Positions 1 to 21,948 of a DNA stretch of 21,948 nt are shown piece by piece. The number at the start of each line of letters is the position of its first letter. Positions within the stretch are counted from its first letter, which is position 1. The DNA comes from a virus. Taxonomy: Duplodnaviria > Heunggongvirae > Uroviricota > Caudoviricetes. The notes under the pieces are model-generated. The model was not told where the DNA came from and did not search any database. It saw nothing but the letters and a program-made list of their open reading frames with translations. Location of the stretch: IMG/VR virus record IMGVR_UViG_2913147268_000003; one strand, 5' to 3'. A program made the position numbers and the translations under genes.

Positions 1-1314
1 TTAACTTACTGATTTTAATAAGCCTCTGGTGTCACTTTGGTGACTATGGGGCATCATTGGGACATAATCTGTCAGCTTCTGATTCAGCATTGCGATCTGT
101 TCTGCATTGCTGTCAGTCATCCATGCTCCGTATACATTGAATACCATCTGGGCACTTGCATGGCCCATCTGGCTGGCAATGAAGCTTGGGTTTGCTCCGG
201 CAGATAATGACCAGCACGCATAAGTGTGTCGTGACTGGTATGCCTTTCGATGCCTGATCCCTGCACGCTTAATGGCTGTTTCCCATGAGTCACCTACAGA
301 ATCGACTTTGTAGACAAAACCTACCTGTTCGCTTTTTCTAACCACTTGAGGGTTAAACACGAAAGTACATTCATGGTTCACTGAACGTCCATATTCACGT
401 AGTTGCACCTTGATGTTGTACTGCTTACCCAGTCTTGTCATTTCAGCCTGATTTTTCAGGACACTGATAGCGGGCTGGATAAGGTGCACAACCCTGTTTG
501 TGCTTGCTTCAGTTTTCGGTAGAGTGAACTCACCAAGTTTCGTATAATTGCGCCTGATGGTAATTGTTCCTGCCTTCAGATCGATATCTTCCCAGGCCAG
601 GGAGACCAGTTCACCGTGACGCATTCCTGTGTACACAGCCAATGACCACAGGTTTTTCGTCTGCTGATGTCGGCAAGCATCTATCAGGCGAATAAATTCG
701 TCACGAGTTAGCGGATCTGGCTCTGCCCTGGCTCTTTTAAGAGGCTTAATTCCCTGGAAGGGATTTGCTTCTAAGTAACCGTGATCTGCAGCAAACTGAA
801 ACATTCCAGCGATTGTCGTCATGTAATAATTTACAGTAACGACGCTCCGTCCTTTTGCTGCTGCTTTGTTTTTCGTTGAATTCTGATACCCGGTAAGCAA
901 ATCTTTCCTGATATACAGCAATTCCTCTTTGGTTACCGATGACACCAGTCTACTGCCTCCAATTTTCGGAACCATCGTTCTTGCAACGGATTCATAGCGA
1001 TTGAATGCATTTGCAGAGATTTCCATTCGTTTCAGATCCAGCCACTTTTCTTCAAGTTCCTTCACCGTAATTTCTTTTTTACTTACCCCAAAAGCCTGAA
1101 GGTTGGGGGAGTCAGGGAACTGTGCAGCATAATCAAAGCTTCCTGTGCGGATGGCAAAACATACTGATGTCCGCAGTTCCCCGGCGATCTTCCTGTTCTT
1201 GGCAGTGTCAGGGACACCAAGATTTTCCCTGACACGTTTACCTTTAAAATTAAACCAGATGCGTAATGTGCCGCCGTGGTTTTCGACGCCTGTTGGATAT
1301 TTGACTTTATCCAT
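1..1314 (-). CDS. int: Tyrosine site-specific integrase (phage integrase with arm-type N-terminal domain)
   Basis: 437 aa ORF with stop at 1-3 and ATG at 1312-1314 preceded by GGAGG. The C-terminal region carries tyrosine-recombinase hallmarks: Arg in TGMRHGE, H-x-x-R in SRHTYA, and a candidate catalytic Tyr in NVYGAW. An excisionase-like gene lies immediately upstream on the same strand. Confidence 0.9.
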   Translation of the reverse strand: MDKVKYPTGVENHGGTLRIWFNFKGKRVRENLGVPDTAKNRKIAGELRTSVCFAIRTGSFDYAAQFPDSPNLQAFGVSKKEITVKELEEKWLDLKRMEISANAFNRYESVARTMVPKIGGSRLVSSVTKEELLYIRKDLLTGYQNSTKNKAAAKGRSVVTVNYYMTTIAGMFQFAADHGYLEANPFQGIKPLKRARAEPDPLTRDEFIRLIDACRHQQTKNLWSLAVYTGMRHGELVSLAWEDIDLKAGTITIRRNYTKLGEFTLPKTEASTNRVVHLIQPAISVLKNQAEMTRLGKQYNIKVQLREYGRSVNHECTFVFNPQVVRKSEQVGFVYKVDSVGDSWETAIKRAGIRHRKAYQSRHTYACWSLSAGANPSFIASQMGHASAQMVFNVYGAWMTDSNAEQIAMLNQKLTDYVPMMPHSHQSDTRGLLKSVS

Positions 1315-1369
1315 CGATACCTCCAGACGCCCAAGAGCGATACGAGCTTACATATTTCATGATATTAAA

Positions 1370-1606
1370 TCACCTGGGTTGTTTGTTTTTCATTGAGGCG
1401 ACCCAGGCATCTATTGCTTTTCTGTTATACATACATTCACTGGAAGGCTTTGGATTACCGTCTGGTGATACGTGAATATACTCTCTTCCAACCATCCAGC
1501 ATTCTTTCCGGGCCCGAAGAATTGTGCCTGGTTTGAGCCCGGTAATTGCGATAAGAACGCTTTCACAAACCCATTCATTGGGAGCCAGTTGAATCACATT
1601 GCCCAT
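1370..1606 (-). CDS. xis: Excisionase-like small DNA-binding protein
   Basis: 78 aa ORF directly upstream of int on the same strand, with a GAGGT ribosome-binding site. Size, position and sequence (LAPNEWV...GREYIHVSPDG) fit putative excisionases of enterobacterial prophages as I recall them; function is inferred. Confidence 0.55.
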   Translation of the reverse strand: MGNVIQLAPNEWVCESVLIAITGLKPGTILRARKECWMVGREYIHVSPDGNPKPSSECMYNRKAIDAWVASMKNKQPR

Positions 1607-1614
1607 GTATTACC

Positions 1615-1761
1615 TCACACAACACTCAGCCCACGGCAGTGGCAACACACTTCAAACATTCGCTTCACAACTTCACGACAGTAGAAGCCGTCAACATCTC
1701 GCGTCAGGTCATAGCGATTGCCGTAACGCTGGTGGACCCATCGTTCAAATGCTTTATTCAT
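1615..1761 (-). CDS. Hypothetical small Cys-containing protein (48 aa)
   Basis: Below the 60 aa cutoff of the ORF track; found by manual translation (MNKAFERWVHQRYGNRYDLTRDVDGFYCREVVKRMFEVCCHCRGLSVV). Strong AAGGAAG site upstream of the ATG, and the stop sits 8 nt before the xis start. Confidence 0.35.
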   Translation of the reverse strand: MNKAFERWVHQRYGNRYDLTRDVDGFYCREVVKRMFEVCCHCRGLSVV

Positions 1762-1764
1762 TCT

Positions 1765-2007
1765 TTACTTCCTTTTTATGGCTCGTAATTTTTTCAGGTG
1801 CTTTTCCTGCTCAGTGTCCGCGAGAATTTTGCGGTACTCCTGGTGGTCAATATGTTCGAACAGGCAGTTTAACTCACCAATGCGTACCCGCCCGGATCGT
1901 CCGTCCATCCGTCGAAAGAACACTGAGTGCTCAGTGATGCGAGTAATCACCACGGGGTATCCGGCTCTGTCCGTGTATATCTGACCGCGTTGAATCAAAG
2001 CGAACAT
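1765..2007 (-). CDS. Hypothetical phage protein (about 80 aa)
   Basis: ORF 1765..2061 in the track begins with a TTG; the first ATG (MFALIQRGQ...) is at 2005-2007. The stop overlaps the ribosome-binding site of the next gene. Confidence 0.4.
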   Translation of the reverse strand: MFALIQRGQIYTDRAGYPVVITRITEHSVFFRRMDGRSGRVRIGELNCLFEHIDHQEYRKILADTEQEKHLKKLRAIKRK

Positions 2008-2091
2008 GTGGTTATCCCCAGCGGCAAATCGAATACACCACCAGCGCCACCGCCATCGCAATTCCTACCGTTGTTAATGCTTCAGGCCAGG

Positions 2092-2436
2092 TCATCGTAA
2101 AATATCCTCCACGCTTATCAGTCCGTTCCGCTCCAGATAACTCATCGCCTTATCCGGTAATTTGCAGTCTGGCTTCGCTTTCCTCAGTTGCCAGGTTAAC
2201 TGCTTTACCAGCATGGTTAACTCATCGACCAGACGCTGATATCCCACTGGTTTGTATTCATGCAATTTACCGGCTGGCTCTGCTACCAGCGATACCAGTG
2301 CGATTTCCAGAACAGCAATATCCATCTTATATGTGCGGATGATGTCATGGTCGATTGTGCCCGGTATGCACAGTCTCTGTGCTTCAATAGTCTCCTCTGC
2401 GTGAGCTATTAACTGCTCTCTGGTAAAAGTCGTCAT
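2092..2436 (-). CDS. Hypothetical phage protein (114 aa), member of a local paralogous family
   Basis: Its ATG overlaps the stop of the upstream gene. The N-terminal region ([12 protein letters not shown]) resembles the N-termini of ORFs 2433..2600 and 2876..3286. Confidence 0.5.
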
Positions 2437-2600
2437 GCCGTAGCCCCTTCTTGATATTTTTCAAACCAGAACACAACCGGCTCTGCTTCCAGCGATACCA
2501 GCGCAATCCGTGCCAGTTCCATTTGTTCACCACGGGTAAGCCCGTTTTCAAGCGGATTTTTAATGAACAATTCAATACGTTCTTTGGTAATAGTGGTCAT
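2433..2600 (-). CDS. Hypothetical small protein (55 aa), paralog of the N-terminal module of 2876..3286
   Basis: Manual translation [61 protein letters not shown] site upstream; stop overlaps the ATG of 2092..2436. Confidence 0.45.
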
Positions 2601-2610
2601 GTGTTACTCC

Positions 2611-2874
2611 TTAACCCGCAGTGCTTTCAACTGATGAGGGGAACAAAATCTTTTCATCAAACCCTGCATTCATATCATGGACAGCAACACACCAATCCAT
2701 TGACGAACGATTATCAAGAGCCTCCATGATTTCATCCATGCGGCGCAGGTCATACAGGTAAATGCTTTTATCGCCAATGGTGTAAAAACCAATTTTTTTC
2801 GGTGATGGGCAGCGATCAAGAACGTCCTGTAATTCGTTCAACCATGCCCGTTCTTTTTTTGTTAAAGTTGCCAT
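2611..2874 (-). CDS. Hypothetical phage protein (87 aa)
   Basis: ATG at 2872-2874 (MATLTKKERAW...) preceded by AAGGAGAGTGAT; the stop of the upstream gene (2876-2878) lies one nucleotide away. The longer track ORF is an unsupported upstream extension. Confidence 0.5.
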   Translation of the reverse strand: MATLTKKERAWLNELQDVLDRCPSPKKIGFYTIGDKSIYLYDLRRMDEIMEALDNRSSMDWCVAVHDMNAGFDEKILFPSSVESTAG

Positions 2875-2875
2875 A

Positions 2876-3286
2876 TCACTCTCCTTTCCCATGAAGCATA
2901 GCGGCGCGGCAGGCGTTCCAGCCTGTAGCGTATGCAGCCGCTTTGCTGCTGCCTTCAACTGGCGCATCCTGCCAATACATTTCATCCGGCACTACCGGCG
3001 CTGGCAAGGCAGCGTGATAGTAGAGTGGCATAGTTTTGTACAGTGGTTCGCCAGGACTTCCGTCAACCTGATTCCATTCTTCAACCCAGGCATCAACAAC
3101 CGCTTTGCTGGTTGATACATGTTCTTCTGAATCTACATTTTGTCCTGATATACAGAACATAACTGCCTCTGCTTCCAGCGATGCCAGAGCAATTCGTGCC
3201 AGTTCCATTTGTTCGCCACGAGTAAGTCCGTTATCAAGCGGATTTTTAATGAATAATTTGATACGTTCTTTGGTTATAGCGTTCAT
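2876..3286 (-). CDS. Hypothetical phage protein (136 aa)
   Basis: ATG at 3284-3286 (MNAITKERIKLF...) preceded by AAGGAGAGTGAG and separated by one nucleotide from the stop of the Ea22-like gene. The N-terminal 50 aa are paralogous to ORF 2433..2600. Confidence 0.5.
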   Translation of the reverse strand: MNAITKERIKLFIKNPLDNGLTRGEQMELARIALASLEAEAVMFCISGQNVDSEEHVSTSKAVVDAWVEEWNQVDGSPGEPLYKTMPLYYHAALPAPVVPDEMYWQDAPVEGSSKAAAYATGWNACRAAMLHGKGE

Positions 3287-3287
3287 C

Positions 3288-4103
3288 TCACTCTCCTTTG
3301 ATGCGAATGCCAGTAGCGCGGATTGCATCGATGACTTCAGAAACTTTGTATGCCATTACCGTTTGGTAATCATCGTGAAAATCTGTTCGATGAAGCATGC
3401 TGCTACGTTCCGGGAGCGATATTTCCCGAGCATCCAGTTCCTTAACGCGCTCCTCCAGTTCGTAGACCCTGCATTGTTCTCTATCATCAATCAGATATAA
3501 CCCAAGACATTCGCTTTCTACCCAACCGCCAAAATCATGATCGTAACGCTCACATGAAAACTCACCGTCACCGTCCTTTGTTGGAATGGTGTAACTATCT
3601 AATGGGCCACCATATGTCGGCACATTTCCCAATGTTGGATGCTCAATCCACATGAAAAATGCACGTCCGGTTATTGGGCAAATATCTGGCCGCCATTGGT
3701 TACGAACAGCCTTGGTTTCGGATAATTCTTCAGCGTGTTGTTTTACTTCCTCAAGCTCAACTCTCAGCTTCCCAACCGTAAGAGCAATATCCTCGTTCTT
3801 CTGGTCGCGGCGTTTGATGTATTGCTGGTTTCTTTCCAGCTCATCCAGCAGCGCCAAGACGGTAGCCGGATTGGCTGCAGCGATGAATTCAGCATTGGCC
3901 TGCTGTTCCATTTGGAAATCTTCATCGAAACCGCTTTCAGGATGCGCTCCTTCAATTCTGCAAATGGGAATATATCCAGCAGCCTCGCGATGAATTAGCG
4001 CATCATCACCATCAAATCGGCCCTCTCCATATTCGAGCGACCACTCACCACACGTTGCTTTCTCTGCCTTTTCACGCAGTGCCTGATAGTCAATCTTGCT
4101 CAC
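3288..4103 (-). CDS. Ead/Ea22-like protein
   Basis: 271 aa with a GTG start at 4101-4103 preceded by a strong AAGGAGG. The N-terminus (MSKIDYQALREKAEKATCGEW), a central coiled-coil-like stretch and its position between xis and the immunity region match lambdoid Ea22-family proteins as I recall them. Confidence 0.6.
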   Translation of the reverse strand: MSKIDYQALREKAEKATCGEWSLEYGEGRFDGDDALIHREAAGYIPICRIEGAHPESGFDEDFQMEQQANAEFIAAANPATVLALLDELERNQQYIKRRDQKNEDIALTVGKLRVELEEVKQHAEELSETKAVRNQWRPDICPITGRAFFMWIEHPTLGNVPTYGGPLDSYTIPTKDGDGEFSCERYDHDFGGWVESECLGLYLIDDREQCRVYELEERVKELDAREISLPERSSMLHRTDFHDDYQTVMAYKVSEVIDAIRATGIRIKGE

Positions 4104-4404
4104 TGGTTGCCTCCTTTGCCGGGATTTCTAACTTTTGAGTGGTTGTATCAAATTCAAACAACTTAACCACGTCATCAAACAGGACATAATCACCATCAGG
4201 ATCTTCAGTCATATCTGCGCCACAATCCTGACCGCACGAGTCGCAACCATCCATATCAAGCTCGTATCGCTTCAGGTTTGCGATATTTGATAAATTCAGC
4301 GCCAGTACAGCCAGGTCATAAACCTCTTCGGCAGTGACATCGCTGTTCAGTCCCATTTCATGGCGATATATGATTTTTTCTACTCGTTGTTTTGTGATCG
4401 TCAT
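4090..4404 (-). CDS. Hypothetical acidic protein
   Basis: ORF ending just before the Ea22-like start. The start is ambiguous: ATG at 4402-4404 with GGAG upstream, or ATG at 4354-4356 lying one nucleotide after the stop of 4358..4675; the track's 4428 start is a TTG. Confidence 0.4.
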   Translation of the reverse strand: MTITKQRVEKIIYRHEMGLNSDVTAEEVYDLAVLALNLSNIANLKRYELDMDGCDSCGQDCGADMTEDPDGDYVLFDDVVKLFEFDTTTQKLEIPAKEATSEQD

Positions 4405-4675
4405 TTTTCTCTTCACTCCGATATACAAGGATTACCACACCCCCTCTGCTGATTGCGCGAGCTGGATCCCCTGGTTCCATGCCGTCAATTCCGAAGGCTT
4501 CGGAAAACGCATTCATTGCCTTCTGGCGTTCATCCTGCTTACGGCGTTTATTCCATTTTTTCAGGAACAACAGCGACAGCCACCGTCCGCTGCAGAACAC
4601 GATGTAAAAATAACCAAGGAGCGCCAGGCCGACATTCAGGGCCGTTTCTATGGTTAGTTGTGAGTCAGTTGCCAT
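4358..4675 (-). CDS. Hypothetical small membrane protein (105 aa)
   Basis: ATG at 4673-4675 with an AGGTAAGAA site, 5 nt after the stop of the upstream gene. The N-terminus has a hydrophobic helix (LNVGLALLGYFYIVF) followed by a basic stretch. Confidence 0.35.
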   Translation of the reverse strand: MATDSQLTIETALNVGLALLGYFYIVFCSGRWLSLLFLKKWNKRRKQDERQKAMNAFSEAFGIDGMEPGDPARAISRGGVVILVYRSEEKNDDHKTTSRKNHISP

Positions 4676-4913
4676 TTCTTACCTGTTTAAGTAACTGGTT
4701 GAACATAACACTTAGGGGATTGCTGTATCCAAACGGCAGATTGTTTACGCAGTACAGAATCATTTTGTTTTTTTCTCCAGTTCGTACTATTAACCCATTC
4801 CACAATAACCGTGATAATTCATTACTGATAGAAGTTGCGCTTCTTCCAAGTGCGAGGGATATATCTTCTCTACTGCAATCTGGATTTTCCTGGATATACT
4901 CGATAACGGTCAT
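4665..4913 (-). CDS. Small putative winged-helix DNA-binding protein (about 82 aa)
   Basis: ATG at 4911-4913 (MTVIEYIQENPDCSREDISLALGRSATSISNELSRLLWNGLIV...) resembles small winged-helix regulators. The track ORF from 4955 has no ribosome-binding site and overlaps the upstream gene. Confidence 0.45.
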   Translation of the reverse strand: MTVIEYIQENPDCSREDISLALGRSATSISNELSRLLWNGLIVRTGEKNKMILYCVNNLPFGYSNPLSVMFNQLLKQVRNGN

Positions 4914-4923
4914 GTGGTCCCTT

Positions 4924-5505
4924 TTACTTAATATCTGTTTCGGATTGCATGCCATGAGTATTCATTTCGTTAATAATTTCATCCAGAAGGATTTCAAGCC
5001 CTTCTCGACCCATATCTGAAAGAATGAAACCTTTATCAGGGGAAGTAGTGAGCATTTTCTGATAAAGAAACAGCGCTCTTCCCATTCCTTCAGCTTCGCC
5101 GTATTTTTGAATTAAATTCCATTCAATATACTGTTGTAAGGCAAATCGAATGGGGCCGGGATATATCGTCATAAACCCATACATCCCGTTATATACCACG
5201 GCGTGTTCAGTTGTTCCGTGTTCATTCAGGATATCAATTGTGCCGTTCTTGTCTTCTTCTTCGTTGATGAATGTCGTCACATACAACCATCGCCACTGAG
5301 CAACCTTCATCTCAACCGGAAGTTTACCCAGTAATCCTGCTTCGTCGGCTTGCGCCAGACACTGAAGGATACGTAAACCTCGCACATTAGGAGTATCGAA
5401 TTCTCCGGCATCCAGACGACGTATGGCGTCGTGATAATCAATCGTCATACTGCCAGTTCGTATACCATTGGCTGTTGCTTCAGCCTGGAATTCATCGTAT
5501 TGCAT
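4924..5505 (-). CDS. Hypothetical protein (193 aa)
   Basis: ATG at 5503-5505 preceded by GAGGA. No family recognised from sequence. Confidence 0.55.
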   Translation of the reverse strand: MQYDEFQAEATANGIRTGSMTIDYHDAIRRLDAGEFDTPNVRGLRILQCLAQADEAGLLGKLPVEMKVAQWRWLYVTTFINEEEDKNGTIDILNEHGTTEHAVVYNGMYGFMTIYPGPIRFALQQYIEWNLIQKYGEAEGMGRALFLYQKMLTTSPDKGFILSDMGREGLEILLDEIINEMNTHGMQSETDIK

Positions 5506-5510
5506 GATAT

Positions 5511-5693
5511 TTATTCCTCATCTTCATCTGCTGGTGCAATAACGTCATATCCTGCCTTTTCTGCAATAAACAGGAATGTTGAAAGAGTTCCTACAAGTTC
5601 ATCGTCATGAACATGGCGAATGAATATTACTTTCCCGTTTTTGATGGTCAGCAATACTCTGGTTTGTTCGTGTTCTGCTGTTTTCTGATGCAT
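5511..5693 (-). CDS. Hypothetical small protein with acidic C-terminus (60 aa)
   Basis: ATG at 5691-5693 preceded by GGGAGA; its stop overlaps the ribosome-binding site of 4924..5505. Confidence 0.45.
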   Translation of the reverse strand: MHQKTAEHEQTRVLLTIKNGKVIFIRHVHDDELVGTLSTFLFIAEKAGYDVIAPADEDEE

Positions 5694-5887
5694 TATTATC
5701 TCCCGTATGCTTTACGCAGAAATAAGCAGGCAATATGCATGTAATTTTCACCGTATTGTGCAATAAGGCAGGCGGTCTTGTGTGATGCCATATTCTTTAT
5801 AAAAGTCACAATAAAGCCTCCTGTGGATTAAGGTTGTAACAATCCCCGGCGATAAAACCGCAATAAACGTTCAGGGCATATTTGTTG

Positions 5888-6253
5888 TTATTGCGCTAAT
5901 TCTTTTTCGGCAGCAGCTTTTGTATACTCACATGCAAAATTCAGAATTTCGCTGCCGAGTGTTTTCGTTTCGTGATTACTGGACATATGTAATACCTGTG
6001 TTGCATGCAATAAATGATAAACATTTACCGCAAATGAATCAGGCTCCAGGCAAATGCCTTCGTAATTATCTTGCTGTGAGGTTGTTTCTGTCATTGCTCC
6101 TGAAGTGCATACGAGCCTGTTTTTGACAATTCTCTTTTCTCTAATCACTATATCGGCAACATCTATTGCCTTTACAACCTCCGGGAGAAGTTCCGGGTTT
6201 GTATAATCAAAGTCATCAACATGGAGAACAGTTATGTTTTCGAACTTTTTCAT
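5888..6253 (-). CDS. Hypothetical protein (121 aa)
   Basis: ATG at 6251-6253 preceded by GAGGAA. The gene has its own upstream (6254-6381) and downstream (5694-5887) intergenic regions and the sequence looks AT-rich by eye. Confidence 0.5.
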   Translation of the reverse strand: MKKFENITVLHVDDFDYTNPELLPEVVKAIDVADIVIREKRIVKNRLVCTSGAMTETTSQQDNYEGICLEPDSFAVNVYHLLHATQVLHMSSNHETKTLGSEILNFACEYTKAAAEKELAQ

Positions 6254-6381
6254 GGTTTCCTCAGCTGACTTATATGTTCTGCTATATAGCGAGTCTCAGA
6301 AGTGTTTTCATATTAAGACTGTTTCCGCAATGATTGATAAAAATGTTCGCATGTACCTTGAGGGGCGAAGCGGCGATTATG

Positions 6382-6885
6382 TCACCATTGGTATTGGTTC
6401 TTCCGTAGAAGAGCTTCGCGAGATAAGGGGCAAACTTGTTGAGATGCGTCATGGTGTTGCTGCTCCTCACTTTTTGGTTGCTCCGGAGGAGTAACCTCAC
6501 CAGTTAACAGCCACATCGCATCGCAGCCAAGAATATTTGCCAGTGGGATAAGCATACTGATAGTTGGTTCATACTCTCCGCTCTCCCACTGGATGATAAT
6601 TTCTTCATCGAGATCGAGCAGCCTGGCGAGTTCGGCGGTTGTTAAGCCGCAGGCTTCGCGTTGGGTGCGAAGACGGTTGTTGATTGCAGAATTTTTGTTC
6701 TGTAAAAGCATTGCTGACGATAGCTTTCTGGATATGCTATTTGTCATATCCCATGCCAGTCCTGCGCATGACTCTATATCGCTAGAGAGCGTAGCATCAG
6801 GTGTTGCTTTTGCTATTAGTGTAATGAGGCTGCCGAGGTTTTTCAGTTCTTCGAGACAGTCAAGAGTTGTAGCTTTATTGATCAT
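6382..6885 (-). CDS. XRE-family helix-turn-helix protein with unknown N-terminal domain
   Basis: 167 aa, ATG at 6883-6885 with GAGGT upstream. The C-terminal half has a classic XRE HTH (GLTTAELARLLDLDEEIIIQWESGEYEPTISMLIPLANILGCDAMWLLTG). It is the first gene leftward of the operator-like region next to the repressor. Confidence 0.6.
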   Translation of the reverse strand: MINKATTLDCLEELKNLGSLITLIAKATPDATLSSDIESCAGLAWDMTNSISRKLSSAMLLQNKNSAINNRLRTQREACGLTTAELARLLDLDEEIIIQWESGEYEPTISMLIPLANILGCDAMWLLTGEVTPPEQPKSEEQQHHDASQQVCPLSREALLRKNQYQW

Positions 6886-6988
6886 GAGATGATACCTCAG
6901 TTACGAACTTTGTTTTATGGTAACTAAGGTATCAAGGTGTGGCAAGTGATTTTTGATACTTTGGTTTCTTTTTGTGTTTTGTTTCTGG
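6886..6988. promoter_or_regulatory. Candidate left operator/promoter region
   Basis: 103 bp intergenic region between the repressor and the first leftward gene. It contains TTGATACTTTGG (6953-6964), identical to a motif repeated at 7668-7742, and possible leftward -35/-10 hexamers (TTGCCA / TACCAT on the minus strand). Confidence 0.4.
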
Positions 6989-7645
6989 TCAGAAAATATC
7001 CCACCTGGCATCAACCACAACACCTACTATTTCGCAATCATTGTCCATTTCTATGATTGGATATTGTGGATTAAGGGGCTTTAGAAACGCCTTTCCCATG
7101 TCAGAAATATATTTTTTGAATGTTGCTTCATTGGTAGATTTTTTTCTGGCGATGACGTAACACCCTGAAAAAACTTCTTTATCTGGGTTGACAAGGATCG
7201 ACATTCCTTCAGGAAATGTTATTCCTACGGGCGAAGTCATTGAGTCTCCGTGCACTTCCAGCCAGAACCCCCTCTCACCAGCGTATTTTACAGAATGCCT
7301 CCAATTATCCTGATCATACATGTTGTAGTCATCACCAGAAGTTGCGAATAATCCTGCCTGAACCCAGTTAATTACAGGGTAAGAGTGTGCTGTGTCTCTC
7401 TGTGGGCAGCTCTTAACATTATTTTCCCAATGCTTATCTTTTTCATCTCCGTTCTGAAGCCACTGCGGTGAACACCGCAGTGCAGCTGCAACTTTAAAAA
7501 GGGTGTCACCGTTGAAACTTTTTGTAAGGCCTTGCTCGGCTTTACTGATTGCAACTCTGGTGATCCCAGCTTTTTTAGCCAACGCATCTTGTGTTAACCC
7601 AGCTTTTTGCCGTGCGTTGATGAGACGTTCACCTAAAGACTTCAT
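6989..7645 (-). CDS. cI: CI-type phage repressor (N-terminal HTH, C-terminal S24 LexA-like peptidase)
   Basis: ATG at 7643-7645 preceded by GAGGAG. N-terminal HTH (LTQDALAKKAGITRVAISKAEQG), a candidate Ala-Gly autocleavage site (VQAGLF), the S24 Ser motif (GDSM) and a downstream Lys (IARKK). The track ORF from 7720 is a non-supported N-terminal extension. Confidence 0.85.
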   Translation of the reverse strand: MKSLGERLINARQKAGLTQDALAKKAGITRVAISKAEQGLTKSFNGDTLFKVAAALRCSPQWLQNGDEKDKHWENNVKSCPQRDTAHSYPVINWVQAGLFATSGDDYNMYDQDNWRHSVKYAGERGFWLEVHGDSMTSPVGITFPEGMSILVNPDKEVFSGCYVIARKKSTNEATFKKYISDMGKAFLKPLNPQYPIIEMDNDCEIVGVVVDARWDIF

Positions 7646-7760
7646 TTTTCTTCTCCTCTCATGGCTGTTGATACTAAAGTAACAGAATTTCTTGATACTT
7701 TGGATTCCTGTGGTTAACATCGTTGAATAACAAAGTATCTGGTGTGAGACTAAAGAATGA
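7646..7760. promoter_or_regulatory. Candidate right operator/promoter region
   Basis: Three copies of a 12 bp motif: TTGATACTAAAG (7668-7679), TTGATACTTTGG (7692-7703) and an inverted copy CAAAGTATCTGG (7731-7742). A candidate rightward promoter is TTGATA (7692-7697), 17 bp spacer, TAACAT (7715-7720). Confidence 0.5.
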
Positions 7761-7984
7761 CCCTTTATGAAATATTAAAAATTCAATTTAAAACCAATGC
7801 CGCTATTGGTCGCAGGTTCCCAAAGAAAGGAAGGCCTCGTGGCAGTCAAGGTGTTGGAAAGTGGAAAACGCGAGGTGTTCCGGAGGATGTTGCCATTCTT
7901 TGTCATCTGGATCCGAGCATTCCATATACACACCCAAGTCTAGCGAATACAGAAGATGACAAGCCCACAGGAGACCAACAATGA
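7757..7984 (+). CDS. Questionable small basic ORF in the rightward leader (75 aa)
   Basis: The only long ORF between the candidate rightward promoter and the first large rightward gene; its stop overlaps the next ATG (ATGA). Weak ribosome-binding site, low-complexity basic sequence and no recognisable Cro-like HTH. Confidence 0.2.
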   Translation: MTLYEILKIQFKTNAAIGRRFPKKGRPRGSQGVGKWKTRGVPEDVAILCHLDPSIPYTHPSLANTEDDKPTGDQQ

Positions 7985-8688
7985 ACACCGCAATTTTTAA
8001 CGGCAAAGCATCCATGACCAGCGTTGAGATCGCAGAGCTGGTGGGAAGCCGACCAGATAGTGTTAAGAGAACTATTGAAACACTGGCTAAAAAGGGAATC
8101 ATCCAATTTCCACAGACTGTGGAAATTGAGAATAAACAATCACTTGGGCCTCGCCGATTTTCTAGCGCGTATGTATTCGAAGGTGAACGAGGTAAGCGCG
8201 ACAGCATCATTGTCGTCGCACAGCTCTGTCCTGAATTCACAGCTCGCCTGGTAGATCGCTGGCGCGAACTGGAAGAACAGATCCGTAAGCCAATGAGCGA
8301 AATCGAAATGGTTGCCGCGATGGCTCTTGAAGCCGTTCGCCAACAGAAACGGATCACTCAGGTGGAAGAAAAAGTCAGCCACGTTGCTGAAACAGTCGAG
8401 CAAATTAAAAAGGGCACTATTCGTGAGGGCTATGCCGGATATCGCCAACTGAAAGCAAAAACCGGTTTGTCAGATGATAAATGCCGCAATCTGGTGAACG
8501 CCTATCAAATTCCTACAGACACACATGAGTTCATGACGCCGGACGGATTGTTGTCACGTCGCGCAATTGTTGCTGTGGAACCGTTTATGGCTGCTTTTTA
8601 TCGGGTTATGGAGGAAGCAGAACCGCGAGGGACTCGCTGGTATCACCCGAAAATGGGGTTATTTCAGGTTATTGGTTGGCAGCGGTGA
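7981..8688 (+). CDS. Phage regulatory protein, Rha/antirepressor-like N-terminal DNA-binding domain
   Basis: 235 aa with AGGAGA upstream of the ATG. The N-terminus (NGKASMTSVEIAELVGSRPDSVKRTIETLAKKGI) resembles the Rha-family motif; a coiled-coil-like middle region follows. Confidence 0.55.
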   Translation: MNTAIFNGKASMTSVEIAELVGSRPDSVKRTIETLAKKGIIQFPQTVEIENKQSLGPRRFSSAYVFEGERGKRDSIIVVAQLCPEFTARLVDRWRELEEQIRKPMSEIEMVAAMALEAVRQQKRITQVEEKVSHVAETVEQIKKGTIREGYAGYRQLKAKTGLSDDKCRNLVNAYQIPTDTHEFMTPDGLLSRRAIVAVEPFMAAFYRVMEEAEPRGTRWYHPKMGLFQVIGWQR

Positions 8689-8711
8689 AAAAAAGCCGGG
8701 AGTAACCCGGC
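8688..8711. terminator. GC hairpin flanked by an A-tract, intrinsic-terminator-like
   Basis: AAAAAAA then GCCGGG-agtaa-CCCGGC immediately after the stop of 7981..8688. The T-tract is present only on the minus-strand reading, so orientation and function are ambiguous. Confidence 0.3.
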
Positions 8712-8796
8712 TCACTCAACATCAATAACGGGGAGCTGTTTCGCATAAAACGGCTCCGAAACATCCAAGAACAGTTCTAAAGATATCAGCAGCTAT

Positions 8797-9459
8797 ATGA
8801 TCATTTCAAGACCAAATATTGATTCTGCAATTTCGGGACGTTACACTGTCTCCGCACCTTATAAAGCGGGTGCCGGGATTGGCGTCCTGAAATTGTCAAC
8901 GGCGATGTATGACGCGCCAGCGTCTTTTTTATCGTCCGCATTTGCTCACATCCAGATTATGGTGGGCTGGGCGGGGGCACCGAAAGGTGCGCCGGTCTCC
9001 GTTGACGCCGGTTACGCCAACCCCGTCCAGTTCACCACCAGTGAAATTGGCGTTTCCGGTGGTGGAAGTTTTTCACTGTCAACGGAGGCTGCCATCATGG
9101 CTACTGTCCTAACTTCCCCATTCCTAAAAATCGAAGTCGTCAACGGCAAGGCCGTTATTTTCTCCCTGCATGTTGCCTGCCATTTCAAGCGCATGCACCA
9201 GAACATCGTTGACAAAATCGAGTATCTGAACTGCTCACGCGAGTTTTTTACCCGCAATTTCATACCGGGTACTTATCACATCTACGGTGACTCCCTGCGT
9301 GGTTATTACATCACCCTTGATGGTCTGATGATGCTTCAGCTTGGGTTAAGTCTGCGCACAATGCGGTACTACGAGAGCTGTATTGAAGCATTCCATGAGG
9401 CTGAAACCGTCCAGGGTCACTCCGCGTTCCGTCGTAATCAACGGGAGGTGCACCTATGA
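8797..9459 (+). CDS. Rha-family phage regulatory protein (Rha-like domain in the C-terminal half)
   Basis: 220 aa ORF. The C-terminal half (KIEVVNGKAVIFSLHVACHFKRMHQNIVDKIEYL...GYYITLDGLMMLQLGLS) matches the Rha pattern. An internal ATG at 9098 with a GGAGG site is an alternative start. The N-terminal region is paralogous to that of 9456..10307. Confidence 0.6.
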   Translation: MIISRPNIDSAISGRYTVSAPYKAGAGIGVLKLSTAMYDAPASFLSSAFAHIQIMVGWAGAPKGAPVSVDAGYANPVQFTTSEIGVSGGGSFSLSTEAAIMATVLTSPFLKIEVVNGKAVIFSLHVACHFKRMHQNIVDKIEYLNCSREFFTRNFIPGTYHIYGDSLRGYYITLDGLMMLQLGLSLRTMRYYESCIEAFHEAETVQGHSAFRRNQREVHL

Positions 9460-10307
9460 TCCGCCACCAGCATATTGATTCTGCAATTCCGGGACGTTAC
9501 ACTGCTCAGGCACCTTATAAAGCGGGTGCCGGGCGTGGAAACCCGAAATTCAATATAGAGCACAACCGCGCTCATGCGGTTTTTTCGTGTCATGAGCATC
9601 GTTACACCCAAATTATGGTGGGGCGTGCAGGGCCAACTTCGGTTGGGCCGGGTTCTATGTTGACCGGTATTTCCACCCCTGTACGTCTCACCACCTATAT
9701 GGTCGTGGAAAGCCTTGGTGGTGAGTTCATTGAATTCAACATAGGGGCTGTCACCATGACTACTCTCCCAACCCAATCTCACCCTGAAATCACGATTATC
9801 AATGGTCGCGTTGTCACCACATCTCTTGCAGTAGCTAATTACTTTACTAAACGGCATGAGCGGGTTTTAGATAGAATTAGAAACCTCGAATGTTCCGCTG
9901 AATTTACTGAACACAATTTTGTGTTAAGTGAATACACCGACGCATCAGGCCGCAAACTCCCTTGTTACCAAATCACCCGCGACGGTTTTGCGTTTCTTGC
10001 CATGGGCTTCACTGGTAAACGTGCTGCCCAGTTCAAAGAGGCATACATCAACGCCTTTAACCTGATGGAGAAGAGTTTATCAGGTGCCGATGCGTCTGAT
10101 ATGTCAGCTGTCGCACGAAACGCCAGAGGCGTATACCTGCATTTGCGTGAAATCCATCAAATCTGGACAAGCCAGCTTTATCCAATGCTTAAGGCCGTTG
10201 AATCTCCGCTGGCTAGCAAACTGTACGACCGTGTTGGTGATGCTGTTTTTGGCGCTGCACTTGTTGATTCCAGGCTGAATGGTTCTGACAAGGAGGTTCG
10301 CCCATGA
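9456..10307 (+). CDS. Rha-family phage regulatory protein
   Basis: 283 aa with GGGAGGTG upstream; the start overlaps the previous stop. Clear Rha-like domain (EITIINGRVVTTSLAVANYFTKRHERVLDRIRNLE...CYQITRDGFAFLAMGFTGKRAAQFKEAYINAFNLME). Confidence 0.7.
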   Translation: MIRHQHIDSAIPGRYTAQAPYKAGAGRGNPKFNIEHNRAHAVFSCHEHRYTQIMVGRAGPTSVGPGSMLTGISTPVRLTTYMVVESLGGEFIEFNIGAVTMTTLPTQSHPEITIINGRVVTTSLAVANYFTKRHERVLDRIRNLECSAEFTEHNFVLSEYTDASGRKLPCYQITRDGFAFLAMGFTGKRAAQFKEAYINAFNLMEKSLSGADASDMSAVARNARGVYLHLREIHQIWTSQLYPMLKAVESPLASKLYDRVGDAVFGAALVDSRLNGSDKEVRP

Positions 10308-10498
10308 TTAGTTACGAAATCATCATCTCCACTACGGAATACAGAAACGATGTATCAGTTCGCACGGATGTATCTGTCTGGCACCGTCGCTATAAATCCA
10401 GAAAAACAGCGGAACTGAAAGCGGCAGAGATGTGTGAAACCATCTCAATGAAAGGTAGCCCGGTTAAATACGTAACTACGGCGGAGGTGCGTCCATGA
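10304..10498 (+). CDS. Hypothetical small phage protein (64 aa)
   Basis: ATGA overlap with the upstream stop; stop/start overlap with the next gene. Confidence 0.4.
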   Translation: MISYEIIISTTEYRNDVSVRTDVSVWHRRYKSRKTAELKAAEMCETISMKGSPVKYVTTAEVRP

Positions 10499-10719
10499 TC
10501 CGCCACATCGTTAATTCCCTGTATCACCGATACAACCGTTGCCCCCGTGTGGGGCAGTGGTTCGCCACCAGCAACGGTCACGTTCTGCGGGTTTGCCTAG
10601 TCAACGCTGAAAGCCAGAAAGTCGTGTGCGAACTACAGGGGCGTAGCTACACCATCAGTTACCCTCTGGCGGTATTTCTGTCTGGAAAAATGTTTAAGCG
10701 TCTGGGAGGTGTGGCGTGA
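10495..10719 (+). CDS. Hypothetical small phage protein (74 aa)
   Basis: Start context (GCGGAGGTGCGTCCATGATCCGCCAC) is nearly identical to the start context of 9456..10307. Confidence 0.4.
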   Translation: MIRHIVNSLYHRYNRCPRVGQWFATSNGHVLRVCLVNAESQKVVCELQGRSYTISYPLAVFLSGKMFKRLGGVA

Positions 10720-11015
10720 ACTGTTTTCAGTTTGTGTGCGGATGTGCTTTCGATAACCCGATTCAGCGCCTAATTATGTTGCGTGTTTTGATGTCGGGTT
10801 CTTCAGACGGTGAAGGCGAGAGAGTTATTGATCATCAGGTGCTTGCTGATTTCTGCTGTTGTTCTAAGCAAGCGATATTCAGGGAAACCCTGGCACTGGA
10901 AAGAGCTGGTTATCTTCATATCCGAAAAATTGCAACGCTTACTATTGATGCAAAAGCCAGACTACAACCTGCGCGTGGCTACACAATTCTCATGCCGCGG
11001 AAGGAGGTTGTATGA
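10716..11015 (+). CDS. Hypothetical protein with possible HTH (99 aa)
   Basis: GTG start overlapping the upstream stop. Lies immediately upstream of the replication initiator; the segment SKQAIFRETLALERAGYL looks HTH-like. Confidence 0.4.
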   Translation: MNCFQFVCGCAFDNPIQRLIMLRVLMSGSSDGEGERVIDHQVLADFCCCSKQAIFRETLALERAGYLHIRKIATLTIDAKARLQPARGYTILMPRKEVV

Positions 11016-11998
11016 GCCGTTACGCCCCCACACCGGAAGTTATGGCTATTGGTCAAATTAATATTTCCGGCAATGTTACACCTGCGAACTGGTGGAAATA
11101 TATTCGACTACCCAGTGGGCGTCCGGATGCGACGGCTATCGCTCTGCTTTCAGAGATCGTTTACTGGTACCGCCCGACAGAGGTCAGGGATGAGCACACC
11201 GGAGCGTTGCTGGGATATCGCAAGCGTTTTCAGGGCGACAAACTGCAAAGAAGCTACCAGGCGTTTGCTGAGCAGTTTGGTTTCGGGAAAAGGGAAACCG
11301 CAGATGCGCTGAAGCGTCTGCGCGATGCAGGGTTTATTACTCTGGATTTACGCACGGTGGAAATGCTCGATGGGGTGAAATGCAGCAATATTTTGTTTGT
11401 CGGGATCAACCCACAGGCAATTGCGGCCATCACCACACCTTCTTCTGTTTCGCCAGAAAGTAACAGCAATAATGCAATCAGCGATACAGCTATTACGTTA
11501 AAACGGAACACCCCCCGACGTCATAACGGAACAGGGGATACGCCGAATGTTGATACAAATACAGAGATTACTACAGAGATTACAACGGAGACTAAAAACA
11601 CTATTGATGCATCCGCTGACGCGTCTGCGCGTTCTGCCCGACAGGAATATTCACCGGAATTTGAACAGGCCTGGCAGGAATATCCCAAACGTGCTGGTGG
11701 CAATTCCAAGTCAGCAGCCTTCAAAGCCTGGAAAGCCCGTATCAGGGAGGGAATAAAACCGGAGACCATGCTTGATGGCGTGAAGCGGTATGCCGCCTGG
11801 GTACGTGCTACAGGAAATACCGGCACACAGTTCGTGAAGCAGGCTGCGACGTTCTTTGGACCCGATCGTCACTTCGAAGATTACTGGCAACAGCCAGCCG
11901 CTCACGGAGGTGGGCGACAGCGACAGGTCGATGTCCTGGCTGGCCTGGGAGCCATGTCTGACAAATTCGGTAAATCCAGTAACAAATTGACATTCTGA
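11012..11998 (+). CDS. Phage replication initiation protein (O-like / replisome organiser)
   Basis: 328 aa with AAGGAGG upstream. It has an N-terminal DNA-binding-like domain, a low-complexity linker whose DNA carries tandem iterons, and a C-terminal domain, and it sits directly upstream of the loader and helicase genes. Confidence 0.65.
   Translation: MSRYAPTPEVMAIGQINISGNVTPANWWKYIRLPSGRPDATAIALLSEIVYWYRPTEVRDEHTGALLGYRKRFQGDKLQRSYQAFAEQFGFGKRETADALKRLRDAGFITLDLRTVEMLDGVKCSNILFVGINPQAIAAITTPSSVSPESNSNNAISDTAITLKRNTPRRHNGTGDTPNVDTNTEITTEITTETKNTIDASADASARSARQEYSPEFEQAWQEYPKRAGGNSKSAAFKAWKARIREGIKPETMLDGVKRYAAWVRATGNTGTQFVKQAATFFGPDRHFEDYWQQPAAHGGGRQRQVDVLAGLGAMSDKFGKSSNKLTF
11561..11596. 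repeat. Tandem 12 bp iteron-like repeats inside the replication initiator gene
   Basis: ACAGAGATTACT / ACAGAGATTACA / ACGGAGACTAAA in direct tandem, encoding TEITTEITTETK in the linker. Confidence 0.5.
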
Positions 11999-12008
11999 GG
12001 TGACAGCG

Positions 12009-12908
12009 ATGATGACGATTGACCAACGTGAGAAACAAACAAGACTACAGGCGCGAATGGATGAGTTACGGGCAGAAATGGATGAGTTACGGGCAGAGAT
12101 TGCATTTGCTCAGAAGGGCGAAAAGCCATGGCCTTATCGTTCCTGCCTGATGCGTGAAGGTCGCGGATATTGCGAAAAACACGGTAAATATCGTACGCAT
12201 ATACTGGTGTGGATCGATCGTAATGGCGAGGACAGAGAAAAAATTTCATGCTGCCCTGACTGCTTGATCGCTGAGGCCAGTGATTTGACCATGGAACTGT
12301 CGTCCCTCAAGGCGGAAGAACTGACTGATAACGCCGGAATTGCTCTGCGTTTTCGGGACTGCGAGTTTGATAATTATCTGGAGGTTAATCCTGACGCAGC
12401 CAGAAATCTTGCGGCCTGTCGCCGCTATGCGGAGAACTGGCCAGATATGCTGGAGAACGGTACCAGTCTTGTTATGACCGGCAGTTGCGGTACCGGGAAA
12501 AATCATCTGGCGGTATCAATGGCAAAACACATCATCCGTAACTATCTGGCCAGTGTGGAGATCACCGACGTGATGCGCCTTACCCGGGCTGTGAAAAACT
12601 GCTGGCGGAATGACAGTGAAAAAACAGCGGATGACGTCATTGAGCATTATGCGTCACTGGATTTGCTGATTGTCGACGAAGTCGGCGTTCAGTTTGGCAG
12701 TGCGGCTGAAATGGCCATTTTGCAGGAAATTATCAATGCCCGGTATGAGGGTATTTTGCCAACTATCCTGATCAGCAACCTTTCACCGGAAGAATTGTGG
12801 GCGTTCATCAGTCCCCGGATTGCCGACAGGATCACCGATGGCGGGCGCAACTGGTTGTCGTTTAACTGGCCCAGCTACCGTTCTCGTATCGGAGGTGTTG
12901 CCGCATGA
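12009..12908 (+). CDS. DnaC-like helicase loader (IstB-type AAA+ ATPase)
   Basis: ATG at 12009 with GAGGTGA upstream. Walker A (GSCGTGKNHLA) and Walker B (LLIVDEVG) motifs. The N-terminal extension has a Cys cluster (C-x9-C ... CCPDC) and a tandem repeat. Confidence 0.8.
   Translation: MMTIDQREKQTRLQARMDELRAEMDELRAEIAFAQKGEKPWPYRSCLMREGRGYCEKHGKYRTHILVWIDRNGEDREKISCCPDCLIAEASDLTMELSSLKAEELTDNAGIALRFRDCEFDNYLEVNPDAARNLAACRRYAENWPDMLENGTSLVMTGSCGTGKNHLAVSMAKHIIRNYLASVEITDVMRLTRAVKNCWRNDSEKTADDVIEHYASLDLLIVDEVGVQFGSAAEMAILQEIINARYEGILPTILISNLSPEELWAFISPRIADRITDGGRNWLSFNWPSYRSRIGGVAA
12057..12098. repeat. 21 bp tandem duplication within the DnaC-like gene
   Basis: ATGGATGAGTTACGGGCAGAA followed by ATGGATGAGTTACGGGCAGAG, encoding MDELRAE twice in frame. 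Confidence 0.85.
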
Positions 12909-14305
12909 CCAGCCAGAACACCCCGGCATGGCGTAACGATGACCTGGAAGGCGCTGTCATCGGTGCGTTTTTTCTGCGTGGGGCCGATCCGGAAGTGATG
13001 GATATTCTGGCCACACTTCCGGCGGATGTATTTTTTGTGCGTCAGTACCGGGATATTTACGCGGGGATTTGCAGACAGGCTCGCATATCCGGCGTCATTG
13101 ACCCCGTACTGCTGTGCAATGAGATGCCGGAACTTGCCCCGGTGATTACCGACACCGGACGCAAAACCTGGGTGAAGTCTTCACTGGAGCACTATGTCGC
13201 AGCGTTGCGGCGCAATGCCGCACTGCGTGATGCAGAAAAAACACTGACTGAAGCATTACAGAATTTACGTGATGCGTATACCTGTGAAGCAGCCGAGGAT
13301 GCCCTGAAGGATGCGCAGAACATGATGGCCTCACTGTCGACCGGAAAGGGCGTCATTCAGCCGGTTCACATTGATGATGTCCTTCCGGAAGTGGTCGACC
13401 GTGTTGAATGCCGCAATCAGGGACTGGAGAAATCCAGGGCGCTGATGACCGGTATTGATGAACTGGACGCAAAAACGGGCGGTATGGAGCCCGGAGACCT
13501 GGTATTCATTGCCGCCCGTCCTTCGATGGGGAAAACCGAACTTGCGCTGGACATCATCGACAAGGTGACTGAGCAGGGGCATGGCGTGCTTCTGTTCACC
13601 ATGGAGATGGCGAACATCCAGATTGGTGAACGTATGGTGTCTGCTGCCGGTGGAATGCCGGTATCCCGTCTTAAGTCTGTTGCCCGTTTTGAAGATGAAG
13701 ACTGGGCGCGTTTCTCGCAGGGCGTGGGACGAATGACGGGGCGTAATATCTGGATGGTGGACCAGGCAAACCTGACCATTGATGAGATATGTGCAACCAC
13801 GAAGCACCACCGGATGAAGCATCCGGAAACGGCGCTGGTTGTGGTCGATTACCTCGGCCTGATTAAAACCCGCAGCACGGGGCGTCACGACCTTGCTGTG
13901 GGGGAAATCTCAAAGGGACTTAAAAGCCTGGCAAAATCCGGCGGTTTTCCGCTGATTGCTCTGAGCCAGCTCTCCCGTGGCGTGGAATCCAGACCCAATA
14001 AACGCCCAATGAACTCGGACCTGAAAAACTCCGGGGAAATCGAGGCGGATGCCGACATCATTCTGATGCTTTACAGGGAGGAGGTATACAACCCGGAAAC
14101 TCAGGCCAGAGGCATAGCAGAAATCAACATCACGAAACAGCGTAATGGCACGCTCGGGACCATTTACCGGCGTTTTCATAACGGACATTTTCTGCCTGTG
14201 GACCAGGAGAGTGCCCGGGTTCTTTCCACACCAATGCAACAGCCCCAGCCGCGCAGATACAGCAACAAACGAACTGACAGCAGTAAGATGGAGCGTTTCT
14301 TTTGA
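12905..14305 (+). CDS. Replicative DNA helicase, DnaB-like
   Basis: 466 aa with GGAGGTG upstream. Walker A (ARPSMGKTELAL) and other DnaB-like motifs (VVDYLGLI, SQLSRGVESR, ITKQRNG). Confidence 0.85.
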   Translation: MTSQNTPAWRNDDLEGAVIGAFFLRGADPEVMDILATLPADVFFVRQYRDIYAGICRQARISGVIDPVLLCNEMPELAPVITDTGRKTWVKSSLEHYVAALRRNAALRDAEKTLTEALQNLRDAYTCEAAEDALKDAQNMMASLSTGKGVIQPVHIDDVLPEVVDRVECRNQGLEKSRALMTGIDELDAKTGGMEPGDLVFIAARPSMGKTELALDIIDKVTEQGHGVLLFTMEMANIQIGERMVSAAGGMPVSRLKSVARFEDEDWARFSQGVGRMTGRNIWMVDQANLTIDEICATTKHHRMKHPETALVVVDYLGLIKTRSTGRHDLAVGEISKGLKSLAKSGGFPLIALSQLSRGVESRPNKRPMNSDLKNSGEIEADADIILMLYREEVYNPETQARGIAEINITKQRNGTLGTIYRRFHNGHFLPVDQESARVLSTPMQQPQPRRYSNKRTDSSKMERFF

Positions 14306-14316
14306 ACAACCAGACA

Positions 14317-14559
14317 ATGACTTTTACCCCTGAGCAATTACGTAAACAGGCACAGGAAATGTTGCGGCAGGCGGAACAACTGGAAAAAACAGGTGTAACA
14401 AAAGATGCCATTCGTCGGGATATGGTGCCAGCGCTCAGGGAACTGATGCAGGCAAAACACCGTGCACAAAAAGCAGTGGATGAGCTGGTGGATTGTGTGG
14501 CAGAGCTGGAAACCAGAGTTGGTAAGTTTGAAAAACTGGTGCAGGAGGTACTGCGCTGA
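14317..14559 (+). CDS. Hypothetical coiled-coil phage protein (about 80 aa)
   Basis: First ATG (MTFTPEQLRKQ...) after the helicase stop; the track's 14302 start is a TTG. Its stop overlaps the next ATG. Confidence 0.4.
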   Translation: MTFTPEQLRKQAQEMLRQAEQLEKTGVTKDAIRRDMVPALRELMQAKHRAQKAVDELVDCVAELETRVGKFEKLVQEVLR

Positions 14560-14927
14560 TGCGTGATATGTACGAAGTTTTAGATCGTTGGGGGGCCTGG
14601 GCTGCAGCAGATAACAGTGGTGTGGACTGGCAGCCGATAGCAGCAGGCTTCAAGGGGCTTTTACCACACGGTAAAAAGTCACGTCTCCAGTGTGATGATG
14701 ACGAAGGTATCATGATAGACGGTTGTGTGGCTCGGTTGCGAAAGTATAAACCCGAAGAGTATGAGTTGATCATTGCTCACTTTGTTATTGGTATCTCATT
14801 ACGCGCTATTGCTAAAAAACGGAAATGTTCAGATGGAACAATACGGAAAGAGATGCAAACAGCAATGGGGTTTATTGATGGCTGCTTGTCATTTTTCATT
14901 TACTACAATGACTTAAGTTCTATGTAA
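14559..14927 (+). CDS. Putative late-gene antitermination protein Q-like
   Basis: 122 aa with GGAGGT upstream. The pattern DRWGAWAA...IAAGFKGLLP...RLQCDDDEG...CVARLRKY...AHFVIGISLRAIAKKRKCSDGTIRK matches my recollection of the small prophage Q-like antiterminator family. The last 20 codons are AT-rich and atypical. Confidence 0.45.
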   Translation: MRDMYEVLDRWGAWAAADNSGVDWQPIAAGFKGLLPHGKKSRLQCDDDEGIMIDGCVARLRKYKPEEYELIIAHFVIGISLRAIAKKRKCSDGTIRKEMQTAMGFIDGCLSFFIYYNDLSSM

Positions 14928-14990
14928 AATCGTTCTACTTTCCCAACTTTTATGTGTATATAATACCAGGATAAAGTAACGGAGAATCTT

Positions 14991-16031
14991 GTGAACATTC
15001 AGGCAGTAGACATTTTTTGTGGTGCGGGGGGCTTAACTTTTGGGCTAAAAAAAGCCGGGATTGAGGTTTCTCATGGTATTGATATTGATGAATCCTGCCG
15101 TTTTGCTATTGAGAGCAATAATCCTTTAACGCAGTTCATTAATCAGTCAGTTACAGAACTGCAATCCTGCGATGTGTCTGCTATGTTCAAGGAAGGAAAT
15201 ATTAGATTGCTTGCTGGATGTGCTCCTTGCCAACCGTTTTCCAAGTATCGTAATCCAAATAGCCGTAAAGACGATACAAAGTGGCGTTTGTTATATGAGT
15301 TTCAAAGGCTTGTAAGTGATGTCATGCCAGAGCTTGTGACGATGGAGAATGTTCCTCAACTTAGAAACCATAAGGTTTTTGAAGGGTTTGTTAGTGCATT
15401 AAAGACTCTTGGATATCATTTGTGGTACGACGTTGTAAGATGTTCTGAGTATGGCTTACCTCAAAATAGACGTAGATTAATTCTAATTGGTTCCCAATTG
15501 GGGCCGATCAGCCTTGATCAAAAAAAAGTTAGCCGTAAAGTTACTGTTAAGGATGCTATTGGTAGGTTGCCAAAAGTAGGGGCAGGTGAGAAGCTGGAAA
15601 GCGATCCCTTGCATCGTTCGCCTAAATTGATGGATATCAATCTTAAACGAATCATGCATTCTTTACCTGGTGGTACGTGGGATGACTGGCCTGAAGAAAT
15701 TAGAGCAGACTGTCATAAAAAGAATTCAGGTGCTACCTATAAAAGCGTTTATGGACGGATGGTTTGGGACGATACTAGCCCTACGATAACTACCCAGTGT
15801 TATGGATATGGAAATGGACGATTTGGCCATCCTGAGCAAAATCGCGCCATAACTTTGCGTGAAGCTGCGATTTTGCAATCCTTTCCAATGGATTATAAAT
15901 TCCTTGACAAGGAGACGCCTTTTTCATTCCAAAAATTGGGGACAATGATTGGAAATGCTGTTCCCCCTATAATTGGTCAGATAATAGGGGAAACATTTAT
16001 CAGACATGTTGAGGGGATAAATACCCGTTAG
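14991..16031 (+). CDS. DNA (cytosine-5)-methyltransferase
   Basis: 346 aa, GTG start with GGAGAA upstream. Canonical C5-MTase motifs: motif I (DIFCGAGG), motif IV (GCAPCQPFS), motif VI (TMENVPQL), motif VIII (QNRRRLILIG) and motif X (GNAVPP). Confidence 0.9.
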   Translation: MNIQAVDIFCGAGGLTFGLKKAGIEVSHGIDIDESCRFAIESNNPLTQFINQSVTELQSCDVSAMFKEGNIRLLAGCAPCQPFSKYRNPNSRKDDTKWRLLYEFQRLVSDVMPELVTMENVPQLRNHKVFEGFVSALKTLGYHLWYDVVRCSEYGLPQNRRRLILIGSQLGPISLDQKKVSRKVTVKDAIGRLPKVGAGEKLESDPLHRSPKLMDINLKRIMHSLPGGTWDDWPEEIRADCHKKNSGATYKSVYGRMVWDDTSPTITTQCYGYGNGRFGHPEQNRAITLREAAILQSFPMDYKFLDKETPFSFQKLGTMIGNAVPPIIGQIIGETFIRHVEGINTR

Positions 16032-16689
16032 AGGTAATATAATTTTCTGTTGAGTTGATTAATAAACGCAAATATAGATCAATTCTTTCTGACCTCGATT
16101 TGACTTCTTCTAAAGGGTCTATTTGACCTTTTTTAGAAAAGCTGGTACTTCCATGTGCCAGCTCATTTCTGATATCTTTAAGTAAATCTAAGTCAACACC
16201 ATTTCTACACTCTGGTGAGTTTGCAACAGTTATTCCGTAAGCTTGTGTTATTTTGTGCAATACAGACTTGCAAACATTACCATTGAATTCTTTACGTATG
16301 TTTAATGAGGCTGAAATGATCCTTTTAGATATATCGGAACCAATTTTTTGATAAAGAGATTTTCCCGATTCATTATCTGAAATGATACGGTGCAAGATAT
16401 TTACTTGGAATTTCTCCCTGAGTGATGCGTAATTTACTTCATTATCTTGCAAATGGTCATAAATTGACTCAATGCATCCTCTGGCAGTGTTTTCAACCTG
16501 ATTGTACAGCATCATGTGCACGGATGATTTTAAAATGTTAACCCTAAGGGTATTTGATTCTATTTCATCTTTATGCGTTTGCTGATCTAACTGCTGAGTC
16601 TGAGCCTCTAAAGATGACGCAAGAGAAAGCAATTCCATAATATCTCTTGCTCTTTCTTCGTATTCATCTCTTAAATCAATCAAACTCAT
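16000..16689 (-). CDS. HEPN-domain protein (putative RNase effector)
   Basis: 229 aa with its ATG 2 nt after the stop of the DUF262 gene. C-terminal R-x4-H motif (IRNELAHG, residues 174-179) typical of HEPN, preceded by a coiled-coil-like N-terminus. Confidence 0.55.
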   Translation of the reverse strand: MSLIDLRDEYEERARDIMELLSLASSLEAQTQQLDQQTHKDEIESNTLRVNILKSSVHMMLYNQVENTARGCIESIYDHLQDNEVNYASLREKFQVNILHRIISDNESGKSLYQKIGSDISKRIISASLNIRKEFNGNVCKSVLHKITQAYGITVANSPECRNGVDLDLLKDIRNELAHGSTSFSKKGQIDPLEEVKSRSERIDLYLRLLINSTENYITSNGYLSPQHV

Positions 16690-16691
16690 AG

Positions 16692-17849
16692 TTACATTCC
16701 TAATAATTTATCTTTGACATAAAATATTCTGTTTTTGAGTTGGCTGGTGTTGTTGGCACTATCAGCAGTAACTATGGTTTCAAATTCCTCCCCAAACAGC
16801 CAGTCTCCTACAGGAATAACCGGAGCCTGTAGATGTGGATTGGCTTTTAAGGCAAGAGCAGTTCCCACTGCTATGGCTTCGTATCTAGCACGGGGGGTGG
16901 TTTTGCTTGTTGGTGTCTTTTTAAACCCCATAGGGAAATGAGCATCTACAAAAGCAAGCATGCTTTCAAAATCATGTTTAAATTTGTCTACATCTTGTTG
17001 TGTGACCCTTTCGGCCTGAACATTAAGATAATTGTCAATAAAAGGAGCGACATAACCCTTATAATTTTCTAAATCATTTAAGTATGCAAAAAATCTCAAA
17101 ACTAACTCACGATGATCGCCATTCGAACGTTTCCGGTCTGATAATGGAGCTAGACTAGCGAAAAGTGGATTTGTTGAGCAAGGAGTCACAACATCCCTAT
17201 AGAAAATTGAAGTGGCCGCATCTGAACCATGTCTAACCTCCATCGCTTCCAGTCTCTTAACACCTGAATTTATTCTTTCGAATAAATCTCTTCTATGTTG
17301 CTCCTCAACATCACCTTTCAATTCAATAAATCTTAGTGATGCCCTTAAAAATCGCCTCTGGCGGCTAGCCAAAAGATCTGAAAATTTGAAGCCCTCTAAA
17401 CTTTTGAGTTCTTTTAAGTCTTTCAATTCAAACTGATTGTTCCAAAAGTAGTAAATTGAGCGAATCCTTTGTGAACCGTCAATAATTTCTACACGACCAT
17501 CCAACTCAGGATCTTCATTAAATACGTCGGAGATGTAGAGGTACGGGATTGGAAAATCTAATAATATACTTTCGATGAATCGAGAGGCTGTTTTGATATC
17601 CCATTTGTAATCGCGTTGATAATCAGGAATAAAAAGTTCGTTTTTGTCAGTTTCAAGATTATTGCCATACTTTTGTACAATTAATTCAACGGTCCATTCA
17701 CGTACGTTGTATCCAATATTTCTCTGAGCAAGCCTAATCTCGTTGTCGGCAGAAGTGACCAAGGCTGCAATTTCAGCTTTTTTTCTATTTTTCGCGTTTT
17801 CATCTTGAATCTGAGCAAGCTCTTCTTTGAGTTCTTTGAGTGTGGTCAT
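16692..17849 (-). CDS. DUF262 (ParB-like nuclease superfamily) domain protein
   Basis: 385 aa with AAGGAA upstream. N-terminal DUF262 signature motifs (IPDYQRDYKWD and IIDGSQRIRSI); the C-terminal roughly 180 aa are unassigned. Confidence 0.7.
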   Translation of the reverse strand: MTTLKELKEELAQIQDENAKNRKKAEIAALVTSADNEIRLAQRNIGYNVREWTVELIVQKYGNNLETDKNELFIPDYQRDYKWDIKTASRFIESILLDFPIPYLYISDVFNEDPELDGRVEIIDGSQRIRSIYYFWNNQFELKDLKELKSLEGFKFSDLLASRQRRFLRASLRFIELKGDVEEQHRRDLFERINSGVKRLEAMEVRHGSDAATSIFYRDVVTPCSTNPLFASLAPLSDRKRSNGDHRELVLRFFAYLNDLENYKGYVAPFIDNYLNVQAERVTQQDVDKFKHDFESMLAFVDAHFPMGFKKTPTSKTTPRARYEAIAVGTALALKANPHLQAPVIPVGDWLFGEEFETIVTADSANNTSQLKNRIFYVKDKLLGM

Positions 17850-17955
17850 ATCACTGTTCCTTTAATTGGAGTTGGAAATAGATTGTAAGAAAACTATAAC
17901 GCGTACGCAAAAAATATTATATCGTGTTAAGAGTGGTTACTACGCCACACAGCTT

Positions 17956-17979
17956 AAACCCGCCGCCAGGCGGTTTTTT
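17956..17979 (+). terminator. Intrinsic terminator (plus-strand sense)
   Basis: AAA then CCGCC-gcca-GGCGG followed by TTTTTT. No plus-strand gene lies immediately upstream, so it appears orphaned. Confidence 0.5.
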
Positions 17980-18102
17980 GTGTCCGAAAAACGGCGCAGT
18001 ACGTTAAACGTGCTGGTGGTTGCGAATACCGGTCTTTCAGCTTGCTGGCTTTTCAGACAAGAGTTATTGGTATGTCACGTTAACCAGAAAAGGGAAAAAG
18101 AC

Positions 18103-18300
18103 ATGCTAAAACAGCAGGATATGACCGAAACTGCCAGAGTGGTGTTTAATGAATTAAGCGTCACCGAACCGGCGACCGTCGGGGAAATTGCGCAGAATAC
18201 TTACCTTTCACGCGAACGCTGCCAGCTAATACTGACCCAGCTTGTTATGGCGGGTCTGGCAGATTATCAGTTCGGTTGTTACAGACGCCTTCCGCAGTGA
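18103..18300 (+). CDS. Small putative winged-helix regulator (65 aa)
   Basis: ATG at 18103 (MLKQQDMTETARVVFNELSVTEPATVGEIAQNTYLSRERCQLILTQLVMAGLADYQ...) resembles small FaeA/PapI-like winged-helix proteins; the track's longer ORF from 17866 is unsupported. Confidence 0.4.
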   Translation: MLKQQDMTETARVVFNELSVTEPATVGEIAQNTYLSRERCQLILTQLVMAGLADYQFGCYRRLPQ

Positions 18301-18407
18301 AGGCTTTTTTATTTGTGGTAATGGGCGGCTGGTGGGTGTTAGCGGCACCTGCCAGCCATCTGCTCATGCGTTGGGGTCACAAGCAAACCTCAGGCCCATC
18401 TGCTTTG

Positions 18408-18624
18408 ATCCGCGGTCGCATCATCCAGGTGCCGTCAAACTATGACCCGGAAAAACGCACGTACAGTGGTATCTGGGACGGCAGTCTGAAACCGGCATAC
18501 AGCAACAACCCGGCCTGGTGCCTGTGGGACATGCTGACTCACCCGCGCTACGGCATGGGAAAACGTCTGGGGCGGCGGATGTGGACAAGTGGGCGCTGTA
18601 TGCCATCGGGCAGTACTGCGACCA
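18408..18624 (+). pseudogene. Tail-tip host-specificity (J-like) fragment, plus-strand copy
   Basis: Encodes [55 protein letters not shown], then frameshifts by loss of one G. It is an inverted copy (about 99%) of 20019..20236. Confidence 0.6.
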
Positions 18625-20236
18625 TGCCTGATATCCGCAATCCGCTTTTCCGAGAACCAGAACTCAAACTGTACCGTCGGGTCATAAACGGCAAGATGTG
18701 GCGTTGCGGTTATCTGAAAATAGCCCGGCGTCAGCTCAATCCGCGACGGTGCTGCCGGTGCGGTAATCCGGAAGGTGGTGGTGGCAGGTTCACCCTGCTG
18801 GCCATAGCTGTTTATCGCCCGCACCGTCAGGGTGTATTCCCCGAGCGGCAGGCCGCTGAAACGGTGCTCCGTGTCTGCGGTGATGGCGGTGGTCACCAGT
18901 CTGGCATCCGTTCCCTTACCACTGGTCAGGCGCAGACTGAAGCACACACCCTTCACCACCCGCGGCGTGTCCCATTTCGCCTGCGCCAGATACTGGCCGT
19001 CAGCTGCGCTCACCTCCACCGTCAGGTGCTGCACTGCCGGTGGGATGACGCTGTTCAGGGAACCTGACTGCGGCTCAAAGCGGGCACCGTTATCCACGAT
19101 GGCTTCTTTTTCCGGTACGTGCTGCACCGCCGTGATGGCAAAGGTGCCGTCCGTGTTTTCCCGGATGGAGACACAGCGGAACAGGCGACGGCGCAGTGAC
19201 GGCAGGGAGAGTCCCCACACCCCGTATGTCTCCACACCATCAGGCAGGGTACTGACCTGTATCCGGTCCGGCGCGGGGTGTGCGGTGATGTCCACACTCA
19301 CCGGCTTACCGCTGCCGTTAATCAGGTTCACCGCCGATGTACCTGTCTCCGGCAGGGTAACCTCACGGTCCAGCGTCAGGGTGCGGGTGGCAGCATCAAT
19401 GGACAGGACACGTCCGCCGGTCAGGGTCCCGGCATAGTCATTATCACAGATTTCAATAATGTCACCGGGTGTGTGCCGCAGCCCCTGAGACCCGAGCGTG
19501 AAATCCACCGTCTGCGTTTCCAGCAGTTCGGTCTTTATCACCCACAGTCCGGCACGGTGGGCCTGACCGCGGCTGGTACAGCCGAACGCGTCCATCTTCA
19601 GCAGGTTGCGTCCGTAGCGCAGTATGGCTTCCGGGTCTTCCACCAGTTCCGTGGAGGTCTGCCAGCCGTTCTGCGGGTCGGTGTAATTCACCTCCACCGC
19701 CGTGTGCCGGTCCTTCAGGGCACTGAAGCTGTAGCGGAATCCCACGCCGTTATCATCCACCACCACATCGCTGTTGGTGTACGGCCACACCACATCCGAC
19801 GGGCGGTCCTGAACGAACGTCAGCGTCTGACCGTTCCATACCGGCATACAGCGCATCGCAGAGCAGAAATCACTGAGAACGTCCCACGCCTTACGCTGTT
19901 GTGCCAGGTACGCATTAAAGGTCATCCGCGGCTCGGTCCCCCCGAAACCATCCGGGACCGTCTGGTCGCAGTACTGCCCGATGGCATACAGCGCCCACTT
20001 GTCCACATCCGCCGCCCCTGGTCGCAGTACTGCCCGATGGCATACAGCGCCCACTTGTCCACATCCGCCGCCCCCAGACGTTTTCCCATGCCGTAGCGCG
20101 GGTGAGTCAGCATGTCCCACAGACACCAGGCCGGGTTGTTGCTGTATGCCGGTTTCAGACTGCCGTCCCAGATACCACTATACGTGCGTTTTTCCGGGTC
20201 ATAGTTTGACGGCACCTGGATGATGCGACCGCGGAT
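18625..20236 (-). pseudogene. Tail-tip host-specificity protein (lambda J-like) internal fragment, frameshifted
   Basis: Minus-strand translation gives a long J-like stretch ([74 protein letters not shown] ... [44 protein letters not shown]) matching the central part of lambda J as recalled. It lacks both ends and is broken by a 56 bp tandem duplication. Confidence 0.8.
19962..20073. repeat. Perfect 2 x 56 bp tandem duplication inside the J-like remnant
   Basis: CTGGTCGCAGTACTGCCCGATGGCATACAGCGCCCACTTGTCCACATCCGCCGCCC occurs twice in direct tandem (19962-20017 and 20018-20073). 56 is not a multiple of 3, so it frameshifts the J reading frame. Confidence 0.85.
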
Positions 20237-20527
20237 GACGAAAACTCCGGTGAATTTTTTGTTCAGGTCTGGGGAAATGGAGCCAACTTCGAAAACACGA
20301 TTTTGCGCCGTTCATACGAACGGCAGGGGATCCCCTGCCCATGGCGTTACTACAACGATCGCGATGTACGCACAATCGTTGAGCTGGGGAAAGCCATAGA
20401 CTTCGATGCCAGAACGGCTATTCCATTCGAAGGTGAGCGCCATAATGCACTTGATGACGCCCGTTACCAGGCAAAATACGTTTCAGTTATCTGGCAAAAA
20501 CTGATCCCGAATCAGGCTGATTTTTAA
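20237..20527 (+). pseudogene. 5'-truncated DEDDh-type 3'-5' exonuclease fragment
   Basis: The C-terminal H-x4-D motif (GERHNALDDARYQAKY) and an upstream GNGANFENTIL segment fit Exo III and Exo II motifs of DnaQ-like exonucleases; the Exo I (DxE) region is absent. The frame runs directly into the J inverted repeat, and the only in-frame start is a TTG at 20303. Confidence 0.45.
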
Positions 20528-20591
20528 TGTTCAACCCCGGTCGTTGCCCACCAGCTATAGTGGCGGCGACCATGATTAGCGAACGACGCTC

Positions 20592-20840
20592 ATGGCAAGA
20601 CTTATTCTGCTCACTGAGTGGGCAAAAGAGGAATTCAGTGAACCGGTCCCAACTCCGAGTACGTTAAGTAAATACGCTAAAGCCGGAATGATATTTCCTC
20701 TCCCCAAAAAAGTTGGAAGACGCTGGCGAGTGGATCCGCAAGCTCGCTTTGTCGGAATGGTAAACAAGCCGGAGGTGATCGCCACAGATCACCCTGCTTT
20801 GAAGAGGATACTGGAAGATGGCGCGCCCGCGAAAATATAA
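20592..20840 (+). CDS. xis: Excisionase (lambda Xis-like)
   Basis: 82 aa immediately upstream of, and overlapping, the integrase gene. The pattern LLTEWAKEEF...AGMIFPLPKKVGRRWRV resembles lambda/HK022 Xis (LTLQEW...RIFPPPVKDGREY) as recalled. Confidence 0.6.
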   Translation: MARLILLTEWAKEEFSEPVPTPSTLSKYAKAGMIFPLPKKVGRRWRVDPQARFVGMVNKPEVIATDHPALKRILEDGAPAKI

Positions 20841-21948
20841 AACCAATGTTCCGGGATTATCTCCGTATTTTGACAAAAGAAATAACAAAGTTTACTGGCG
20901 TTACAGGCATCCCATAACAGGCAAAAATCACGGTCTCGGCAGTATTGACCAGAAACTGGCAGAAACTATTGCAGCAGAAGCGAACAGCCGTCTTGCCCGG
21001 CAGCAAATGGAACAAATGCTCAGTCTGCAGGAGAAAATTATTAGTGATACCGGCGGTTCATCAACCGTTACCATTTTTCTGAATAATTACAGAAAAATTC
21101 AACAGGAAAGATATGAAAACGGCGAGATCAAACTCAACACGCTGAAACAGAAAGCGGCCCCTCTCAGGGTATTTGATGAACGTTTTGGCACCAGACCGTT
21201 AGATGCCATAACCGTAAAAGATGTGGTATCAGTACTGGAAGAGTACAAGGCCAGAGGACATAACAGAATGGGACAAATTTTCAGGAAGGTACTGATCGAT
21301 GTTTTCCGGGAAGCTCAGCAAACGGGCGATGTCCCGCCAGGCTTTAACCCTGCAGAATCGGCAAAAAAACCGCAGGTGCGGATATCAAGACAGCGACTGA
21401 CTTTTGATGAGTGGATGATGATTTATAACGCAGCGGAAAAGGATGGTTACTTTTTACAGCGCGGTATGCTGCTGGCACTGATGACAGGCCAGCGCCTTTC
21501 AGATATTTGCAAAATGCAATTTTCGGATATCCGGGATGGTTATCTTCATGTCGAACAGCAAAAAACAGGAACCCGGATTGCCATCCCTCTGGCTCTGCGT
21601 TGCGATAAATTAAATCTCACCCTAGATGATGTGGTGTCATCCTGCCGCGATTGCGTTCTTAGTCCGTGGCTATTGCACCACCATCACGCGAAAGGGACAG
21701 CTAAGCGCGGCGGGATGGTTAAGCCAGCAACATTAACCGTTGCATTTAAAAAAGCCCGGGATTCTGTGGATTACAACTGGCGTGCTAATGGCACCCCACC
21801 CTCTTTCCATGAGCAGAGATCTTTATCAGAGCGATTGTTCAGAGAGCAGGGGGTTGATACCAAAATTTTGCTGGGCCATTCGAATCAAAAAATGACCGAT
21901 ATTTACAACGACGCACGCGGTAAGGAATGGAAAAAACTGGTCATTTGA
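20818..21948 (+). CDS. int: Tyrosine integrase, lambda Int family
   Basis: 376 aa. Similar to lambda Int as recalled: LTFDEWMMIYNAAE, LLALMTGQRLSDICKMQFSDIRDGYLHVEQQKTGTRIAIP, FHEQRSLSERLF, LLGHSNQKMTDIYNDARGKEWKKL with the catalytic Tyr in the DIY region. Stop at 21946-21948. Confidence 0.9.
   Translation: MARPRKYKTNVPGLSPYFDKRNNKVYWRYRHPITGKNHGLGSIDQKLAETIAAEANSRLARQQMEQMLSLQEKIISDTGGSSTVTIFLNNYRKIQQERYENGEIKLNTLKQKAAPLRVFDERFGTRPLDAITVKDVVSVLEEYKARGHNRMGQIFRKVLIDVFREAQQTGDVPPGFNPAESAKKPQVRISRQRLTFDEWMMIYNAAEKDGYFLQRGMLLALMTGQRLSDICKMQFSDIRDGYLHVEQQKTGTRIAIPLALRCDKLNLTLDDVVSSCRDCVLSPWLLHHHHAKGTAKRGGMVKPATLTVAFKKARDSVDYNWRANGTPPSFHEQRSLSERLFREQGVDTKILLGHSNQKMTDIYNDARGKEWKKLVI

Follow-up and report, generated by a model that had tools for sequence, protein, structure and literature searches.

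SinI of Bacillus subtilis and AimX of the arbitrium phages are small helical antirepressors, each a mimic of the domain through which an HTH repressor of the XRE family oligomerises. The pairs SinI–SinR and AimX–AimC provide the mechanistic precedent (bioRxiv 10.1101/2025.11.23.689978) for the role that we propose here for one of four uncharacterised genes at positions 4924..6253 of the window, by which we mean the whole 21,948-nt stretch of viral DNA that was analysed (IMG/VR record IMGVR_UViG_2913147268_000003). Its sequence is that of a lambdoid prophage, of the phiP27 / yecE-integrated Stx-phage type, whose host is E. coli, and three of the four proteins have direct homologues in phiP27 itself: L06, L07 and L08 are 65%, 51% and 96% identical to the 193-, 60- and 121-aa proteins, respectively, and lie in the same order beside the repressor. 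The original prediction had found no assignable family for these proteins. This holds for Pfam, NCBIfam, PADLOC and PDB, but not for PHROGs, where the same three proteins belong to phrog_1515, phrog_340 and phrog_5451/4587, respectively. None of these PHROG families, nor phrog_4739 (that of the neighbouring regulator), nor any of the phiP27 counterparts, carries a functional annotation, and literature searches with DicA-like, phiP27 and ParE-like/prophage terms found no paper on these genes.

The account that we favour, tentatively, is that the block comprises four genuine genes of the early-left (PL) operon, proposed to encode a hairpin modulator, a translationally coupled microprotein, an orphan protein of the kind found in an antitoxin position and a stand-alone 193-aa family.

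Results

Position of the block relative to OL/PL

The prophage is 99.3% identical to Escherichia phage PhiR49_2, and the region 4924..6253 is carried by 324–340 of 5,426 complete E. coli genomes (∼6%) as well as by many Stx1a/Stx2a-converting phages. All four ORFs are present on the minus strand where the original prediction had placed them (Table 1), with 194 nt (5694..5887) separating the 60-aa gene from the 121-aa ORF. They are, as had been supposed, real and uncharacterised genes adjoining the immunity region: the reading frames are intact and, by Nei–Gojobori dN/dS analysis against diverged relatives, all four are under purifying selection (the 121-aa ORF within its last 68 codons). The description of the 121-aa ORF as AT-rich was correct, its GC content being 0.39 compared with 0.475 for the window, but did not set it apart, since the entire block is likewise at 0.39–0.43.

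Three operator copies (6890–6904, 6920–6934 and 6953–6968) and a PL-like promoter identified by promoter scan (TTGCCA-17-TACCAT, 6945..6917) make up OL/PL. The OL/PL repeats are shared with the cI–cro intergenic region, and the operator pattern searches found 3+2 sites where 0.03–0.05 would be expected by chance. OL/PL directly follows cI, and the block lies beyond the next gene, outside the cI–OL/PL interval. That gene encodes a regulator with an HTH_3 match (E 1e-10) and a DicA subfamily match (E 1.5e-12) that lies below the cutoff. Its HTH core is nearly invariant (pN 0.03–0.04 at pS 0.6–0.69), unlike its N-domain, which varies among prophages. The genes ydfA, ydfB and ydfC, which lie downstream of dicA in the Qin prophage, were considered as possible homologues and gave no match.

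Since the operators place OL/PL at 6886..6988, the block is downstream of PL and not in a rex-like lysogenic slot; a rexAB-type cargo slot cotranscribed with cI is ruled out because the block does not lie between the repressor gene and OL/PL. The four thus lie in the PL early-left operon, behind the DicA-like HTH gene, and we infer that they are probably silent in the lysogen and transcribed only once CI repressor has been removed. This dependence on PL is read from the positions of the operators and the promoter, and the 128-nt and 78-nt gaps may harbour internal promoters; a scan of the 194-nt gap turned up no sigma-70 promoter or terminator that was convincing.

Table 1. Features of the early-left region discussed in the text (window coordinates).
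Feature	Coordinates	Strand	Remarks
OL/PL region	6886..6988	-	Three operator copies and a promoter-like site
DicA-like HTH regulator	6382..6885	-	phiP27 L10, phrog_4739; first gene downstream of PL
121-aa ORF	5888..6253	-	phrog_5451/4587
N-terminal 53-codon extension of the 121-aa ORF	6095..6253	-	Own GAGGA Shine-Dalgarno
Constrained core of the 121-aa ORF	5888..6094	-	68 aa from M54; predicted helical hairpin; phrog_4587
Conserved non-coding segment	5823..5865	-	Core ATCGCCGGGGATT; forms a single mobile mosaic unit with the mini-ORF
Shine-Dalgarno AGGAGG	5817..5822	-	7 nt upstream of the mini-ORF start
37-codon microprotein gene (mini-ORF)	5696..5809	-	GTG start here; pI 9.5
60-aa acidic protein gene	5511..5693	-	phrog_340; C-terminus PADEDEE
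193-aa acidic protein gene	4924..5505	-	pI 4.6; phrog_1515

A helical hairpin related to regulator N-domains

Comparison with relatives indicates that only the C-terminal 68 aa of the 121-aa ORF are firmly constrained. The last 68 codons have an omega of 0.05–0.3, the first 53 an omega of 0.43–0.64 with a flat codon-position pattern. This extension appears weakly constrained and dispensable in relatives: it contains a stop codon in one of them (L005) and is missing from forms of 65–66 aa, and in an identical RefSeq prophage PGAP annotates only the 68 codons of 5888..6094. In the homologue P0063, which is 45% identical, the frame of the extension is open and most of it is well conserved, with 77% identity over residues 1–47. 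An AF2 model of the 121-aa protein predicts helices at residues 71–89 and 94–120 with a pLDDT of ∼90, in which the domain shared with the regulators folds as a helical hairpin, and gives the extension a pLDDT of 60–75.

Residues 66–115 match the N-domains of regulators at five related loci (L003, L004, L007, L009 and L012) by BLASTP, at 34–50% identity and E values of 1e-5 to 1e-10, and the comparison of hairpin with regulator N-domains by hhalign gave a probability of 96.4%. In the four sister prophages L003, L004, L007 and L009, the hairpin matches the regulator encoded in that sister prophage at 45–50% identity. These prophages carry a variable N-terminal hairpin domain fused to the same nearly invariant HTH core, and the alignments indicate that the 68-aa hairpin is a free-standing paralogue of the variable N-domain of their PL-proximal HTH regulators. 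The resident regulator, on the other hand, is not matched: hhalign of the 121-aa family against its N-domain gave a probability of 0.5%, so that no cognate pair was recognised within the window. BLASTP was negative as well, and no regulator in the phage records matched the hairpin at better than ∼50% identity. The 121-aa protein had no Pfam hit even at E up to 1, SinI/SinR families included, nor any match to a SinI or antirepressor family in Pfam or PHROGs.

The failure of the hairpin to match the resident regulator would fit an alternative in which the four are ordinary, individually dispensable early-left 'filler' genes without mutual interaction, the hairpin similarity being a trace of mosaic domain shuffling. 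Mosaic junctions that coincide exactly with gene and domain borders, and the decay of the N-terminal extension of the 121-aa ORF in some relatives, are also consistent with this explanation. We regard it as unlikely, however, given the clear purifying selection on all four coding units and the fact that, wherever an examined E. coli locus has such a regulator, the next gene or two immediately downstream encode stand-alone hairpins, although this synteny across relatives could reflect common descent instead of partnership.

The 60-aa and 193-aa genes

The 60-aa gene (omega 0.16–0.23) belongs to a family with a recurrent neighbour. Longer members, directly upstream of ParE_like toxin genes, are found in sister prophages. 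In the E. coli loci L003, L004 and L008, a 29-nt overlap joins homologues that are 43–51% identical to a PF24732 ParE_like gene, and the same overlap occurs in phi467, L013, a Klebsiella phage and phage LMessi; counting homologues that lie directly upstream of the toxin gene as well as those that overlap it, the loci are L003, L004, L008, L011, L012, L013 and L018. The window lacks a ParE-like coding sequence altogether, so that the 60-aa protein would here be an orphan partner, its family elsewhere taking the antitoxin position ahead of a ParE-like toxin. Since about half of the loci with a family member have no toxin neighbour, the link to ParE may be incidental; moreover, Pfam, NCBIfam and PDB profiles detected no recognised antitoxin domain (RHH, Phd/YefM, HTH or AbrB) in the 60-aa protein. 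A toxin–antitoxin-like pairing of the 60-aa and 193-aa proteins with each other was set aside, their homologues being separated by other genes in Klebsiella phages and in phi467.

The 193-aa gene (omega 0.11–0.21) follows after a spacer of 5 nt, its Shine-Dalgarno sequence, GAGGAA, lying inside the last codons of the 60-aa gene. The structure of its product is predicted with confidence, and the model has no fold match in PDB or BFVD. An exhaustive HMM search with the family yielded 101 clusters, and in Pfam scans of the longer matches, proteins that matched the family over its full length were all devoid of domains. Judged by the model and these searches, the acidic protein most probably constitutes a stand-alone family. 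One hit of the search did bear Pfam domains, and it is a marginal, repetitive match (E 2.9e-5).

The original prediction noted that lambdoid phages commonly carry superinfection-exclusion, abortive-infection or anti-defence genes at this location, and the block might accordingly be accessory cargo of this kind, with the acidic 193-aa protein mimicking or inhibiting host defence and the 60-aa/193-aa pair forming a two-gene unit. The argument from location holds in part, the block lying just left of the immunity region in a position that resembles lambda ral/sieB and is comparable to the ral/sieB/kil/cIII zone, albeit not in the rex-like slot. The low GC content of the block points the same way, as do the acidity and unmatched fold of the 193-aa protein and the alternative cassettes that follow the mini-ORF module in different prophages in a hotspot-like manner (either the 60-aa and 193-aa genes, or 119 aa + 71 aa + ParE-like toxin + 130 aa). 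Yet no search lent such cargo any support. None of the 193-, 60-, 121- and 37-aa proteins matched any of the 5027 models of PADLOC-DB 2.0 with an E value up to 1, sequence and profile searches of Pfam, NCBIfam and PDB returned nothing for the four, and structure searches linked none of them to an exclusion or anti-defence protein already known. What the profile and structure comparisons suggested with the original prediction did yield was function-less PHROG families and homology to regulator N-domains, with no defence family among them. In the proposed neighbourhood comparison, the mini-ORF, 60-aa and 193-aa families were seen together in phages of Escherichia, Klebsiella and Aeromonas, a distribution typical of backbone genes and not of sporadic morons. 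In addition, a site downstream of PL argues against the expression in the lysogen that exclusion or abortive infection would need, whereas anti-defence during lytic growth remains compatible with it. The sole positive evidence points to a regulator-domain paralogue and an antitoxin-position protein with a lost toxin, and a cargo function for the block is in our view improbable.

A constrained 37-codon gene

The candidate 37-codon ORF in the 194-nt gap proved to be a true coding gene as judged by its conserved length, start and stop and an omega of 0.07–0.09, and its signals are those originally described. A perfect AGGAGG (5817..5822, read as the reverse complement) stands ahead of the GTG with 7 nt, CTTTATT, in between, and the TAA stop (5696..5698) comes 2 nt ahead of the ATG of the 60-aa gene at 5693. 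In alignments, GGAG of the Shine-Dalgarno sequence is kept in most relatives, and the ORF is intact, with an ATG start, in 11 related loci and in every close relative. Against diverged relatives pS is ∼0.71 and pN ∼0.15, and differences at the three codon positions (9–10, 3–5 and 16–17) show a third-position excess. Phages of Klebsiella, Cronobacter, Aeromonas and Salmonella encode homologues of 32–40 aa; the HMM matches every prophage or phage locus that spans the operon position (L001–L015), LMessi and Fels-1 also have a family member, and the K-12 Qin locus gave no match. The comparative data thus argue for a genuine and strongly constrained microprotein gene, with the motif A-Y-K-T-A-x-L ... 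L-F/Y-L-R/K-K-A-Y-G-K/R-stop. The predicted product is basic and probably two-helical, would be translated from a strong Shine-Dalgarno sequence and is likely to be translationally coupled, across 2–4 nt, to whichever gene comes next.

Annotation of this gene is patchy. The exact 37-aa protein is present on >1000 contigs, labelled only 'hypothetical', it has no Pfam or PHROG family, and PGAP does not annotate it in the identical RefSeq prophage. In the examined stretch of the phiP27 record (AJ298298) it is not a separate CDS, although other phage records call it. Matches in other prophages cover exactly 5693..5865 or 5693..5920 of the window regardless of the flanking genes, and hence take in the conserved non-coding segment upstream. 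A search of 5450..7050 against Rfam 15 returned nothing but a HOTAIR hit attributable to chance (E 3.2), and RNAfold of the upstream segment gave no structure common to relatives.

The mini-ORF could instead be mainly a cis-acting leader, an upstream ORF whose translation supplies the next gene with ribosomes or controls it, whether by a C-terminal arrest motif, by averting Rho-dependent polarity or in some other way, with the peptide having no function in trans. We consider this quite improbable: although the stop is always close to the next start whichever gene follows, the last codons (GGG AGA/AAA) form the Shine-Dalgarno sequence of that gene, the most invariant part of the peptide is the C-terminal stretch beside the stop and the module moves together with its non-coding segment, it is amino acids and not nucleotides that are conserved over most of the ORF (at pS ∼0.7), including a central K-T-A-C-L-I-A-Q-H-G far from the stop, coupling alone requires no particular peptide, and no stable conserved RNA structure that might hide the downstream start was found.

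Discussion

Within the four-gene account that we favour, the hairpin would, by analogy, be a modulator of SinI/AimX type that binds the matching hairpin of a regulator and alters its oligomerisation. The hairpin here is unlike the domain of the resident regulator, and its partner may therefore be either the regulator of another lambdoid prophage or a target common to all hairpin types. Extended further, such prophages would possess a combinatorial 'lock-and-key' layer made up of an almost invariant DicA-like DNA-binding core, interchangeable N-terminal hairpins fused to it and free hairpin decoys of other types, plus the 37-aa early-operon factor, an idea that we put forward as highly doubtful. 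If true, hairpin decoys would let one lambdoid or Stx prophage disturb the early regulators of its relatives, co-resident or superinfecting, or turn them to its own use, and the microprotein, a constant companion of the module, would add another early-operon factor that has gone unrecognised.

The genes of the block belong to the early programme of prophages that matter medically, and none of them has an assigned function. The pattern of regulators and hairpins offers a testable route to leftward-operon control in N-less lambdoid phages, and possibly to cross-talk between co-resident prophages; the 193-aa family, with its confident but unmatched model, is a reasonable target for structural and functional work. 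An experimental system is at hand in PhiR49_2 (from ECOR13), which is inducible and sequenced as well as nearly identical to the window prophage. The 37-aa gene is among the most constrained coding units examined and yet was missed by RefSeq/PGAP, Pfam and PHROGs, a concrete case of what automated annotation loses.

The likeness to SinI–SinR and AimX–AimC lies in a small, mostly helical protein (the 68-aa core) encoded beside the gene for an XRE/Cro-C1-type HTH regulator, and in the homology of the hairpin to the helical domain with which regulators of that family do not bind DNA. However, the hairpin has no sequence relation to SinI, SinR or AimX, the shared domain is N-terminal to the HTH here and C-terminal in those systems, and the regulator, a second protein, distinct from the CI repressor, is DicA-like and encoded by the first gene of PL. 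Moreover, there are several hairpin types, shuffled among prophages, and the one in the window, unlike SinI and AimX, does not match its resident regulator.

The 60-aa protein invites comparison with toxin–antitoxin systems of ParD/ParE type, since its homologues in Escherichia and Klebsiella phages are likewise small, acidic and encoded upstream of, and overlapping, a ParE_like gene. The form found here is without the C-terminal tail that overlaps the toxin gene and, in contrast to type II antitoxins, has no known antitoxin domain; a neutralising role would be putative.

Finally, the 37-aa protein recalls Kil, CIII and Ral of the lambda PL operon, likewise short early-left products of a lambdoid phage: it is conserved among relatives and, from its strong Shine-Dalgarno sequence, is predicted to be expressed. 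It differs from them in being shorter and in having no similarity to Pfam or PHROG families, theirs included, and is set apart by a C-terminal KAYG(K/R)-stop motif of its own and by invariably tight coupling to the next gene.

Operon context of the block

The four ORFs named in the original prediction all exist on the minus strand at the coordinates given there, and they are best read as real genes of an early-left operon. The 103-nt gap that follows cI (OL) holds three copies of a 15–16-nt operator motif and the cI–cro gap (OR) two, against a chance expectation from shuffles of 0.03–0.05 sites; elsewhere the window holds a single near-match, with one mismatch. Two operator types, TGATACYNNAGTWAC (3 copies) and TTGATACTTTGGWTTC (2 copies), are common to OL and OR. 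The longest cI ORF is 243 aa, but translation probably starts at M26, leaving a cI–cro intergenic region of ∼110 nt. A leftward promoter-like sequence, TTGCCA-17-TACCAT, shares bases with the middle OL site. No convincing promoters or terminators were found in the 128-nt and 78-nt gaps. The operators and promoter-like site just downstream of cI assign the block to the early-left operon of PL, whose first gene encodes a DicA-like HTH protein of 167 aa and precedes the block; the leftward order is cI, HTH gene, 121-aa ORF (L08), mini-ORF, 60-aa gene, 193-aa gene, MarR-like ORF, DUF4752, Ea22-like, xis and int. No N-like antiterminator gene is apparent.

Features of the early-left block and its surroundings
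Feature	Coordinates	Strand	Remarks
MarR-like ORF	4665-4955	-	96 aa, winged helix
193-aa gene	4924..5505	-	C-terminus ...HGMQSETDIK, 4924-4960
60-aa gene	5511..5693	-	C-terminus PADEDEE
Mini-ORF	5696..5809	-	37 codons; GTG start; stop TAA 5696..5698
AGGAGG	5817..5822	-	reverse complement of these positions
121-aa ORF	5888..6253	-	constrained core (M54 on) 5888..6094
167-aa HTH gene	6382..6885	-	= phiP27 L10
OL	6886-6988		sites 6890-6904, 6920-6934, 6953-6968
cI	6989..7720	leftward	S24 + HTH; true start probably M26
OR	7646-7756		sites 7669-7683, 7692-7707
'ash family' gene	8797..9459		RefSeq
isrK/C4 copy 1	8854-8930/8955-9042	+	Rfam
'Rha family' gene	9456..10307		RefSeq
isrK/C4 copy 2	9510-9586/9611-9698	+	Rfam

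From this operator and promoter layout we infer that the block is silent in the lysogen, and it lies outside a cI-cotranscribed slot such as that of rexAB in lambda. The proposal that these genes are defence or anti-defence cargo gained no positive support: PADLOC gave no hits, structural matches were lacking and the genes lie downstream of PL. A lytic-phase anti-defence role may apply, and we infer all biochemical roles of the block's proteins. The G+C content of the 121-aa ORF is 39% and that of the window 47.5%, but the whole block (4924..6253) has 39–43%.

The segment shares 99.3% identity with Escherichia phage PhiR49_2 and is related to phiP27 and many Stx1a- and Stx2a-converting phages. 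The region is carried by 324–340 of 5426 complete E. coli genomes, chromosomally in every case, and the identical prophage in strain THO-003 adjoins yecE/yecN. Between 8854 and 9698, isrK followed by C4 antisense RNA occurs in two tandem copies (61–82 bits, all above the Rfam gathering score) adjoining the ash and Rha family genes, an arrangement suggestive of a c4-antirepressor immunity module of the P1/P7 type, present in duplicate within a lambdoid prophage.

A conserved gene for a predicted microprotein

The mini-ORF was put forward as a candidate only, and its GTG start, the AGGAGG 7 nt upstream and the 2-nt spacing between its stop and the ATG of the 60-aa gene were all described correctly. 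The reading frame is intact at 37 codons in nine of nine aligned relatives, each with an ATG start, the GTG of the window being the exception. Comparison with relatives ∼28% diverged in DNA gives 30–31 differences per 111 nt, falling 9–10, 3–5 and 16–17 at the three codon positions (pS ∼0.71, pN ∼0.15), and the resulting omega (dN/dS, Nei–Gojobori) of 0.07–0.09 is among the lowest of the neighbouring genes tested. An HMM of the aligned sequences recovered 32–40-aa homologues in phi467, a metagenomic relative and phage LMessi, and another in a gap left without annotation in Klebsiella phage ST11-OXA48phi15.1. By tblastn the family extends to 43 phage records, with Cronobacter, Aeromonas and Salmonella Fels-1 among them. 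Members share the motif A-Y-K/R-T-A-x-L ... A-x-L-F/Y-L-R/K-K-A-Y-G-K/R-stop. A 39-aa variant ending ...AYGNNK is also known.

The mini-ORF stop lies 2–4 nt from the next start codon irrespective of which gene follows. In other prophages the DNA match starts precisely at the ATG of the next gene and runs through a conserved ∼56-nt segment 5′ of the mini-ORF; these borders indicate that mini-ORF and leader form one mosaic module. The exact protein (basic, pI 9.5) is present on more than 1000 contigs under the sole name 'hypothetical'; it is not called by PGAP in RefSeq prophage loci, belongs to no Pfam or PHROG family and is unannotated in about half of phage records. Rfam gave no match in the gap that holds it. 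The best-supported conclusion is that the candidate is a real gene, coupled to the one that follows, whose predicted microprotein product is widely conserved yet has escaped recognition.

The 90%-identity cluster containing this protein also includes an unrelated protein of 119 aa, whose gene follows immediately in sister prophages; such a mixed cluster may point to variants formed by read-through or fusion, or may be an artefact of the clustering.

The 60-aa and 193-aa proteins

The 60-aa protein (phrog_340) is under purifying selection (omega 0.16–0.23). Its homologues of 69–84 aa (43–51% identity) in three E. coli prophages, phi467, the metagenomic relative, a Klebsiella phage and LMessi are each followed by a gene whose product matches the ParE_like toxin domain of Pfam (PF24732, E 2e-15 to 2e-17). 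The two genes overlap by 29 nt where both ends are annotated, and these homologues have an additional C-terminal tail coinciding with the overlap. No ParE-like sequence was found in the window, where the 193-aa gene begins 5 nt after the 60-aa gene with its Shine–Dalgarno sequence within the acidic-tail codons. With modest confidence, we regard the 60-aa protein as an antitoxin-position protein that lost its toxin, an orphan within a ParE-like-partnering family; searches linked this family neither to a recognised antitoxin domain nor to any PDB entry.

Three E. coli loci (L003, L004, L008), a Klebsiella phage (L011), phi467 (L012) and LMessi (L018) have a different cassette at this point of the operon. 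It comprises, in order, the mini-ORF, a 119-aa protein (phrog_1737), a 71–84-aa member of the 60-aa family, ParE_like (phrog_1525, with the 29-nt overlap) and a 130–141-aa protein (phrog_1886), all uncharacterised bar the toxin domain.

The acidic 193-aa protein (phrog_1515; pI 4.6; omega 0.11–0.21) has ∼41% identical homologues in Klebsiella and Aeromonas phages. When 1.84 billion representatives were searched exhaustively with its profile, 101 clusters emerged, mostly stand-alone proteins of ∼190–215 aa, the others being shorter fragments or, in a few cases, longer outliers; the longer hits scanned held no Pfam domain bar one marginal match (E 2.9e-5). It is best described as a stand-alone protein without a fold match in PDB or BFVD. 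Most members end ...G-M/I-P-x-x-P-x-x-H, with His as last residue; the terminus of other E. coli copies is ...HGMPEGQ. The departure of the window's copy from the family terminus indicates remodelling where it overlaps the MarR-like ORF. This ORF (MarR_2, E 9.5e-5; phrog_1687, E 1e-24) overlaps the 3′ end of the 193-aa gene by 32 nt; it is called in Stx1a phage records and lacks PGAP annotation in the identical RefSeq prophage.

A free-standing homologue of a regulator domain

Clear constraint in the 121-aa ORF is confined to the last 68 codons (omega 0.05–0.3), the form that alone is annotated by PGAP. The first 53 codons show omega of 0.43–0.64 and a flat codon-position pattern, carry a stop codon in one E. 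coli relative (L005) and are missing from the 65–66-aa versions of others. They are open in several diverged homologues, one just 45% identical overall; this extension is probably translated in the window, yet dispensable. In phiP27 (L010 2915-3094 +) and L005 (3414-3641 +) an insertion bearing an opposite-strand ORF (L09, 60–75 aa), absent from the window, widens the gap between the HTH and 121-aa genes.

The constrained core contains a helical hairpin (residues 66–115) homologous to the N-terminal domain of PL-proximal HTH regulators in sister prophages (pairwise or small-set BLASTP, 34–50% identity with E 1e-5 to 1e-10; hhalign probability 96.4%, E 1.3e-9). The HTH core of these regulators is almost invariant, including among prophages with different cI genes (pN 0.03–0.04, pS 0.6–0.69), whereas their ∼70-aa N-domains are of at least four types among L003–L012 and the window. 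Some versions have a second, C-terminal HTH. One or two free hairpin genes lie directly downstream of the regulator in every E. coli locus examined. The N-domain of the window's own regulator is of a different type from the hairpin, with no similarity to it (hhalign probability 0.5%; BLASTP negative), and the cognate pair is found in sister prophages (45–50% identity) and not in the window.

The value of these findings lies in the microprotein and the regulator/hairpin pattern, both directly testable in PhiR49_2 and bearing on Stx-converting phages. The free hairpin beside an HTH regulator in sister prophages resembles the architecture of SinI–SinR and AimX–AimC, in which a small helical protein mimics the oligomerisation domain of a repressor (bioRxiv 10.1101/2025.11.23.689978). 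Being a free-standing version of the variable domain of such a regulator, the hairpin protein suggests a SinI-like modulator.

Follow-up and report, generated by a model that had tools for sequence, protein, structure and literature searches.

The region at positions 6886-7984 very probably represents a lambda-type bistable switch, with the 75-aa ORF at 7757..7984 as its Cro. Judged from sequence comparison and structure prediction, this ORF is the phage's Cro, a small, all-alpha helix-turn-helix (HTH) protein of the P22/N15 Cro lineage. What is new is small, namely a Cro subfamily that has diverged and gone unannotated, its HTH turn carrying an unusual insertion, plus an operator consensus; the name Cro12 is already in the literature, although the databases say hypothetical. 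The main value is corrective, as an annotation gap in an ordinary lambda-type switch is filled and the lambda paradigm stays unchallenged: the 75-aa gene, 'hypothetical' or of 'unknown function' in RefSeq, GenBank and PHROGs, can now be annotated cro. The reality of the gene, its homology and fold, its synteny, and the statistics and conservation of the operators were established in the present analysis. The genes concerned are as follows.

6382..6885, minus strand: XRE-type HTH protein, 167 aa, first gene of the PL operon
6989..7645, minus strand: cI repressor, 218 aa, with an N-terminal HTH and a C-terminal S24 self-cleaving peptidase domain
7757..7984, plus strand: cro as assigned here, 75 aa, diverged all-alpha (P22/N15-type) Cro with a five-residue basic insertion, K24-R28
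7981..8688, plus strand: Rha/Roi-like DNA-binding protein, second gene of the PR operon, outside the immunity cassette

The prophage and its immunity cassette

The window, i.e., the whole stretch of DNA analysed (21,948 nucleotides), is the early region of a lambdoid, phiP27-like, non-Stx prophage of E. coli, and its positions 1-18407 are identical to a prophage of E. coli Ecol_AZ146, which adjoins a DUF72 gene and yecN. The immunity region (6860-7990) was covered to at least 80% in 195 of the 5,426 complete E. coli genomes, the 75-aa gene was found in 197 of them, ST131 included, and the region is 100% identical among the ST131 genomes listed. Its nearest phage relatives are phiP27 (93% identity), then several Stx1a/Stx2a-converting phages (84-86%); phiP27 (L11/L12) and the Stx1a/Stx2a LC5678xx phages carry an orthologous cI, orthologous operators and an orthologous 75-aa gene at 84-93% nucleotide identity. 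Unlike the window, phiP27 harbors an extra leftward gene, L13, between L12 and the Rha-like gene, and L12 and its orthologues are hypothetical in database records.

Compared with PhiR49_2, the swapped cassette spans 6673-7967 (breakpoint at 6672), and homology resumes at 7968. The cassette holds cI, both operator regions and the 75-aa ORF, with the Rha-like gene outside, so that the 75-aa ORF is a member of the immunity cassette and the Rha-like gene is not.

The cI repressor exhibits two Pfam domains, HTH_3 at residues 10-63 (E 2e-14) and Peptidase_S24 at residues 90-211 (E 3e-22), belongs to phrog_4 (transcriptional repressor) in PHROGs, and begins with MKSLGERL, a start common to its homologues. 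The motifs QAG, GDSM and FKK were read in its translation; by domains and motifs, the protein has the HTH, the S24 domain, the cleavage site and the Ser/Lys dyad of a lambda-type CI. An earlier note on this DNA, made from the sequence alone, had described an immunity region with a CI-type repressor between repeated operators, and this was borne out, three sites being predicted on each side of cI.

The 75-aa ORF: coding evidence, homology and fold

The same note had seen no recognisable Cro and a leader of about 250 nt before the first rightward gene, and had stated that this would be overturned if a conserved protein resembling Cro proved to be translated there. As far as computation goes, such a protein is what was found, and the reading without Cro and with a long leader fails for that reason: the 75-aa ORF is conserved, shows the marks of purifying selection and lies divergently beside an HTH+S24 repressor across all genera and immunity types examined. 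Along its entire length it matches phrog_4749 (E 6.9e-49), and 42 homologues were obtained from at least nine enterobacterial genera, the source names including Klebsiella/Raoultella, Yersinia, Kosakonia, Citrobacter, Photorhabdus, Providencia, Salmonella and Xenorhabdus. The alignment covers 35 of them, which share 61-95% identity with the 75-aa protein; within residues 1-59, 23 columns do not vary, and the tail is variable. Between the ORF and its Stx-phage orthologues, synonymous and non-synonymous substitutions stand at 11:4 and 12:3, and codon position 3 takes 12-13 of 16-17 substitutions; on these alignments the ORF appears to be under purifying selection.

The earlier suggestion was that 7757-7984 is an untranslated leader, a small RNA or a structured element in which the 75-aa ORF is fortuitous. 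In its favor, the ORF is basic, without a Pfam or NCBIfam match and hypothetical in all public records searched; however, its divergence is mostly synonymous and dominated by third positions, conservation is at the protein level across genera, and the AF2 fold is confident. Moreover, Rfam gave no match at E<=1, and the RNA 7727-7984 folds no better than its shuffles (z = +0.59, with 143 of 200 shuffles folding at least as well). An untranslated leader is thus refuted as far as computation allows, and we regard it as scarcely credible. Of the description of the ORF as basic and low-complexity, only the basic character was confirmed, the pI being 9.5 with 11 K/R among the first 40 residues; the AF2 model is a confidently folded helical domain (pLDDT 87.8, with the HTH helices above 90), against low complexity.

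The 75-aa ORF occupies the position of cro, as the first rightward early gene across an operator-bearing gap from cI. The same arrangement was observed in Klebsiella, Photorhabdus and Providencia, where the rightward genes always begin with its homologue, which diverges from an HTH_3+Peptidase_S24 gene over a gap of 104-159 bp, and where the genes downstream of the homologue differ. In E. coli prophages that are siblings of this one but differ in immunity type, this slot holds an 87-99 aa gene of the YdaS_toxin/P22_Cro clan (Pfam), flanked in most loci examined by an S24 repressor on one side and the same Rha-like gene of 235 aa on the other. The PhiR49_2 Cro and the CP-933P YdaS are of this kind: they share with the 75-aa ORF the slot, the start/stop overlap with the Rha-like gene and, by transitive homology, the Pfam clan, and they differ from it in immunity type, in a direct PF15943 match, in a length of 87-99 aa and in the absence of the turn insertion.

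The predicted structure is a small, helical, repressor-like HTH fold, structurally closest to the Cro proteins of N15, Xfaso1 and P22, and its HTH helices superpose on Cro proteins at 2.0-3.2 A; the best PDB match in Foldseek is also a Cro, the Foldseek E-values being weak (0.75 and 4.4). No Cro, HTH or YdaS model was matched directly, as PF14549, PF15943 and PF09048 in Pfam did not match the protein even at E<=10, NCBIfam gave no match, and the family profile retrieved no Cro among the PDB sequences, only Nup358 (E 0.75). When the family profile was run against 1.84 billion representatives, ten more distant clusters were recovered (E 1.6e-11 to 4e-4), all of which are without five residues of the HTH turn. 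Seven of these ten insertion-free clusters match PF14549 P22_Cro, one of them exceeding the gathering score (31.2 vs 30.2 bits). In hhalign, the 75-aa family aligns with the insertion-free relatives at 99.7%, and the latter with P22 Cro at 97% (E 1e-10). The link to Cro was drawn through these intermediates because the direct hhalign comparison of the family with the single P22 Cro sequence gives only an insignificant 2.7% probability, in the expected register. The 75-aa ORF is in this way connected to Cro by transitive homology. On two IMG/VR contigs, the insertion-free relatives show the same divergent layout beside an HTH_3+Peptidase_S24 gene; one such relative as a query against genome contigs returned only a spurious partial match, and another against viral contigs a single weak match.

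The 75-aa protein has in common with the P22, N15 and Xfaso1 Cro proteins its place as the first PR gene, divergent from cI, a length of about 60-75 aa, and the motif pattern FxTxxAIAxxFG..(A)VSxWK..(I/V)PE, together with the transitive profile homology. It differs from them in having no direct Pfam match, in the conserved basic K24-R28 and in an invariant C-terminal LCH(L)D..IPY(T)H, which is common only to its nearer relatives. Gene position, transitive homology and structure, which support the assignment here as three independent lines, are the grounds on which orthology of Cro proteins has been accepted (Hall, Roberts & Cordes 2019, PMC6649833). The phiP27 L12 orthologue is listed as 'P27, Cro12' by Smith et al. 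2012, whose degenerate primers encode the two ends of phiP27 L12, MTLYEI and GKQSEV (PMC3430580).

The residues K24-R28 form a five-residue insertion relative to the insertion-free relatives and P22 Cro, so that the canonical short HTH turn is absent; AF2 models them as a loop with a beta-bridge, and the basic stretch around them carries the invariant P22, G25 and R28. The direct family searches likely failed because this insertion splits the HTH that the models expect. It also departs from canonical HTH geometry, for which reason DNA binding by the 75-aa protein is not guaranteed. One alternative is that the ORF descends from a Cro, lost a working HTH through the insertion and acts through protein-protein contact, e.g., as an anti-repressor against CI. 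This agrees with the placement of K24-R28 where canonical HTH motifs tolerate little change, and with a putative recognition helix, QGVGKW, that is rich in glycine and does not change even with different operators, as in Providencia. On the other hand, the inserted loop is strongly basic and keeps P22, G25 and R28 as a DNA-contacting element would, the HTH helices are modelled with high confidence and superpose on Cro proteins, and the insertion-free relatives hold the same genomic slot, so that we consider a disabled HTH very improbable. For a DNA-binding Cro, the loop may make an additional contact, either with the backbone or with the A/T-rich spacer of 4 bp in the operator; that it amounts to a non-canonical mode of DNA recognition is possible, if rather unlikely. 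If true, the turn-insertion Cro would be a third structural variant of the protein family, which already serves as a model for the evolution of folds and interfaces; for those who study how Cro proteins evolved, the insertion is a curiosity of modest weight.

Operators, early promoters and the proposed switch

Six operator sites and two early promoters were predicted in the intergenic regions flanking cI.

6891..6904: left operator site 1, GATACCTCAGTTAC, an exact match to TGATACNNNNGTWAC and 8/10 to the palindrome
6920..6933: left operator site 2, GTAACTAAGGTATC, an exact TGATACNNNNGTWAC match on the minus strand
6955..6968: left operator site 3, GATACTTTGGTTTC, 9/10 to the palindrome, with 1 mismatch to the longer pattern
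7670..7683: right operator site nearest cI (OR3-like), GATACTAAAGTAAC, an exact match to TGATACNNNNGTWAC, 9/10
7694..7707: middle right operator site (OR2-like), GATACTTTGGATTC, a match to the palindrome
7726..7739: distal right operator site (OR1-like), AATAACAAAGTATC, 8/10, the inverted copy of the earlier note
6945-6917, minus strand: predicted PL, with -35 TTGCCA (6945-6940), a 17-nt spacer and -10 TACCAT (6922-6917)
7692-7720, plus strand: predicted PR, with -35 TTGATA (7692-7697), a 17-nt spacer and -10 TAACAT (7715-7720)

The operators had previously been read as copies of a 12 bp motif. Its four copies were placed right, with exact TTGATACTTTGG at 6953-6964 and 7692-7703 and variants (9/12 matches) at 7668-7679 and, inverted, at 7730-7741; two left sites (6891-6904 and 6920-6933) had been missed. 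As a unit, the 12-mer was dropped in favor of a palindromic model, since at <=3 mismatches it is not enriched across the window (26 found vs 23 expected). The comparison with relatives points to a 14-bp pseudo-palindrome, GATAC-N4-GTATC (5+4+5), with the half-site GATAC, as the real unit. At 8/10 or better this unit has 13 matches in the 21.9-kb window, six of which fall inside the 214 bp that make up the intergenic regions on either side of cI, against an expectation of about 0.1; likewise, all three exact matches to TGATACNNNNGTWAC fall in these two regions. In each of the six sites, one half reads GATAC perfectly and the other is degenerate.

On the left, site 1 overlaps the Shine-Dalgarno of the leftward gene, downstream of the PL start predicted near 6910, and is identical in phiP27 and the Stx1/Stx2 phages; site 2 sits between the predicted PL -35 and -10; and site 3, which is the copy at 6953 of the earlier note, lies just upstream of the PL -35 and is conserved in relatives. 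On the right, the OR3-like site is a block conserved among E. coli, Klebsiella and Photorhabdus; the OR2-like site, 24 bp away from it, overlaps the predicted PR -35; and the OR1-like site, 32 bp from the middle one, covers the expected PR start, and in one Stx2 phage a perfect palindrome, GATACTTAAGTATC, stands at this position. The right intergenic region, aligned among E. coli, Klebsiella and Photorhabdus, is invariant at the half-sites and the PR hexamers and variable in the spacers, with the 24/32-bp spacing of the sites kept identical, and TTGATACTTTGG is unchanged in all six aligned loci. In Providencia, the half-site is GAAAC in place of GATAC, and the recognition-helix region of CI differs as well. 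The sites thus flank cI, exceed chance, are conserved in relatives and overlap the predicted early promoters, as a tripartite operator should. No description of the consensus GATAC-N4-GTATC was found in the literature within reach.

Both promoters come from a consensus scan, in which each scores 9/12. In related left intergenic sequences, the PL -35 was read as TTGCCA, TTGCAC or TTGACA, and among the six aligned loci the PR -35 is invariant and the -10 retains TAnnnT. With PR starting at about 7727 as predicted and the ORF at 7757, the leader would be only about 30 nt long, and the leader of some 250 nt proposed earlier does not stand, given the conserved 75-aa gene that opens there. For the cI maintenance promoter PRM, the consensus scan found no minus-strand promoter between 7646 and 7756; TAGTAT, picked by eye as its -10, has a poor -35.

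From this layout we infer the promoters, the binding events and the order of site filling, as follows. In the lysogen, CI dimers would fill the six operators and occlude the -35 and start of PR as well as the spacer and -10 of PL. RecA-stimulated (SOS) self-cleavage of CI would let PR fire, Cro would be made first, and it would bind the operators that CI uses, presumably starting with the one closest to cI, shutting off cI maintenance transcription and later damping PR and PL. The Rha/Roi-like gene is translationally coupled to cro through the ATGA at 7981-7984, where the stop of the 75-aa ORF overlaps the start of the Rha-like gene, and the same PR operon would continue through the Rha/Roi-like gene and the Ash-Rha genes to the replication genes.

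As in the OR and OL of lambda and P22, three pseudo-palindromes with a consensus half and a degenerate half are present on each side of cI, and they overlap the -35, the -10 and the start of the divergent early promoters predicted here. Two adjacent right sites are 24 bp apart from centre to centre, which is lambda-like, being close to the lambda OR1-OR2 spacing. Unlike lambda and P22, the window shows a 14-bp core with the half-site GATAC and a third right site 32 bp away; the N/nut, CII and CIII partners are not recognisable in it, and PRM was not found by the consensus scan. Three GATAC-N4-GTATC sites per side define an immunity group, and the consensus could help predict superinfection immunity among Stx-related prophages.

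The flanking early genes

The gene at 7981..8688 matches Phage_pRha at 25.6 bits, below the cut-off, belongs to phrog_63, and is called 'Rha family transcriptional regulator' by PGAP. It had been suggested that the Rha-like gene, taken as the first rightward gene, assumes the roles of Cro. This is unsupported: the gene need not replace Cro because it is second in the operon, and because the loci examined in Klebsiella, Photorhabdus and Providencia have this cI/cro cassette without it.

A wider alternative would leave the ORF as a real HTH protein with another role, e.g., as an activator of the CII kind or as an accessory regulator, the repression falling to the Rha/Roi-like or the leftward HTH protein. 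To our knowledge, all characterised lambdoid phages have cro nearest to the promoter in the PR operon, and this is the position of the 75-aa ORF. It is also the ORF, and not the Rha gene, that travels with cI and the operators across genera, and it is Cro proteins specifically that match the ORF best in structure and in profile comparisons. On the side of another role, three Rha-domain genes follow the 75-aa ORF, the N-terminal type of the leftward HTH protein is shared with the immunity cassette, and homologues of CII, CIII and N are not recognisable here, nor in P27, which was reported without N, CII and CIII (Smith et al. 2012, PMC3430580). Since these homologues are not recognisable, the regulatory wiring is probably not fully lambda-like. 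On balance we judge a role other than Cro improbable, and the ORF is taken as Cro.

Leftward, the gene at 6382..6885 had been read as an HTH protein with the HTH in its C-terminal half, rather than as an N-like antiterminator. Both readings were confirmed, as Pfam HTH_3 lies at residues 72-126 of 167 (E 1e-10), making it an XRE HTH protein. In PHROGs, it matches phrog_4739 over the full length and phrog_4836 ('CII-like regulator') over residues 49-138. Its relatives keep the HTH, swap the N-terminal ~65 aa, and many of them add a second HTH; the three N-terminal types examined adjoin three different repressor/Cro arrangements. The N-terminal domain may be an immunity-specific partner because it is swapped together with cI, cro and the operators, and that it is such a partner of the switch is conceivable and on the unlikely side; adjacency alone may explain the linkage between N-terminal type and immunity. 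No similarity was found between the N-terminus and the next gene (5888..6253), and the AF2 model of the protein (pLDDT 64, pTM 0.35), which is uncertain, places two long N-terminal helices at residues 7-27 and 31-78.

Exchange of the immunity cassette

Sequence comparison with PhiR49_2, a sibling E. coli phage or prophage of another immunity type with a YdaS-type Cro, revealed 99% homology with the window as far as 6672 and a resumption from 7968, which delimits the following feature:

6673-7967, exchanged immunity cassette (breakpoints at 6672 and 7968, from the homology with PhiR49_2)

As the homology stops and resumes at these two positions, the cassette takes in cI, cro and both operator regions, and by the same breakpoints it also takes in the ~70 codons for the N-terminal part of the leftward HTH protein (gene 6382..6885, minus strand), whose conserved HTH segment starts at the crossover position. 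Three N-terminal types of this gene were examined, and these lie beside three different repressor/Cro arrangements.

Possible signals on either side of cI

No maintenance promoter (PRM) for cI was recognised by consensus in window 7660-7710 on the minus strand; the best candidate -10 is TAGTAT (+ strand 7671-7676), located inside the cI-proximal operator and accompanied by a poor -35. Directly past the cI stop, a GC-rich hairpin that leads into a T-run was observed in the related loci of Klebsiella, Photorhabdus and Providencia (L006, L009 and L011, respectively; GCCGGCATAGCCGGC in L006), which looks like an intrinsic terminator, whereas the window and phiP27 carry no hairpin and T-run at that position.

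Genes to the right of cro

Three Rha-domain genes follow one another in window 7981-10307, the second and third being tandem paralogues:

7981..8688, Rha/Roi-like gene
8797..9459, Ash domain (N-terminal) plus Rha domain
9456..10307, Ash domain (N-terminal) plus Rha domain

In the window, cro and the Rha-like gene share a 4-nt overlap, whereas in phiP27 the cro orthologue (L12) and the Rha-like gene (L14) are separated by an additional leftward hypothetical gene of 672 nt (L13, L001 4500-5171).

Genes past Q

Three cargo genes lie immediately past the Q antiterminator gene (14559..14927; whole region 14559-17849), and judged by the annotation of the identical RefSeq prophage only, they look like defence-type cargo:

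14991..16031, plus strand, DNA cytosine methyltransferase
16000..16689, minus strand, HEPN-like nuclease
16692..17849, minus strand, DUF262 protein

Past 18407 (18408 onward), the window departs from the otherwise identical prophage of the E. coli genome Ecol_AZ146, for which the annotation shows fragmented pseudogenes (DNA methyltransferase, DUF6645) in the corresponding region.

What the first reader, a model, noticed from the sequence alone, without database searches (positions are those of the whole stretch)
8797..10307. Tandem Rha-family genes share a conserved N-terminal block with about 90% nucleotide identity
ORFs 8797..9459 and 9456..10307 both place a Rha-like domain in the C-terminal half, preceded by a roughly 100 aa Gly/Pro/Ala/Ser-rich N-terminal region. 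A 60 nt block is about 90% identical between them (ATTGATTCTGCAATT[T/C]CGGGACGTTACACTG...GCACCTTATAAAGCGGGTGCCGGG); the six nucleotide differences in it are all non-synonymous, which is unexpected for purifying selection on protein and hints at an RNA or DNA-level element, or recent gene conversion. The block contains a small hairpin (GCACC-ttataaagcg-GGTGC). The start contexts of 9456 and 10495 are also near-identical, and both Rha genes have plausible internal starts.
Basis: seen in the sequence. Interest (0 to 1): 0.5.

Follow-up and report, generated by a model that had tools for sequence, protein, structure and literature searches.

The report
Tandem antisense-RNA immunity cassettes, not protein domains
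The shared "N-terminal block" of the two Rha genes is the promoter and first hairpin of a known phage RNA-immunity cassette (IsrK/seqA-like leader plus C4/CI-type antisense RNA) that sits in front of each Rha gene, so this is an ordinary known system present twice with two different RNA specificities.

Summary
In detail: 8818-8877 and 9474-9533 match at 54 of 60 bases, and all three changed codons are non-synonymous. The roughly 100-aa "N-terminal regions" are RNA-regulatory leaders. Rfam finds isrK (8854-8930, 9510-9586) and C4 antisense RNA (8955-9042, 9611-9698) above gathering score in both. The 60-nt block is a promoter (-35 TTGATT, -10 TACACT) plus the IsrK 5' hairpin. Five of the six differences lie between the -10 and the start site.

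Each C4 carries two recognition sequences, a' and b'. They are complementary to sites in its own IsrK and to sites over the ribosome-binding site of the internal Rha start (ATG 9097, ATG 9756). The two cassettes use different a'/b'. Across 102 related cassettes, the loops co-vary with their targets.

The long ORFs resemble P4 eta: they are kept free of stops, have their own start codons, and show no protein-level constraint. AlphaFold predicts no structure in the region. Pfam "Phage_ASH" therefore models translated RNA leader.

Cassette 2 plus orf64 (1039 bp) is an insertion flanked by a 24-nt direct repeat. This is a new member of a known kind (P1 immI, P4 immunity, Gifsy-1 isrK-anrP). Tandem arrays with different specificities recur in about 10% of sampled loci.

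The parts
8797..9459 (+). Long ORF 1 (220 aa; PGAP calls it 'ash family protein'). It is eta-like and runs through promoter 1, IsrK-1, C4-1 and Rha1 in one frame.
   Evidence: ORF list. PGAP annotation. Pfam Phage_ASH at aa 16-106 plus Rha. Aligns in frame with P4 Eta, E=1e-10. Frame-0 stop depletion.
8819..8847 (+). Promoter 1: -35 TTGATT (8819-8824), 17-nt spacer, -10 TACACT (8842-8847). The inferred start site is G8854.
   Evidence: Read from the sequence. Other cassettes carry different -35/-10 hexamers (TTGAAA/TATAGT, TTGAAT/TATAGT, TTGACG/TATATT) at the same distance from the hairpin. The consensus scanner did not call it because it matches only 8 of 12 positions.
8854..8930 (+). IsrK/seqA-like RNA 1. 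It contains target sites a1 (TTGGCGT, 8879-8885) and b1 (GTCAACGG, 8895-8902) and an intrinsic terminator (8911-8924 plus a T run).
   Evidence: Rfam RF01394, 62.2 bits against a gathering score of 50. Terminator scan. Complementarity.
8955..9042 (+). C4/CI-type antisense RNA 1. The b' loop is TCTCCGTTGACG (8995-9006) and a' is TTACGCCAA (9011-9019). An orf45-like ATG lies at 8959, in frame.
   Evidence: Rfam RF01695, 81.4 bits against a gathering score of 45. Fold -52.2 kcal/mol. Covariation in 37 distinct homologues.
9047..9091 (+). seqC-like target 1. It contains a2 (TTGGCGT, 9047-9053) and b2 (CTGTCAACGGAGGCTG, 9076-9091), which covers SD GGAGG (9084-9088).
   Evidence: b'1 with b2(1) gives -25.4 kcal/mol, against -13.1 on cassette 2. 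Loop-target covariation across 102 cassettes.
9097..9459 (+). Rha1 short form (120 aa), nested in frame. It occupies the position of P4 kil.
   Evidence: Pfam Rha 30.0 bits. TIGR02681 from residue 9. AlphaFold folded region 111-205 of the long form. The start, MATVLT, resembles P4 Kil MATTLT.
9444..9467 (+). Left copy of the 24-nt direct repeat (SD plus ATGATCCGCCAC). It is the left joint of the inserted cassette. ATG 9456 overlaps the TGA stop of ORF1.
   Evidence: Alignment with the Stx2d phage, in which rha1 is followed directly by the orf74 homologue.
9456..10307 (+). Long ORF 2 (283 aa). It is eta-like and translationally coupled to ORF1 through an ATGA overlap.
   Evidence: The same SD-ATGA joint occurs in other tandem loci.
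9475..9503 (+). Promoter 2: -35 TTGATT (9475-9480), -10 TACACT (9498-9503). The inferred start site is G9510.
   Evidence: Identical to promoter 1 except for one spacer base.
9510..9586 (+). IsrK/seqA-like RNA 2. It contains a1 (GTGGAAA, 9535-9541), b1 (TCAATATAGAG, 9550-9560) and a terminator (9564-9581 plus a T run).
   Evidence: Rfam RF01394, 61.6 bits. Terminator scan. Complementarity.
9611..9698 (+). C4/CI-type antisense RNA 2. The b' loop is GTTCTATGTTGA (9651-9662) and a' is TATTTCCAC (9667-9675). An in-frame ATG lies at 9615.
   Evidence: Rfam RF01695, 82.4 bits. Fold -44.5 kcal/mol.
9705..9747 (+). seqC-like target 2. It contains a2 (GTGGAAA, 9705-9711) and b2 (TCAACATAGGG, 9736-9746), which covers SD AGGGG (9743-9747).
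   Evidence: b'2 with b2(2) gives -17.8 kcal/mol, against -12.8 on cassette 1.
9756..10307 (+). Rha2 short form (183 aa), the payload of cassette 2.
   Evidence: TIGR02681 100.7 bits. Pfam Rha.
10304..10498 (+). orf64, a hypothetical gene carried in with cassette 2 inside the 1039-bp insertion.
   Evidence: Absent from the Stx2d phage arrangement. No Pfam hit.
10483..10506 (+). Right copy of the 24-nt direct repeat. It includes the start of orf74 (ATG 10495).
   Evidence: orf74 is 82% identical to the Stx2d phage ORF that directly follows rha1.

Best explanation
The interval holds two tandem copies of the P4/P1-type RNA-immunity cassette, in the early-right region of an E. coli lambdoid prophage.

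Each cassette has five parts:
- an internal sigma-70 promoter;
- an IsrK/seqA-like leader RNA, ending in an intrinsic terminator and carrying target sites a1 and b1;
- a C4/CI-type antisense RNA of about 88 nt, processed from read-through transcripts;
- a second pair of target sites, a2 and b2, with b2 lying over the Shine-Dalgarno sequence of the short Rha form;
- the Rha-family payload.

Inferred mechanism. In the lysogen the promoter fires constitutively. Most transcripts stop at the IsrK terminator. Read-through supplies C4 RNA. The a' and b' sequences of C4 pair with a2/b2 and with a1/b1, which blocks Rha translation and favours premature termination. Free IsrK can titrate C4 or remodel the leader and so activate expression, as shown for Gifsy-1.

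The two cassettes have unrelated a'/b' sequences, so each C4 should control only its own Rha.

The long ORFs that run through the leaders are the equivalent of P4 eta. They can only be translated on transcripts made from an upstream promoter. What matters is that they are translated, not what protein they make. Translation would carry ribosomes through the leader and make expression insensitive to C4.

The 60-nt block is the constant promoter and 5'-hairpin part of the cassette, shared by many cassettes with different specificities.

Shown here: the RNA family matches, structure covariation, loop-target covariation, open-frame maintenance, and the insertion joint. Inferred: promoter activity, processing, repression, and bypass by translation.
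For: RNA family matches. Rfam hits lie above gathering score for isrK and C4 in both cassettes. P4's own seqA and CI score similarly.

C4 structure. 99.8% of cells are paired. 13 of 27 pairs show changes on both sides. 0 of 500 shuffles reach the observed score.

Loop-target covariation. Among 102 unique cassettes, the b' loop matches its own b2 with a mean score of 10.4, against 6.2 for cassettes with other loops. In 81 of 102, no foreign target matches as well as the cassette's own. a' co-varies with a1 and a2.

Cognate and non-cognate duplex energies within the window are given.

Internal starts. b2 covers the SD of the internal ATGs, and the Rha profile starts there.

Terminators lie at 8911-8930 and 9564-9586.

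Promoter position is conserved even where the hexamers differ.

Open-frame maintenance. Stop codons by frame (0/1/2) are 7/74/140 in isrK, 0/70/46 in C4, 0/18/7 in 39 unique b' loops and 2/27/29 in 55 unique b1 contexts. An in-frame ATG with an SD lies just upstream of the promoter in unrelated contexts, and ATGA coupling occurs in tandem arrays.

No protein-level constraint. Variable states by codon position are 17/12/9 in C4, against 100/91/166 in the rha2 coding sequence. AlphaFold with a 59-sequence alignment gives no secondary structure and pLDDT 35-54 for aa 1-105, while the Rha domain folds.

P4 precedent. P4 Eta aligns in the same frame up to the Kil start.

Literature. PMC4825925 covers Gifsy-1 isrK-orf45-anrP and the processed STnc1160 RNA. 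PMC3632133 equates IsrK with seqA and C4 with CI, and notes their presence in lambdoid prophages. PMC10111431 describes the P4 eta/kil/CI model.
Against: There are no expression data for this prophage.

The promoter matches only 8 of 12 consensus positions, and the scanner did not call it.

Long ORF 1 (ATG 8797) has no obvious SD, so its translation is doubtful.

Stop-codon depletion shows that the frame is kept open, but not when or why it is translated.

The related cassettes share ancestry, so counts over the constant parts are not independent. Only the hypervariable parts count as independent draws.

Some non-cognate pairing is predicted. a'2 pairs with 9060-9070 of cassette 1 at -12.1 kcal/mol, so full orthogonality is not proven.

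The function of Rha1 and Rha2 as antirepressors is assumed from AnrP and Ant. It was not tested.
Confidence: 0.72

Rival explanations
1. The leaders are purely non-coding. The long ORFs 8797-9459 and 9456-10307 are gene-caller artefacts, and only the short Rha forms (9097, 9756) are ever translated.
For: The promoter lies inside the ORFs, so cassette-initiated transcripts lack the long-ORF start codons. The leader has no codon-position signature and no predicted fold. ATG 8797 has no clear SD.
Against: Stops are strongly depleted in this frame only, including in the hypervariable loop and target segments. An ATG plus SD recurs at a fixed distance upstream in unrelated contexts, and ATGA overlaps occur in tandem arrays. 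About a quarter of cassettes have a different frame relation at the payload start, yet the rest keep more than 300 nt open. In P4, eta is reported to be translated from the upstream promoter (PMC10111431, citing Forti 1999). In Gifsy-1, orf45 across the C4 region is translated (PMC4825925).
Confidence: 0.17
2. The N-terminal 100 aa is a genuine protein domain (Pfam Phage_ASH, or 'Icd-like') fused to Rha, and the block is conserved for protein function.
For: Pfam PF10554 hits both ORFs (E=1e-18 and 2e-9). There are 98 database proteins, most named 'ash family' or 'Icd-like'. The frame is kept open.
Against: All three codon changes in the block are non-synonymous. Third codon positions are not more variable in the leader, although they are in the rha2 coding sequence. 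AlphaFold with the family alignment gives no secondary structure and pLDDT below 55. The profile spans a promoter, an intrinsic terminator and an RNA with 13 covarying pairs. In P4 the same profile lands on the discarded 'cI protein' ORF that overlies the CI RNA.
Confidence: 0.04
3. The 90%-identical block reflects recent gene conversion or duplication between the two neighbouring copies, not functional constraint.
For: The block is more similar (90%) than the rest of the leaders, which average 79% with a'/b' unrelated. The copies are adjacent.
Against: The same block, including its spacer, occurs in many single-cassette phages with other a'/b' combinations. The variation falls in the same 5 nt before the start site. 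Cassette 2 arrived as a 1039-bp insertion between conserved gene-boundary repeats and is not a duplication of cassette 1. The Rha payloads differ (120 aa and 183 aa; 32% identity).
Confidence: 0.07

Closest known systems
Satellite phage P4 immunity region (PLE - seqA - CI RNA - seqC, nested genes eta/kil)
   Same: The order of elements is the same. An internal constitutive promoter, seqA (Rfam isrK), CI (Rfam C4) and a downstream target all lie inside a long ORF, with a shorter in-frame ORF starting just after the target. Eta aligns in frame with window ORF1 (E=1e-10), and the Kil start MATTLT matches MATVLT/MTTLPT. The long ORF is coupled to the upstream gene.
   Different: The payload here is a Rha-family regulator of 120 or 183 aa, not the 65-aa Kil. 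The host element is a lambdoid prophage, not a satellite. There are two cassettes in series. P4 has an extra insert between seqA and CI. In P4 the readout is transcription termination; here b2 lies directly over the SD, which resembles P1.
Gifsy-1 isrK-orf45(STnc1160)-anrP-isrJ locus of Salmonella (PMC4825925)
   Same: It is also in a lambdoid prophage. It has an IsrK sRNA with a terminator, read-through into a region that yields a processed RNA of about 80 nt, an ORF starting at the AUG in the 5' strand of that RNA, and a downstream antirepressor-type protein. The paper notes that the nucleotide sequence is conserved while the peptide is not, and that in S. dysenteriae orf45 is fused to anrP (287 aa). 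Window ORF2 (283 aa) has the same fused form.
   Different: In Gifsy-1, orf45 ends at the anrP start (AUGA). Here the frame runs on into Rha. The paper models IsrK as a trans-activator and does not treat STnc1160 as a C4 repressor. It describes a single cassette.
P1/P7 immI operon (c4 - icd - ant1/2)
   Same: A C4 antisense RNA has a' and b' sequences that pair with a2/b2 over a ribosome-binding site, and with a1/b1 upstream. Specificity is set by a few loop bases, giving P1/P7 heteroimmunity. It controls an antirepressor (Citron and Schuster 1990 as cited in PMC7313666; further details from my own knowledge).
   Different: In P1 the promoter is under C1 control, and the target RBS belongs to icd, which is coupled to ant. 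The payload families differ (Icd and Ant, not Rha). No tandem arrays have been described.
Pfam PF10554 Phage_ASH / NCBI 'ash family protein' / 'Icd-like protein'
   Same: Both long ORFs match at aa 15-111. PGAP names ORF1 accordingly.
   Different: The profile corresponds to the promoter, IsrK, C4 and target region read in frame 0. It is not a folded domain.

Membership tests
C4 antisense RNA (Rfam RF01695; P1 c4 / P4 CI) | Covariance-model score above the curated gathering threshold over the full model | tested here: met
   82.4 and 81.4 bits against a threshold of 45, covering model positions 1-87 of 87.
C4 antisense RNA (Rfam RF01695; P1 c4 / P4 CI) | A long closing stem with two internal hairpins, supported by compensatory changes | tested here: met
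   99.8% of cells paired. 13 pairs show changes on both sides. 0 of 500 shuffles reach the score. Slid controls give 0.06-0.09 against 0.536. Helix 3 is invariant because of how the loci were fished out (the pattern).
C4 antisense RNA (Rfam RF01695; P1 c4 / P4 CI) | Exposed a'/b' sequences complementary to sites both upstream (a1/b1, seqA) and downstream (a2/b2, seqC) on the same transcript, with the downstream site at an RBS | tested here: met
   Sites were located in both cassettes. The loops co-vary with their targets in 102 cassettes. b2 covers the SD of ATG 9097 and ATG 9756.
C4 antisense RNA (Rfam RF01695; P1 c4 / P4 CI) | Produced by processing (RNase P, PNPase) of a longer transcript, and acting as a repressor in trans | not testable with these tools
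   Only the conserved 3' CACCACC tail is visible.
IsrK / P4 seqA leader RNA (Rfam RF01394) | Covariance-model score above gathering threshold, three hairpins, and a 3' intrinsic terminator | tested here: met
   62.2 and 61.6 bits against a threshold of 50. Terminator-like hairpins with T runs lie at 8911-8930 and 9564-9586.
IsrK / P4 seqA leader RNA (Rfam RF01394) | Own promoter immediately upstream (start site at model position 1) | tested here: inconclusive
   The -35/-10 elements are at the correct spacing, and that position is conserved across promoter sequence classes. The match is only 8 of 12 to consensus, the scanner did not call it, and there are no start-site data.
P4-type nested-gene arrangement (eta/kil) | A long ORF that starts upstream of the internal promoter and contains seqA-CI-seqC, with a shorter in-frame ORF starting after seqC | tested here: met
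   ORFs 8797-9459 with 9097-9459, and 9456-10307 with 9756-10307. ORF1 aligns in frame with P4 Eta. The frame is kept open across homologues.
P4-type nested-gene arrangement (eta/kil) | [quoted passage not shown] | tested here: inconclusive
   Cassette 2 has an ATGA overlap plus SD GGGAGGT. Cassette 1 has no clear SD. Use of the upstream promoter cannot be tested here.
Rha family phage regulatory protein (PF09669 / TIGR02681) | Profile match above the curated cut-off | tested here: met
   Rha2 scores 106 bits (Pfam) and 100.7 bits (TIGR), both above cut-off. Rha1 is borderline: 30.0 against 29.9 (Pfam, short form), and 37.9 against 45.95 (TIGR, below cut-off).
Pfam Phage_ASH as a protein domain | Protein-level conservation and a foldable domain | tested here: not met
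   The HMM matches. However, third codon positions show no excess variation, and AlphaFold gives no structure. The profile overlies RNA genes here and in P4.

The most novel reading that the evidence does not exclude
Tandem cassettes may form a wired hierarchy rather than two independent locks. Long ORF 2 starts on the stop codon of Rha1. Once cassette 1 is derepressed, ribosomes would be delivered into cassette 2's embedded promoter, IsrK, C4 and target region. This would override C4-2, in the way upstream-promoter/eta translation overrides CI in P4.

In parallel, the b' loop and the a' sequence would act as a hypervariable, recombining address code. At least 39 b' loop sequences were seen in about 120 loci, and about 8 a' sequences. 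The code would keep the many co-resident prophages of E. coli from cross-controlling each other's payloads. Those payloads include Rha, Kil/Icd-like peptides, derepression proteins and Tad2-like anti-defence proteins.
Probability: 0.25. Interest if true: 0.55.

Novelty: new member of a known kind. Interest (0 to 1): 0.3.

Why it matters
Three practical points follow.

1. Annotation. RefSeq labels this leader "ash family protein" and lists no ncRNA there. Pfam PF10554 and the NCBI names "ash" and "Icd-like" mostly describe a translated RNA-immunity leader. Hundreds of prophage annotations are therefore misleading, and the true Rha start sites are mis-set by about 100 codons.

2. Prophage biology in ST131-type E. 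coli. The cassettes probably gate antirepressor-like Rha proteins, and so affect prophage induction and cross-talk. The exact 2-kb arrangement is present in 91 of 5426 complete E. coli genomes.

3. Wider use of the cassette. It appears to be a general, re-addressable RNA switch with swappable payloads. Tandem arrays with different specificities recur in about 10% of sampled loci and, in the searches run here, were not found described. The underlying mechanism has been known since P1, P7 and P4.

Tried and rejected
- I looked for a LexA box or other obvious operator in the block and saw none by eye.
- The sigma-70 scanner did not report the promoter because it matches only 8 of 12 positions. 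The promoter assignment therefore rests on position and comparison.
- Folding the whole C4 against the whole leader with RNAduplex gave uninformative long duplexes, because it unfolds C4. I repeated it with the loops only.
- The first codon-position entropy test had a poor positive control, because the downstream genes are heterogeneous. I repeated it on the rha2-type subset. The rha1-type subset stayed saturated and is uninformative.
- I asked whether tandem copies avoid sharing b'. All 13 multi-copy loci, counting the window, have different b'. By my rough, uncomputed estimate random pairs would usually differ as well, so this is not evidence of avoidance.
- Forti et al. 1999 (PMC94026) could not be read. 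The P4 model is cited through PMC10111431.
- A literature search for tandem C4/IsrK arrays found nothing relevant. That is weak evidence of absence.
Full report
**Observation.** The two ORFs (8797-9459, 220 aa; 9456-10307, 283 aa) exist. The block 8818-8877 matches 9474-9533 at 54 of 60 positions. The six differences lie in three codons, and all three are non-synonymous. The hairpin GCACC-N10-GGTGC is real. The start contexts of 9456 and 10495 are nearly identical. In-frame internal starts exist at 9097 and 9756.

**What the region is.** An Rfam scan of the window gives four hits above gathering score, all in this interval:
- isrK (RF01394) at 8854-8930 and 9510-9586, at 62 bits;
- C4 antisense RNA (RF01695) at 8955-9042 and 9611-9698, at 81-82 bits, covering the full model.

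The supposed N-terminal 100 aa of each Rha ORF is therefore the leader of a P1/P4-type RNA-immunity cassette.

**What the 60-nt block is.** It breaks down as follows: -35 TTGATT (8819-8824), a 17-nt spacer, -10 TACACT (8842-8847), six bases, then G8854. G8854 is position 1 of the isrK model and the first base of the IsrK 5' hairpin. One of the six differences is in the promoter spacer. The other five lie between the -10 and the start site. This explains the absence of synonymous-type variation: the constraint acts on a promoter and an RNA, not on a peptide.

The consensus scanner did not call this promoter, because it matches only 8 of 12 positions. However, other cassettes carry quite different hexamers (TTGAAA/TATAGT, TTGAAT/TATAGT, TTGACG/TATATT) at the same distance from the hairpin. 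That supports the assignment. Intrinsic-terminator-like hairpins with T runs end both IsrK copies (8911-8930, 9564-9586).

**Anatomy and specificity.**

| Element | Cassette 1 | Cassette 2 |
|---|---|---|
| b' loop in C4 | TCTCCGTTGACG | GTTCTATGTTGA |
| a' in C4 | TTACGCCAA | TATTTCCAC |
| a1 (in IsrK) | TTGGCGT, 8879-8885 | GTGGAAA, 9535-9541 |
| b1 (in IsrK) | GTCAACGG, 8895-8902 | TCAATATAGAG, 9550-9560 |
| a2 (downstream) | TTGGCGT, 9047-9053 | GTGGAAA, 9705-9711 |
| b2 (downstream) | CTGTCAACGGAGGCTG, 9076-9091 | TCAACATAGGG, 9736-9746 |
| SD covered by b2 | GGAGG, 9084-9088 | AGGGG, 9743-9747 |
| Rha start | ATG 9097 | ATG 9756 |

Cognate b'-b2 duplexes are much stronger than non-cognate ones: -25.4 against -13.1 kcal/mol for cassette 1, and -17.8 against -12.8 for cassette 2. 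The TIGR02681 Rha profile begins at the internal ATGs, so these are the starts of the Rha domain proteins.

**Comparative evidence.** A degenerate pattern for the C4 core pulled 120 IMG/VR loci, giving 102 unique cassettes and 58 unique C4 sequences.
- The C4 structure is strongly supported. 99.8% of cells are paired, 13 of 27 pairs show changes on both sides, no shuffle out of 500 reaches the score, and slid controls collapse.
- The b' loop is hypervariable, with about 40 variants. It co-varies with b1 and b2: the mean score against a cassette's own b2 is 10.4, against 6.2 for cassettes with other loops. For 81 of 102 cassettes, no foreign target matches as well as their own.
- a' occurs as four main sequences in the pattern set. 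Four more were seen in the HMM scan. It co-varies with a1 and a2, and the a' and b' types are recombined among cassettes.
- The promoter and 5'-hairpin block is shared, nearly unchanged, by many cassettes with different specificities and in single-cassette phages. Its variation sits in the same 5 nt before the start site. It is a constant part of the cassette, and gene conversion within this window is not needed to explain it.

**How the tandem arose.** In Stx2 phages such as LC567830, cassette 1 is followed directly by a 77-aa ORF that is 82% identical to window orf74. In the window, cassette 2 plus orf64 (1039 bp) lies between two copies of a 24-nt repeat, GGAGGTGCNNCNATGATCCGCCAC (9444-9467 and 10483-10506; 21 of 24 identical). 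ATG 9456 is thus a gene-boundary start codon.

An HMM scan shows that 12 of 118 IMG/VR loci carry two or more C4 copies. One locus (L027) has three, spaced 656 nt apart. Copies in the same locus always have different b'. The exact 2-kb arrangement occurs in 91 of 5426 complete E. coli genomes, including ST131 strains.

**Are the long ORFs real?** This was the unexpected part. In the frame of the long ORFs, stop codons are strongly depleted through the promoter, IsrK, spacer, C4 and post-C4 segments. Counts by frame (0/1/2) are 10/128/123, 7/74/140, 4/15/39, 0/70/46 and 7/72/117. The depletion also holds in the hypervariable segments, which are closest to independent draws: 0/18/7 in the b' loops and 2/27/29 in the b1 contexts. 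An in-frame ATG with an SD sits 6-8 codons upstream of the -35 in unrelated sequence contexts. In tandem arrays this ATG overlaps the preceding stop codon as ATGA.

Against this, the leader shows no excess variation at third codon positions: 17/12/9 in C4, against 100/91/166 in the rha2 coding sequence. AlphaFold with a 59-sequence family alignment predicts no secondary structure for residues 1-105, with pLDDT 35-54, while the Rha domain at residues 111-205 folds, with 10-residue block means up to 84. The frame is therefore kept open, but the peptide is not conserved as a protein.

This matches the P4 precedent. P4 Eta (214 aa, 8168-8812 on the minus strand) contains PLE, seqA and CI (Rfam isrK and C4 hits). 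It aligns in frame with window ORF1 up to EAAIMAT(T/V)LT, which is the start of the nested 65-aa Kil. In P4, eta is reported to be translated only from an upstream promoter. It is coupled to the upstream gene, and its translation prevents immunity-dependent termination (PMC10111431, summarising Forti 1999). In Gifsy-1, orf45 across the same region is translated and coupled to anrP. Its nucleotide sequence is conserved while its peptide is not, and in S. dysenteriae it is fused to anrP (PMC4825925).

Pfam Phage_ASH matches aa 15-111 of both window ORFs. In P4 it matches the obsolete "cI protein" ORF that overlies the CI RNA. The family therefore models the translated leader. NCBI names for its members are "ash family protein" and "Icd-like". 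RefSeq annotates only coding sequences in this region.

**Mechanism (inferred).** The internal promoter fires constitutively. Most transcripts end at the IsrK terminator. Read-through supplies C4. C4 pairs with a2/b2, blocking the Rha ribosome-binding site as in P1, and with a1/b1, probably favouring termination as in P4. IsrK can counteract this, as in Gifsy-1. The two cassettes should be controlled independently because their a'/b' differ. One possible cross-match exists: a'2 with 9060-9070, at -12.1 kcal/mol. Transcripts from upstream promoters can be translated through the leader and so escape C4. In cassette 2 this translation is coupled to Rha1.

**Comparison and verdict.** This is a member of the known IsrK/seqA-C4/CI immunity systems: P1/P7 immI, P4, and Gifsy-1. 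Its presence in lambdoid prophages has been noted before (PMC3632133). The defining features that could be tested were met. Processing and trans-repression cannot be tested here.

The new points are modest: the tandem arrangement with different specificities and translational coupling, the size and mosaic nature of the a'/b' repertoire, and sequence evidence that the eta-like open frame is maintained across lambdoid cassettes. Payloads downstream of 94 unique cassettes are mostly Rha (52). They also include short Kil/Icd-like peptides, derepression proteins (5) and Tad2-like proteins (3).

Interest is low to moderate.

Noticed in passing
window 7981-8688 (+) and 8693-8713: A third Rha/HTH gene sits at the cII position, directly after cro (7757-7984), and has no IsrK/C4 leader. 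It is followed by a GC-rich hairpin whose T run lies only on the minus strand, so the hairpin looks like a terminator for leftward transcription, not rightward.
   Followed up: no
window 9058-9065 and 9717-9725: A conserved GGTGGTG box lies between a2 and b2 in both cassettes. It is complementary to the 3' strand (CACCACC) of the C4 closing stem, and the flanking bases co-vary (GGTGGTGGAA with TTCACCACC; GGTGGTGAG with CTCACCACC). This suggests an alternative pairing in the unprocessed transcript.
   Followed up: partly
window 9060-9070 versus 9667-9675: The a' sequence of C4-2 (UAUUUCCACC) can pair with UGGUGGAAGUU in the cassette-1 leader at -12.1 kcal/mol. That is as strong as its cognate a sites, so some cross-talk between the cassettes is possible.
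   Followed up: no
L027 9709-11107 (IMG/VR 2671181028_000005): Three C4 cassettes lie in tandem at 656-nt spacing, each with a different a'/b' pair. Arrays can therefore exceed two units.
   Followed up: partly
IMG/VR loci L003-L122 (payload ORFs listed): Besides Rha, the gene under C4 control is in some loci a Tad2-like (Thoeris anti-defence 2) protein (3 loci) or a 'Derepression' family protein (5 loci). In about 30 loci it is a 60-80 aa peptide with no Pfam match, probably Kil/Icd-like. Anti-defence genes may therefore be gated by this RNA switch.
   Followed up: partly
L001 (NZ_AP022525.1) 3098-4608, equal to window 8797-10307: RefSeq/PGAP annotates only coding sequences here ('ash family protein', 'Rha family phage regulatory protein') and no ncRNA, although Rfam isrK and C4 score above gathering. 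The P4 reference record still carries a 137-aa 'cI gene product' CDS labelled 'transcriptional repressor' over the CI RNA.
   Followed up: yes
window 14991-20126: Downstream of the replication genes (DnaC-like 12000-12908, DnaB 12905-14305) lie a Dcm-type C5 methylase (14991-16031), a GmrSD-N protein on the minus strand (16692-17849) and a tail-tip J-like protein on the minus strand (18435-20126). This is an unusual neighbourhood for lambdoid early genes and suggests a mosaic or a junction with another prophage remnant.
   Followed up: no
window 9012-9263 (-) and 9438-9857 (-): ORFs of 83 and 139 aa lie antisense to the leaders. I did not examine them. They are probably a by-product of the GC-rich structured RNA.
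   Followed up: no

What the first reader, a model, noticed from the sequence alone, without database searches (positions are those of the whole stretch)
11561..11596. Iteron-like 12 bp tandem repeats inside the replication initiator gene: probable origin
Three direct 12 bp repeats (two perfect apart from the last base, one degenerate) lie in the linker of the O-like initiator. In lambda the origin iterons lie inside the O gene linker and are bound by O itself.
Basis: partly seen in the sequence, partly recalled or inferred. Interest (0 to 1): 0.45.

Follow-up and report, generated by a model that had tools for sequence, protein, structure and literature searches.

The report
Conserved 12-mer repeats in phage origin
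The short repeats are real and lie in a probable replication origin inside a prophage initiator gene, but they are not its specific iterons: they are a 12-base DNA motif kept almost letter for letter in phages and plasmids of many bacterial phyla, probably marking where the origin opens.

Summary
TACAGAGATTAC occurs twice perfectly (11560-11583) plus one degenerate copy (11584-11595), in the linker of a 328-aa initiator (11012-11998) of an E. coli phiP27-like prophage.

The better iteron candidates are three 14-bp palindrome-like sites just upstream (11494, 11517, 11539; 22-23 bp apart; consensus TACGTTnnAACGTA). They recur at the same phased positions in relatives from other phyla.

The 12-mers are something else. 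The motif (TACAGAGAWTAC)2-4 is conserved at nucleotide level:
- Synonymous third positions are nearly fixed while a second codon position varies.
- Copies survive in shifted reading frames.
- One copy set lies in non-coding plasmid DNA.

It always follows lineage-specific 23-bp-phased palindromes, in initiators whose winged-helix N-domains share a [Q/E/D]xx[Y/F]W helix. E. coli phages with the same C-domain and helicase genes but another N-domain class carry different short repeats at that position. In the window the 12-mers are the least stable duplex of the gene.

Most likely they are DUE-type second-site repeats where the iteron-bound initiator opens DNA, comparable to lambda's AT-rich region or the oriC and RK2 13-mers. 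No function was tested. I found no prior description.

The parts
11012..11998 (+). Replication initiator gene (328 aa): winged-helix N-domain, linker holding the origin elements, C-terminal domain
   Evidence: ORF. PHROG 270 'replication initiation protein' E 3e-75, with weak O-like PHROGs 391 and 678. No Pfam or NCBIfam hit.
11012..11440 (+). N-terminal winged-helix domain ('type A', motif LSEIVYWYRP plus a beta-hairpin insert)
   Evidence: AlphaFold model pLDDT 89.9, with helices 40-53, 82-89, 93-105 and wing strands 109-132. Only weak winged-helix matches in the PDB: TFIIE-alpha, DnaD N-terminal domain, MarR. 345 relatives found in genome contigs of many phyla.
11494..11507 (.). Candidate iteron 1, TACGTTAAAACGGA (imperfect 14-bp palindrome)
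   Evidence: Matches TACGTTNNAACGKA with 0 mismatches. Lies at -61 from the conserved element, one of the phased positions seen across phyla.
11517..11530 (.). Candidate iteron 2, GACGTCATAACGGA
   Evidence: A 16-nt repeat of site 1 with 14 of 16 identical, 23 bp downstream, hence in another reading frame (TLKRNT versus RRHNGT). Lies at position -38.
11539..11552 (.). Candidate iteron 3, degenerate (TACGCCGAATGTTG)
   Evidence: Lies at -16, where Serratia, Xenorhabdus, Arsenophonus, Brevibacillus and Evansella relatives carry good sites. Aligns column for column with CTACGTTGAAACGTG of L015. It is weak on its own.
11555..11595 (+). Conserved element ACAAAT-(TACAGAGATTAC)x2-AACGGAGACTAA: the finding itself
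   Evidence: Position matrix with 1.5-2.0 bits at most positions, third codon positions included. Codon counts anchored on the peptide alone. Motif unit with at most 1 mismatch: 80 hits in arrays versus 4 in 259 kb outside them. Exact 24-mer in at least 120 IMG/VR contigs, 122 phage records and 91 plasmid records.
11547..11582 (.). Least stable 36-bp duplex of the whole initiator region
   Evidence: Nearest-neighbour dG -39.7 kcal/mol versus mean -49.9 (sd 3.6) over 10700-12000.
11597..11998 (+). C-terminal domain of the initiator, shared with phiP27-, ASU11- and PhiR49_2-type initiators; presumed recruiter of helicase or loader
   Evidence: 92-100% identity over residues 211-328 by tblastn. 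blastn homology resumes at 11561 or about 11600. PHROG hits 'DnaD-like helicase loader' and 'primosomal protein'. No Pfam hit.
12000..12908 (+). DnaC-like helicase loader gene
   Evidence: Pfam IstB_IS21 4e-14. PHROG 50 'DnaC-like helicase loader' 1e-87.
12905..14305 (+). DnaB-like replicative helicase gene
   Evidence: Pfam DnaB_C 1e-73 and DnaB N-terminal domain.
10716..11015 (+). 99-aa ORF: stand-alone winged-helix resembling the N-domain of a different initiator class; left edge of the mosaic replacement
   Evidence: PHROG 4617 'replication initiation protein', profile positions 3-93 of 223, E 2e-29. Absent from L012 and L013. Homology to ASU11- and phiP27-type phages stops at 10711-10719.

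Best explanation
The segment 11494-11595 is a lambda-style origin embedded in the linker of the initiator gene, and it has two parts.

(1) Three imperfect 14-bp palindromes, 22-23 bp apart (11494, 11517, 11539), are the specific double-strand sites for dimers of the initiator's N-terminal winged-helix domain.

(2) The tandem TACAGAGATTAC units directly abutting the last site (11560-11595) are a second-site element of the DUE-repeat kind. They are the least stable duplex of the gene, and they are conserved letter for letter wherever an initiator of the '[Q/E/D]xx[Y/F]W' winged-helix class is found.

The proposed mechanism is as follows. The iteron-bound initiator assembly opens the DNA at the 12-mers. 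It probably holds one strand there through a conserved surface of the N-domain, as RepE and TrfA hold their DUE repeats. The C-terminal domain then brings in the phage's DnaC-like/DnaB-like pair encoded just downstream.

Shown here: the repeats, their selection at nucleotide level, their fixed place after phased lineage-specific palindromes, their association with the N-domain class, and their low duplex stability. Inferred: origin activity, binding by the initiator, strand opening at the 12-mers, and helicase recruitment.
For: Selection acts on nucleotides, not on the peptide:
- In 48 representatives with under 80% N-domain identity, synonymous third positions at invariant N-domain residues are randomised (mean top-base fraction 0.48; Thr ACA 16/42; Glu GAG 20/44).
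- In the element, anchored on the peptide alone, the counts are Asn AAT 27/27, Tyr TAT 8/8, Thr ACA 34/35, Glu GAG 21 versus GAA 2, and Lys AAG 10 versus AAA 0. The second codon position of the next residue varies freely (AAT/ATT/ACT) (matrix).
- Copies persist after 1-nt indels in other reading frames (L065, L084, L033, and several Lachnospiraceae).
- The element also occurs in non-coding DNA of plasmid pBamNAU-B3a, behind three 22-23-bp-spaced repeats.

Specificity:
- Motif unit with at most 1 mismatch: 80 hits in arrays versus 4 elsewhere in 259 kb on both strands.
- All 112 untruncated IMG/VR ORFs holding the exact 24-mer have a [Q/E/D]xx[Y/F]W helix upstream.

Architecture:
- TACGTTnnAACGTA sites sit at -16/-38/-60/-82/-104 in Enterobacterales, Bacillota and Atribacterota.
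- N-domain types B, C and E have their own palindromes at a 23-24 bp period, then the same 12-mers.
- Types A, B and C are only remote homologues (hhalign E 1e-6 to 4e-9, 19-22% identity).

The partner is the N-domain class, not the host or the C-domain. phiP27 and PhiR49_2 have the same host, a C-domain 97-100% identical and closely related (about 87-91% nucleotide identity) DnaC/DnaB genes. They have a different N-domain class and carry different short tandem repeats at this position.

Unwinding:
- 11547-11582 is the least stable 36-mer of 10700-12000.
- In 19 of 39 representatives the minimum of the whole ORF lies within 40 bp of the element.

Precedent:
- Lambda has iterons followed by a 39-bp AT-rich region sensitive to unwinding. 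In-frame 12- and 15-bp deletions there leave an O protein that still complements O amber mutants, i.e. they spare the protein (PMC6022878); that they destroy ori in cis is background knowledge of these classical ori- mutations.
- DUE repeats are bound strand-specifically by winged-helix Rep proteins (PMC10797057).
Against: - No experiment exists for this family, so origin activity, binding and melting are all inferred.
- The element is only moderately AT-rich (about 67%). In about half of the lineages it is not the least stable part of the gene.
- Conservation of 11 of 12 positions is more than thermodynamic unwinding needs. It would equally fit double-strand binding by initiator monomers.
- Iteron 3 of the window is degenerate, and only two good sites are present.
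- 7 of 48 type-A representatives have no copy within 1 mismatch. Some of these are truncated genes and some are degenerate arrays.
- The representatives are not phylogenetically independent, so the codon counts are not formal probabilities.
Confidence: 0.55

Rival explanations
1. The 12-mers are true double-strand iterons. Initiator monomers would bind each unit head to tail and the array would nucleate the origin complex. The upstream palindromes would be auxiliary or autoregulatory dimer sites, as in plasmid systems where Rep monomers bind direct repeats and dimers bind inverted repeats.
For: Nearly every position of the unit is conserved. The repeats go with the N-domain class rather than with the host or the C-domain. 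Distance from the last palindrome is fixed across type-A lineages. In pBamNAU-B3a the upstream repeats (CCTACAGGGAAA) resemble the first half of the 12-mer.
Against: The same 12-mer serves N-domains with 19-22% identity and quite different recognition helices and palindromes. Specificity determinants are not expected to stay fixed in that situation. The 12-bp period and the lack of dyad symmetry are unlike lambda iterons or 17-22-bp plasmid iterons. Unit spacing varies (11, 12, 13, 15, 24 bp), which breaks helical phasing. There are only 2-3 units in most lineages.
Confidence: 0.2
2. The element acts through its transcript or an R-loop. The sense strand is purine-rich, so transcription through the gene would give a stable RNA-DNA hybrid that helps to open the origin, as in transcriptional activation of ori-lambda. 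Alternatively, the RNA itself carries a signal.
For: Conservation is strand-specific and compatible with RNA. The element is almost always inside a transcribed gene in one orientation. The sense strand of lambda's AT-rich region is also purine-rich.
Against: There is no Rfam match and no self-complementarity. The element is also found outside any long ORF. Sequence identity across phyla is far stricter than purine richness requires. Its association with one N-domain class is not explained.
Confidence: 0.1
3. The 12-mers are the binding site of a host protein common to all bacteria, for example a replication factor, rather than of the phage initiator.
For: The same sequence occurs in hosts from Proteobacteria to Bacillota, Cyanobacteria and Chloroflexota.
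Against: E. coli phages with the same C-domain and helicase genes but another N-domain class lack the motif. By inspection there is no resemblance to the DnaA box, DnaA-trio or IHF consensus (my own comparison, not a tool result). No sigma-70-like promoter was found.
Confidence: 0.07
4. The repeat is only a slippage-generated peptide repeat in a tolerant linker, or merely a shared recombination junction between gene modules. It would have no cis-acting role.
For: Copy number varies between strains. blastn homology to ASU11-type phages starts exactly at 11561, so the motif does act as a mosaic boundary.
Against: Synonymous sites are fixed across phyla while a non-synonymous site varies. Frame-shifted and non-coding copies exist. 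A neutral linker would have diverged like the saturated sites next to it.
Confidence: 0.03

Closest known systems
ori-lambda inside gene O (lambdoid phages)
   Same: The origin lies in the linker of the initiator gene. Dyad-symmetric initiator sites sit about two helical turns apart, followed on the 3' side by an easily unwound AT-rich stretch. The peptide encoded there is dispensable while the DNA is needed in cis (PMC6022878). Module exchange occurs between the N-domain plus iterons and the C-domain. Lambda O also has a ...TYGW helix before its helix-turn-helix (read from the sequence).
   Different: The initiator does not reach Pfam Phage_rep_O. The sites are 14-bp palindromes rather than 18-19 bp. 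Lambda's AT-rich region has no clear 12-mer units and gives only faint matches to the motif (scores 4-6 versus 20.6). The phage supplies DnaC-like and DnaB-like proteins instead of a P protein.
DUE repeats next to initiator sites: oriC 13-mers, RK2 oriV 13-mers, F and RK2 Rep-ssDNA complexes
   Same: Short tandem AT-rich repeats of 11-13 nt lie directly beside the initiator's double-strand sites. Their sequence is required, not only their AT content. They are bound strand-specifically by winged-helix initiators (PMC10797057).
   Different: Known DUE repeats differ from replicon to replicon. Here one 12-mer is kept across many phyla and across remotely related initiator classes, and it is embedded in coding sequence. 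Binding and melting are untested.
RepA_N / pLS32-type theta plasmids of Gram-positive bacteria
   Same: The origin is made of repeats inside the central part of the rep gene. A conserved N-terminal helix-turn-helix domain is followed by a variable C-terminus (PMC4490491).
   Different: There is no hit to Pfam RepA_N. [quoted passage not shown] The 12-mer motif has not been reported for them.
DnaA box plus DnaA-trio (basal unwinding system of bacterial oriC)
   Same: A double-strand initiator site at a fixed short distance from a phased repeat is proposed to guide the initiator onto one strand. The motif is conserved across phyla (PMC10797057).
   Different: The period is 12 nt rather than 3, the initiator is a winged-helix protein rather than an AAA+ protein, and the sequence is unrelated.

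Membership tests
Lambda-type origin (ori inside the O-like initiator gene) | The cis elements lie in the linker between the initiator's DNA-binding N-domain and its C-domain | tested here: met
   Element at codons 182-195 of 328, between the modelled winged helix (residues 1-141) and the shared C-domain (from about residue 196).
Lambda-type origin (ori inside the O-like initiator gene) | The repeats in question are iterons: about 18-19 bp, internal dyad symmetry, three or more copies about two helical turns apart | tested here: not met
   The 12-mers are 12-bp head-to-tail units without dyad symmetry. The feature is met instead by the upstream sites at 11494/11517/11539. Compare the annotated lambda iterons.
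Lambda-type origin (ori inside the O-like initiator gene) | An AT-rich, easily unwound region lies immediately 3' of the iterons | tested here: met
   The least stable 36-mer of 10700-12000 is 11547-11582, which is the 12-mer array itself.
Lambda-type origin (ori inside the O-like initiator gene) | The initiator belongs to the Phage_rep_O protein family | tested here: not met
   No Pfam hit at E up to 10 apart from a weak HTH_36 match. Only weak PHROG 'O-like' hits (E 7e-7 and 1e-4). Architectural resemblance only.
Lambda-type origin (ori inside the O-like initiator gene) | The segment supports initiator-dependent replication and is bound by the initiator | not testable with these tools
   This needs plasmid replication, EMSA and footprinting assays.
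DUE repeats (oriC or RK2 13-mer type) | Tandem AT-rich units of 11-13 nt lie adjacent to the initiator's double-strand sites | tested here: met
   Two to four units of 12 nt start 8 bp after the last palindrome in the window and at a fixed offset in type-A relatives.
DUE repeats (oriC or RK2 13-mer type) | Region of lowest helical stability in the origin | tested here: inconclusive
   True in the window (z about 2.8). True in 19 of 39 representatives, with mean z 1.6.
DUE repeats (oriC or RK2 13-mer type) | The sequence itself is required, with strand-specific ssDNA binding by the initiator | not testable with these tools
   Cross-phylum conservation of 11 of 12 positions argues that the sequence matters. 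Binding is untested.
Plasmid-type iterons (direct repeats bound by Rep monomers) | Direct repeats of about 17-22 bp, spaced about 22 bp, specific to their own Rep | tested here: not met
   The units are 12 bp with a 12-bp period. The same sequence occurs with initiator N-domains of 19-22% identity that have different palindromes.
RepA_N replicons | RepA_N (PF06970) N-terminal domain | tested here: not met
   No Pfam match.

The most novel reading that the evidence does not exclude
(TACAGAGAWTAC)n would be a universal origin-opening or helicase-loading motif of a very large class of phage, prophage and plasmid initiators: winged helix with a [Q/E/D]xx[Y/F]W helix. A conserved surface of the N-domain would read it, probably as single-stranded DNA, independently of the lineage-specific iterons. 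It would be the winged-helix counterpart of the DnaA-trio. It would let origins of thousands of uncharacterised mobile elements be located by sequence alone, and isolated copies on other replicons (for example the RCR plasmid pBamNAU-B3a) could hijack or titrate such initiators.
Probability: 0.35. Interest if true: 0.8.

Novelty: new variant of a known kind. Interest (0 to 1): 0.66.

Why it matters
Origins made of initiator sites plus an unwinding element are textbook. The unwinding elements, however, are regarded as replicon-specific and constrained mainly by AT content.

Here one 12-nt motif is held almost invariant inside coding sequence, in mobile elements of Proteobacteria, Bacillota, Cyanobacteria, Chloroflexota, Atribacterota and others. 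It is shared by initiator classes that are barely recognisable as homologues and that use unrelated iterons. If it is the site of opening or helicase loading, three things follow:
- It defines a conserved initiator-DNA contact that can be tested directly with oligonucleotides and synonymous recoding.
- It gives a simple sequence marker for the origins of many prophages, phage-plasmids and plasmids.
- It explains why mosaic joints between initiator modules fall exactly at this point (11561 in the window).

It is also a clean example of a protein linker whose sequence is dictated by the DNA it overlaps.

Tried and rejected
- Peptide-repeat explanation: rejected by the codon analysis, by frame-shifted copies and by a non-coding copy.
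- RNA family: no Rfam match at E up to 1, apart from a meaningless snoRNA hit.
- Promoter: no sigma-70-like site in 11300-11800.
- Protein family of the initiator: no Pfam or NCBIfam hit and no sequence relative in the PDB. Foldseek gave only generic winged-helix matches.
- Homology of the 12-mers to lambda's AT-rich region: position-matrix scores of only 4-6. An 11-of-12 match between AAAAACACTATT (window) and AAAAGACACTATT (lambda) was noted by eye, but I do not rely on it.
- DnaA box, DnaA-trio and IHF consensus: compared by eye, with no convincing match.
- pLS32/RepN as an experimentally mapped relative: it belongs to RepA_N, which this protein does not match.
- The 457-aa ORF of pBamNAU-B3a as a possible initiator: it is a secreted-type protein with no Rep features. 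The plasmid's Rep is a rolling-circle Rep that spans the record start.
- Literature: full-text searches for the DNA motif and for the peptide returned nothing relevant. That library lacks most subscription papers, so prior description cannot be excluded.
Full report
OBSERVATION

The window carries TACAGAGATTAC twice in perfect tandem (11560-11583), followed by a degenerate third unit AACGGAGACTAA (11584-11595). Tandem Repeats Finder reports period 12, 2.7 copies, score 50. Allowing 2 mismatches, the 12-mer has 7 matches in the window against 1.2 expected from shuffles. The only perfect copies are these two.

The repeats encode TEIT-TEIT-TETK in ORF 11012-11998 (328 aa). This ORF is a PHROG 270 'replication initiation protein' (E 3e-75) with no Pfam or NCBIfam match. 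A DnaC-like loader gene (12000-12908) and a DnaB-like helicase gene (12905-14305) follow it.

An AlphaFold model of residues 1-147 (pLDDT 89.9) is a winged helix. It has only generic winged-helix neighbours in the PDB. The observation, and the statement that the repeats lie in the initiator's linker, are therefore confirmed.

CONTEXT AND MOSAICISM

The region is an E. coli prophage module. Segment 10700-11620 occurs in 222 of 5426 complete E. coli genomes.

Against phiP27-like phages, nucleotide homology stops at 10711-10719. It resumes at about 11600 in phiP27, PhiR49_2 and PhiR47_1. So the N-domain and most of the linker (10712-11560) are a replaced cassette. The C-domain is shared at 92-100% identity.

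A 99-aa ORF (10716-11015) looks like the orphan N-domain of another initiator class. It is absent from some otherwise similar prophages. Strains PU-1 and MS15052 carry three perfect 12-mers instead of two.

THE REPEAT IS CONSERVED FAR BEYOND E. COLI, AND AS DNA

Homologues of the N-domain at 39-58% identity all show a T-E-I/N-T-T-E peptide at the same linker position.

A scan of one genome per species with the N-domain motif [ED]I[VI]YWYRP gave 345 relatives. Eighty were fetched. They come from Enterobacterales, Acinetobacter, Bacillota, Cyanobacteria, Chloroflexota, Rickettsiales and Atribacterota. This sample was chosen without reference to the repeat. In it the DNA reads AC(A/G)(A/T)ATACAGAGAWTACTACAGAGAWTAC almost everywhere.

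I reduced the set to 48 representatives with under 80% N-domain identity.
- Control sites: at invariant residues of the N-domain the synonymous third positions are saturated. The mean top-base fraction is 0.48, with Thr ACA 16/42, Glu GAG 20/44 and Lys AAG about half.
- Element sites, anchored on the peptide T[NY]T[EKD] alone: Asn AAT 27/27, Tyr TAT 8/8, Thr ACA 34/35, Glu GAG 21 versus GAA 2, and Lys AAG 10 versus AAA 0.
- The second codon position of the next residue is free (AAT/ATT/ACT, that is Asn/Ile/Thr).

Non-synonymous change is thus tolerated where the DNA motif has a degenerate position. Synonymous change is not tolerated where the motif is fixed. The position matrix shows 1.5-2.0 bits at most of the 24 core positions.

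Copies also persist in other reading frames after 1-nt indels. Examples are TNTKNNYREYNRDS in L065, TNTEITYKEYSGES in L084, DVYRDYLEITTKTT in L033, and the recurring ...DRDY... of Lachnospiraceae.

The unit TACARAGAHTAC with at most 1 mismatch occurs 80 times inside the arrays and 4 times in the remaining 259 kb on both strands. Most lineages have 2 copies (range 0-4), usually 12 bp apart but also 11, 13, 15 or 24.

The peptide-only explanation is excluded.

WHERE ELSE THE MOTIF OCCURS

The reverse test was a search of IMG/VR for the exact 24-mer. All hits lie in the linker of initiator-like ORFs.

These ORFs have several kinds of N-domain:
- the window's type A (YWYRP);
- a type B that includes ASU11 and the Stx phages (...GRPIAYYPGL...LFCQFFYW...);
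- a type C (...LNEAIVLQQICYWL...);
- one further type.

Profile comparison shows these are only remote homologues (hhalign probability 83-96%, E 1e-6 to 4e-9, 19-22% identity). They share one helix ending in [Q/E/D]xx[Y/F]W plus the helix-turn-helix. All 112 ORFs with an untruncated upstream part have that helix.

The motif is also in 122 deposited phage genomes, always under genes annotated as replication initiators, and in 91 plasmid records.

In the 8.4-kb rolling-circle plasmid pBamNAU-B3a it lies in non-coding DNA. Three CCTACAGGGAAA repeats 22-23 bp apart are followed by three 12-mers. No initiator ORF lies around them, and the plasmid's own Rep is of the rolling-circle type.

THE REAL ITERON CANDIDATES

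Immediately upstream of the 12-mers the window has ACGTTAAAACGGAACA (11495) and ACGTCATAACGGAACA (11518). They are 23 bp apart and therefore in different reading frames.

Written as TACGTTnnAACGTA, such sites occur at -16, -38, -60/-61, -82/-83 and -104/-108 from the conserved element. The lineages include Serratia, Arsenophonus, Xenorhabdus, Thermoanaerobacterium, Brevibacillus, Evansella and an Atribacterota genome. That is 36 hits in 4641 upstream positions against a background rate of 3.4e-4.

The window has good sites at 11494 and 11517 and a degenerate one at 11539.

Other type-A lineages, and types B, C and E, have different palindromes with the same 23-24-bp period. Examples are TGGTCAnnnTGACCA, CCCGAAACGGGG, GAGGGCAAATTGCCCTC and CAATCnAGATTG. 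All are followed by the same 12-mers.

This matches lambda's arrangement of four dyad-symmetric iterons about two turns apart followed by an AT-rich region (PMC6022878). In these phages, then, the lineage-specific palindromes play the part of iterons. The 12-mers occupy the place of the AT-rich region.

WHAT THE 12-MERS MOST LIKELY DO

Three observations bear on this.

1. Stability. In the window the least stable 36-bp duplex of the whole initiator region is 11547-11582 (dG -39.7 versus a mean of -49.9, sd 3.6). In 19 of 39 representatives the ORF-wide minimum lies within 40 bp of the element, and the mean z is 1.6.

2. Partner. phiP27 and PhiR49_2 infect the same host. They have a 97-100% identical C-domain and closely related (about 87-91% nucleotide identity) DnaC/DnaB genes, but an N-domain of another class without the YW helix. 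At the same position they carry different short tandem repeats: AAACATGATCCGCAAG x2 and GAACCAGTCAAA x2.5. So the second repeats go with the N-domain class, not with the host or the C-domain.

3. Invariance. Within the YW class the 12-mers stay constant while the iterons and recognition helices change. Their partner should therefore be a conserved surface of the N-domain, not the specificity helix.

The closest documented behaviour is that of DUE repeats, namely the oriC and RK2 13-mers. Their sequence is required, and winged-helix Rep proteins hold them strand-specifically while remaining bound to an iteron (PMC10797057).

In lambda, in-frame deletions of 12 and 15 bp in the AT-rich region (the classical ori- mutations ori95 and ori96) leave an O protein that still complements (PMC6022878). 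The same logic applies to a linker whose sequence is set by the DNA.

I therefore rate as most likely (0.55) that the 12-mers are DUE-type second-site repeats where the iteron-bound initiator opens the duplex, and that the C-domain then recruits the DnaC-like/DnaB-like pair. Everything from 'binds' onward is inference.

RIVALS

- True double-strand iterons for initiator monomers: 0.2. This is compatible with the full-unit conservation and the association with the N-domain class. It fits poorly with invariance across divergent initiators, the 12-bp period and the variable spacing.
- A transcript or R-loop role: 0.1. There is no Rfam hit, and a non-coding copy exists.
- A universal host factor: 0.07. 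The phiP27 and PhiR49_2 comparison contradicts it, and no promoter was found.
- A neutral peptide repeat or a mere recombination joint: 0.03. The motif is nevertheless clearly used as a mosaic junction.

COMPARISON WITH WHAT IS KNOWN, AND NOVELTY

As a whole the locus works like ori-lambda, but it is not a member of the Phage_rep_O family by sequence. It is not a RepA_N replicon either.

Lambda's AT-rich region gives only faint matches to the motif.

Full-text searches for the motif and for the peptide found nothing relevant. None of the phages that carry it is, to my knowledge, one with a mapped origin. The library lacks most subscription literature, so prior description cannot be excluded.

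I class the finding as a new variant of a known kind. The architecture is an ordinary iteron-plus-unwinding-element origin. Its unwinding-side repeats, however, are a single motif conserved at nucleotide level across phyla and across initiator classes, and embedded in coding sequence.

VERDICT

- Observation: confirmed.
- Interpretation: partly supported. A probable origin, yes. The iterons, no.
- Interest: 0.66.

Noticed in passing
window 10716-11015 (+): A 99-aa ORF consists only of a winged-helix resembling the N-domain of another initiator class (PHROG 4617, profile positions 3-93 of 223). It sits directly upstream of, and overlaps by 4 bp, the complete initiator gene. It is absent from some otherwise similar prophages (L012, L013). 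It may be a remnant of the replaced initiator or a separate regulator.
   Followed up: partly
window 12056-12097 (+): A perfect 21-bp tandem duplication in the 5' part of the DnaC-like gene duplicates MDELRAE in frame. The relatives checked (L001-L004, L011-L013) have a single copy.
   Followed up: yes
window 19962-20074 (gene on - strand): A perfect 56-bp tandem duplication lies inside a large ORF on the minus strand (18435-20126, overlapping 19922-20215) that looks like a phage tail-fibre or host-specificity gene; that identification is by eye, no family search was run. The length is not a multiple of 3, so the duplication splits the reading frame and has probably inactivated the gene recently.
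   Followed up: partly
L217 (NC_022531.1, pBamNAU-B3a) 7257-7378: A rolling-circle Bacillus plasmid carries an orphan origin-like cassette in non-coding DNA: three CCTACAGGGAAA repeats at 22-23 bp spacing plus three TACAGAGATTAC units. It has no matching initiator gene. The cassette could be a remnant, or a cis site that uses or titrates a resident phage's initiator.
   Followed up: partly
L009 and L010 2700-2808, and L008, compared with window 11890-11998: The last 35 or so residues of the initiator differ between prophages that encode DnaC/DnaB-like genes downstream (window, L011-L013) and those that instead carry PerC and methyltransferase genes (L009, L010, PhiR47_1). This suggests the C-terminal tail sets which helicase system is recruited.
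   Followed up: no
L098 (IMG/VR contig), initiator ORF upstream of the 12-mers: One type-B initiator has an HNH-nuclease-like segment (...FDHVIPLSKGGGHTFGNIRPAHQKCNQQKG...) inserted in the linker just before the 12-mers.
   Followed up: no
window 11485-11496 and 4424-4435 (+): Single 12-mer-like sequences with 2 mismatches occur at two places. TACAGCTATTAC overlaps the start of iteron 1, and TACAAGGATTAC lies far from the origin. The second is probably chance. The first might be a flanking degenerate unit.
   Followed up: no
window 11594-11606 versus lambda 39122-39134 (L215 523-535): AAAAACACTATT (window, end of the 12-mer array) resembles AAAAGACACTATT at the start of lambda's AT-rich region (peptides TKNTI and TKDTI). 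This was seen by eye and its significance was not established.
   Followed up: partly

Follow-up and report, generated by a model that had tools for sequence, protein, structure and literature searches.

A gene for a cytosine-5 DNA methyltransferase (C5-MTase) and a convergent operon for a DUF262 protein and a HEPN protein occupy an AT-rich island of the window, the stretch of 21,948 nucleotides of E. coli prophage DNA that was analyzed. These three genes are proposed to form a mobile anti-phage cassette that follows the logic of a restriction-modification (R-M) system and uses an RNA-targeting effector, a proposal that we consider evenly balanced between right and wrong. The cassette looks like an R-M system in which the DNA-cutting enzyme has been replaced by a pair of a sensor and an RNA-cutting protein, and it is a relative of the validated defence system PD-T4-2. 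DUF262-HEPN systems of the PD-T4-2 type are validated, mechanistically unexplained and 'largely uncharacterized' (PMC12065111), and the MTase-linked form would provide a direct experimental handle on what the DUF262 protein reads and how the HEPN protein is controlled. The ligand of the DUF262 protein is probably a defined 5-methylcytosine (5mC) motif, which can be written or withheld, so that the classical experiment of host-controlled modification becomes possible for a non-DNase system. If the proposal is correct, the restriction module of an R-M system can be exchanged for a pair of a sensor and an RNase opposite the same methylase.

Organization and base composition of the island

The three open reading frames and the elements around them are as follows.

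14559..14927, plus strand: antiterminator Q gene (PF06530, 3.3e-47), the left neighbour, which marks the post-Q cargo slot and lies outside the cassette
14955..14964, plus strand: promoter-like element TGTATATAAT upstream of the MTase gene, with a perfect -10 TATAAT at 14959-14964; putative function
14981-14985, plus strand: Shine-Dalgarno sequence GGAGA of the MTase gene, 3' of TGTATATAAT
14991..16031, plus strand: C5-MTase, 346 aa, GTG start; proposed self-marking component
16000..16031: 32 nt shared by the MTase and HEPN genes, whose 3' ends converge here
16000..16689, minus strand: MAE_28990-family HEPN protein, 229 aa; predicted RNase effector
16692..17849, minus strand: DUF262/ParB-fold NTPase with a helical C-terminal (ParBDB-like) domain, 385 aa; predicted DNA sensor
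17897..17923, minus strand: putative promoter region of the DUF262-HEPN operon, with a -10-like GATATAAT (17916-17923) followed by an invariant block TTTTGCGTACGCGTTA (17897-17912)
17960..17980, plus strand: terminator at the right edge of the cassette, with a GC-rich hairpin CCGCC-GCCA-GGCGG (17960-17973) and a T-run

The open reading frames, their coordinates and the distance of 2 nt between the stop codon of the DUF262 gene and the ATG of the HEPN gene agree with the preliminary description. The GC content of the island, which that description had called AT-rich by eye, is 0.382, as compared with 0.516 and 0.566 for the left and right flanks; outside the island, all non-overlapping windows of 3 kb fall at 0.444-0.567. 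The island is in essence the lowest-GC 3-kb stretch of the window, such that the value is as low or lower in only five of the 1896 sliding windows, all of which overlap it. The suggestion that the island has been acquired horizontally is supported. An ORF for an ATPase is absent from 14928-17990, as examined by ORF and Pfam searches.

Domains and motifs of the three proteins

The domain assignments that had been made from the letters alone are confirmed by Pfam for all three proteins. The MTase matches PF00145 (9.5e-54) and, in PADLOC, MTase_II (1.6e-87). It contains motifs I FCGAGG (9), IV PCQPFS (79), VI ENV (119), VIII QNRRR (158) and X GNAVP (321), and therefore possesses the intact catalytic motifs of the MTase of a Type II R-M system.

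The DUF262 protein matches PF03235 GmrSD_N (1.1e-25) as its only Pfam domain, and phrog_2598 (5e-134). Its PADLOC match to NsnA (5.6e-46) is stronger than that to PD-T4-2_A (4.3e-27). The DGSQR motif (124-128), which had been noticed earlier, and the QRxxxW and FxxxN motifs are invariant in 73/73 relatives. In the AF2 model of this protein (pLDDT 83.6), the C-terminal half is all-helical, similar to the middle domains with which BrxU and SspE bind DNA. The top Foldseek matches of the model are BrxU, ParB/Noc and SspE, the best of which is BrxU 7p9k (probability 0.98). Neither a nuclease domain nor a His-Me or PD-(D/E)XK motif was found in this protein, and none of the three cassette proteins gives a Pfam match to PF07510/DUF1524.

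The HEPN protein matches PF18737 HEPN_MAE_28990 (3.8e-16), PF18735 RiboL-PSP (6.7e-8) and phrog_3846 (3e-85), and is named 'MAE_28990/MAE_18760 family HEPN-like nuclease' in RefSeq. All 62 locus homologues and all 121 database representatives carry the invariant motif R174-N-[DE]-L-A-H179-G, whose R174 and H179 had also been pointed out. AF2 predicts an all-helical structure with moderate confidence (pLDDT 71.5), and a fold search with this model is uninformative. The predicted all-alpha fold and the Rx4-6H motif place the protein in the HEPN superfamily, with a predicted role as an RNase. The order DUF262-HEPN is near-universal and the two genes are translationally coupled: in about 70 loci, the most frequent gaps between them are -4 and -1 nt. 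This supports the translational coupling proposed for the window.

Promoter-like elements and terminator

The element TGTATATAAT is unchanged across the cassettes of E. coli (two alleles, 87% apart), Klebsiella and Yersinia, and is kept even where the alignment of the Q-gene flank is lost. The putative promoter region of the DUF262-HEPN operon is common to four enterobacterial cassettes. The block TTTTGCGTACGCGTTA contains the palindromes GCGTACGC and ACGCGT, neither of which is enriched in the window; as a matter of speculation, these palindromes may represent an operator or a methylation-sensitive site. The hairpin with a T-run, which had been described as an orphan terminator, is present, and it accompanies the cassette in Klebsiella and Yersinia; the cassettes of AR437, Klebsiella and Yersinia each have a hairpin at the equivalent site. 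Stx-phage backbones also match the window sequence from about 17897 onward, and the terminator may belong either to the cassette or to the phage backbone. At the other end of the operon, the MTase and HEPN genes abut or overlap at their 3' ends (-11 to +65 nt) in 26 of the 27 convergent loci, so that there is no space for an intergenic terminator.

Distribution and mobility of the cassette

The three genes had been hypothesised in the preliminary description to form one modification-linked module of a defence type. A survey of gene neighbourhoods, in which the DUF262-HEPN pair is conserved and the MTase gene co-occurs with it across contexts, bears this out. Far more instances of the pair, and of the trio, are seen than chance would produce. 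The trio, which ranges from E. coli to Cyanobacteria, moves as a unit among lambdoid post-Q slots, P2 hotspots, integrase islands and chromosomal islands. It is kept together in contexts that are unrelated to one another: two Klebsiella prophage backbones, a Yersinia prophage, an integrase island of Vibrio, Halomonas, a Pseudomonas island adjoining McrBC, P2-hotspot prophages of Proteus and Gibbsiella, P2-like phage P24B2 and Moraxella phage Mcat29. It is located directly 3' of differing Q alleles in E. coli THO-003, E. coli AR437, Klebsiella and Yersinia. In phiP27, the same post-Q slot is filled by a GIY-YIG nuclease. A second methylase, an N6-type 'DNA-methyltransferase', is encoded downstream on this prophage backbone in THO-003, AR437 and phiP27.

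The cassette is present in 2% of complete E. coli genomes, ST131 among them, and all 107 of the 107 E. coli carriers contain it in complete form (all-or-none). A Klebsiella pneumoniae homologue of the DUF262 protein (P0029) is listed in 761 index blocks of an assembly collection, and the cassette is also present in many marine and cyanobacterial genomes. The cassette is thus not rare, and may affect the host range in phage therapy and the 5mC methylomes of prophages. DUF262-HEPN pairs without a linked MTase are those of PD-T4-2, one large cyanobacterial clade, Flavobacterium and a Klebsiella P2-like phage. Given these pairs, a linked methylase is not an inherent requirement of a DUF262-HEPN pair, nor is the pair inherently toxic by itself.

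Co-inheritance of the MTase with the DUF262-HEPN pair

The cassette MTases represent a single orthologous lineage with 50-80% identity in 26 cassettes, while the identity of the HEPN proteins drops to 25-31%. The target recognition domain (TRD) of the MTase is more conserved than the catalytic core (0.73 vs 0.62), suggesting that the MTase has one conserved target. The presence of the MTase follows the DUF262 tree, with one major loss in a cyanobacterial clade. In four lineages (L011, L025, L032 and L088), C5-MTases that are non-orthologous to the cassette MTase (30-33% identity) stand in for it, and three of these four are encoded upstream in the same operon (MTase->DUF262->HEPN). This non-orthologous replacement argues for a requirement for 5mC rather than for a particular protein partner. 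The possibility left open earlier, an orphan MTase unrelated to the pair, is rejected on the grounds of co-inheritance with the pair across phyla and contexts, of the replacements in four lineages and of the all-or-none pattern in E. coli; the trio moves as a unit across mobile contexts from E. coli to Cyanobacteria, and the MTase is therefore not an orphan.

When the search was started from the MTase, the DUF262-HEPN pair was found in four of the five sampled lineages. The fifth is Pasteurella (L097/L098), in which the orthologous MTase faces a convergently encoded protein with a match to PADLOC REase_II (3.4e-92). The MTase of this R-M system, which resides in a P2-like prophage of Pasteurella multocida, shows 55% identity to that of the window (63% in the TRD), and the two loci share the convergent layout, the overlapping 3' ends and the type of prophage hotspot. 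They differ in the partner, which is one 658-aa GHKL-ATPase/nuclease protein in Pasteurella rather than a DUF262-HEPN pair. Because the same MTase lineage faces a Type II restriction enzyme in Pasteurella, the DUF262-HEPN pair holds the position of the restriction enzyme, and no cognate DNase is recognisable in the cassette.

Comparison with known systems

The preliminary description could not assign the arrangement to a named system. This statement does not hold, because DUF262 plus HEPN is the architecture of PD-T4-2 and ParB/HEPN plus methyltransferase is that of PD-lambda-5. PD-T4-2 is a two-gene system of E. coli ECOR65 that acts against T4 natively and in K-12, and its B protein matches HEPN_RiboL-PSP and HEPN_MAE_28990 by HHpred (Vassallo 2022, PMC9519451). 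Like the window pair, it resides on mobile or accessory DNA of E. coli, and its two genes encode, in this order, a DUF262 protein that lacks DUF1524 and a small HEPN protein of the same two Pfam families. The DUF262 protein of the window matches PD-T4-2_A (PDLC04027, 4.3e-27) over profile positions 52-313 of 363. In contrast, PADLOC gives no match of the HEPN protein to PD-T4-2_B up to the limit of E<=1; of the 121 HEPN family representatives, only two touch this profile (best E=0.0031). The genes of PD-T4-2 are smaller (about 1.54 kb in total, as compared with 1.85 kb in the window), and PD-T4-2 acts alone without a methyltransferase, whereas a C5-MTase is co-inherited with the window pair. 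This comparison is one of profiles and a published description. The locus would not be called by PADLOC, because PD-T4-2_A is matched but PD-T4-2_B is not, and NsnB and NsnC are absent.

PD-lambda-5, which combines ParB/HEPN with a methyltransferase (Vassallo 2022, PMC9519451), is prophage-borne and confers broad protection, and resembles the cassette in having a ParB-fold domain, a HEPN-like region and a DNA methyltransferase. However, ParB and HEPN are fused in PD-lambda-5, its ParB domain is ParBc (PF02195), and its MTase is a Dam-like N6 enzyme of the D12 class (PF02086). The cassette has separate proteins, DUF262 and PF00145, and gives no PADLOC match to PD-Lambda-5_A. PD-lambda-5 is analogous to the cassette, not orthologous. 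An operon of MAE_28990 HEPN, ParB and DNA methylase was tabulated in 2013 (Anantharaman, Biol Direct 8:15, PMC3710099), as a one-line computational entry without an experiment, a system name or an analysis of MTase lineage, arrangement or distribution.

The DUF262 protein also resembles NsnA of Menshen (NsnABC; Millman 2022; Li et al. 2025), as indicated by the PADLOC match, the ParB-DUF262 domain with its three invariant motifs and the helical ParBDB domain. However, the gene downstream encodes the 229-aa HEPN protein instead of the ABC-type ATPase NsnB, and the third gene encodes the convergent C5-MTase instead of NsnC (inPIN and nuclease effector). Menshen loci are sometimes linked to solitary methylases. 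The cassette shares a DUF262 NTPase sensor domain with DGxQR (PF03235; BrxU 7p9k) with GmrSD, BrxU and SspE, but lacks the DUF1524 His-Me nuclease of these enzymes. It differs from these systems in a separate HEPN effector, which is a predicted RNase, and in 5mC modification by a single MTase. The absence of DUF1524, which the preliminary description had considered unusual, is real, but it is normal for NsnA, PD-T4-2_A and DzbA (PMC10952713).

Proposed mechanism and alternative explanations

From an architecture homologous to that of PD-T4-2, the cassette is predicted to confer defence. The C5-MTase, expressed from its own conserved promoter-like element, would write one fixed 5mC motif on the host and prophage DNA. 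The DUF262 protein would read this mark and react to DNA without it, such as an incoming phage genome, and its NTP-dependent switch would activate the translationally coupled HEPN RNase. The HEPN protein may then cleave RNA and halt translation, leading to abortive infection or growth arrest. Convergent overlapping transcription probably keeps MTase expression in balance with that of the DUF262 and HEPN genes, much as convergent Type II R-M systems do. BrxU, SspE and ParB are NTP-switch readers of DNA and its modifications (PMC10952713, PMC12065111), and SspE, which acts with the dedicated modification module SspABCD, provides a precedent for a DUF262 protein reading a self mark (PMC10952713). 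Against this mechanism stand the characterized DUF262 enzymes GmrSD and BrxU, which attack modified, not unmodified, DNA, and the DUF262-HEPN pairs that have no linked MTase.

The DUF262 protein may instead be a restriction DNase or nickase paired with the MTase, with the HEPN protein as a second-line suicide effector that is restrained by the R-M part and freed when a phage neutralises it, as for PrrC. Such logic has been proposed for R-M-linked HEPN genes in a study that calls the partner a 'ParB nuclease' (Anantharaman 2013, PMC3710099). It is consistent with the restriction-enzyme position of the pair relative to Pasteurella and with the weak PADLOC matches of the P24B2 and Mcat29 DUF262 homologues to REase_II (about 1e-6 to 1e-7). 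We consider it unlikely, since GmrSD_N is the sole Pfam match of a protein without a nuclease domain or motif, its modelled helical half resembles DNA-binding domains, DUF262 senses and DUF1524 cuts in the characterized relatives (PMC10952713), and non-orthologous MTase replacement argues against inhibition through specific protein contacts. A Type IV-like system, in which the DUF262 protein, like GmrSD, BrxU and presumably PD-T4-2, recognises foreign modified DNA, such as that of T-even phages with hmC or glucosyl-hmC, and triggers the HEPN protein, would account for the selection of PD-T4-2 on T4, for its function without an MTase and for the MTase-less clades, and modified cytosines are the targets of GmrSD and BrxU (PMC10952713). 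The MTase would then be an accessory that, for example, protects mobile-element DNA in new hosts or tunes expression. This possibility is unlikely as well, because it leaves unexplained why a single MTase lineage, whose TRD is conserved, has been co-inherited so deeply, its replacement by other C5-MTases, the operons with an upstream MTase gene, the all-or-none pattern and the position equivalent to that of a restriction enzyme.

It is very unlikely that the cassette is primarily an addiction module, which would stabilise the prophage or island because methylation is diluted upon cassette loss and long-lived DUF262 and HEPN proteins kill the cell, with defence secondary or absent. The constant location on mobile elements, the all-or-none pattern and the convergent overlapping layout typical of selfish Type II R-M systems fit this explanation, but it is compatible with defence, as R-M systems do both; moreover, the cassette is located in defence hotspots (P2 gpA-portal, post-Q moron slot, beside McrBC, HicAB or R-M genes), and its closest validated relative is a defence system. 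A chance neighbourhood of an orphan prophage methylase and an unrelated two-gene DUF262-HEPN system is extremely improbable. Orphan methylases are frequent in prophages, as exemplified by the N6-type one mentioned above, but synteny that is kept across phyla and contexts, the association seen from the MTase side and the concordant phylogenies effectively refute it.

The proposal of an R-M-like cassette with an RNA-targeting effector can be extended to a stronger form, which we hold tentatively, at somewhat less than an even chance. According to this form, the cassette is a true R-M system with a restriction arm that does not cut DNA, in which the ParB-fold NTPase reads one 5mC motif and signals to the HEPN RNase, so that self and non-self are discriminated on DNA and the response is made on RNA. 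The pair would have been exchanged repeatedly with a Type II endonuclease opposite the same methylase, and the MTase-less relatives (PD-T4-2 and the cyanobacterial clade) would be derived forms, in which the mark is changed or lost. Clade-specific changes at R322 and N366 of the DUF262 protein are candidate determinants of such a changed or lost mark.

Gene organization and active sites of the cassette

The cassette occupies an island directly behind the antiterminator gene Q and consists of three genes, whose open reading frames lie exactly where the preliminary description had placed them.

14559-14927, plus strand: Q gene (PF06530, 3.3e-47), the immediate upstream neighbour of the cassette
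14928-17990: island containing the cassette
14991-16031, plus strand: C5-MTase gene, 346 aa, GTG start (Pfam DNA_methylase PF00145, E=9.5e-54)
16000-16689, minus strand: HEPN protein gene, 229 aa (PF18737 HEPN_MAE_28990, E=3.8e-16; PF18735 HEPN_RiboL-PSP, E=6.7e-8)
16692-17849, minus strand: DUF262 protein gene, 385 aa (GmrSD_N/DUF262 PF03235, E=1.1e-25)

The three domains that had been expected are thus returned by Pfam as PF03235, PF18737/PF18735 and PF00145. The DUF262 stop codon is separated from the HEPN ATG by 2 nt, and the 3' ends of the MTase and HEPN genes overlap by 32 nt. The island had been described by eye as AT-rich, and the computed GC content agrees with this (0.382, versus 0.516 in the left flank and 0.566 in the right flank); it is essentially the lowest-GC 3-kb stretch in the window. 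RefSeq names the products 'DUF262 domain-containing protein', 'MAE_28990/MAE_18760 family HEPN-like nuclease' and 'DNA cytosine methyltransferase'. In PHROGs, the DUF262 and HEPN proteins belong to the unknown-function families phrog_2598 (5e-134) and phrog_3846 (3e-85), respectively.

The active sites of all three proteins are intact. The MTase contains motifs I (FCGAGG), IV (PCQPFS), VI (ENV), VIII (QNRRR) and X (GNAVP); C80 is the cysteine of PCQ in motif IV. The QRxxxW, DGSQR and FxxxN motifs of the DUF262 protein, which are the three family motifs named previously (PMC12065111), are invariant in 73/73 homologues. The R174-N-[DE]-L-A-H179-G motif of the HEPN protein is invariant in all 62 locus homologues and in all 121 diverse database representatives of a family that comprises 1,289 cluster representatives (50% identity) at E<=1e-3. 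The AlphaFold model of the DUF262 protein (pLDDT 83.6) has an N-terminal ParB-like alpha/beta domain and an all-helical C-terminal half, and Foldseek ranks BrxU at the top, followed by ParB/Noc CTPases and SspE. The HEPN model is all-helical (pLDDT 71.5), and its fold search is uninformative, because it returns only generic helical bundles. When the PDB was searched with the DUF262 profile, the sole match was a marginal one to an unnamed DUF262 protein. The PDB matches of the MTase are limited to the catalytic cores of DNMT1 and M.HaeIII, so that target specificity is not inferable from them.

Conservation of the three genes

A search at E<=1e-5 retrieves 2,860 homologues of the DUF262 protein. 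Homologues with 85%, 72%, 62% and 58% identity are all encoded upstream of a HEPN gene, with a convergent PF00145 MTase gene abutting the latter. These loci are found in two Klebsiella prophage backbones, a Yersinia prophage, a Vibrio integrase/AlpA/VapE island and a Pseudomonas island adjoining McrBC. The surroundings of the cassette are completely different among them; the cassette is mobile.

A scan with one genome per species provided 79 further loci, and all loci were analysed by ORF/HMM. Where the gene is intact and the available sequence long enough, HEPN lies directly 3' of DUF262 at virtually all loci, and the gap between them is most often -4 or -1 nt. An orthologous convergent C5-MTase is co-inherited with the pair at 26 non-redundant loci, among them those of every proteobacterial clade and of one clade of Cyanobacteria. 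Four loci have a non-orthologous C5-MTase (30-33% identity), which is convergent with the pair in L011 and lies upstream on the same strand in L025, L032 and L088. About 30 loci, namely one large cyanobacterial clade and Flavobacterium, have no C5-MTase within 5 kb. The cyanobacterial loci sampled from this group have housekeeping neighbours (acnB, clpB, brkB and permeases) and no DNA MTase of another type beside them; one of them (L085) has a generic methyltransferase of the small-molecule type.

At two loci without the MTase (L055 and L080), the DUF262-HEPN pair is located directly 3' of the aconitase B gene, and upstream ORFs of similar size (876-976 aa) at four others (L056, L063, L071 and L077) suggest the same arrangement. 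In contrast to the mobile cassettes of proteobacteria, this synteny in Nostocales and relatives appears to be stable and inherited vertically. The Nostocales-type pairs keep intact catalytic motifs. In the C-terminal domain of DUF262, R322 and N366 are present in 29/29 MTase-linked proteins, whereas most members of the MTase-less set have K at position 322 (38/44) and S at position 366 (35/44). This split could be a phylogenetic signal only, or these residues could be candidate determinants of mark reading.

The MTase lineage and its partners

Between E. coli and Cyanobacteria, identity is 50-55% for the cassette MTase, 43-48% for DUF262 and 25-31% for HEPN. The target-recognition domain (TRD) of the MTase (residues 171-300) is more conserved than the catalytic core (0.73 versus 0.62), which makes it very probable that one and the same mark is written by all cassettes.

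In the reciprocal test, the neighbours of five MTase homologues with 54-58% identity were analysed. The DUF262-HEPN pair is convergent with the MTase in four of them (Halomonas, a Proteus P2-like prophage, Pseudomonas P105 and a Gibbsiella P2-like prophage). The fifth, with 55% identity, is from P2-like prophages of Pasteurella multocida (L097:4001-7016 and L098), where the MTase gene converges, with overlapping 3' ends, on a gene for a 658-aa GHKL-ATPase (HATPase_c_3) protein that matches the PADLOC model REase_II at 3.4e-92. The TRD of this MTase is 63% identical to that of the window's MTase, which exceeds the identity of the core and equals the TRD identity among cassette MTases. The Pasteurella loci are a classical restriction-modification (R-M) counterpart of the cassette, and DUF262-HEPN holds the position of the restriction endonuclease (REase) opposite the same MTase lineage. 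The C-terminus of the 658-aa protein is faintly similar to Shedu nucleases.

Comparison with known systems

In PADLOC, the DUF262 protein matches NsnA of Menshen (5.6e-46) and PD-T4-2_A (4.3e-27). Menshen was rejected, since NsnB and NsnC are absent from the cassette; GmrSD/BrxU was rejected, since the cassette lacks DUF1524. PD-T4-2 ('DUF262, HEPN'), which originates from ECOR65, has been validated by Vassallo et al. 2022 (PMC9519451) and protects against T4 in K-12 and in the native strain without a methylase. Membership in this system and in PD-lambda-5 was judged from PADLOC HMMs and the published HHpred tables, which assign DUF262 (99.7%) to PD-T4-2A, and HEPN_RiboL-PSP (97.8%) and HEPN_MAE_28990 (96.9%) to PD-T4-2B (PMC9519451). 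The cassette shares its architecture with PD-T4-2, but it contains an extra co-inherited gene and its HEPN protein gives no PD-T4-2_B match in PADLOC; this model is touched by only 2/121 members of the HEPN family (E=0.003). PD-lambda-5, a ParBc-HEPN fusion with a Dam-like N6 MTase (PMC9519451), was rejected, because its ParB type, MTase class and gene structure are all unlike those of the cassette. PD-T4-2 is still described as largely uncharacterised (Li et al. 2025, PMC12065111). A search of the accessible literature library for the three-gene combination, MAE_28990 and follow-ups of PD-T4-2 found no experimental or mechanistic study, and a 2024 preprint on 'embedded defences' has no bearing on the cassette.

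Possible mechanism

The best-supported reading, to which we give roughly an even chance, is R-M logic with an RNase effector. The MTase would place a mark, a fixed 5mC motif, on self DNA. The DUF262 NTPase would read this mark, respond to DNA without it, and then activate the coupled HEPN protein, a putative RNase acting in defence, to cause translation arrest. Two points form the main evidence against this reading: PD-T4-2 and the MTase-less clades have no linked methylase and yet function or persist, and characterised DUF262 enzymes recognise modified DNA. Both points lie close to Type IV-like sensing with the MTase as an accessory, which we regard as quite unlikely. No other single argument for R-M-type logic is as strong as the REase-equivalent position of the pair.

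The cassette is computationally foreshadowed by Anantharaman et al. 2013 (PMC3710099), who proposed R-M-linked HEPN RNases as PrrC-like second-line effectors. A PrrC-type two-pronged system, in which DUF262 would be a DNase, is unlikely, and no nuclease domain is seen in the DUF262 protein either in the AlphaFold model or by Foldseek. An addiction module is improbable to a high degree. An Rfam scan of 14300-18600 detects no RNA family and hence gives no evidence for an RNA antitoxin. A chance neighbourhood is extremely improbable, given that the three genes recur together in unrelated surroundings. The cassette is a useful entry point into how DUF262 sensors work.

Putative regulatory features and island edges

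The following features were identified by comparison of enterobacterial cassettes.

14955-14964, plus strand: perfect -10 element TGTATATAAT upstream of the MTase gene, invariant in four enterobacterial cassettes (putative function)
Before the MTase gene, plus strand: GGAGA, putative Shine-Dalgarno sequence, invariant in four enterobacterial cassettes
Upstream of the DUF262 gene, minus strand: putative -10-like element, common to four enterobacterial cassettes
17897-17912, minus strand: GC-rich block TTTTGCGTACGCGTTA, invariant in E. coli (two alleles), Klebsiella and Yersinia
17960-17980 (hairpin at 17960-17973): hairpin with T-run upstream of the DUF262 gene, common to four enterobacterial cassettes

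A consensus promoter scan gives fewer sites than in shuffled sequences, so that the promoter proposals derive from cross-species conservation only. The GC-rich block is located just 3' of the -10-like element, amid the otherwise AT-rich, variable promoter region of DUF262, and contains the overlapping palindromes GCGTACGC and ACGCGT, which are not enriched within the window and are notable for their conservation only. It is conceivable that this block serves as an operator or is sensitive to methylation. The convergent 3' ends of the MTase and HEPN genes overlap or abut at 26/27 loci, and therefore the transcripts must collide or enter the partner gene antisense, as in Type II R-M systems of the convergent kind. 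The island has no convincing flanking repeats, either direct or inverted, and accordingly lacks an insertion signature.

Distribution and neighbourhood

The cassette is carried by 107 of 5,426 complete E. coli genomes and is complete in 107/107. Two alleles are present, one with at least 99% identity (73 genomes) and one with about 87% (34 genomes). In THO-003, the cassette lies inside a complete lambdoid prophage at yecE, with Q on one side and lysis genes on the other, in the slot that holds stx in Stx phages. The 87% allele belongs to a degraded prophage near yfdPQR, where it follows another Q gene. In phiP27, the post-Q slot holds a gene of the GIY-YIG nuclease family (409 aa; L090:3035-4264; NC_003356.1 14266-15495), and this position thus looks like a variable defence/moron hotspot of lambdoid and Stx phages. 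The GIY-YIG gene is 5' of the same TrmB-like ORF as in the window and 5' of stx2e. This ORF (17866-18300, plus strand) is located downstream of the cassette and weakly resembles a wHTH of the TrmB/MarR type (E about 0.015); RefSeq annotates its last 65 codons only (18103-18300). It is kept beside the slot in phiP27 and in Stx phages with or without the cassette, and therefore belongs to the phage backbone.

Near position 18400, the window departs from the intact-prophage order. A J-like tail-fibre gene is represented there by a high-GC (0.6) fragment (18435-20126, minus strand), which is followed by an excisionase/exonuclease/integrase module, and the sequence from 20237 on matches other E. 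coli prophages at 100%. The junction within 18300-21948 is present as one piece in no complete E. coli genome of the collection, which suggests that a prophage was rearranged or underwent recombination in the source strain. The cassette-bearing Klebsiella prophages (L001:5007-5638, 11742-13158; L002:11583-13070) are defence-rich: HicAB adjoins the cassette, and farther upstream, past Q/DUF968/DinI, there is either an R-M system of the BsuBI/PstI type or a reverse transcriptase (RVT_1).

A phage tblastn search for PD-T4-2 detected related cassettes in P24B2, Mcat29 and ST16-OXA48phi5.4, and PD-T4-2 itself was not among them. Related sets of all three genes are present in the P2-like phage P24B2 (40% identity) and Moraxella phage Mcat29, and a Klebsiella P2-like phage has a pair of the RiboL-PSP type without an MTase. 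The core of DUF262 (residues 75-191 or 75-139) is also about 30-39% identical to short ORFs of large phages (match records H45-H57), which include lytic T4-like coliphages (JSE/RB49-type, ~164 kb) and many Klebsiella phages of the jumbo type (~175 kb). These ORFs, such as that of Escherichia phage JSE (NC_012740.1 119717-120034), are possible phage-borne DUF262 domains.

Follow-up and report, generated by a model that had tools for sequence, protein, structure and literature searches.

The window examined here, a stretch of 21,948 nucleotides, contains a 217-bp inverted repeat which is present in the sequence but is an artefact of assembly and concatenation, and not a biological inverted duplication or an invertible segment. 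Positions 18408-20236 are best explained as three unitigs of a k = 57 short-read de Bruijn assembly which were pasted between two larger contigs, a reading to which we assign a probability of about 0.93. For every piece its identity and its native location are known from direct observation, as are a rule by which the breakpoints fall 56 nt from variant sites and the exact reproduction of the pieces in a simulated graph; the type of assembler and the value of k are what we infer from the sequence. Judged by its matches, the window is E. coli ST131-type DNA.

The arms of the inverted repeat, at 18408-18624 on the plus strand and 20019-20236 on the minus strand, align pairwise over 217 and 218 nt, and a repeat of this kind is far above chance expectation. 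A repeat search returns it as an outer block of 165 nt (18408-18572 / 20072-20236; 99% identity) and an inner block of 56 nt (18569-18624 / 20019-20074; 100%). The arms differ by two substitutions (window positions 18464 and 18521, C versus T in both cases) and by one indel in a run of G, with four G at 18569-18572 in the left arm and five in the right. The first-pass annotation had already placed the repeat at these positions, with two substitutions and one missing G, and this is borne out by the repeat search and the alignment. It had also followed a J-like frame on the minus strand down to RIADIR at the left junction; translation agrees, the frame of this J-type tail-tip protein ending in ...SEKRIADIR at 18624/18625. 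Beside the right arm lies an exact 56-bp tandem duplication (19963-20018 = 20019-20074), the unit of which is the final 56 nt of both arms, and which shifts and breaks the J frame. This second repeat was absent from the earlier description. In J-gene coordinates, taken from R4 gpJ and written below with the prefix J, the arms cover nt 712-929 and the middle piece nt 874-2267.

Segments of the window, with the content of each and the evidence by which it was identified
Segment	Position	Strand	Content	Evidence
Contig A	1-18407		Left 18.4 kb of the lambdoid prophage P1, from int to the small gene upstream of an N6/N4 methyltransferase	100% match; R4 and AZ146 annotation
Contig A, last 56 nt	18352-18407		Probable k-1 overlap into a repeat node; start of the 540-nt exact P1/P2 repeat	Suffix comparison
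Probable unitig u1 ("left arm")	18408-18624	+	J nt 712-929, P1 allele: C768, C825, four G	217 nt, 100% to P1 gpJ
Probable unitig u2 (middle)	18625-20018	-	J nt 874-2267 reverse-complemented, common to both prophage copies	100% to R4 gpJ
56-mer J874-929, twice in tandem	19963-20074	-	Probable untrimmed k-1 overlap of u3 and u2	Repeat search, alignment
Probable unitig u3 ("right arm")	20019-20236	-	J nt 712-929, other allele: T768, T825, five G	100% to J of R4 and 4/1-1
Contig B	20237-21948	+	Last 291 nt of the exonuclease gene, excisionase and integrase of P2 at ompW	100% match; 4/1-1 and AZ146 annotation
Contig B, first 56 nt, then P2-specific base	20237-20293	+	56 nt common to other exonuclease alleles; 20293 is A in P2 and C in the others	

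The two outer pieces have well-defined native locations. Contig A is found as a single piece with 100% identity in 57 complete E. coli genomes, and all of these matches stop at 18407; according to the annotation of R4 and AZ146, P1 is a lambdoid prophage which adjoins yecE/yecN. Contig B is likewise found as a single, 100% identical piece in many ST131 genomes, where P2 adjoins ompW, and in native ST131 genomes the J gene of P2 is ca. 38 kb away from the contig B region. The window thus runs from the early region of P1 across a gap of 21.8 kb to 217 nt of P1 J, then through 1.6 kb of J on the opposite strand, and across a gap of 38 kb to the int end of P2. In AZ146 the two prophages are located ~0.5 Mb apart, in inverted relative orientation, with the record origin and the terminus region between them, and a P1-P2 joint such as that in the window would delete this ~0.5-Mb interval. 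On the map of E. coli K-12 ompW lies at ~1.31 Mb and yecE at ~1.95 Mb, with dif and essential genes in between. Since the ends of the window are the exact stop codons of two integrase genes, its limits were set by a gene-based procedure. The gene for a 65-amino acid protein just before the end of contig A forms, together with the methyltransferase which follows it, a very widespread phage module; a protein look-up of this 65-amino acid protein revealed no contigs ending at 18407.

Comparison with the J genes of complete genomes reveals that the two arms are different alleles. The left arm is identical at 217/217 nt, the missing G included, to the P1 gpJ which is annotated as "frameshifted" in many complete ST131 genomes (AZ146, THO-003, p4A and R3 among them). 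In at least eight complete genomes (AZ146, THO-003, p4A, p11A, SCAID, FDAARGOS_1265, R3 and AVS0753) this allele is found on the same strand as the match to window position 18407, at a distance of 21,772-21,786 nt downstream. The missing G is, on the evidence of the many complete genomes which carry it, a real allele. The minus strand of 18625-20236, less one 56-mer, equals R4 gpJ nt 712-2267 with 0 mismatches. The three differences between the arms are exactly those which separate two pre-existing native J alleles, and, since the arms are different native alleles, the left arm is not a copy of the right. The left copy had been taken for a second, inverted copy of one J remnant, with the proviso that it might instead prove to be an independent J fragment. 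The complete-genome J genes identify it as the latter: the left arm is an independent native P1 allele, and the right arm and middle piece belong to the other allele. The J copies of AZ146 P1 and 4/1-1 P2 also differ at J1948 and J2128, and u2 spans both positions with the bases of P1 and R4; hence either the J copies of the source were identical there, as they are in R4, or the assembler popped or merged single-SNP bubbles. In one strain ISEcp1 is located inside J.

Each breakpoint is situated exactly 56 nt from a nucleotide which distinguishes the repeat copies. At 18351 P1 and P2 have different bases, after which 540 nt are the same in both; contig A ends at 18407, which is 18351 + 56, and no suffix of contig A longer than 56 nt is present in P2 (the 56-nt match is at L003 15233-15288). 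Both arms start at J712, 56 nt ahead of the first allele SNP at J768. The alleles differ for the last time in the G5/G4 run at J873-877 and re-converge at J874; the 56-mer which begins there, J874-929, closes both arms at J929. It is with this same 56-mer that the middle piece begins, and it is for this reason that J874-929 appears twice in tandem. At its other end u2 stops at J2267, which is J2211 + 56; J2211 varies among the J alleles of E. coli, being C here and T in the type of strain 120899, and at least the next 146 nt are the same in all five alleles sampled. The first base of contig B is 20237, which is 20293 - 56, and at 20293 P2 differs from all five of the other exonuclease alleles compared, three of which are identical to P2 over the preceding 119 nt. 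The boundaries which fit k-1 = 56, counted as six, are 18407, J712 (twice), J929 (twice), J874, J2267 and 20237.

Unitigs of a compacted de Bruijn graph have prefixes and suffixes of k-1 in common (PMC4910249), and this property, taken with the 56-nt offsets, points to k = 57. Offsets of k-1 = 56 nt characterise contigs of de Bruijn graphs, not products of recombination, and the exact 56-nt tandem duplicate is of the length (k-1 nt) expected of graph neighbours which have been pasted untrimmed. The suggestion in the first-pass annotation that the repeat might form a cruciform and act as a recombination hotspot is left with no genomic substrate, because the breakpoints lie at k-1 offsets from variant sites.

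A graph was simulated from real sequences, with 57-mers as nodes and with arcs taken from observed 58-mers. The input consisted of the P1 of AZ146, the P2 of 4/1-1 with the R4 J allele, the exonuclease allele of AR_0149 and the J allele of strain 120899, the alternative J and exonuclease alleles from other E. coli serving as proxies for extra copies in the source. At k = 57 the unitigs map exactly to 18266-18407, 18408-18624, 18625-20018, 20019-20236 and 20237-20397; u1 emerges as one unitig, u3 as a unitig of 218 nt, and a P2-specific unitig starts at 20237. At k = 55 or 56 each boundary was off by 1-2 nt and the arms were split, and at k = 58 or 59 there was no unitig contained in the window. 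Unitig boundaries occupy 93 of 94,902 positions (~0.1%), such that six exact coincidences would arise by chance with a probability of ~1e-18. Our first graph model, which had 56-mer nodes, was rejected; it broke both arms in two at the 56-mer which separates their SNPs, a break that disappeared with 57-mer nodes and 58-mer arcs. Velvet is an assembler which uses a graph with arcs derived from reads, and in which contigs overlap by k-1.

The window very probably arose in the following manner. The source would be an E. coli ST131-type genome with two lambdoid prophages, P1 at yecE and P2 at ompW, possessing near-identical J genes. Through this near-identity, J would be divided in the graph: the interval J712-929 would form a bubble with one branch per allele (the two "arms"), and J874-2267 a single collapsed node common to both copies. 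The assembler presumably behaved in a Velvet-like manner, with 57-mer nodes, read-derived arcs and neighbours overlapping by k-1 = 56 nt. The contigs would then have been written end to end in the order A, u1, u2, u3, B, with no Ns and with the overlaps untrimmed. With the P1 allele pasted forward, and the common node and the other allele in reverse, the result would be an apparent 217-bp inverted repeat around 1.4 kb. Of the pieces, u3 and u2 would be true graph neighbours, whose untrimmed overlap would give rise to the 56-bp tandem duplication. Past 18407 the P1 sequence would run on as CGCAAAAGCGGTATGAGCC..., that is, into the methyltransferase module.

This scheme suggests that the source strain also carried a second copy of the exonuclease gene and a third copy of J with the required alleles. 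Such exonuclease and J alleles are common in E. coli, and some ST131 genomes carry two to three copies of these segments. A third J copy and a second exonuclease copy were sought together with P1 in one ST131 genome, by a search which reports a single place for each record, and were not located. Two further points were counted against the artefact model: the five contigs stand next to one another with their native relative orientation kept, and the remainder of both prophages (21.8 kb of P1, 38 kb of P2) is missing.

The junctions were sought in a number of collections. When the DNA of the whole structure (three junctions and the duplication joint) was used as query, no junction was found in 5426 complete E. 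coli genomes, nor in INPHARED phages or PLSDB plasmids, in both of which megablast matched the separate pieces only. Exact patterns for the A/u1 and u1/u2 junctions gave 0 matches in IMG/VR viral contigs, and that for u1/u2 gave 0 matches in GTDB representative genomes and JGI metagenome contigs. At the protein level, the chimeric J tail across u1/u2 recovered ordinary J fragments only from a collection of 5.8 billion proteins, and an exact look-up of the chimeric J ORF in the gene index, with three candidate starts, found none on record. Neither orientation of the structure is carried by any genome in the collections searched, the 5426 complete E. coli included. Each segment is nonetheless collinear with, and 100% identical to, a native ST131 locus, and it is the junctions that occur nowhere in these collections. 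The three junctions which do not correspond to graph neighbours, 18624/18625 among them, have 0-1 nt of microhomology.

Three readings were offered in the first-pass annotation (inversion-duplication, invertible segment and assembly chimera), of which only the last is upheld. A true inverted duplication, whether through fold-back, template switching or a palindrome-mediated event, inside the 5'-truncated J remnant of a decayed prophage would be expected to leave exactly such a trace, namely inverted copies of 217 bp on either side of 1.4 kb from one and the same gene, and ST131 prophages do recombine through J. We consider it highly improbable. Its arms should be copies of each other, whereas those of the window match two different native alleles, each at 100% identity; J712, which lies exactly 56 nt before the first allele SNP, is the site of both outer junctions, and the flanks there are unrelated, one from P1 and the other from P2; and the inner junction has only 0-1 nt of microhomology. 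Since the flanks derive from prophages ~0.5 Mb apart, the interval across the terminus would have been lost, and this contains essential E. coli genes, so that its deletion would be lethal. Moreover, all of the breakpoints are reproduced by the k = 57 graph, and the junctions are present in no other genome searched. That tail-protein variants are switched here by site-specific inversion, through a segment of the Gin/Pin/Cin type or a shufflon, has a practically negligible probability. An invertible tail-fibre segment does exist in the lambdoid prophages of these strains, being flipped in R3 relative to SCAID and lying beside a recombinase pseudogene, but it lies within the tail-fibre and assembly genes downstream of J and is outside the window. 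No invertase is annotated in those parts of P1 and P2 which are present in the window, the repeat lies mid-gene in J, between non-native junctions, and flipping 18625-20018 restores no reading frame, the translations being broken in either orientation.

Artefacts of another origin, not tied to a k = 57 graph, such as a chimeric or fold-back long read, a scaffolder mis-join or concatenation by a pipeline, have a small probability. A G missing from a homopolymer and palindromic chimeras are typical of long-read errors, and the cutting of the window exactly at two integrase stop codons betrays a gene-based procedure; but the missing G is a real allele in many complete genomes, and a long-read chimera would neither set six breakpoints at 56-nt offsets nor duplicate the k-1-mer at which the alleles re-converge. 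It is extremely doubtful that the source strain harboured a real P1/P2 hybrid or deleted prophage of which only a part, for instance the 56-bp duplication, is artefactual. P1-P2 hybrids formed by recombination in J are known from the complete genomes R3 and SCAID, yet such natural hybrids keep the normal order of tail genes, J and lom; contig A ends at the boundary of a 540-nt repeat and not at a recombination joint, and the outer junctions also follow the 56-nt rule. Two further proposals were rejected. The combination of a simple 21.8-kb deletion in P1 with an inversion between J1 and J2 fails on the grounds that inversion through J keeps the prophages collinear and cannot bring J712 to the end of the exonuclease gene. 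For an origin of the common J712 breakpoint through an insertion sequence, neither IS sequence nor target duplication was seen, and the SNP at J768 explains J712. Lastly, we allow a very low probability that the agreement with k = 57 is misleading and that the window represents a small real element composed of the early region of P1, a head-to-head J palindrome and the int/xis end of P2; recombination between two induced prophages might have yielded it as an excised or amplified product, or it might be an additional copy.

Biologically, the preferred reading of concatenated k = 57 contigs means that this prophage has no inverted duplication, no invertible switch and no cruciform-prone palindrome. 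As a mosaic of contigs from two prophages, the window is an unreliable basis for provirus boundaries, gene calls and inferences about a "hybrid phage"; the 563-amino acid chimeric J ORF and the apparent int-to-int element are cases in point. A constant k-1 offset to allele differences, together with an exact k-1 tandem duplicate, offers a cheap and general flag for artefacts of this kind in genome scans.

Compared with known systems, the window is like de Bruijn unitigs of the Velvet type in that its pieces end k-1 = 56 nt from sites which distinguish repeat copies, in that two alternative branches of 217 and 218 nt cover one J interval, and in that the neighbouring node starts with the same 56-mer. 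It is unlike them in one respect: de Bruijn contigs are normally deposited as separate records or joined by Ns, whereas those of the window are abutted with no spacer and with one overlap untrimmed. Prophage-mediated inversion through J in E. coli resembles the window in the two prophages concerned and in their near-identical J genes. In the J recombinants R3 and SCAID the left arm of P1 is followed by J and then by the lom::ISEc12 of P2, while in other genomes the P1 allele is found at the other locus; the prophages of these recombinants are collinear (tail genes, J, lom) and nothing has been lost. In the window, by contrast, J is arranged head-to-head, contig A abuts J712, J712 abuts the 3' end of the exonuclease gene, and 21.8 kb, 38 kb and ~0.5 Mb are lacking.

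The likeness to fold-back inverted duplications, which also place a unique spacer between inverted arms of the gene from which it comes, is superficial. The arms of a true fold-back derive from one template and run into identical flanks, whereas those of the window are different alleles which end at the same nucleotide against the flanks of unrelated prophages. With the Gin, Cin, Pin and Min tail-fibre segments the window has in common inverted repeats in the tail gene region of a phage; those systems possess short crossover sites, an adjacent serine invertase and alternative C-terminal fibre exons, none of which is present in the window.

The prophages integrated next to yecE (P1, lambdoid) and at ompW (P2) carry near-identical J genes, and complete ST131 genomes differ from one another through recombination between these two genes. 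In the R3 and SCAID genomes the lom::ISEc12 sequence that follows J is the right end of P2. R14, S3, S5, S8, R12 and CUVET17-1136 have over 500 kb of DNA separating the P1 J allele from the early region of P1. Taken together with the J-gene recombinants, this distance implies inversions of approximately 0.5 Mb across the terminus.

Loss of one G from a run of five (J873-877, numbered by nucleotide of the R4 gpJ gene) has made a pseudogene of J, the tail-tip gene of P1, in many of the complete ST131 genomes. At this locus R4 has an allele that is intact, a sign that the J gene of the other prophage may have served as donor in a gene conversion. In one O25:H4 strain (NZ_AP022326.1, 2671926-2675145) ISEcp1 is inserted within J712-2267.

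Coordinates of the features discussed, in the window and in the comparison loci (L001, L003, L004, L006, L007)
Feature	Window	Strand	Comparison loci	Remarks
P1 gpJ of AZ146	18569-18572 (G-run site)		L004 5446-8918	
Two-gene module, P1	16000-17849	minus		considered with 14991-16031 (plus)
65-aa gene and N6/N4 methyltransferase region	18103-18407 and beyond		L001 19311-20117; L003 14983-16381	
Hybrid, R3			L006 2472-9197	order: P1 tail genes, J, lom::ISEc12
Hybrid, SCAID			L007 2459-9184	order: P1 tail genes, J, lom::ISEc12
Tail-fibre segment, R3 vs SCAID			L006 12271-14257 vs L007 12163-14238	

The small 65-aa gene and the N6/N4 methyltransferase gene that follows it form a module common to many lambdoid prophages; the gene collection lists the 65-aa protein in 32,001 blocks. 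The P1 copy of the methyltransferase gene and the next gene (DUF6645/SASA esterase) are fused pseudogene remnants. An exact repeat of 540 nt common to P1 and P2 starts at window position 18352. The two ends of the window, positions 1 and 21948, are exactly the stop codons of the P1 and P2 integrase genes, respectively. The window looks like a provirus call which was extended to the integrases, here across unrelated contigs.

P1 has, in the stretch that separates its Q antiterminator from its lysis region, a pair of genes specifying a DUF262/GmrSD_N protein of 385 amino acids and, after it, a HEPN (MAE_28990-type) nuclease of 229 amino acids; a gene for a Dcm-type cytosine methyltransferase adjoins the pair. 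The DUF262 protein matches PADLOC NsnA (5.6e-46) and also PD-T4-2_A (4.3e-27), and its HEPN partner had no match in PADLOC. The module probably serves as an anti-phage defence cassette carried by the prophage.

Downstream of J, a segment encoding tail fibre and tail-fibre-assembly proteins, absent from the window, lies in opposite orientations in R3 and SCAID, and its neighbour is a truncated "recombinase family protein" pseudogene. This segment is a genuine invertible segment of the Gin/Pin type.
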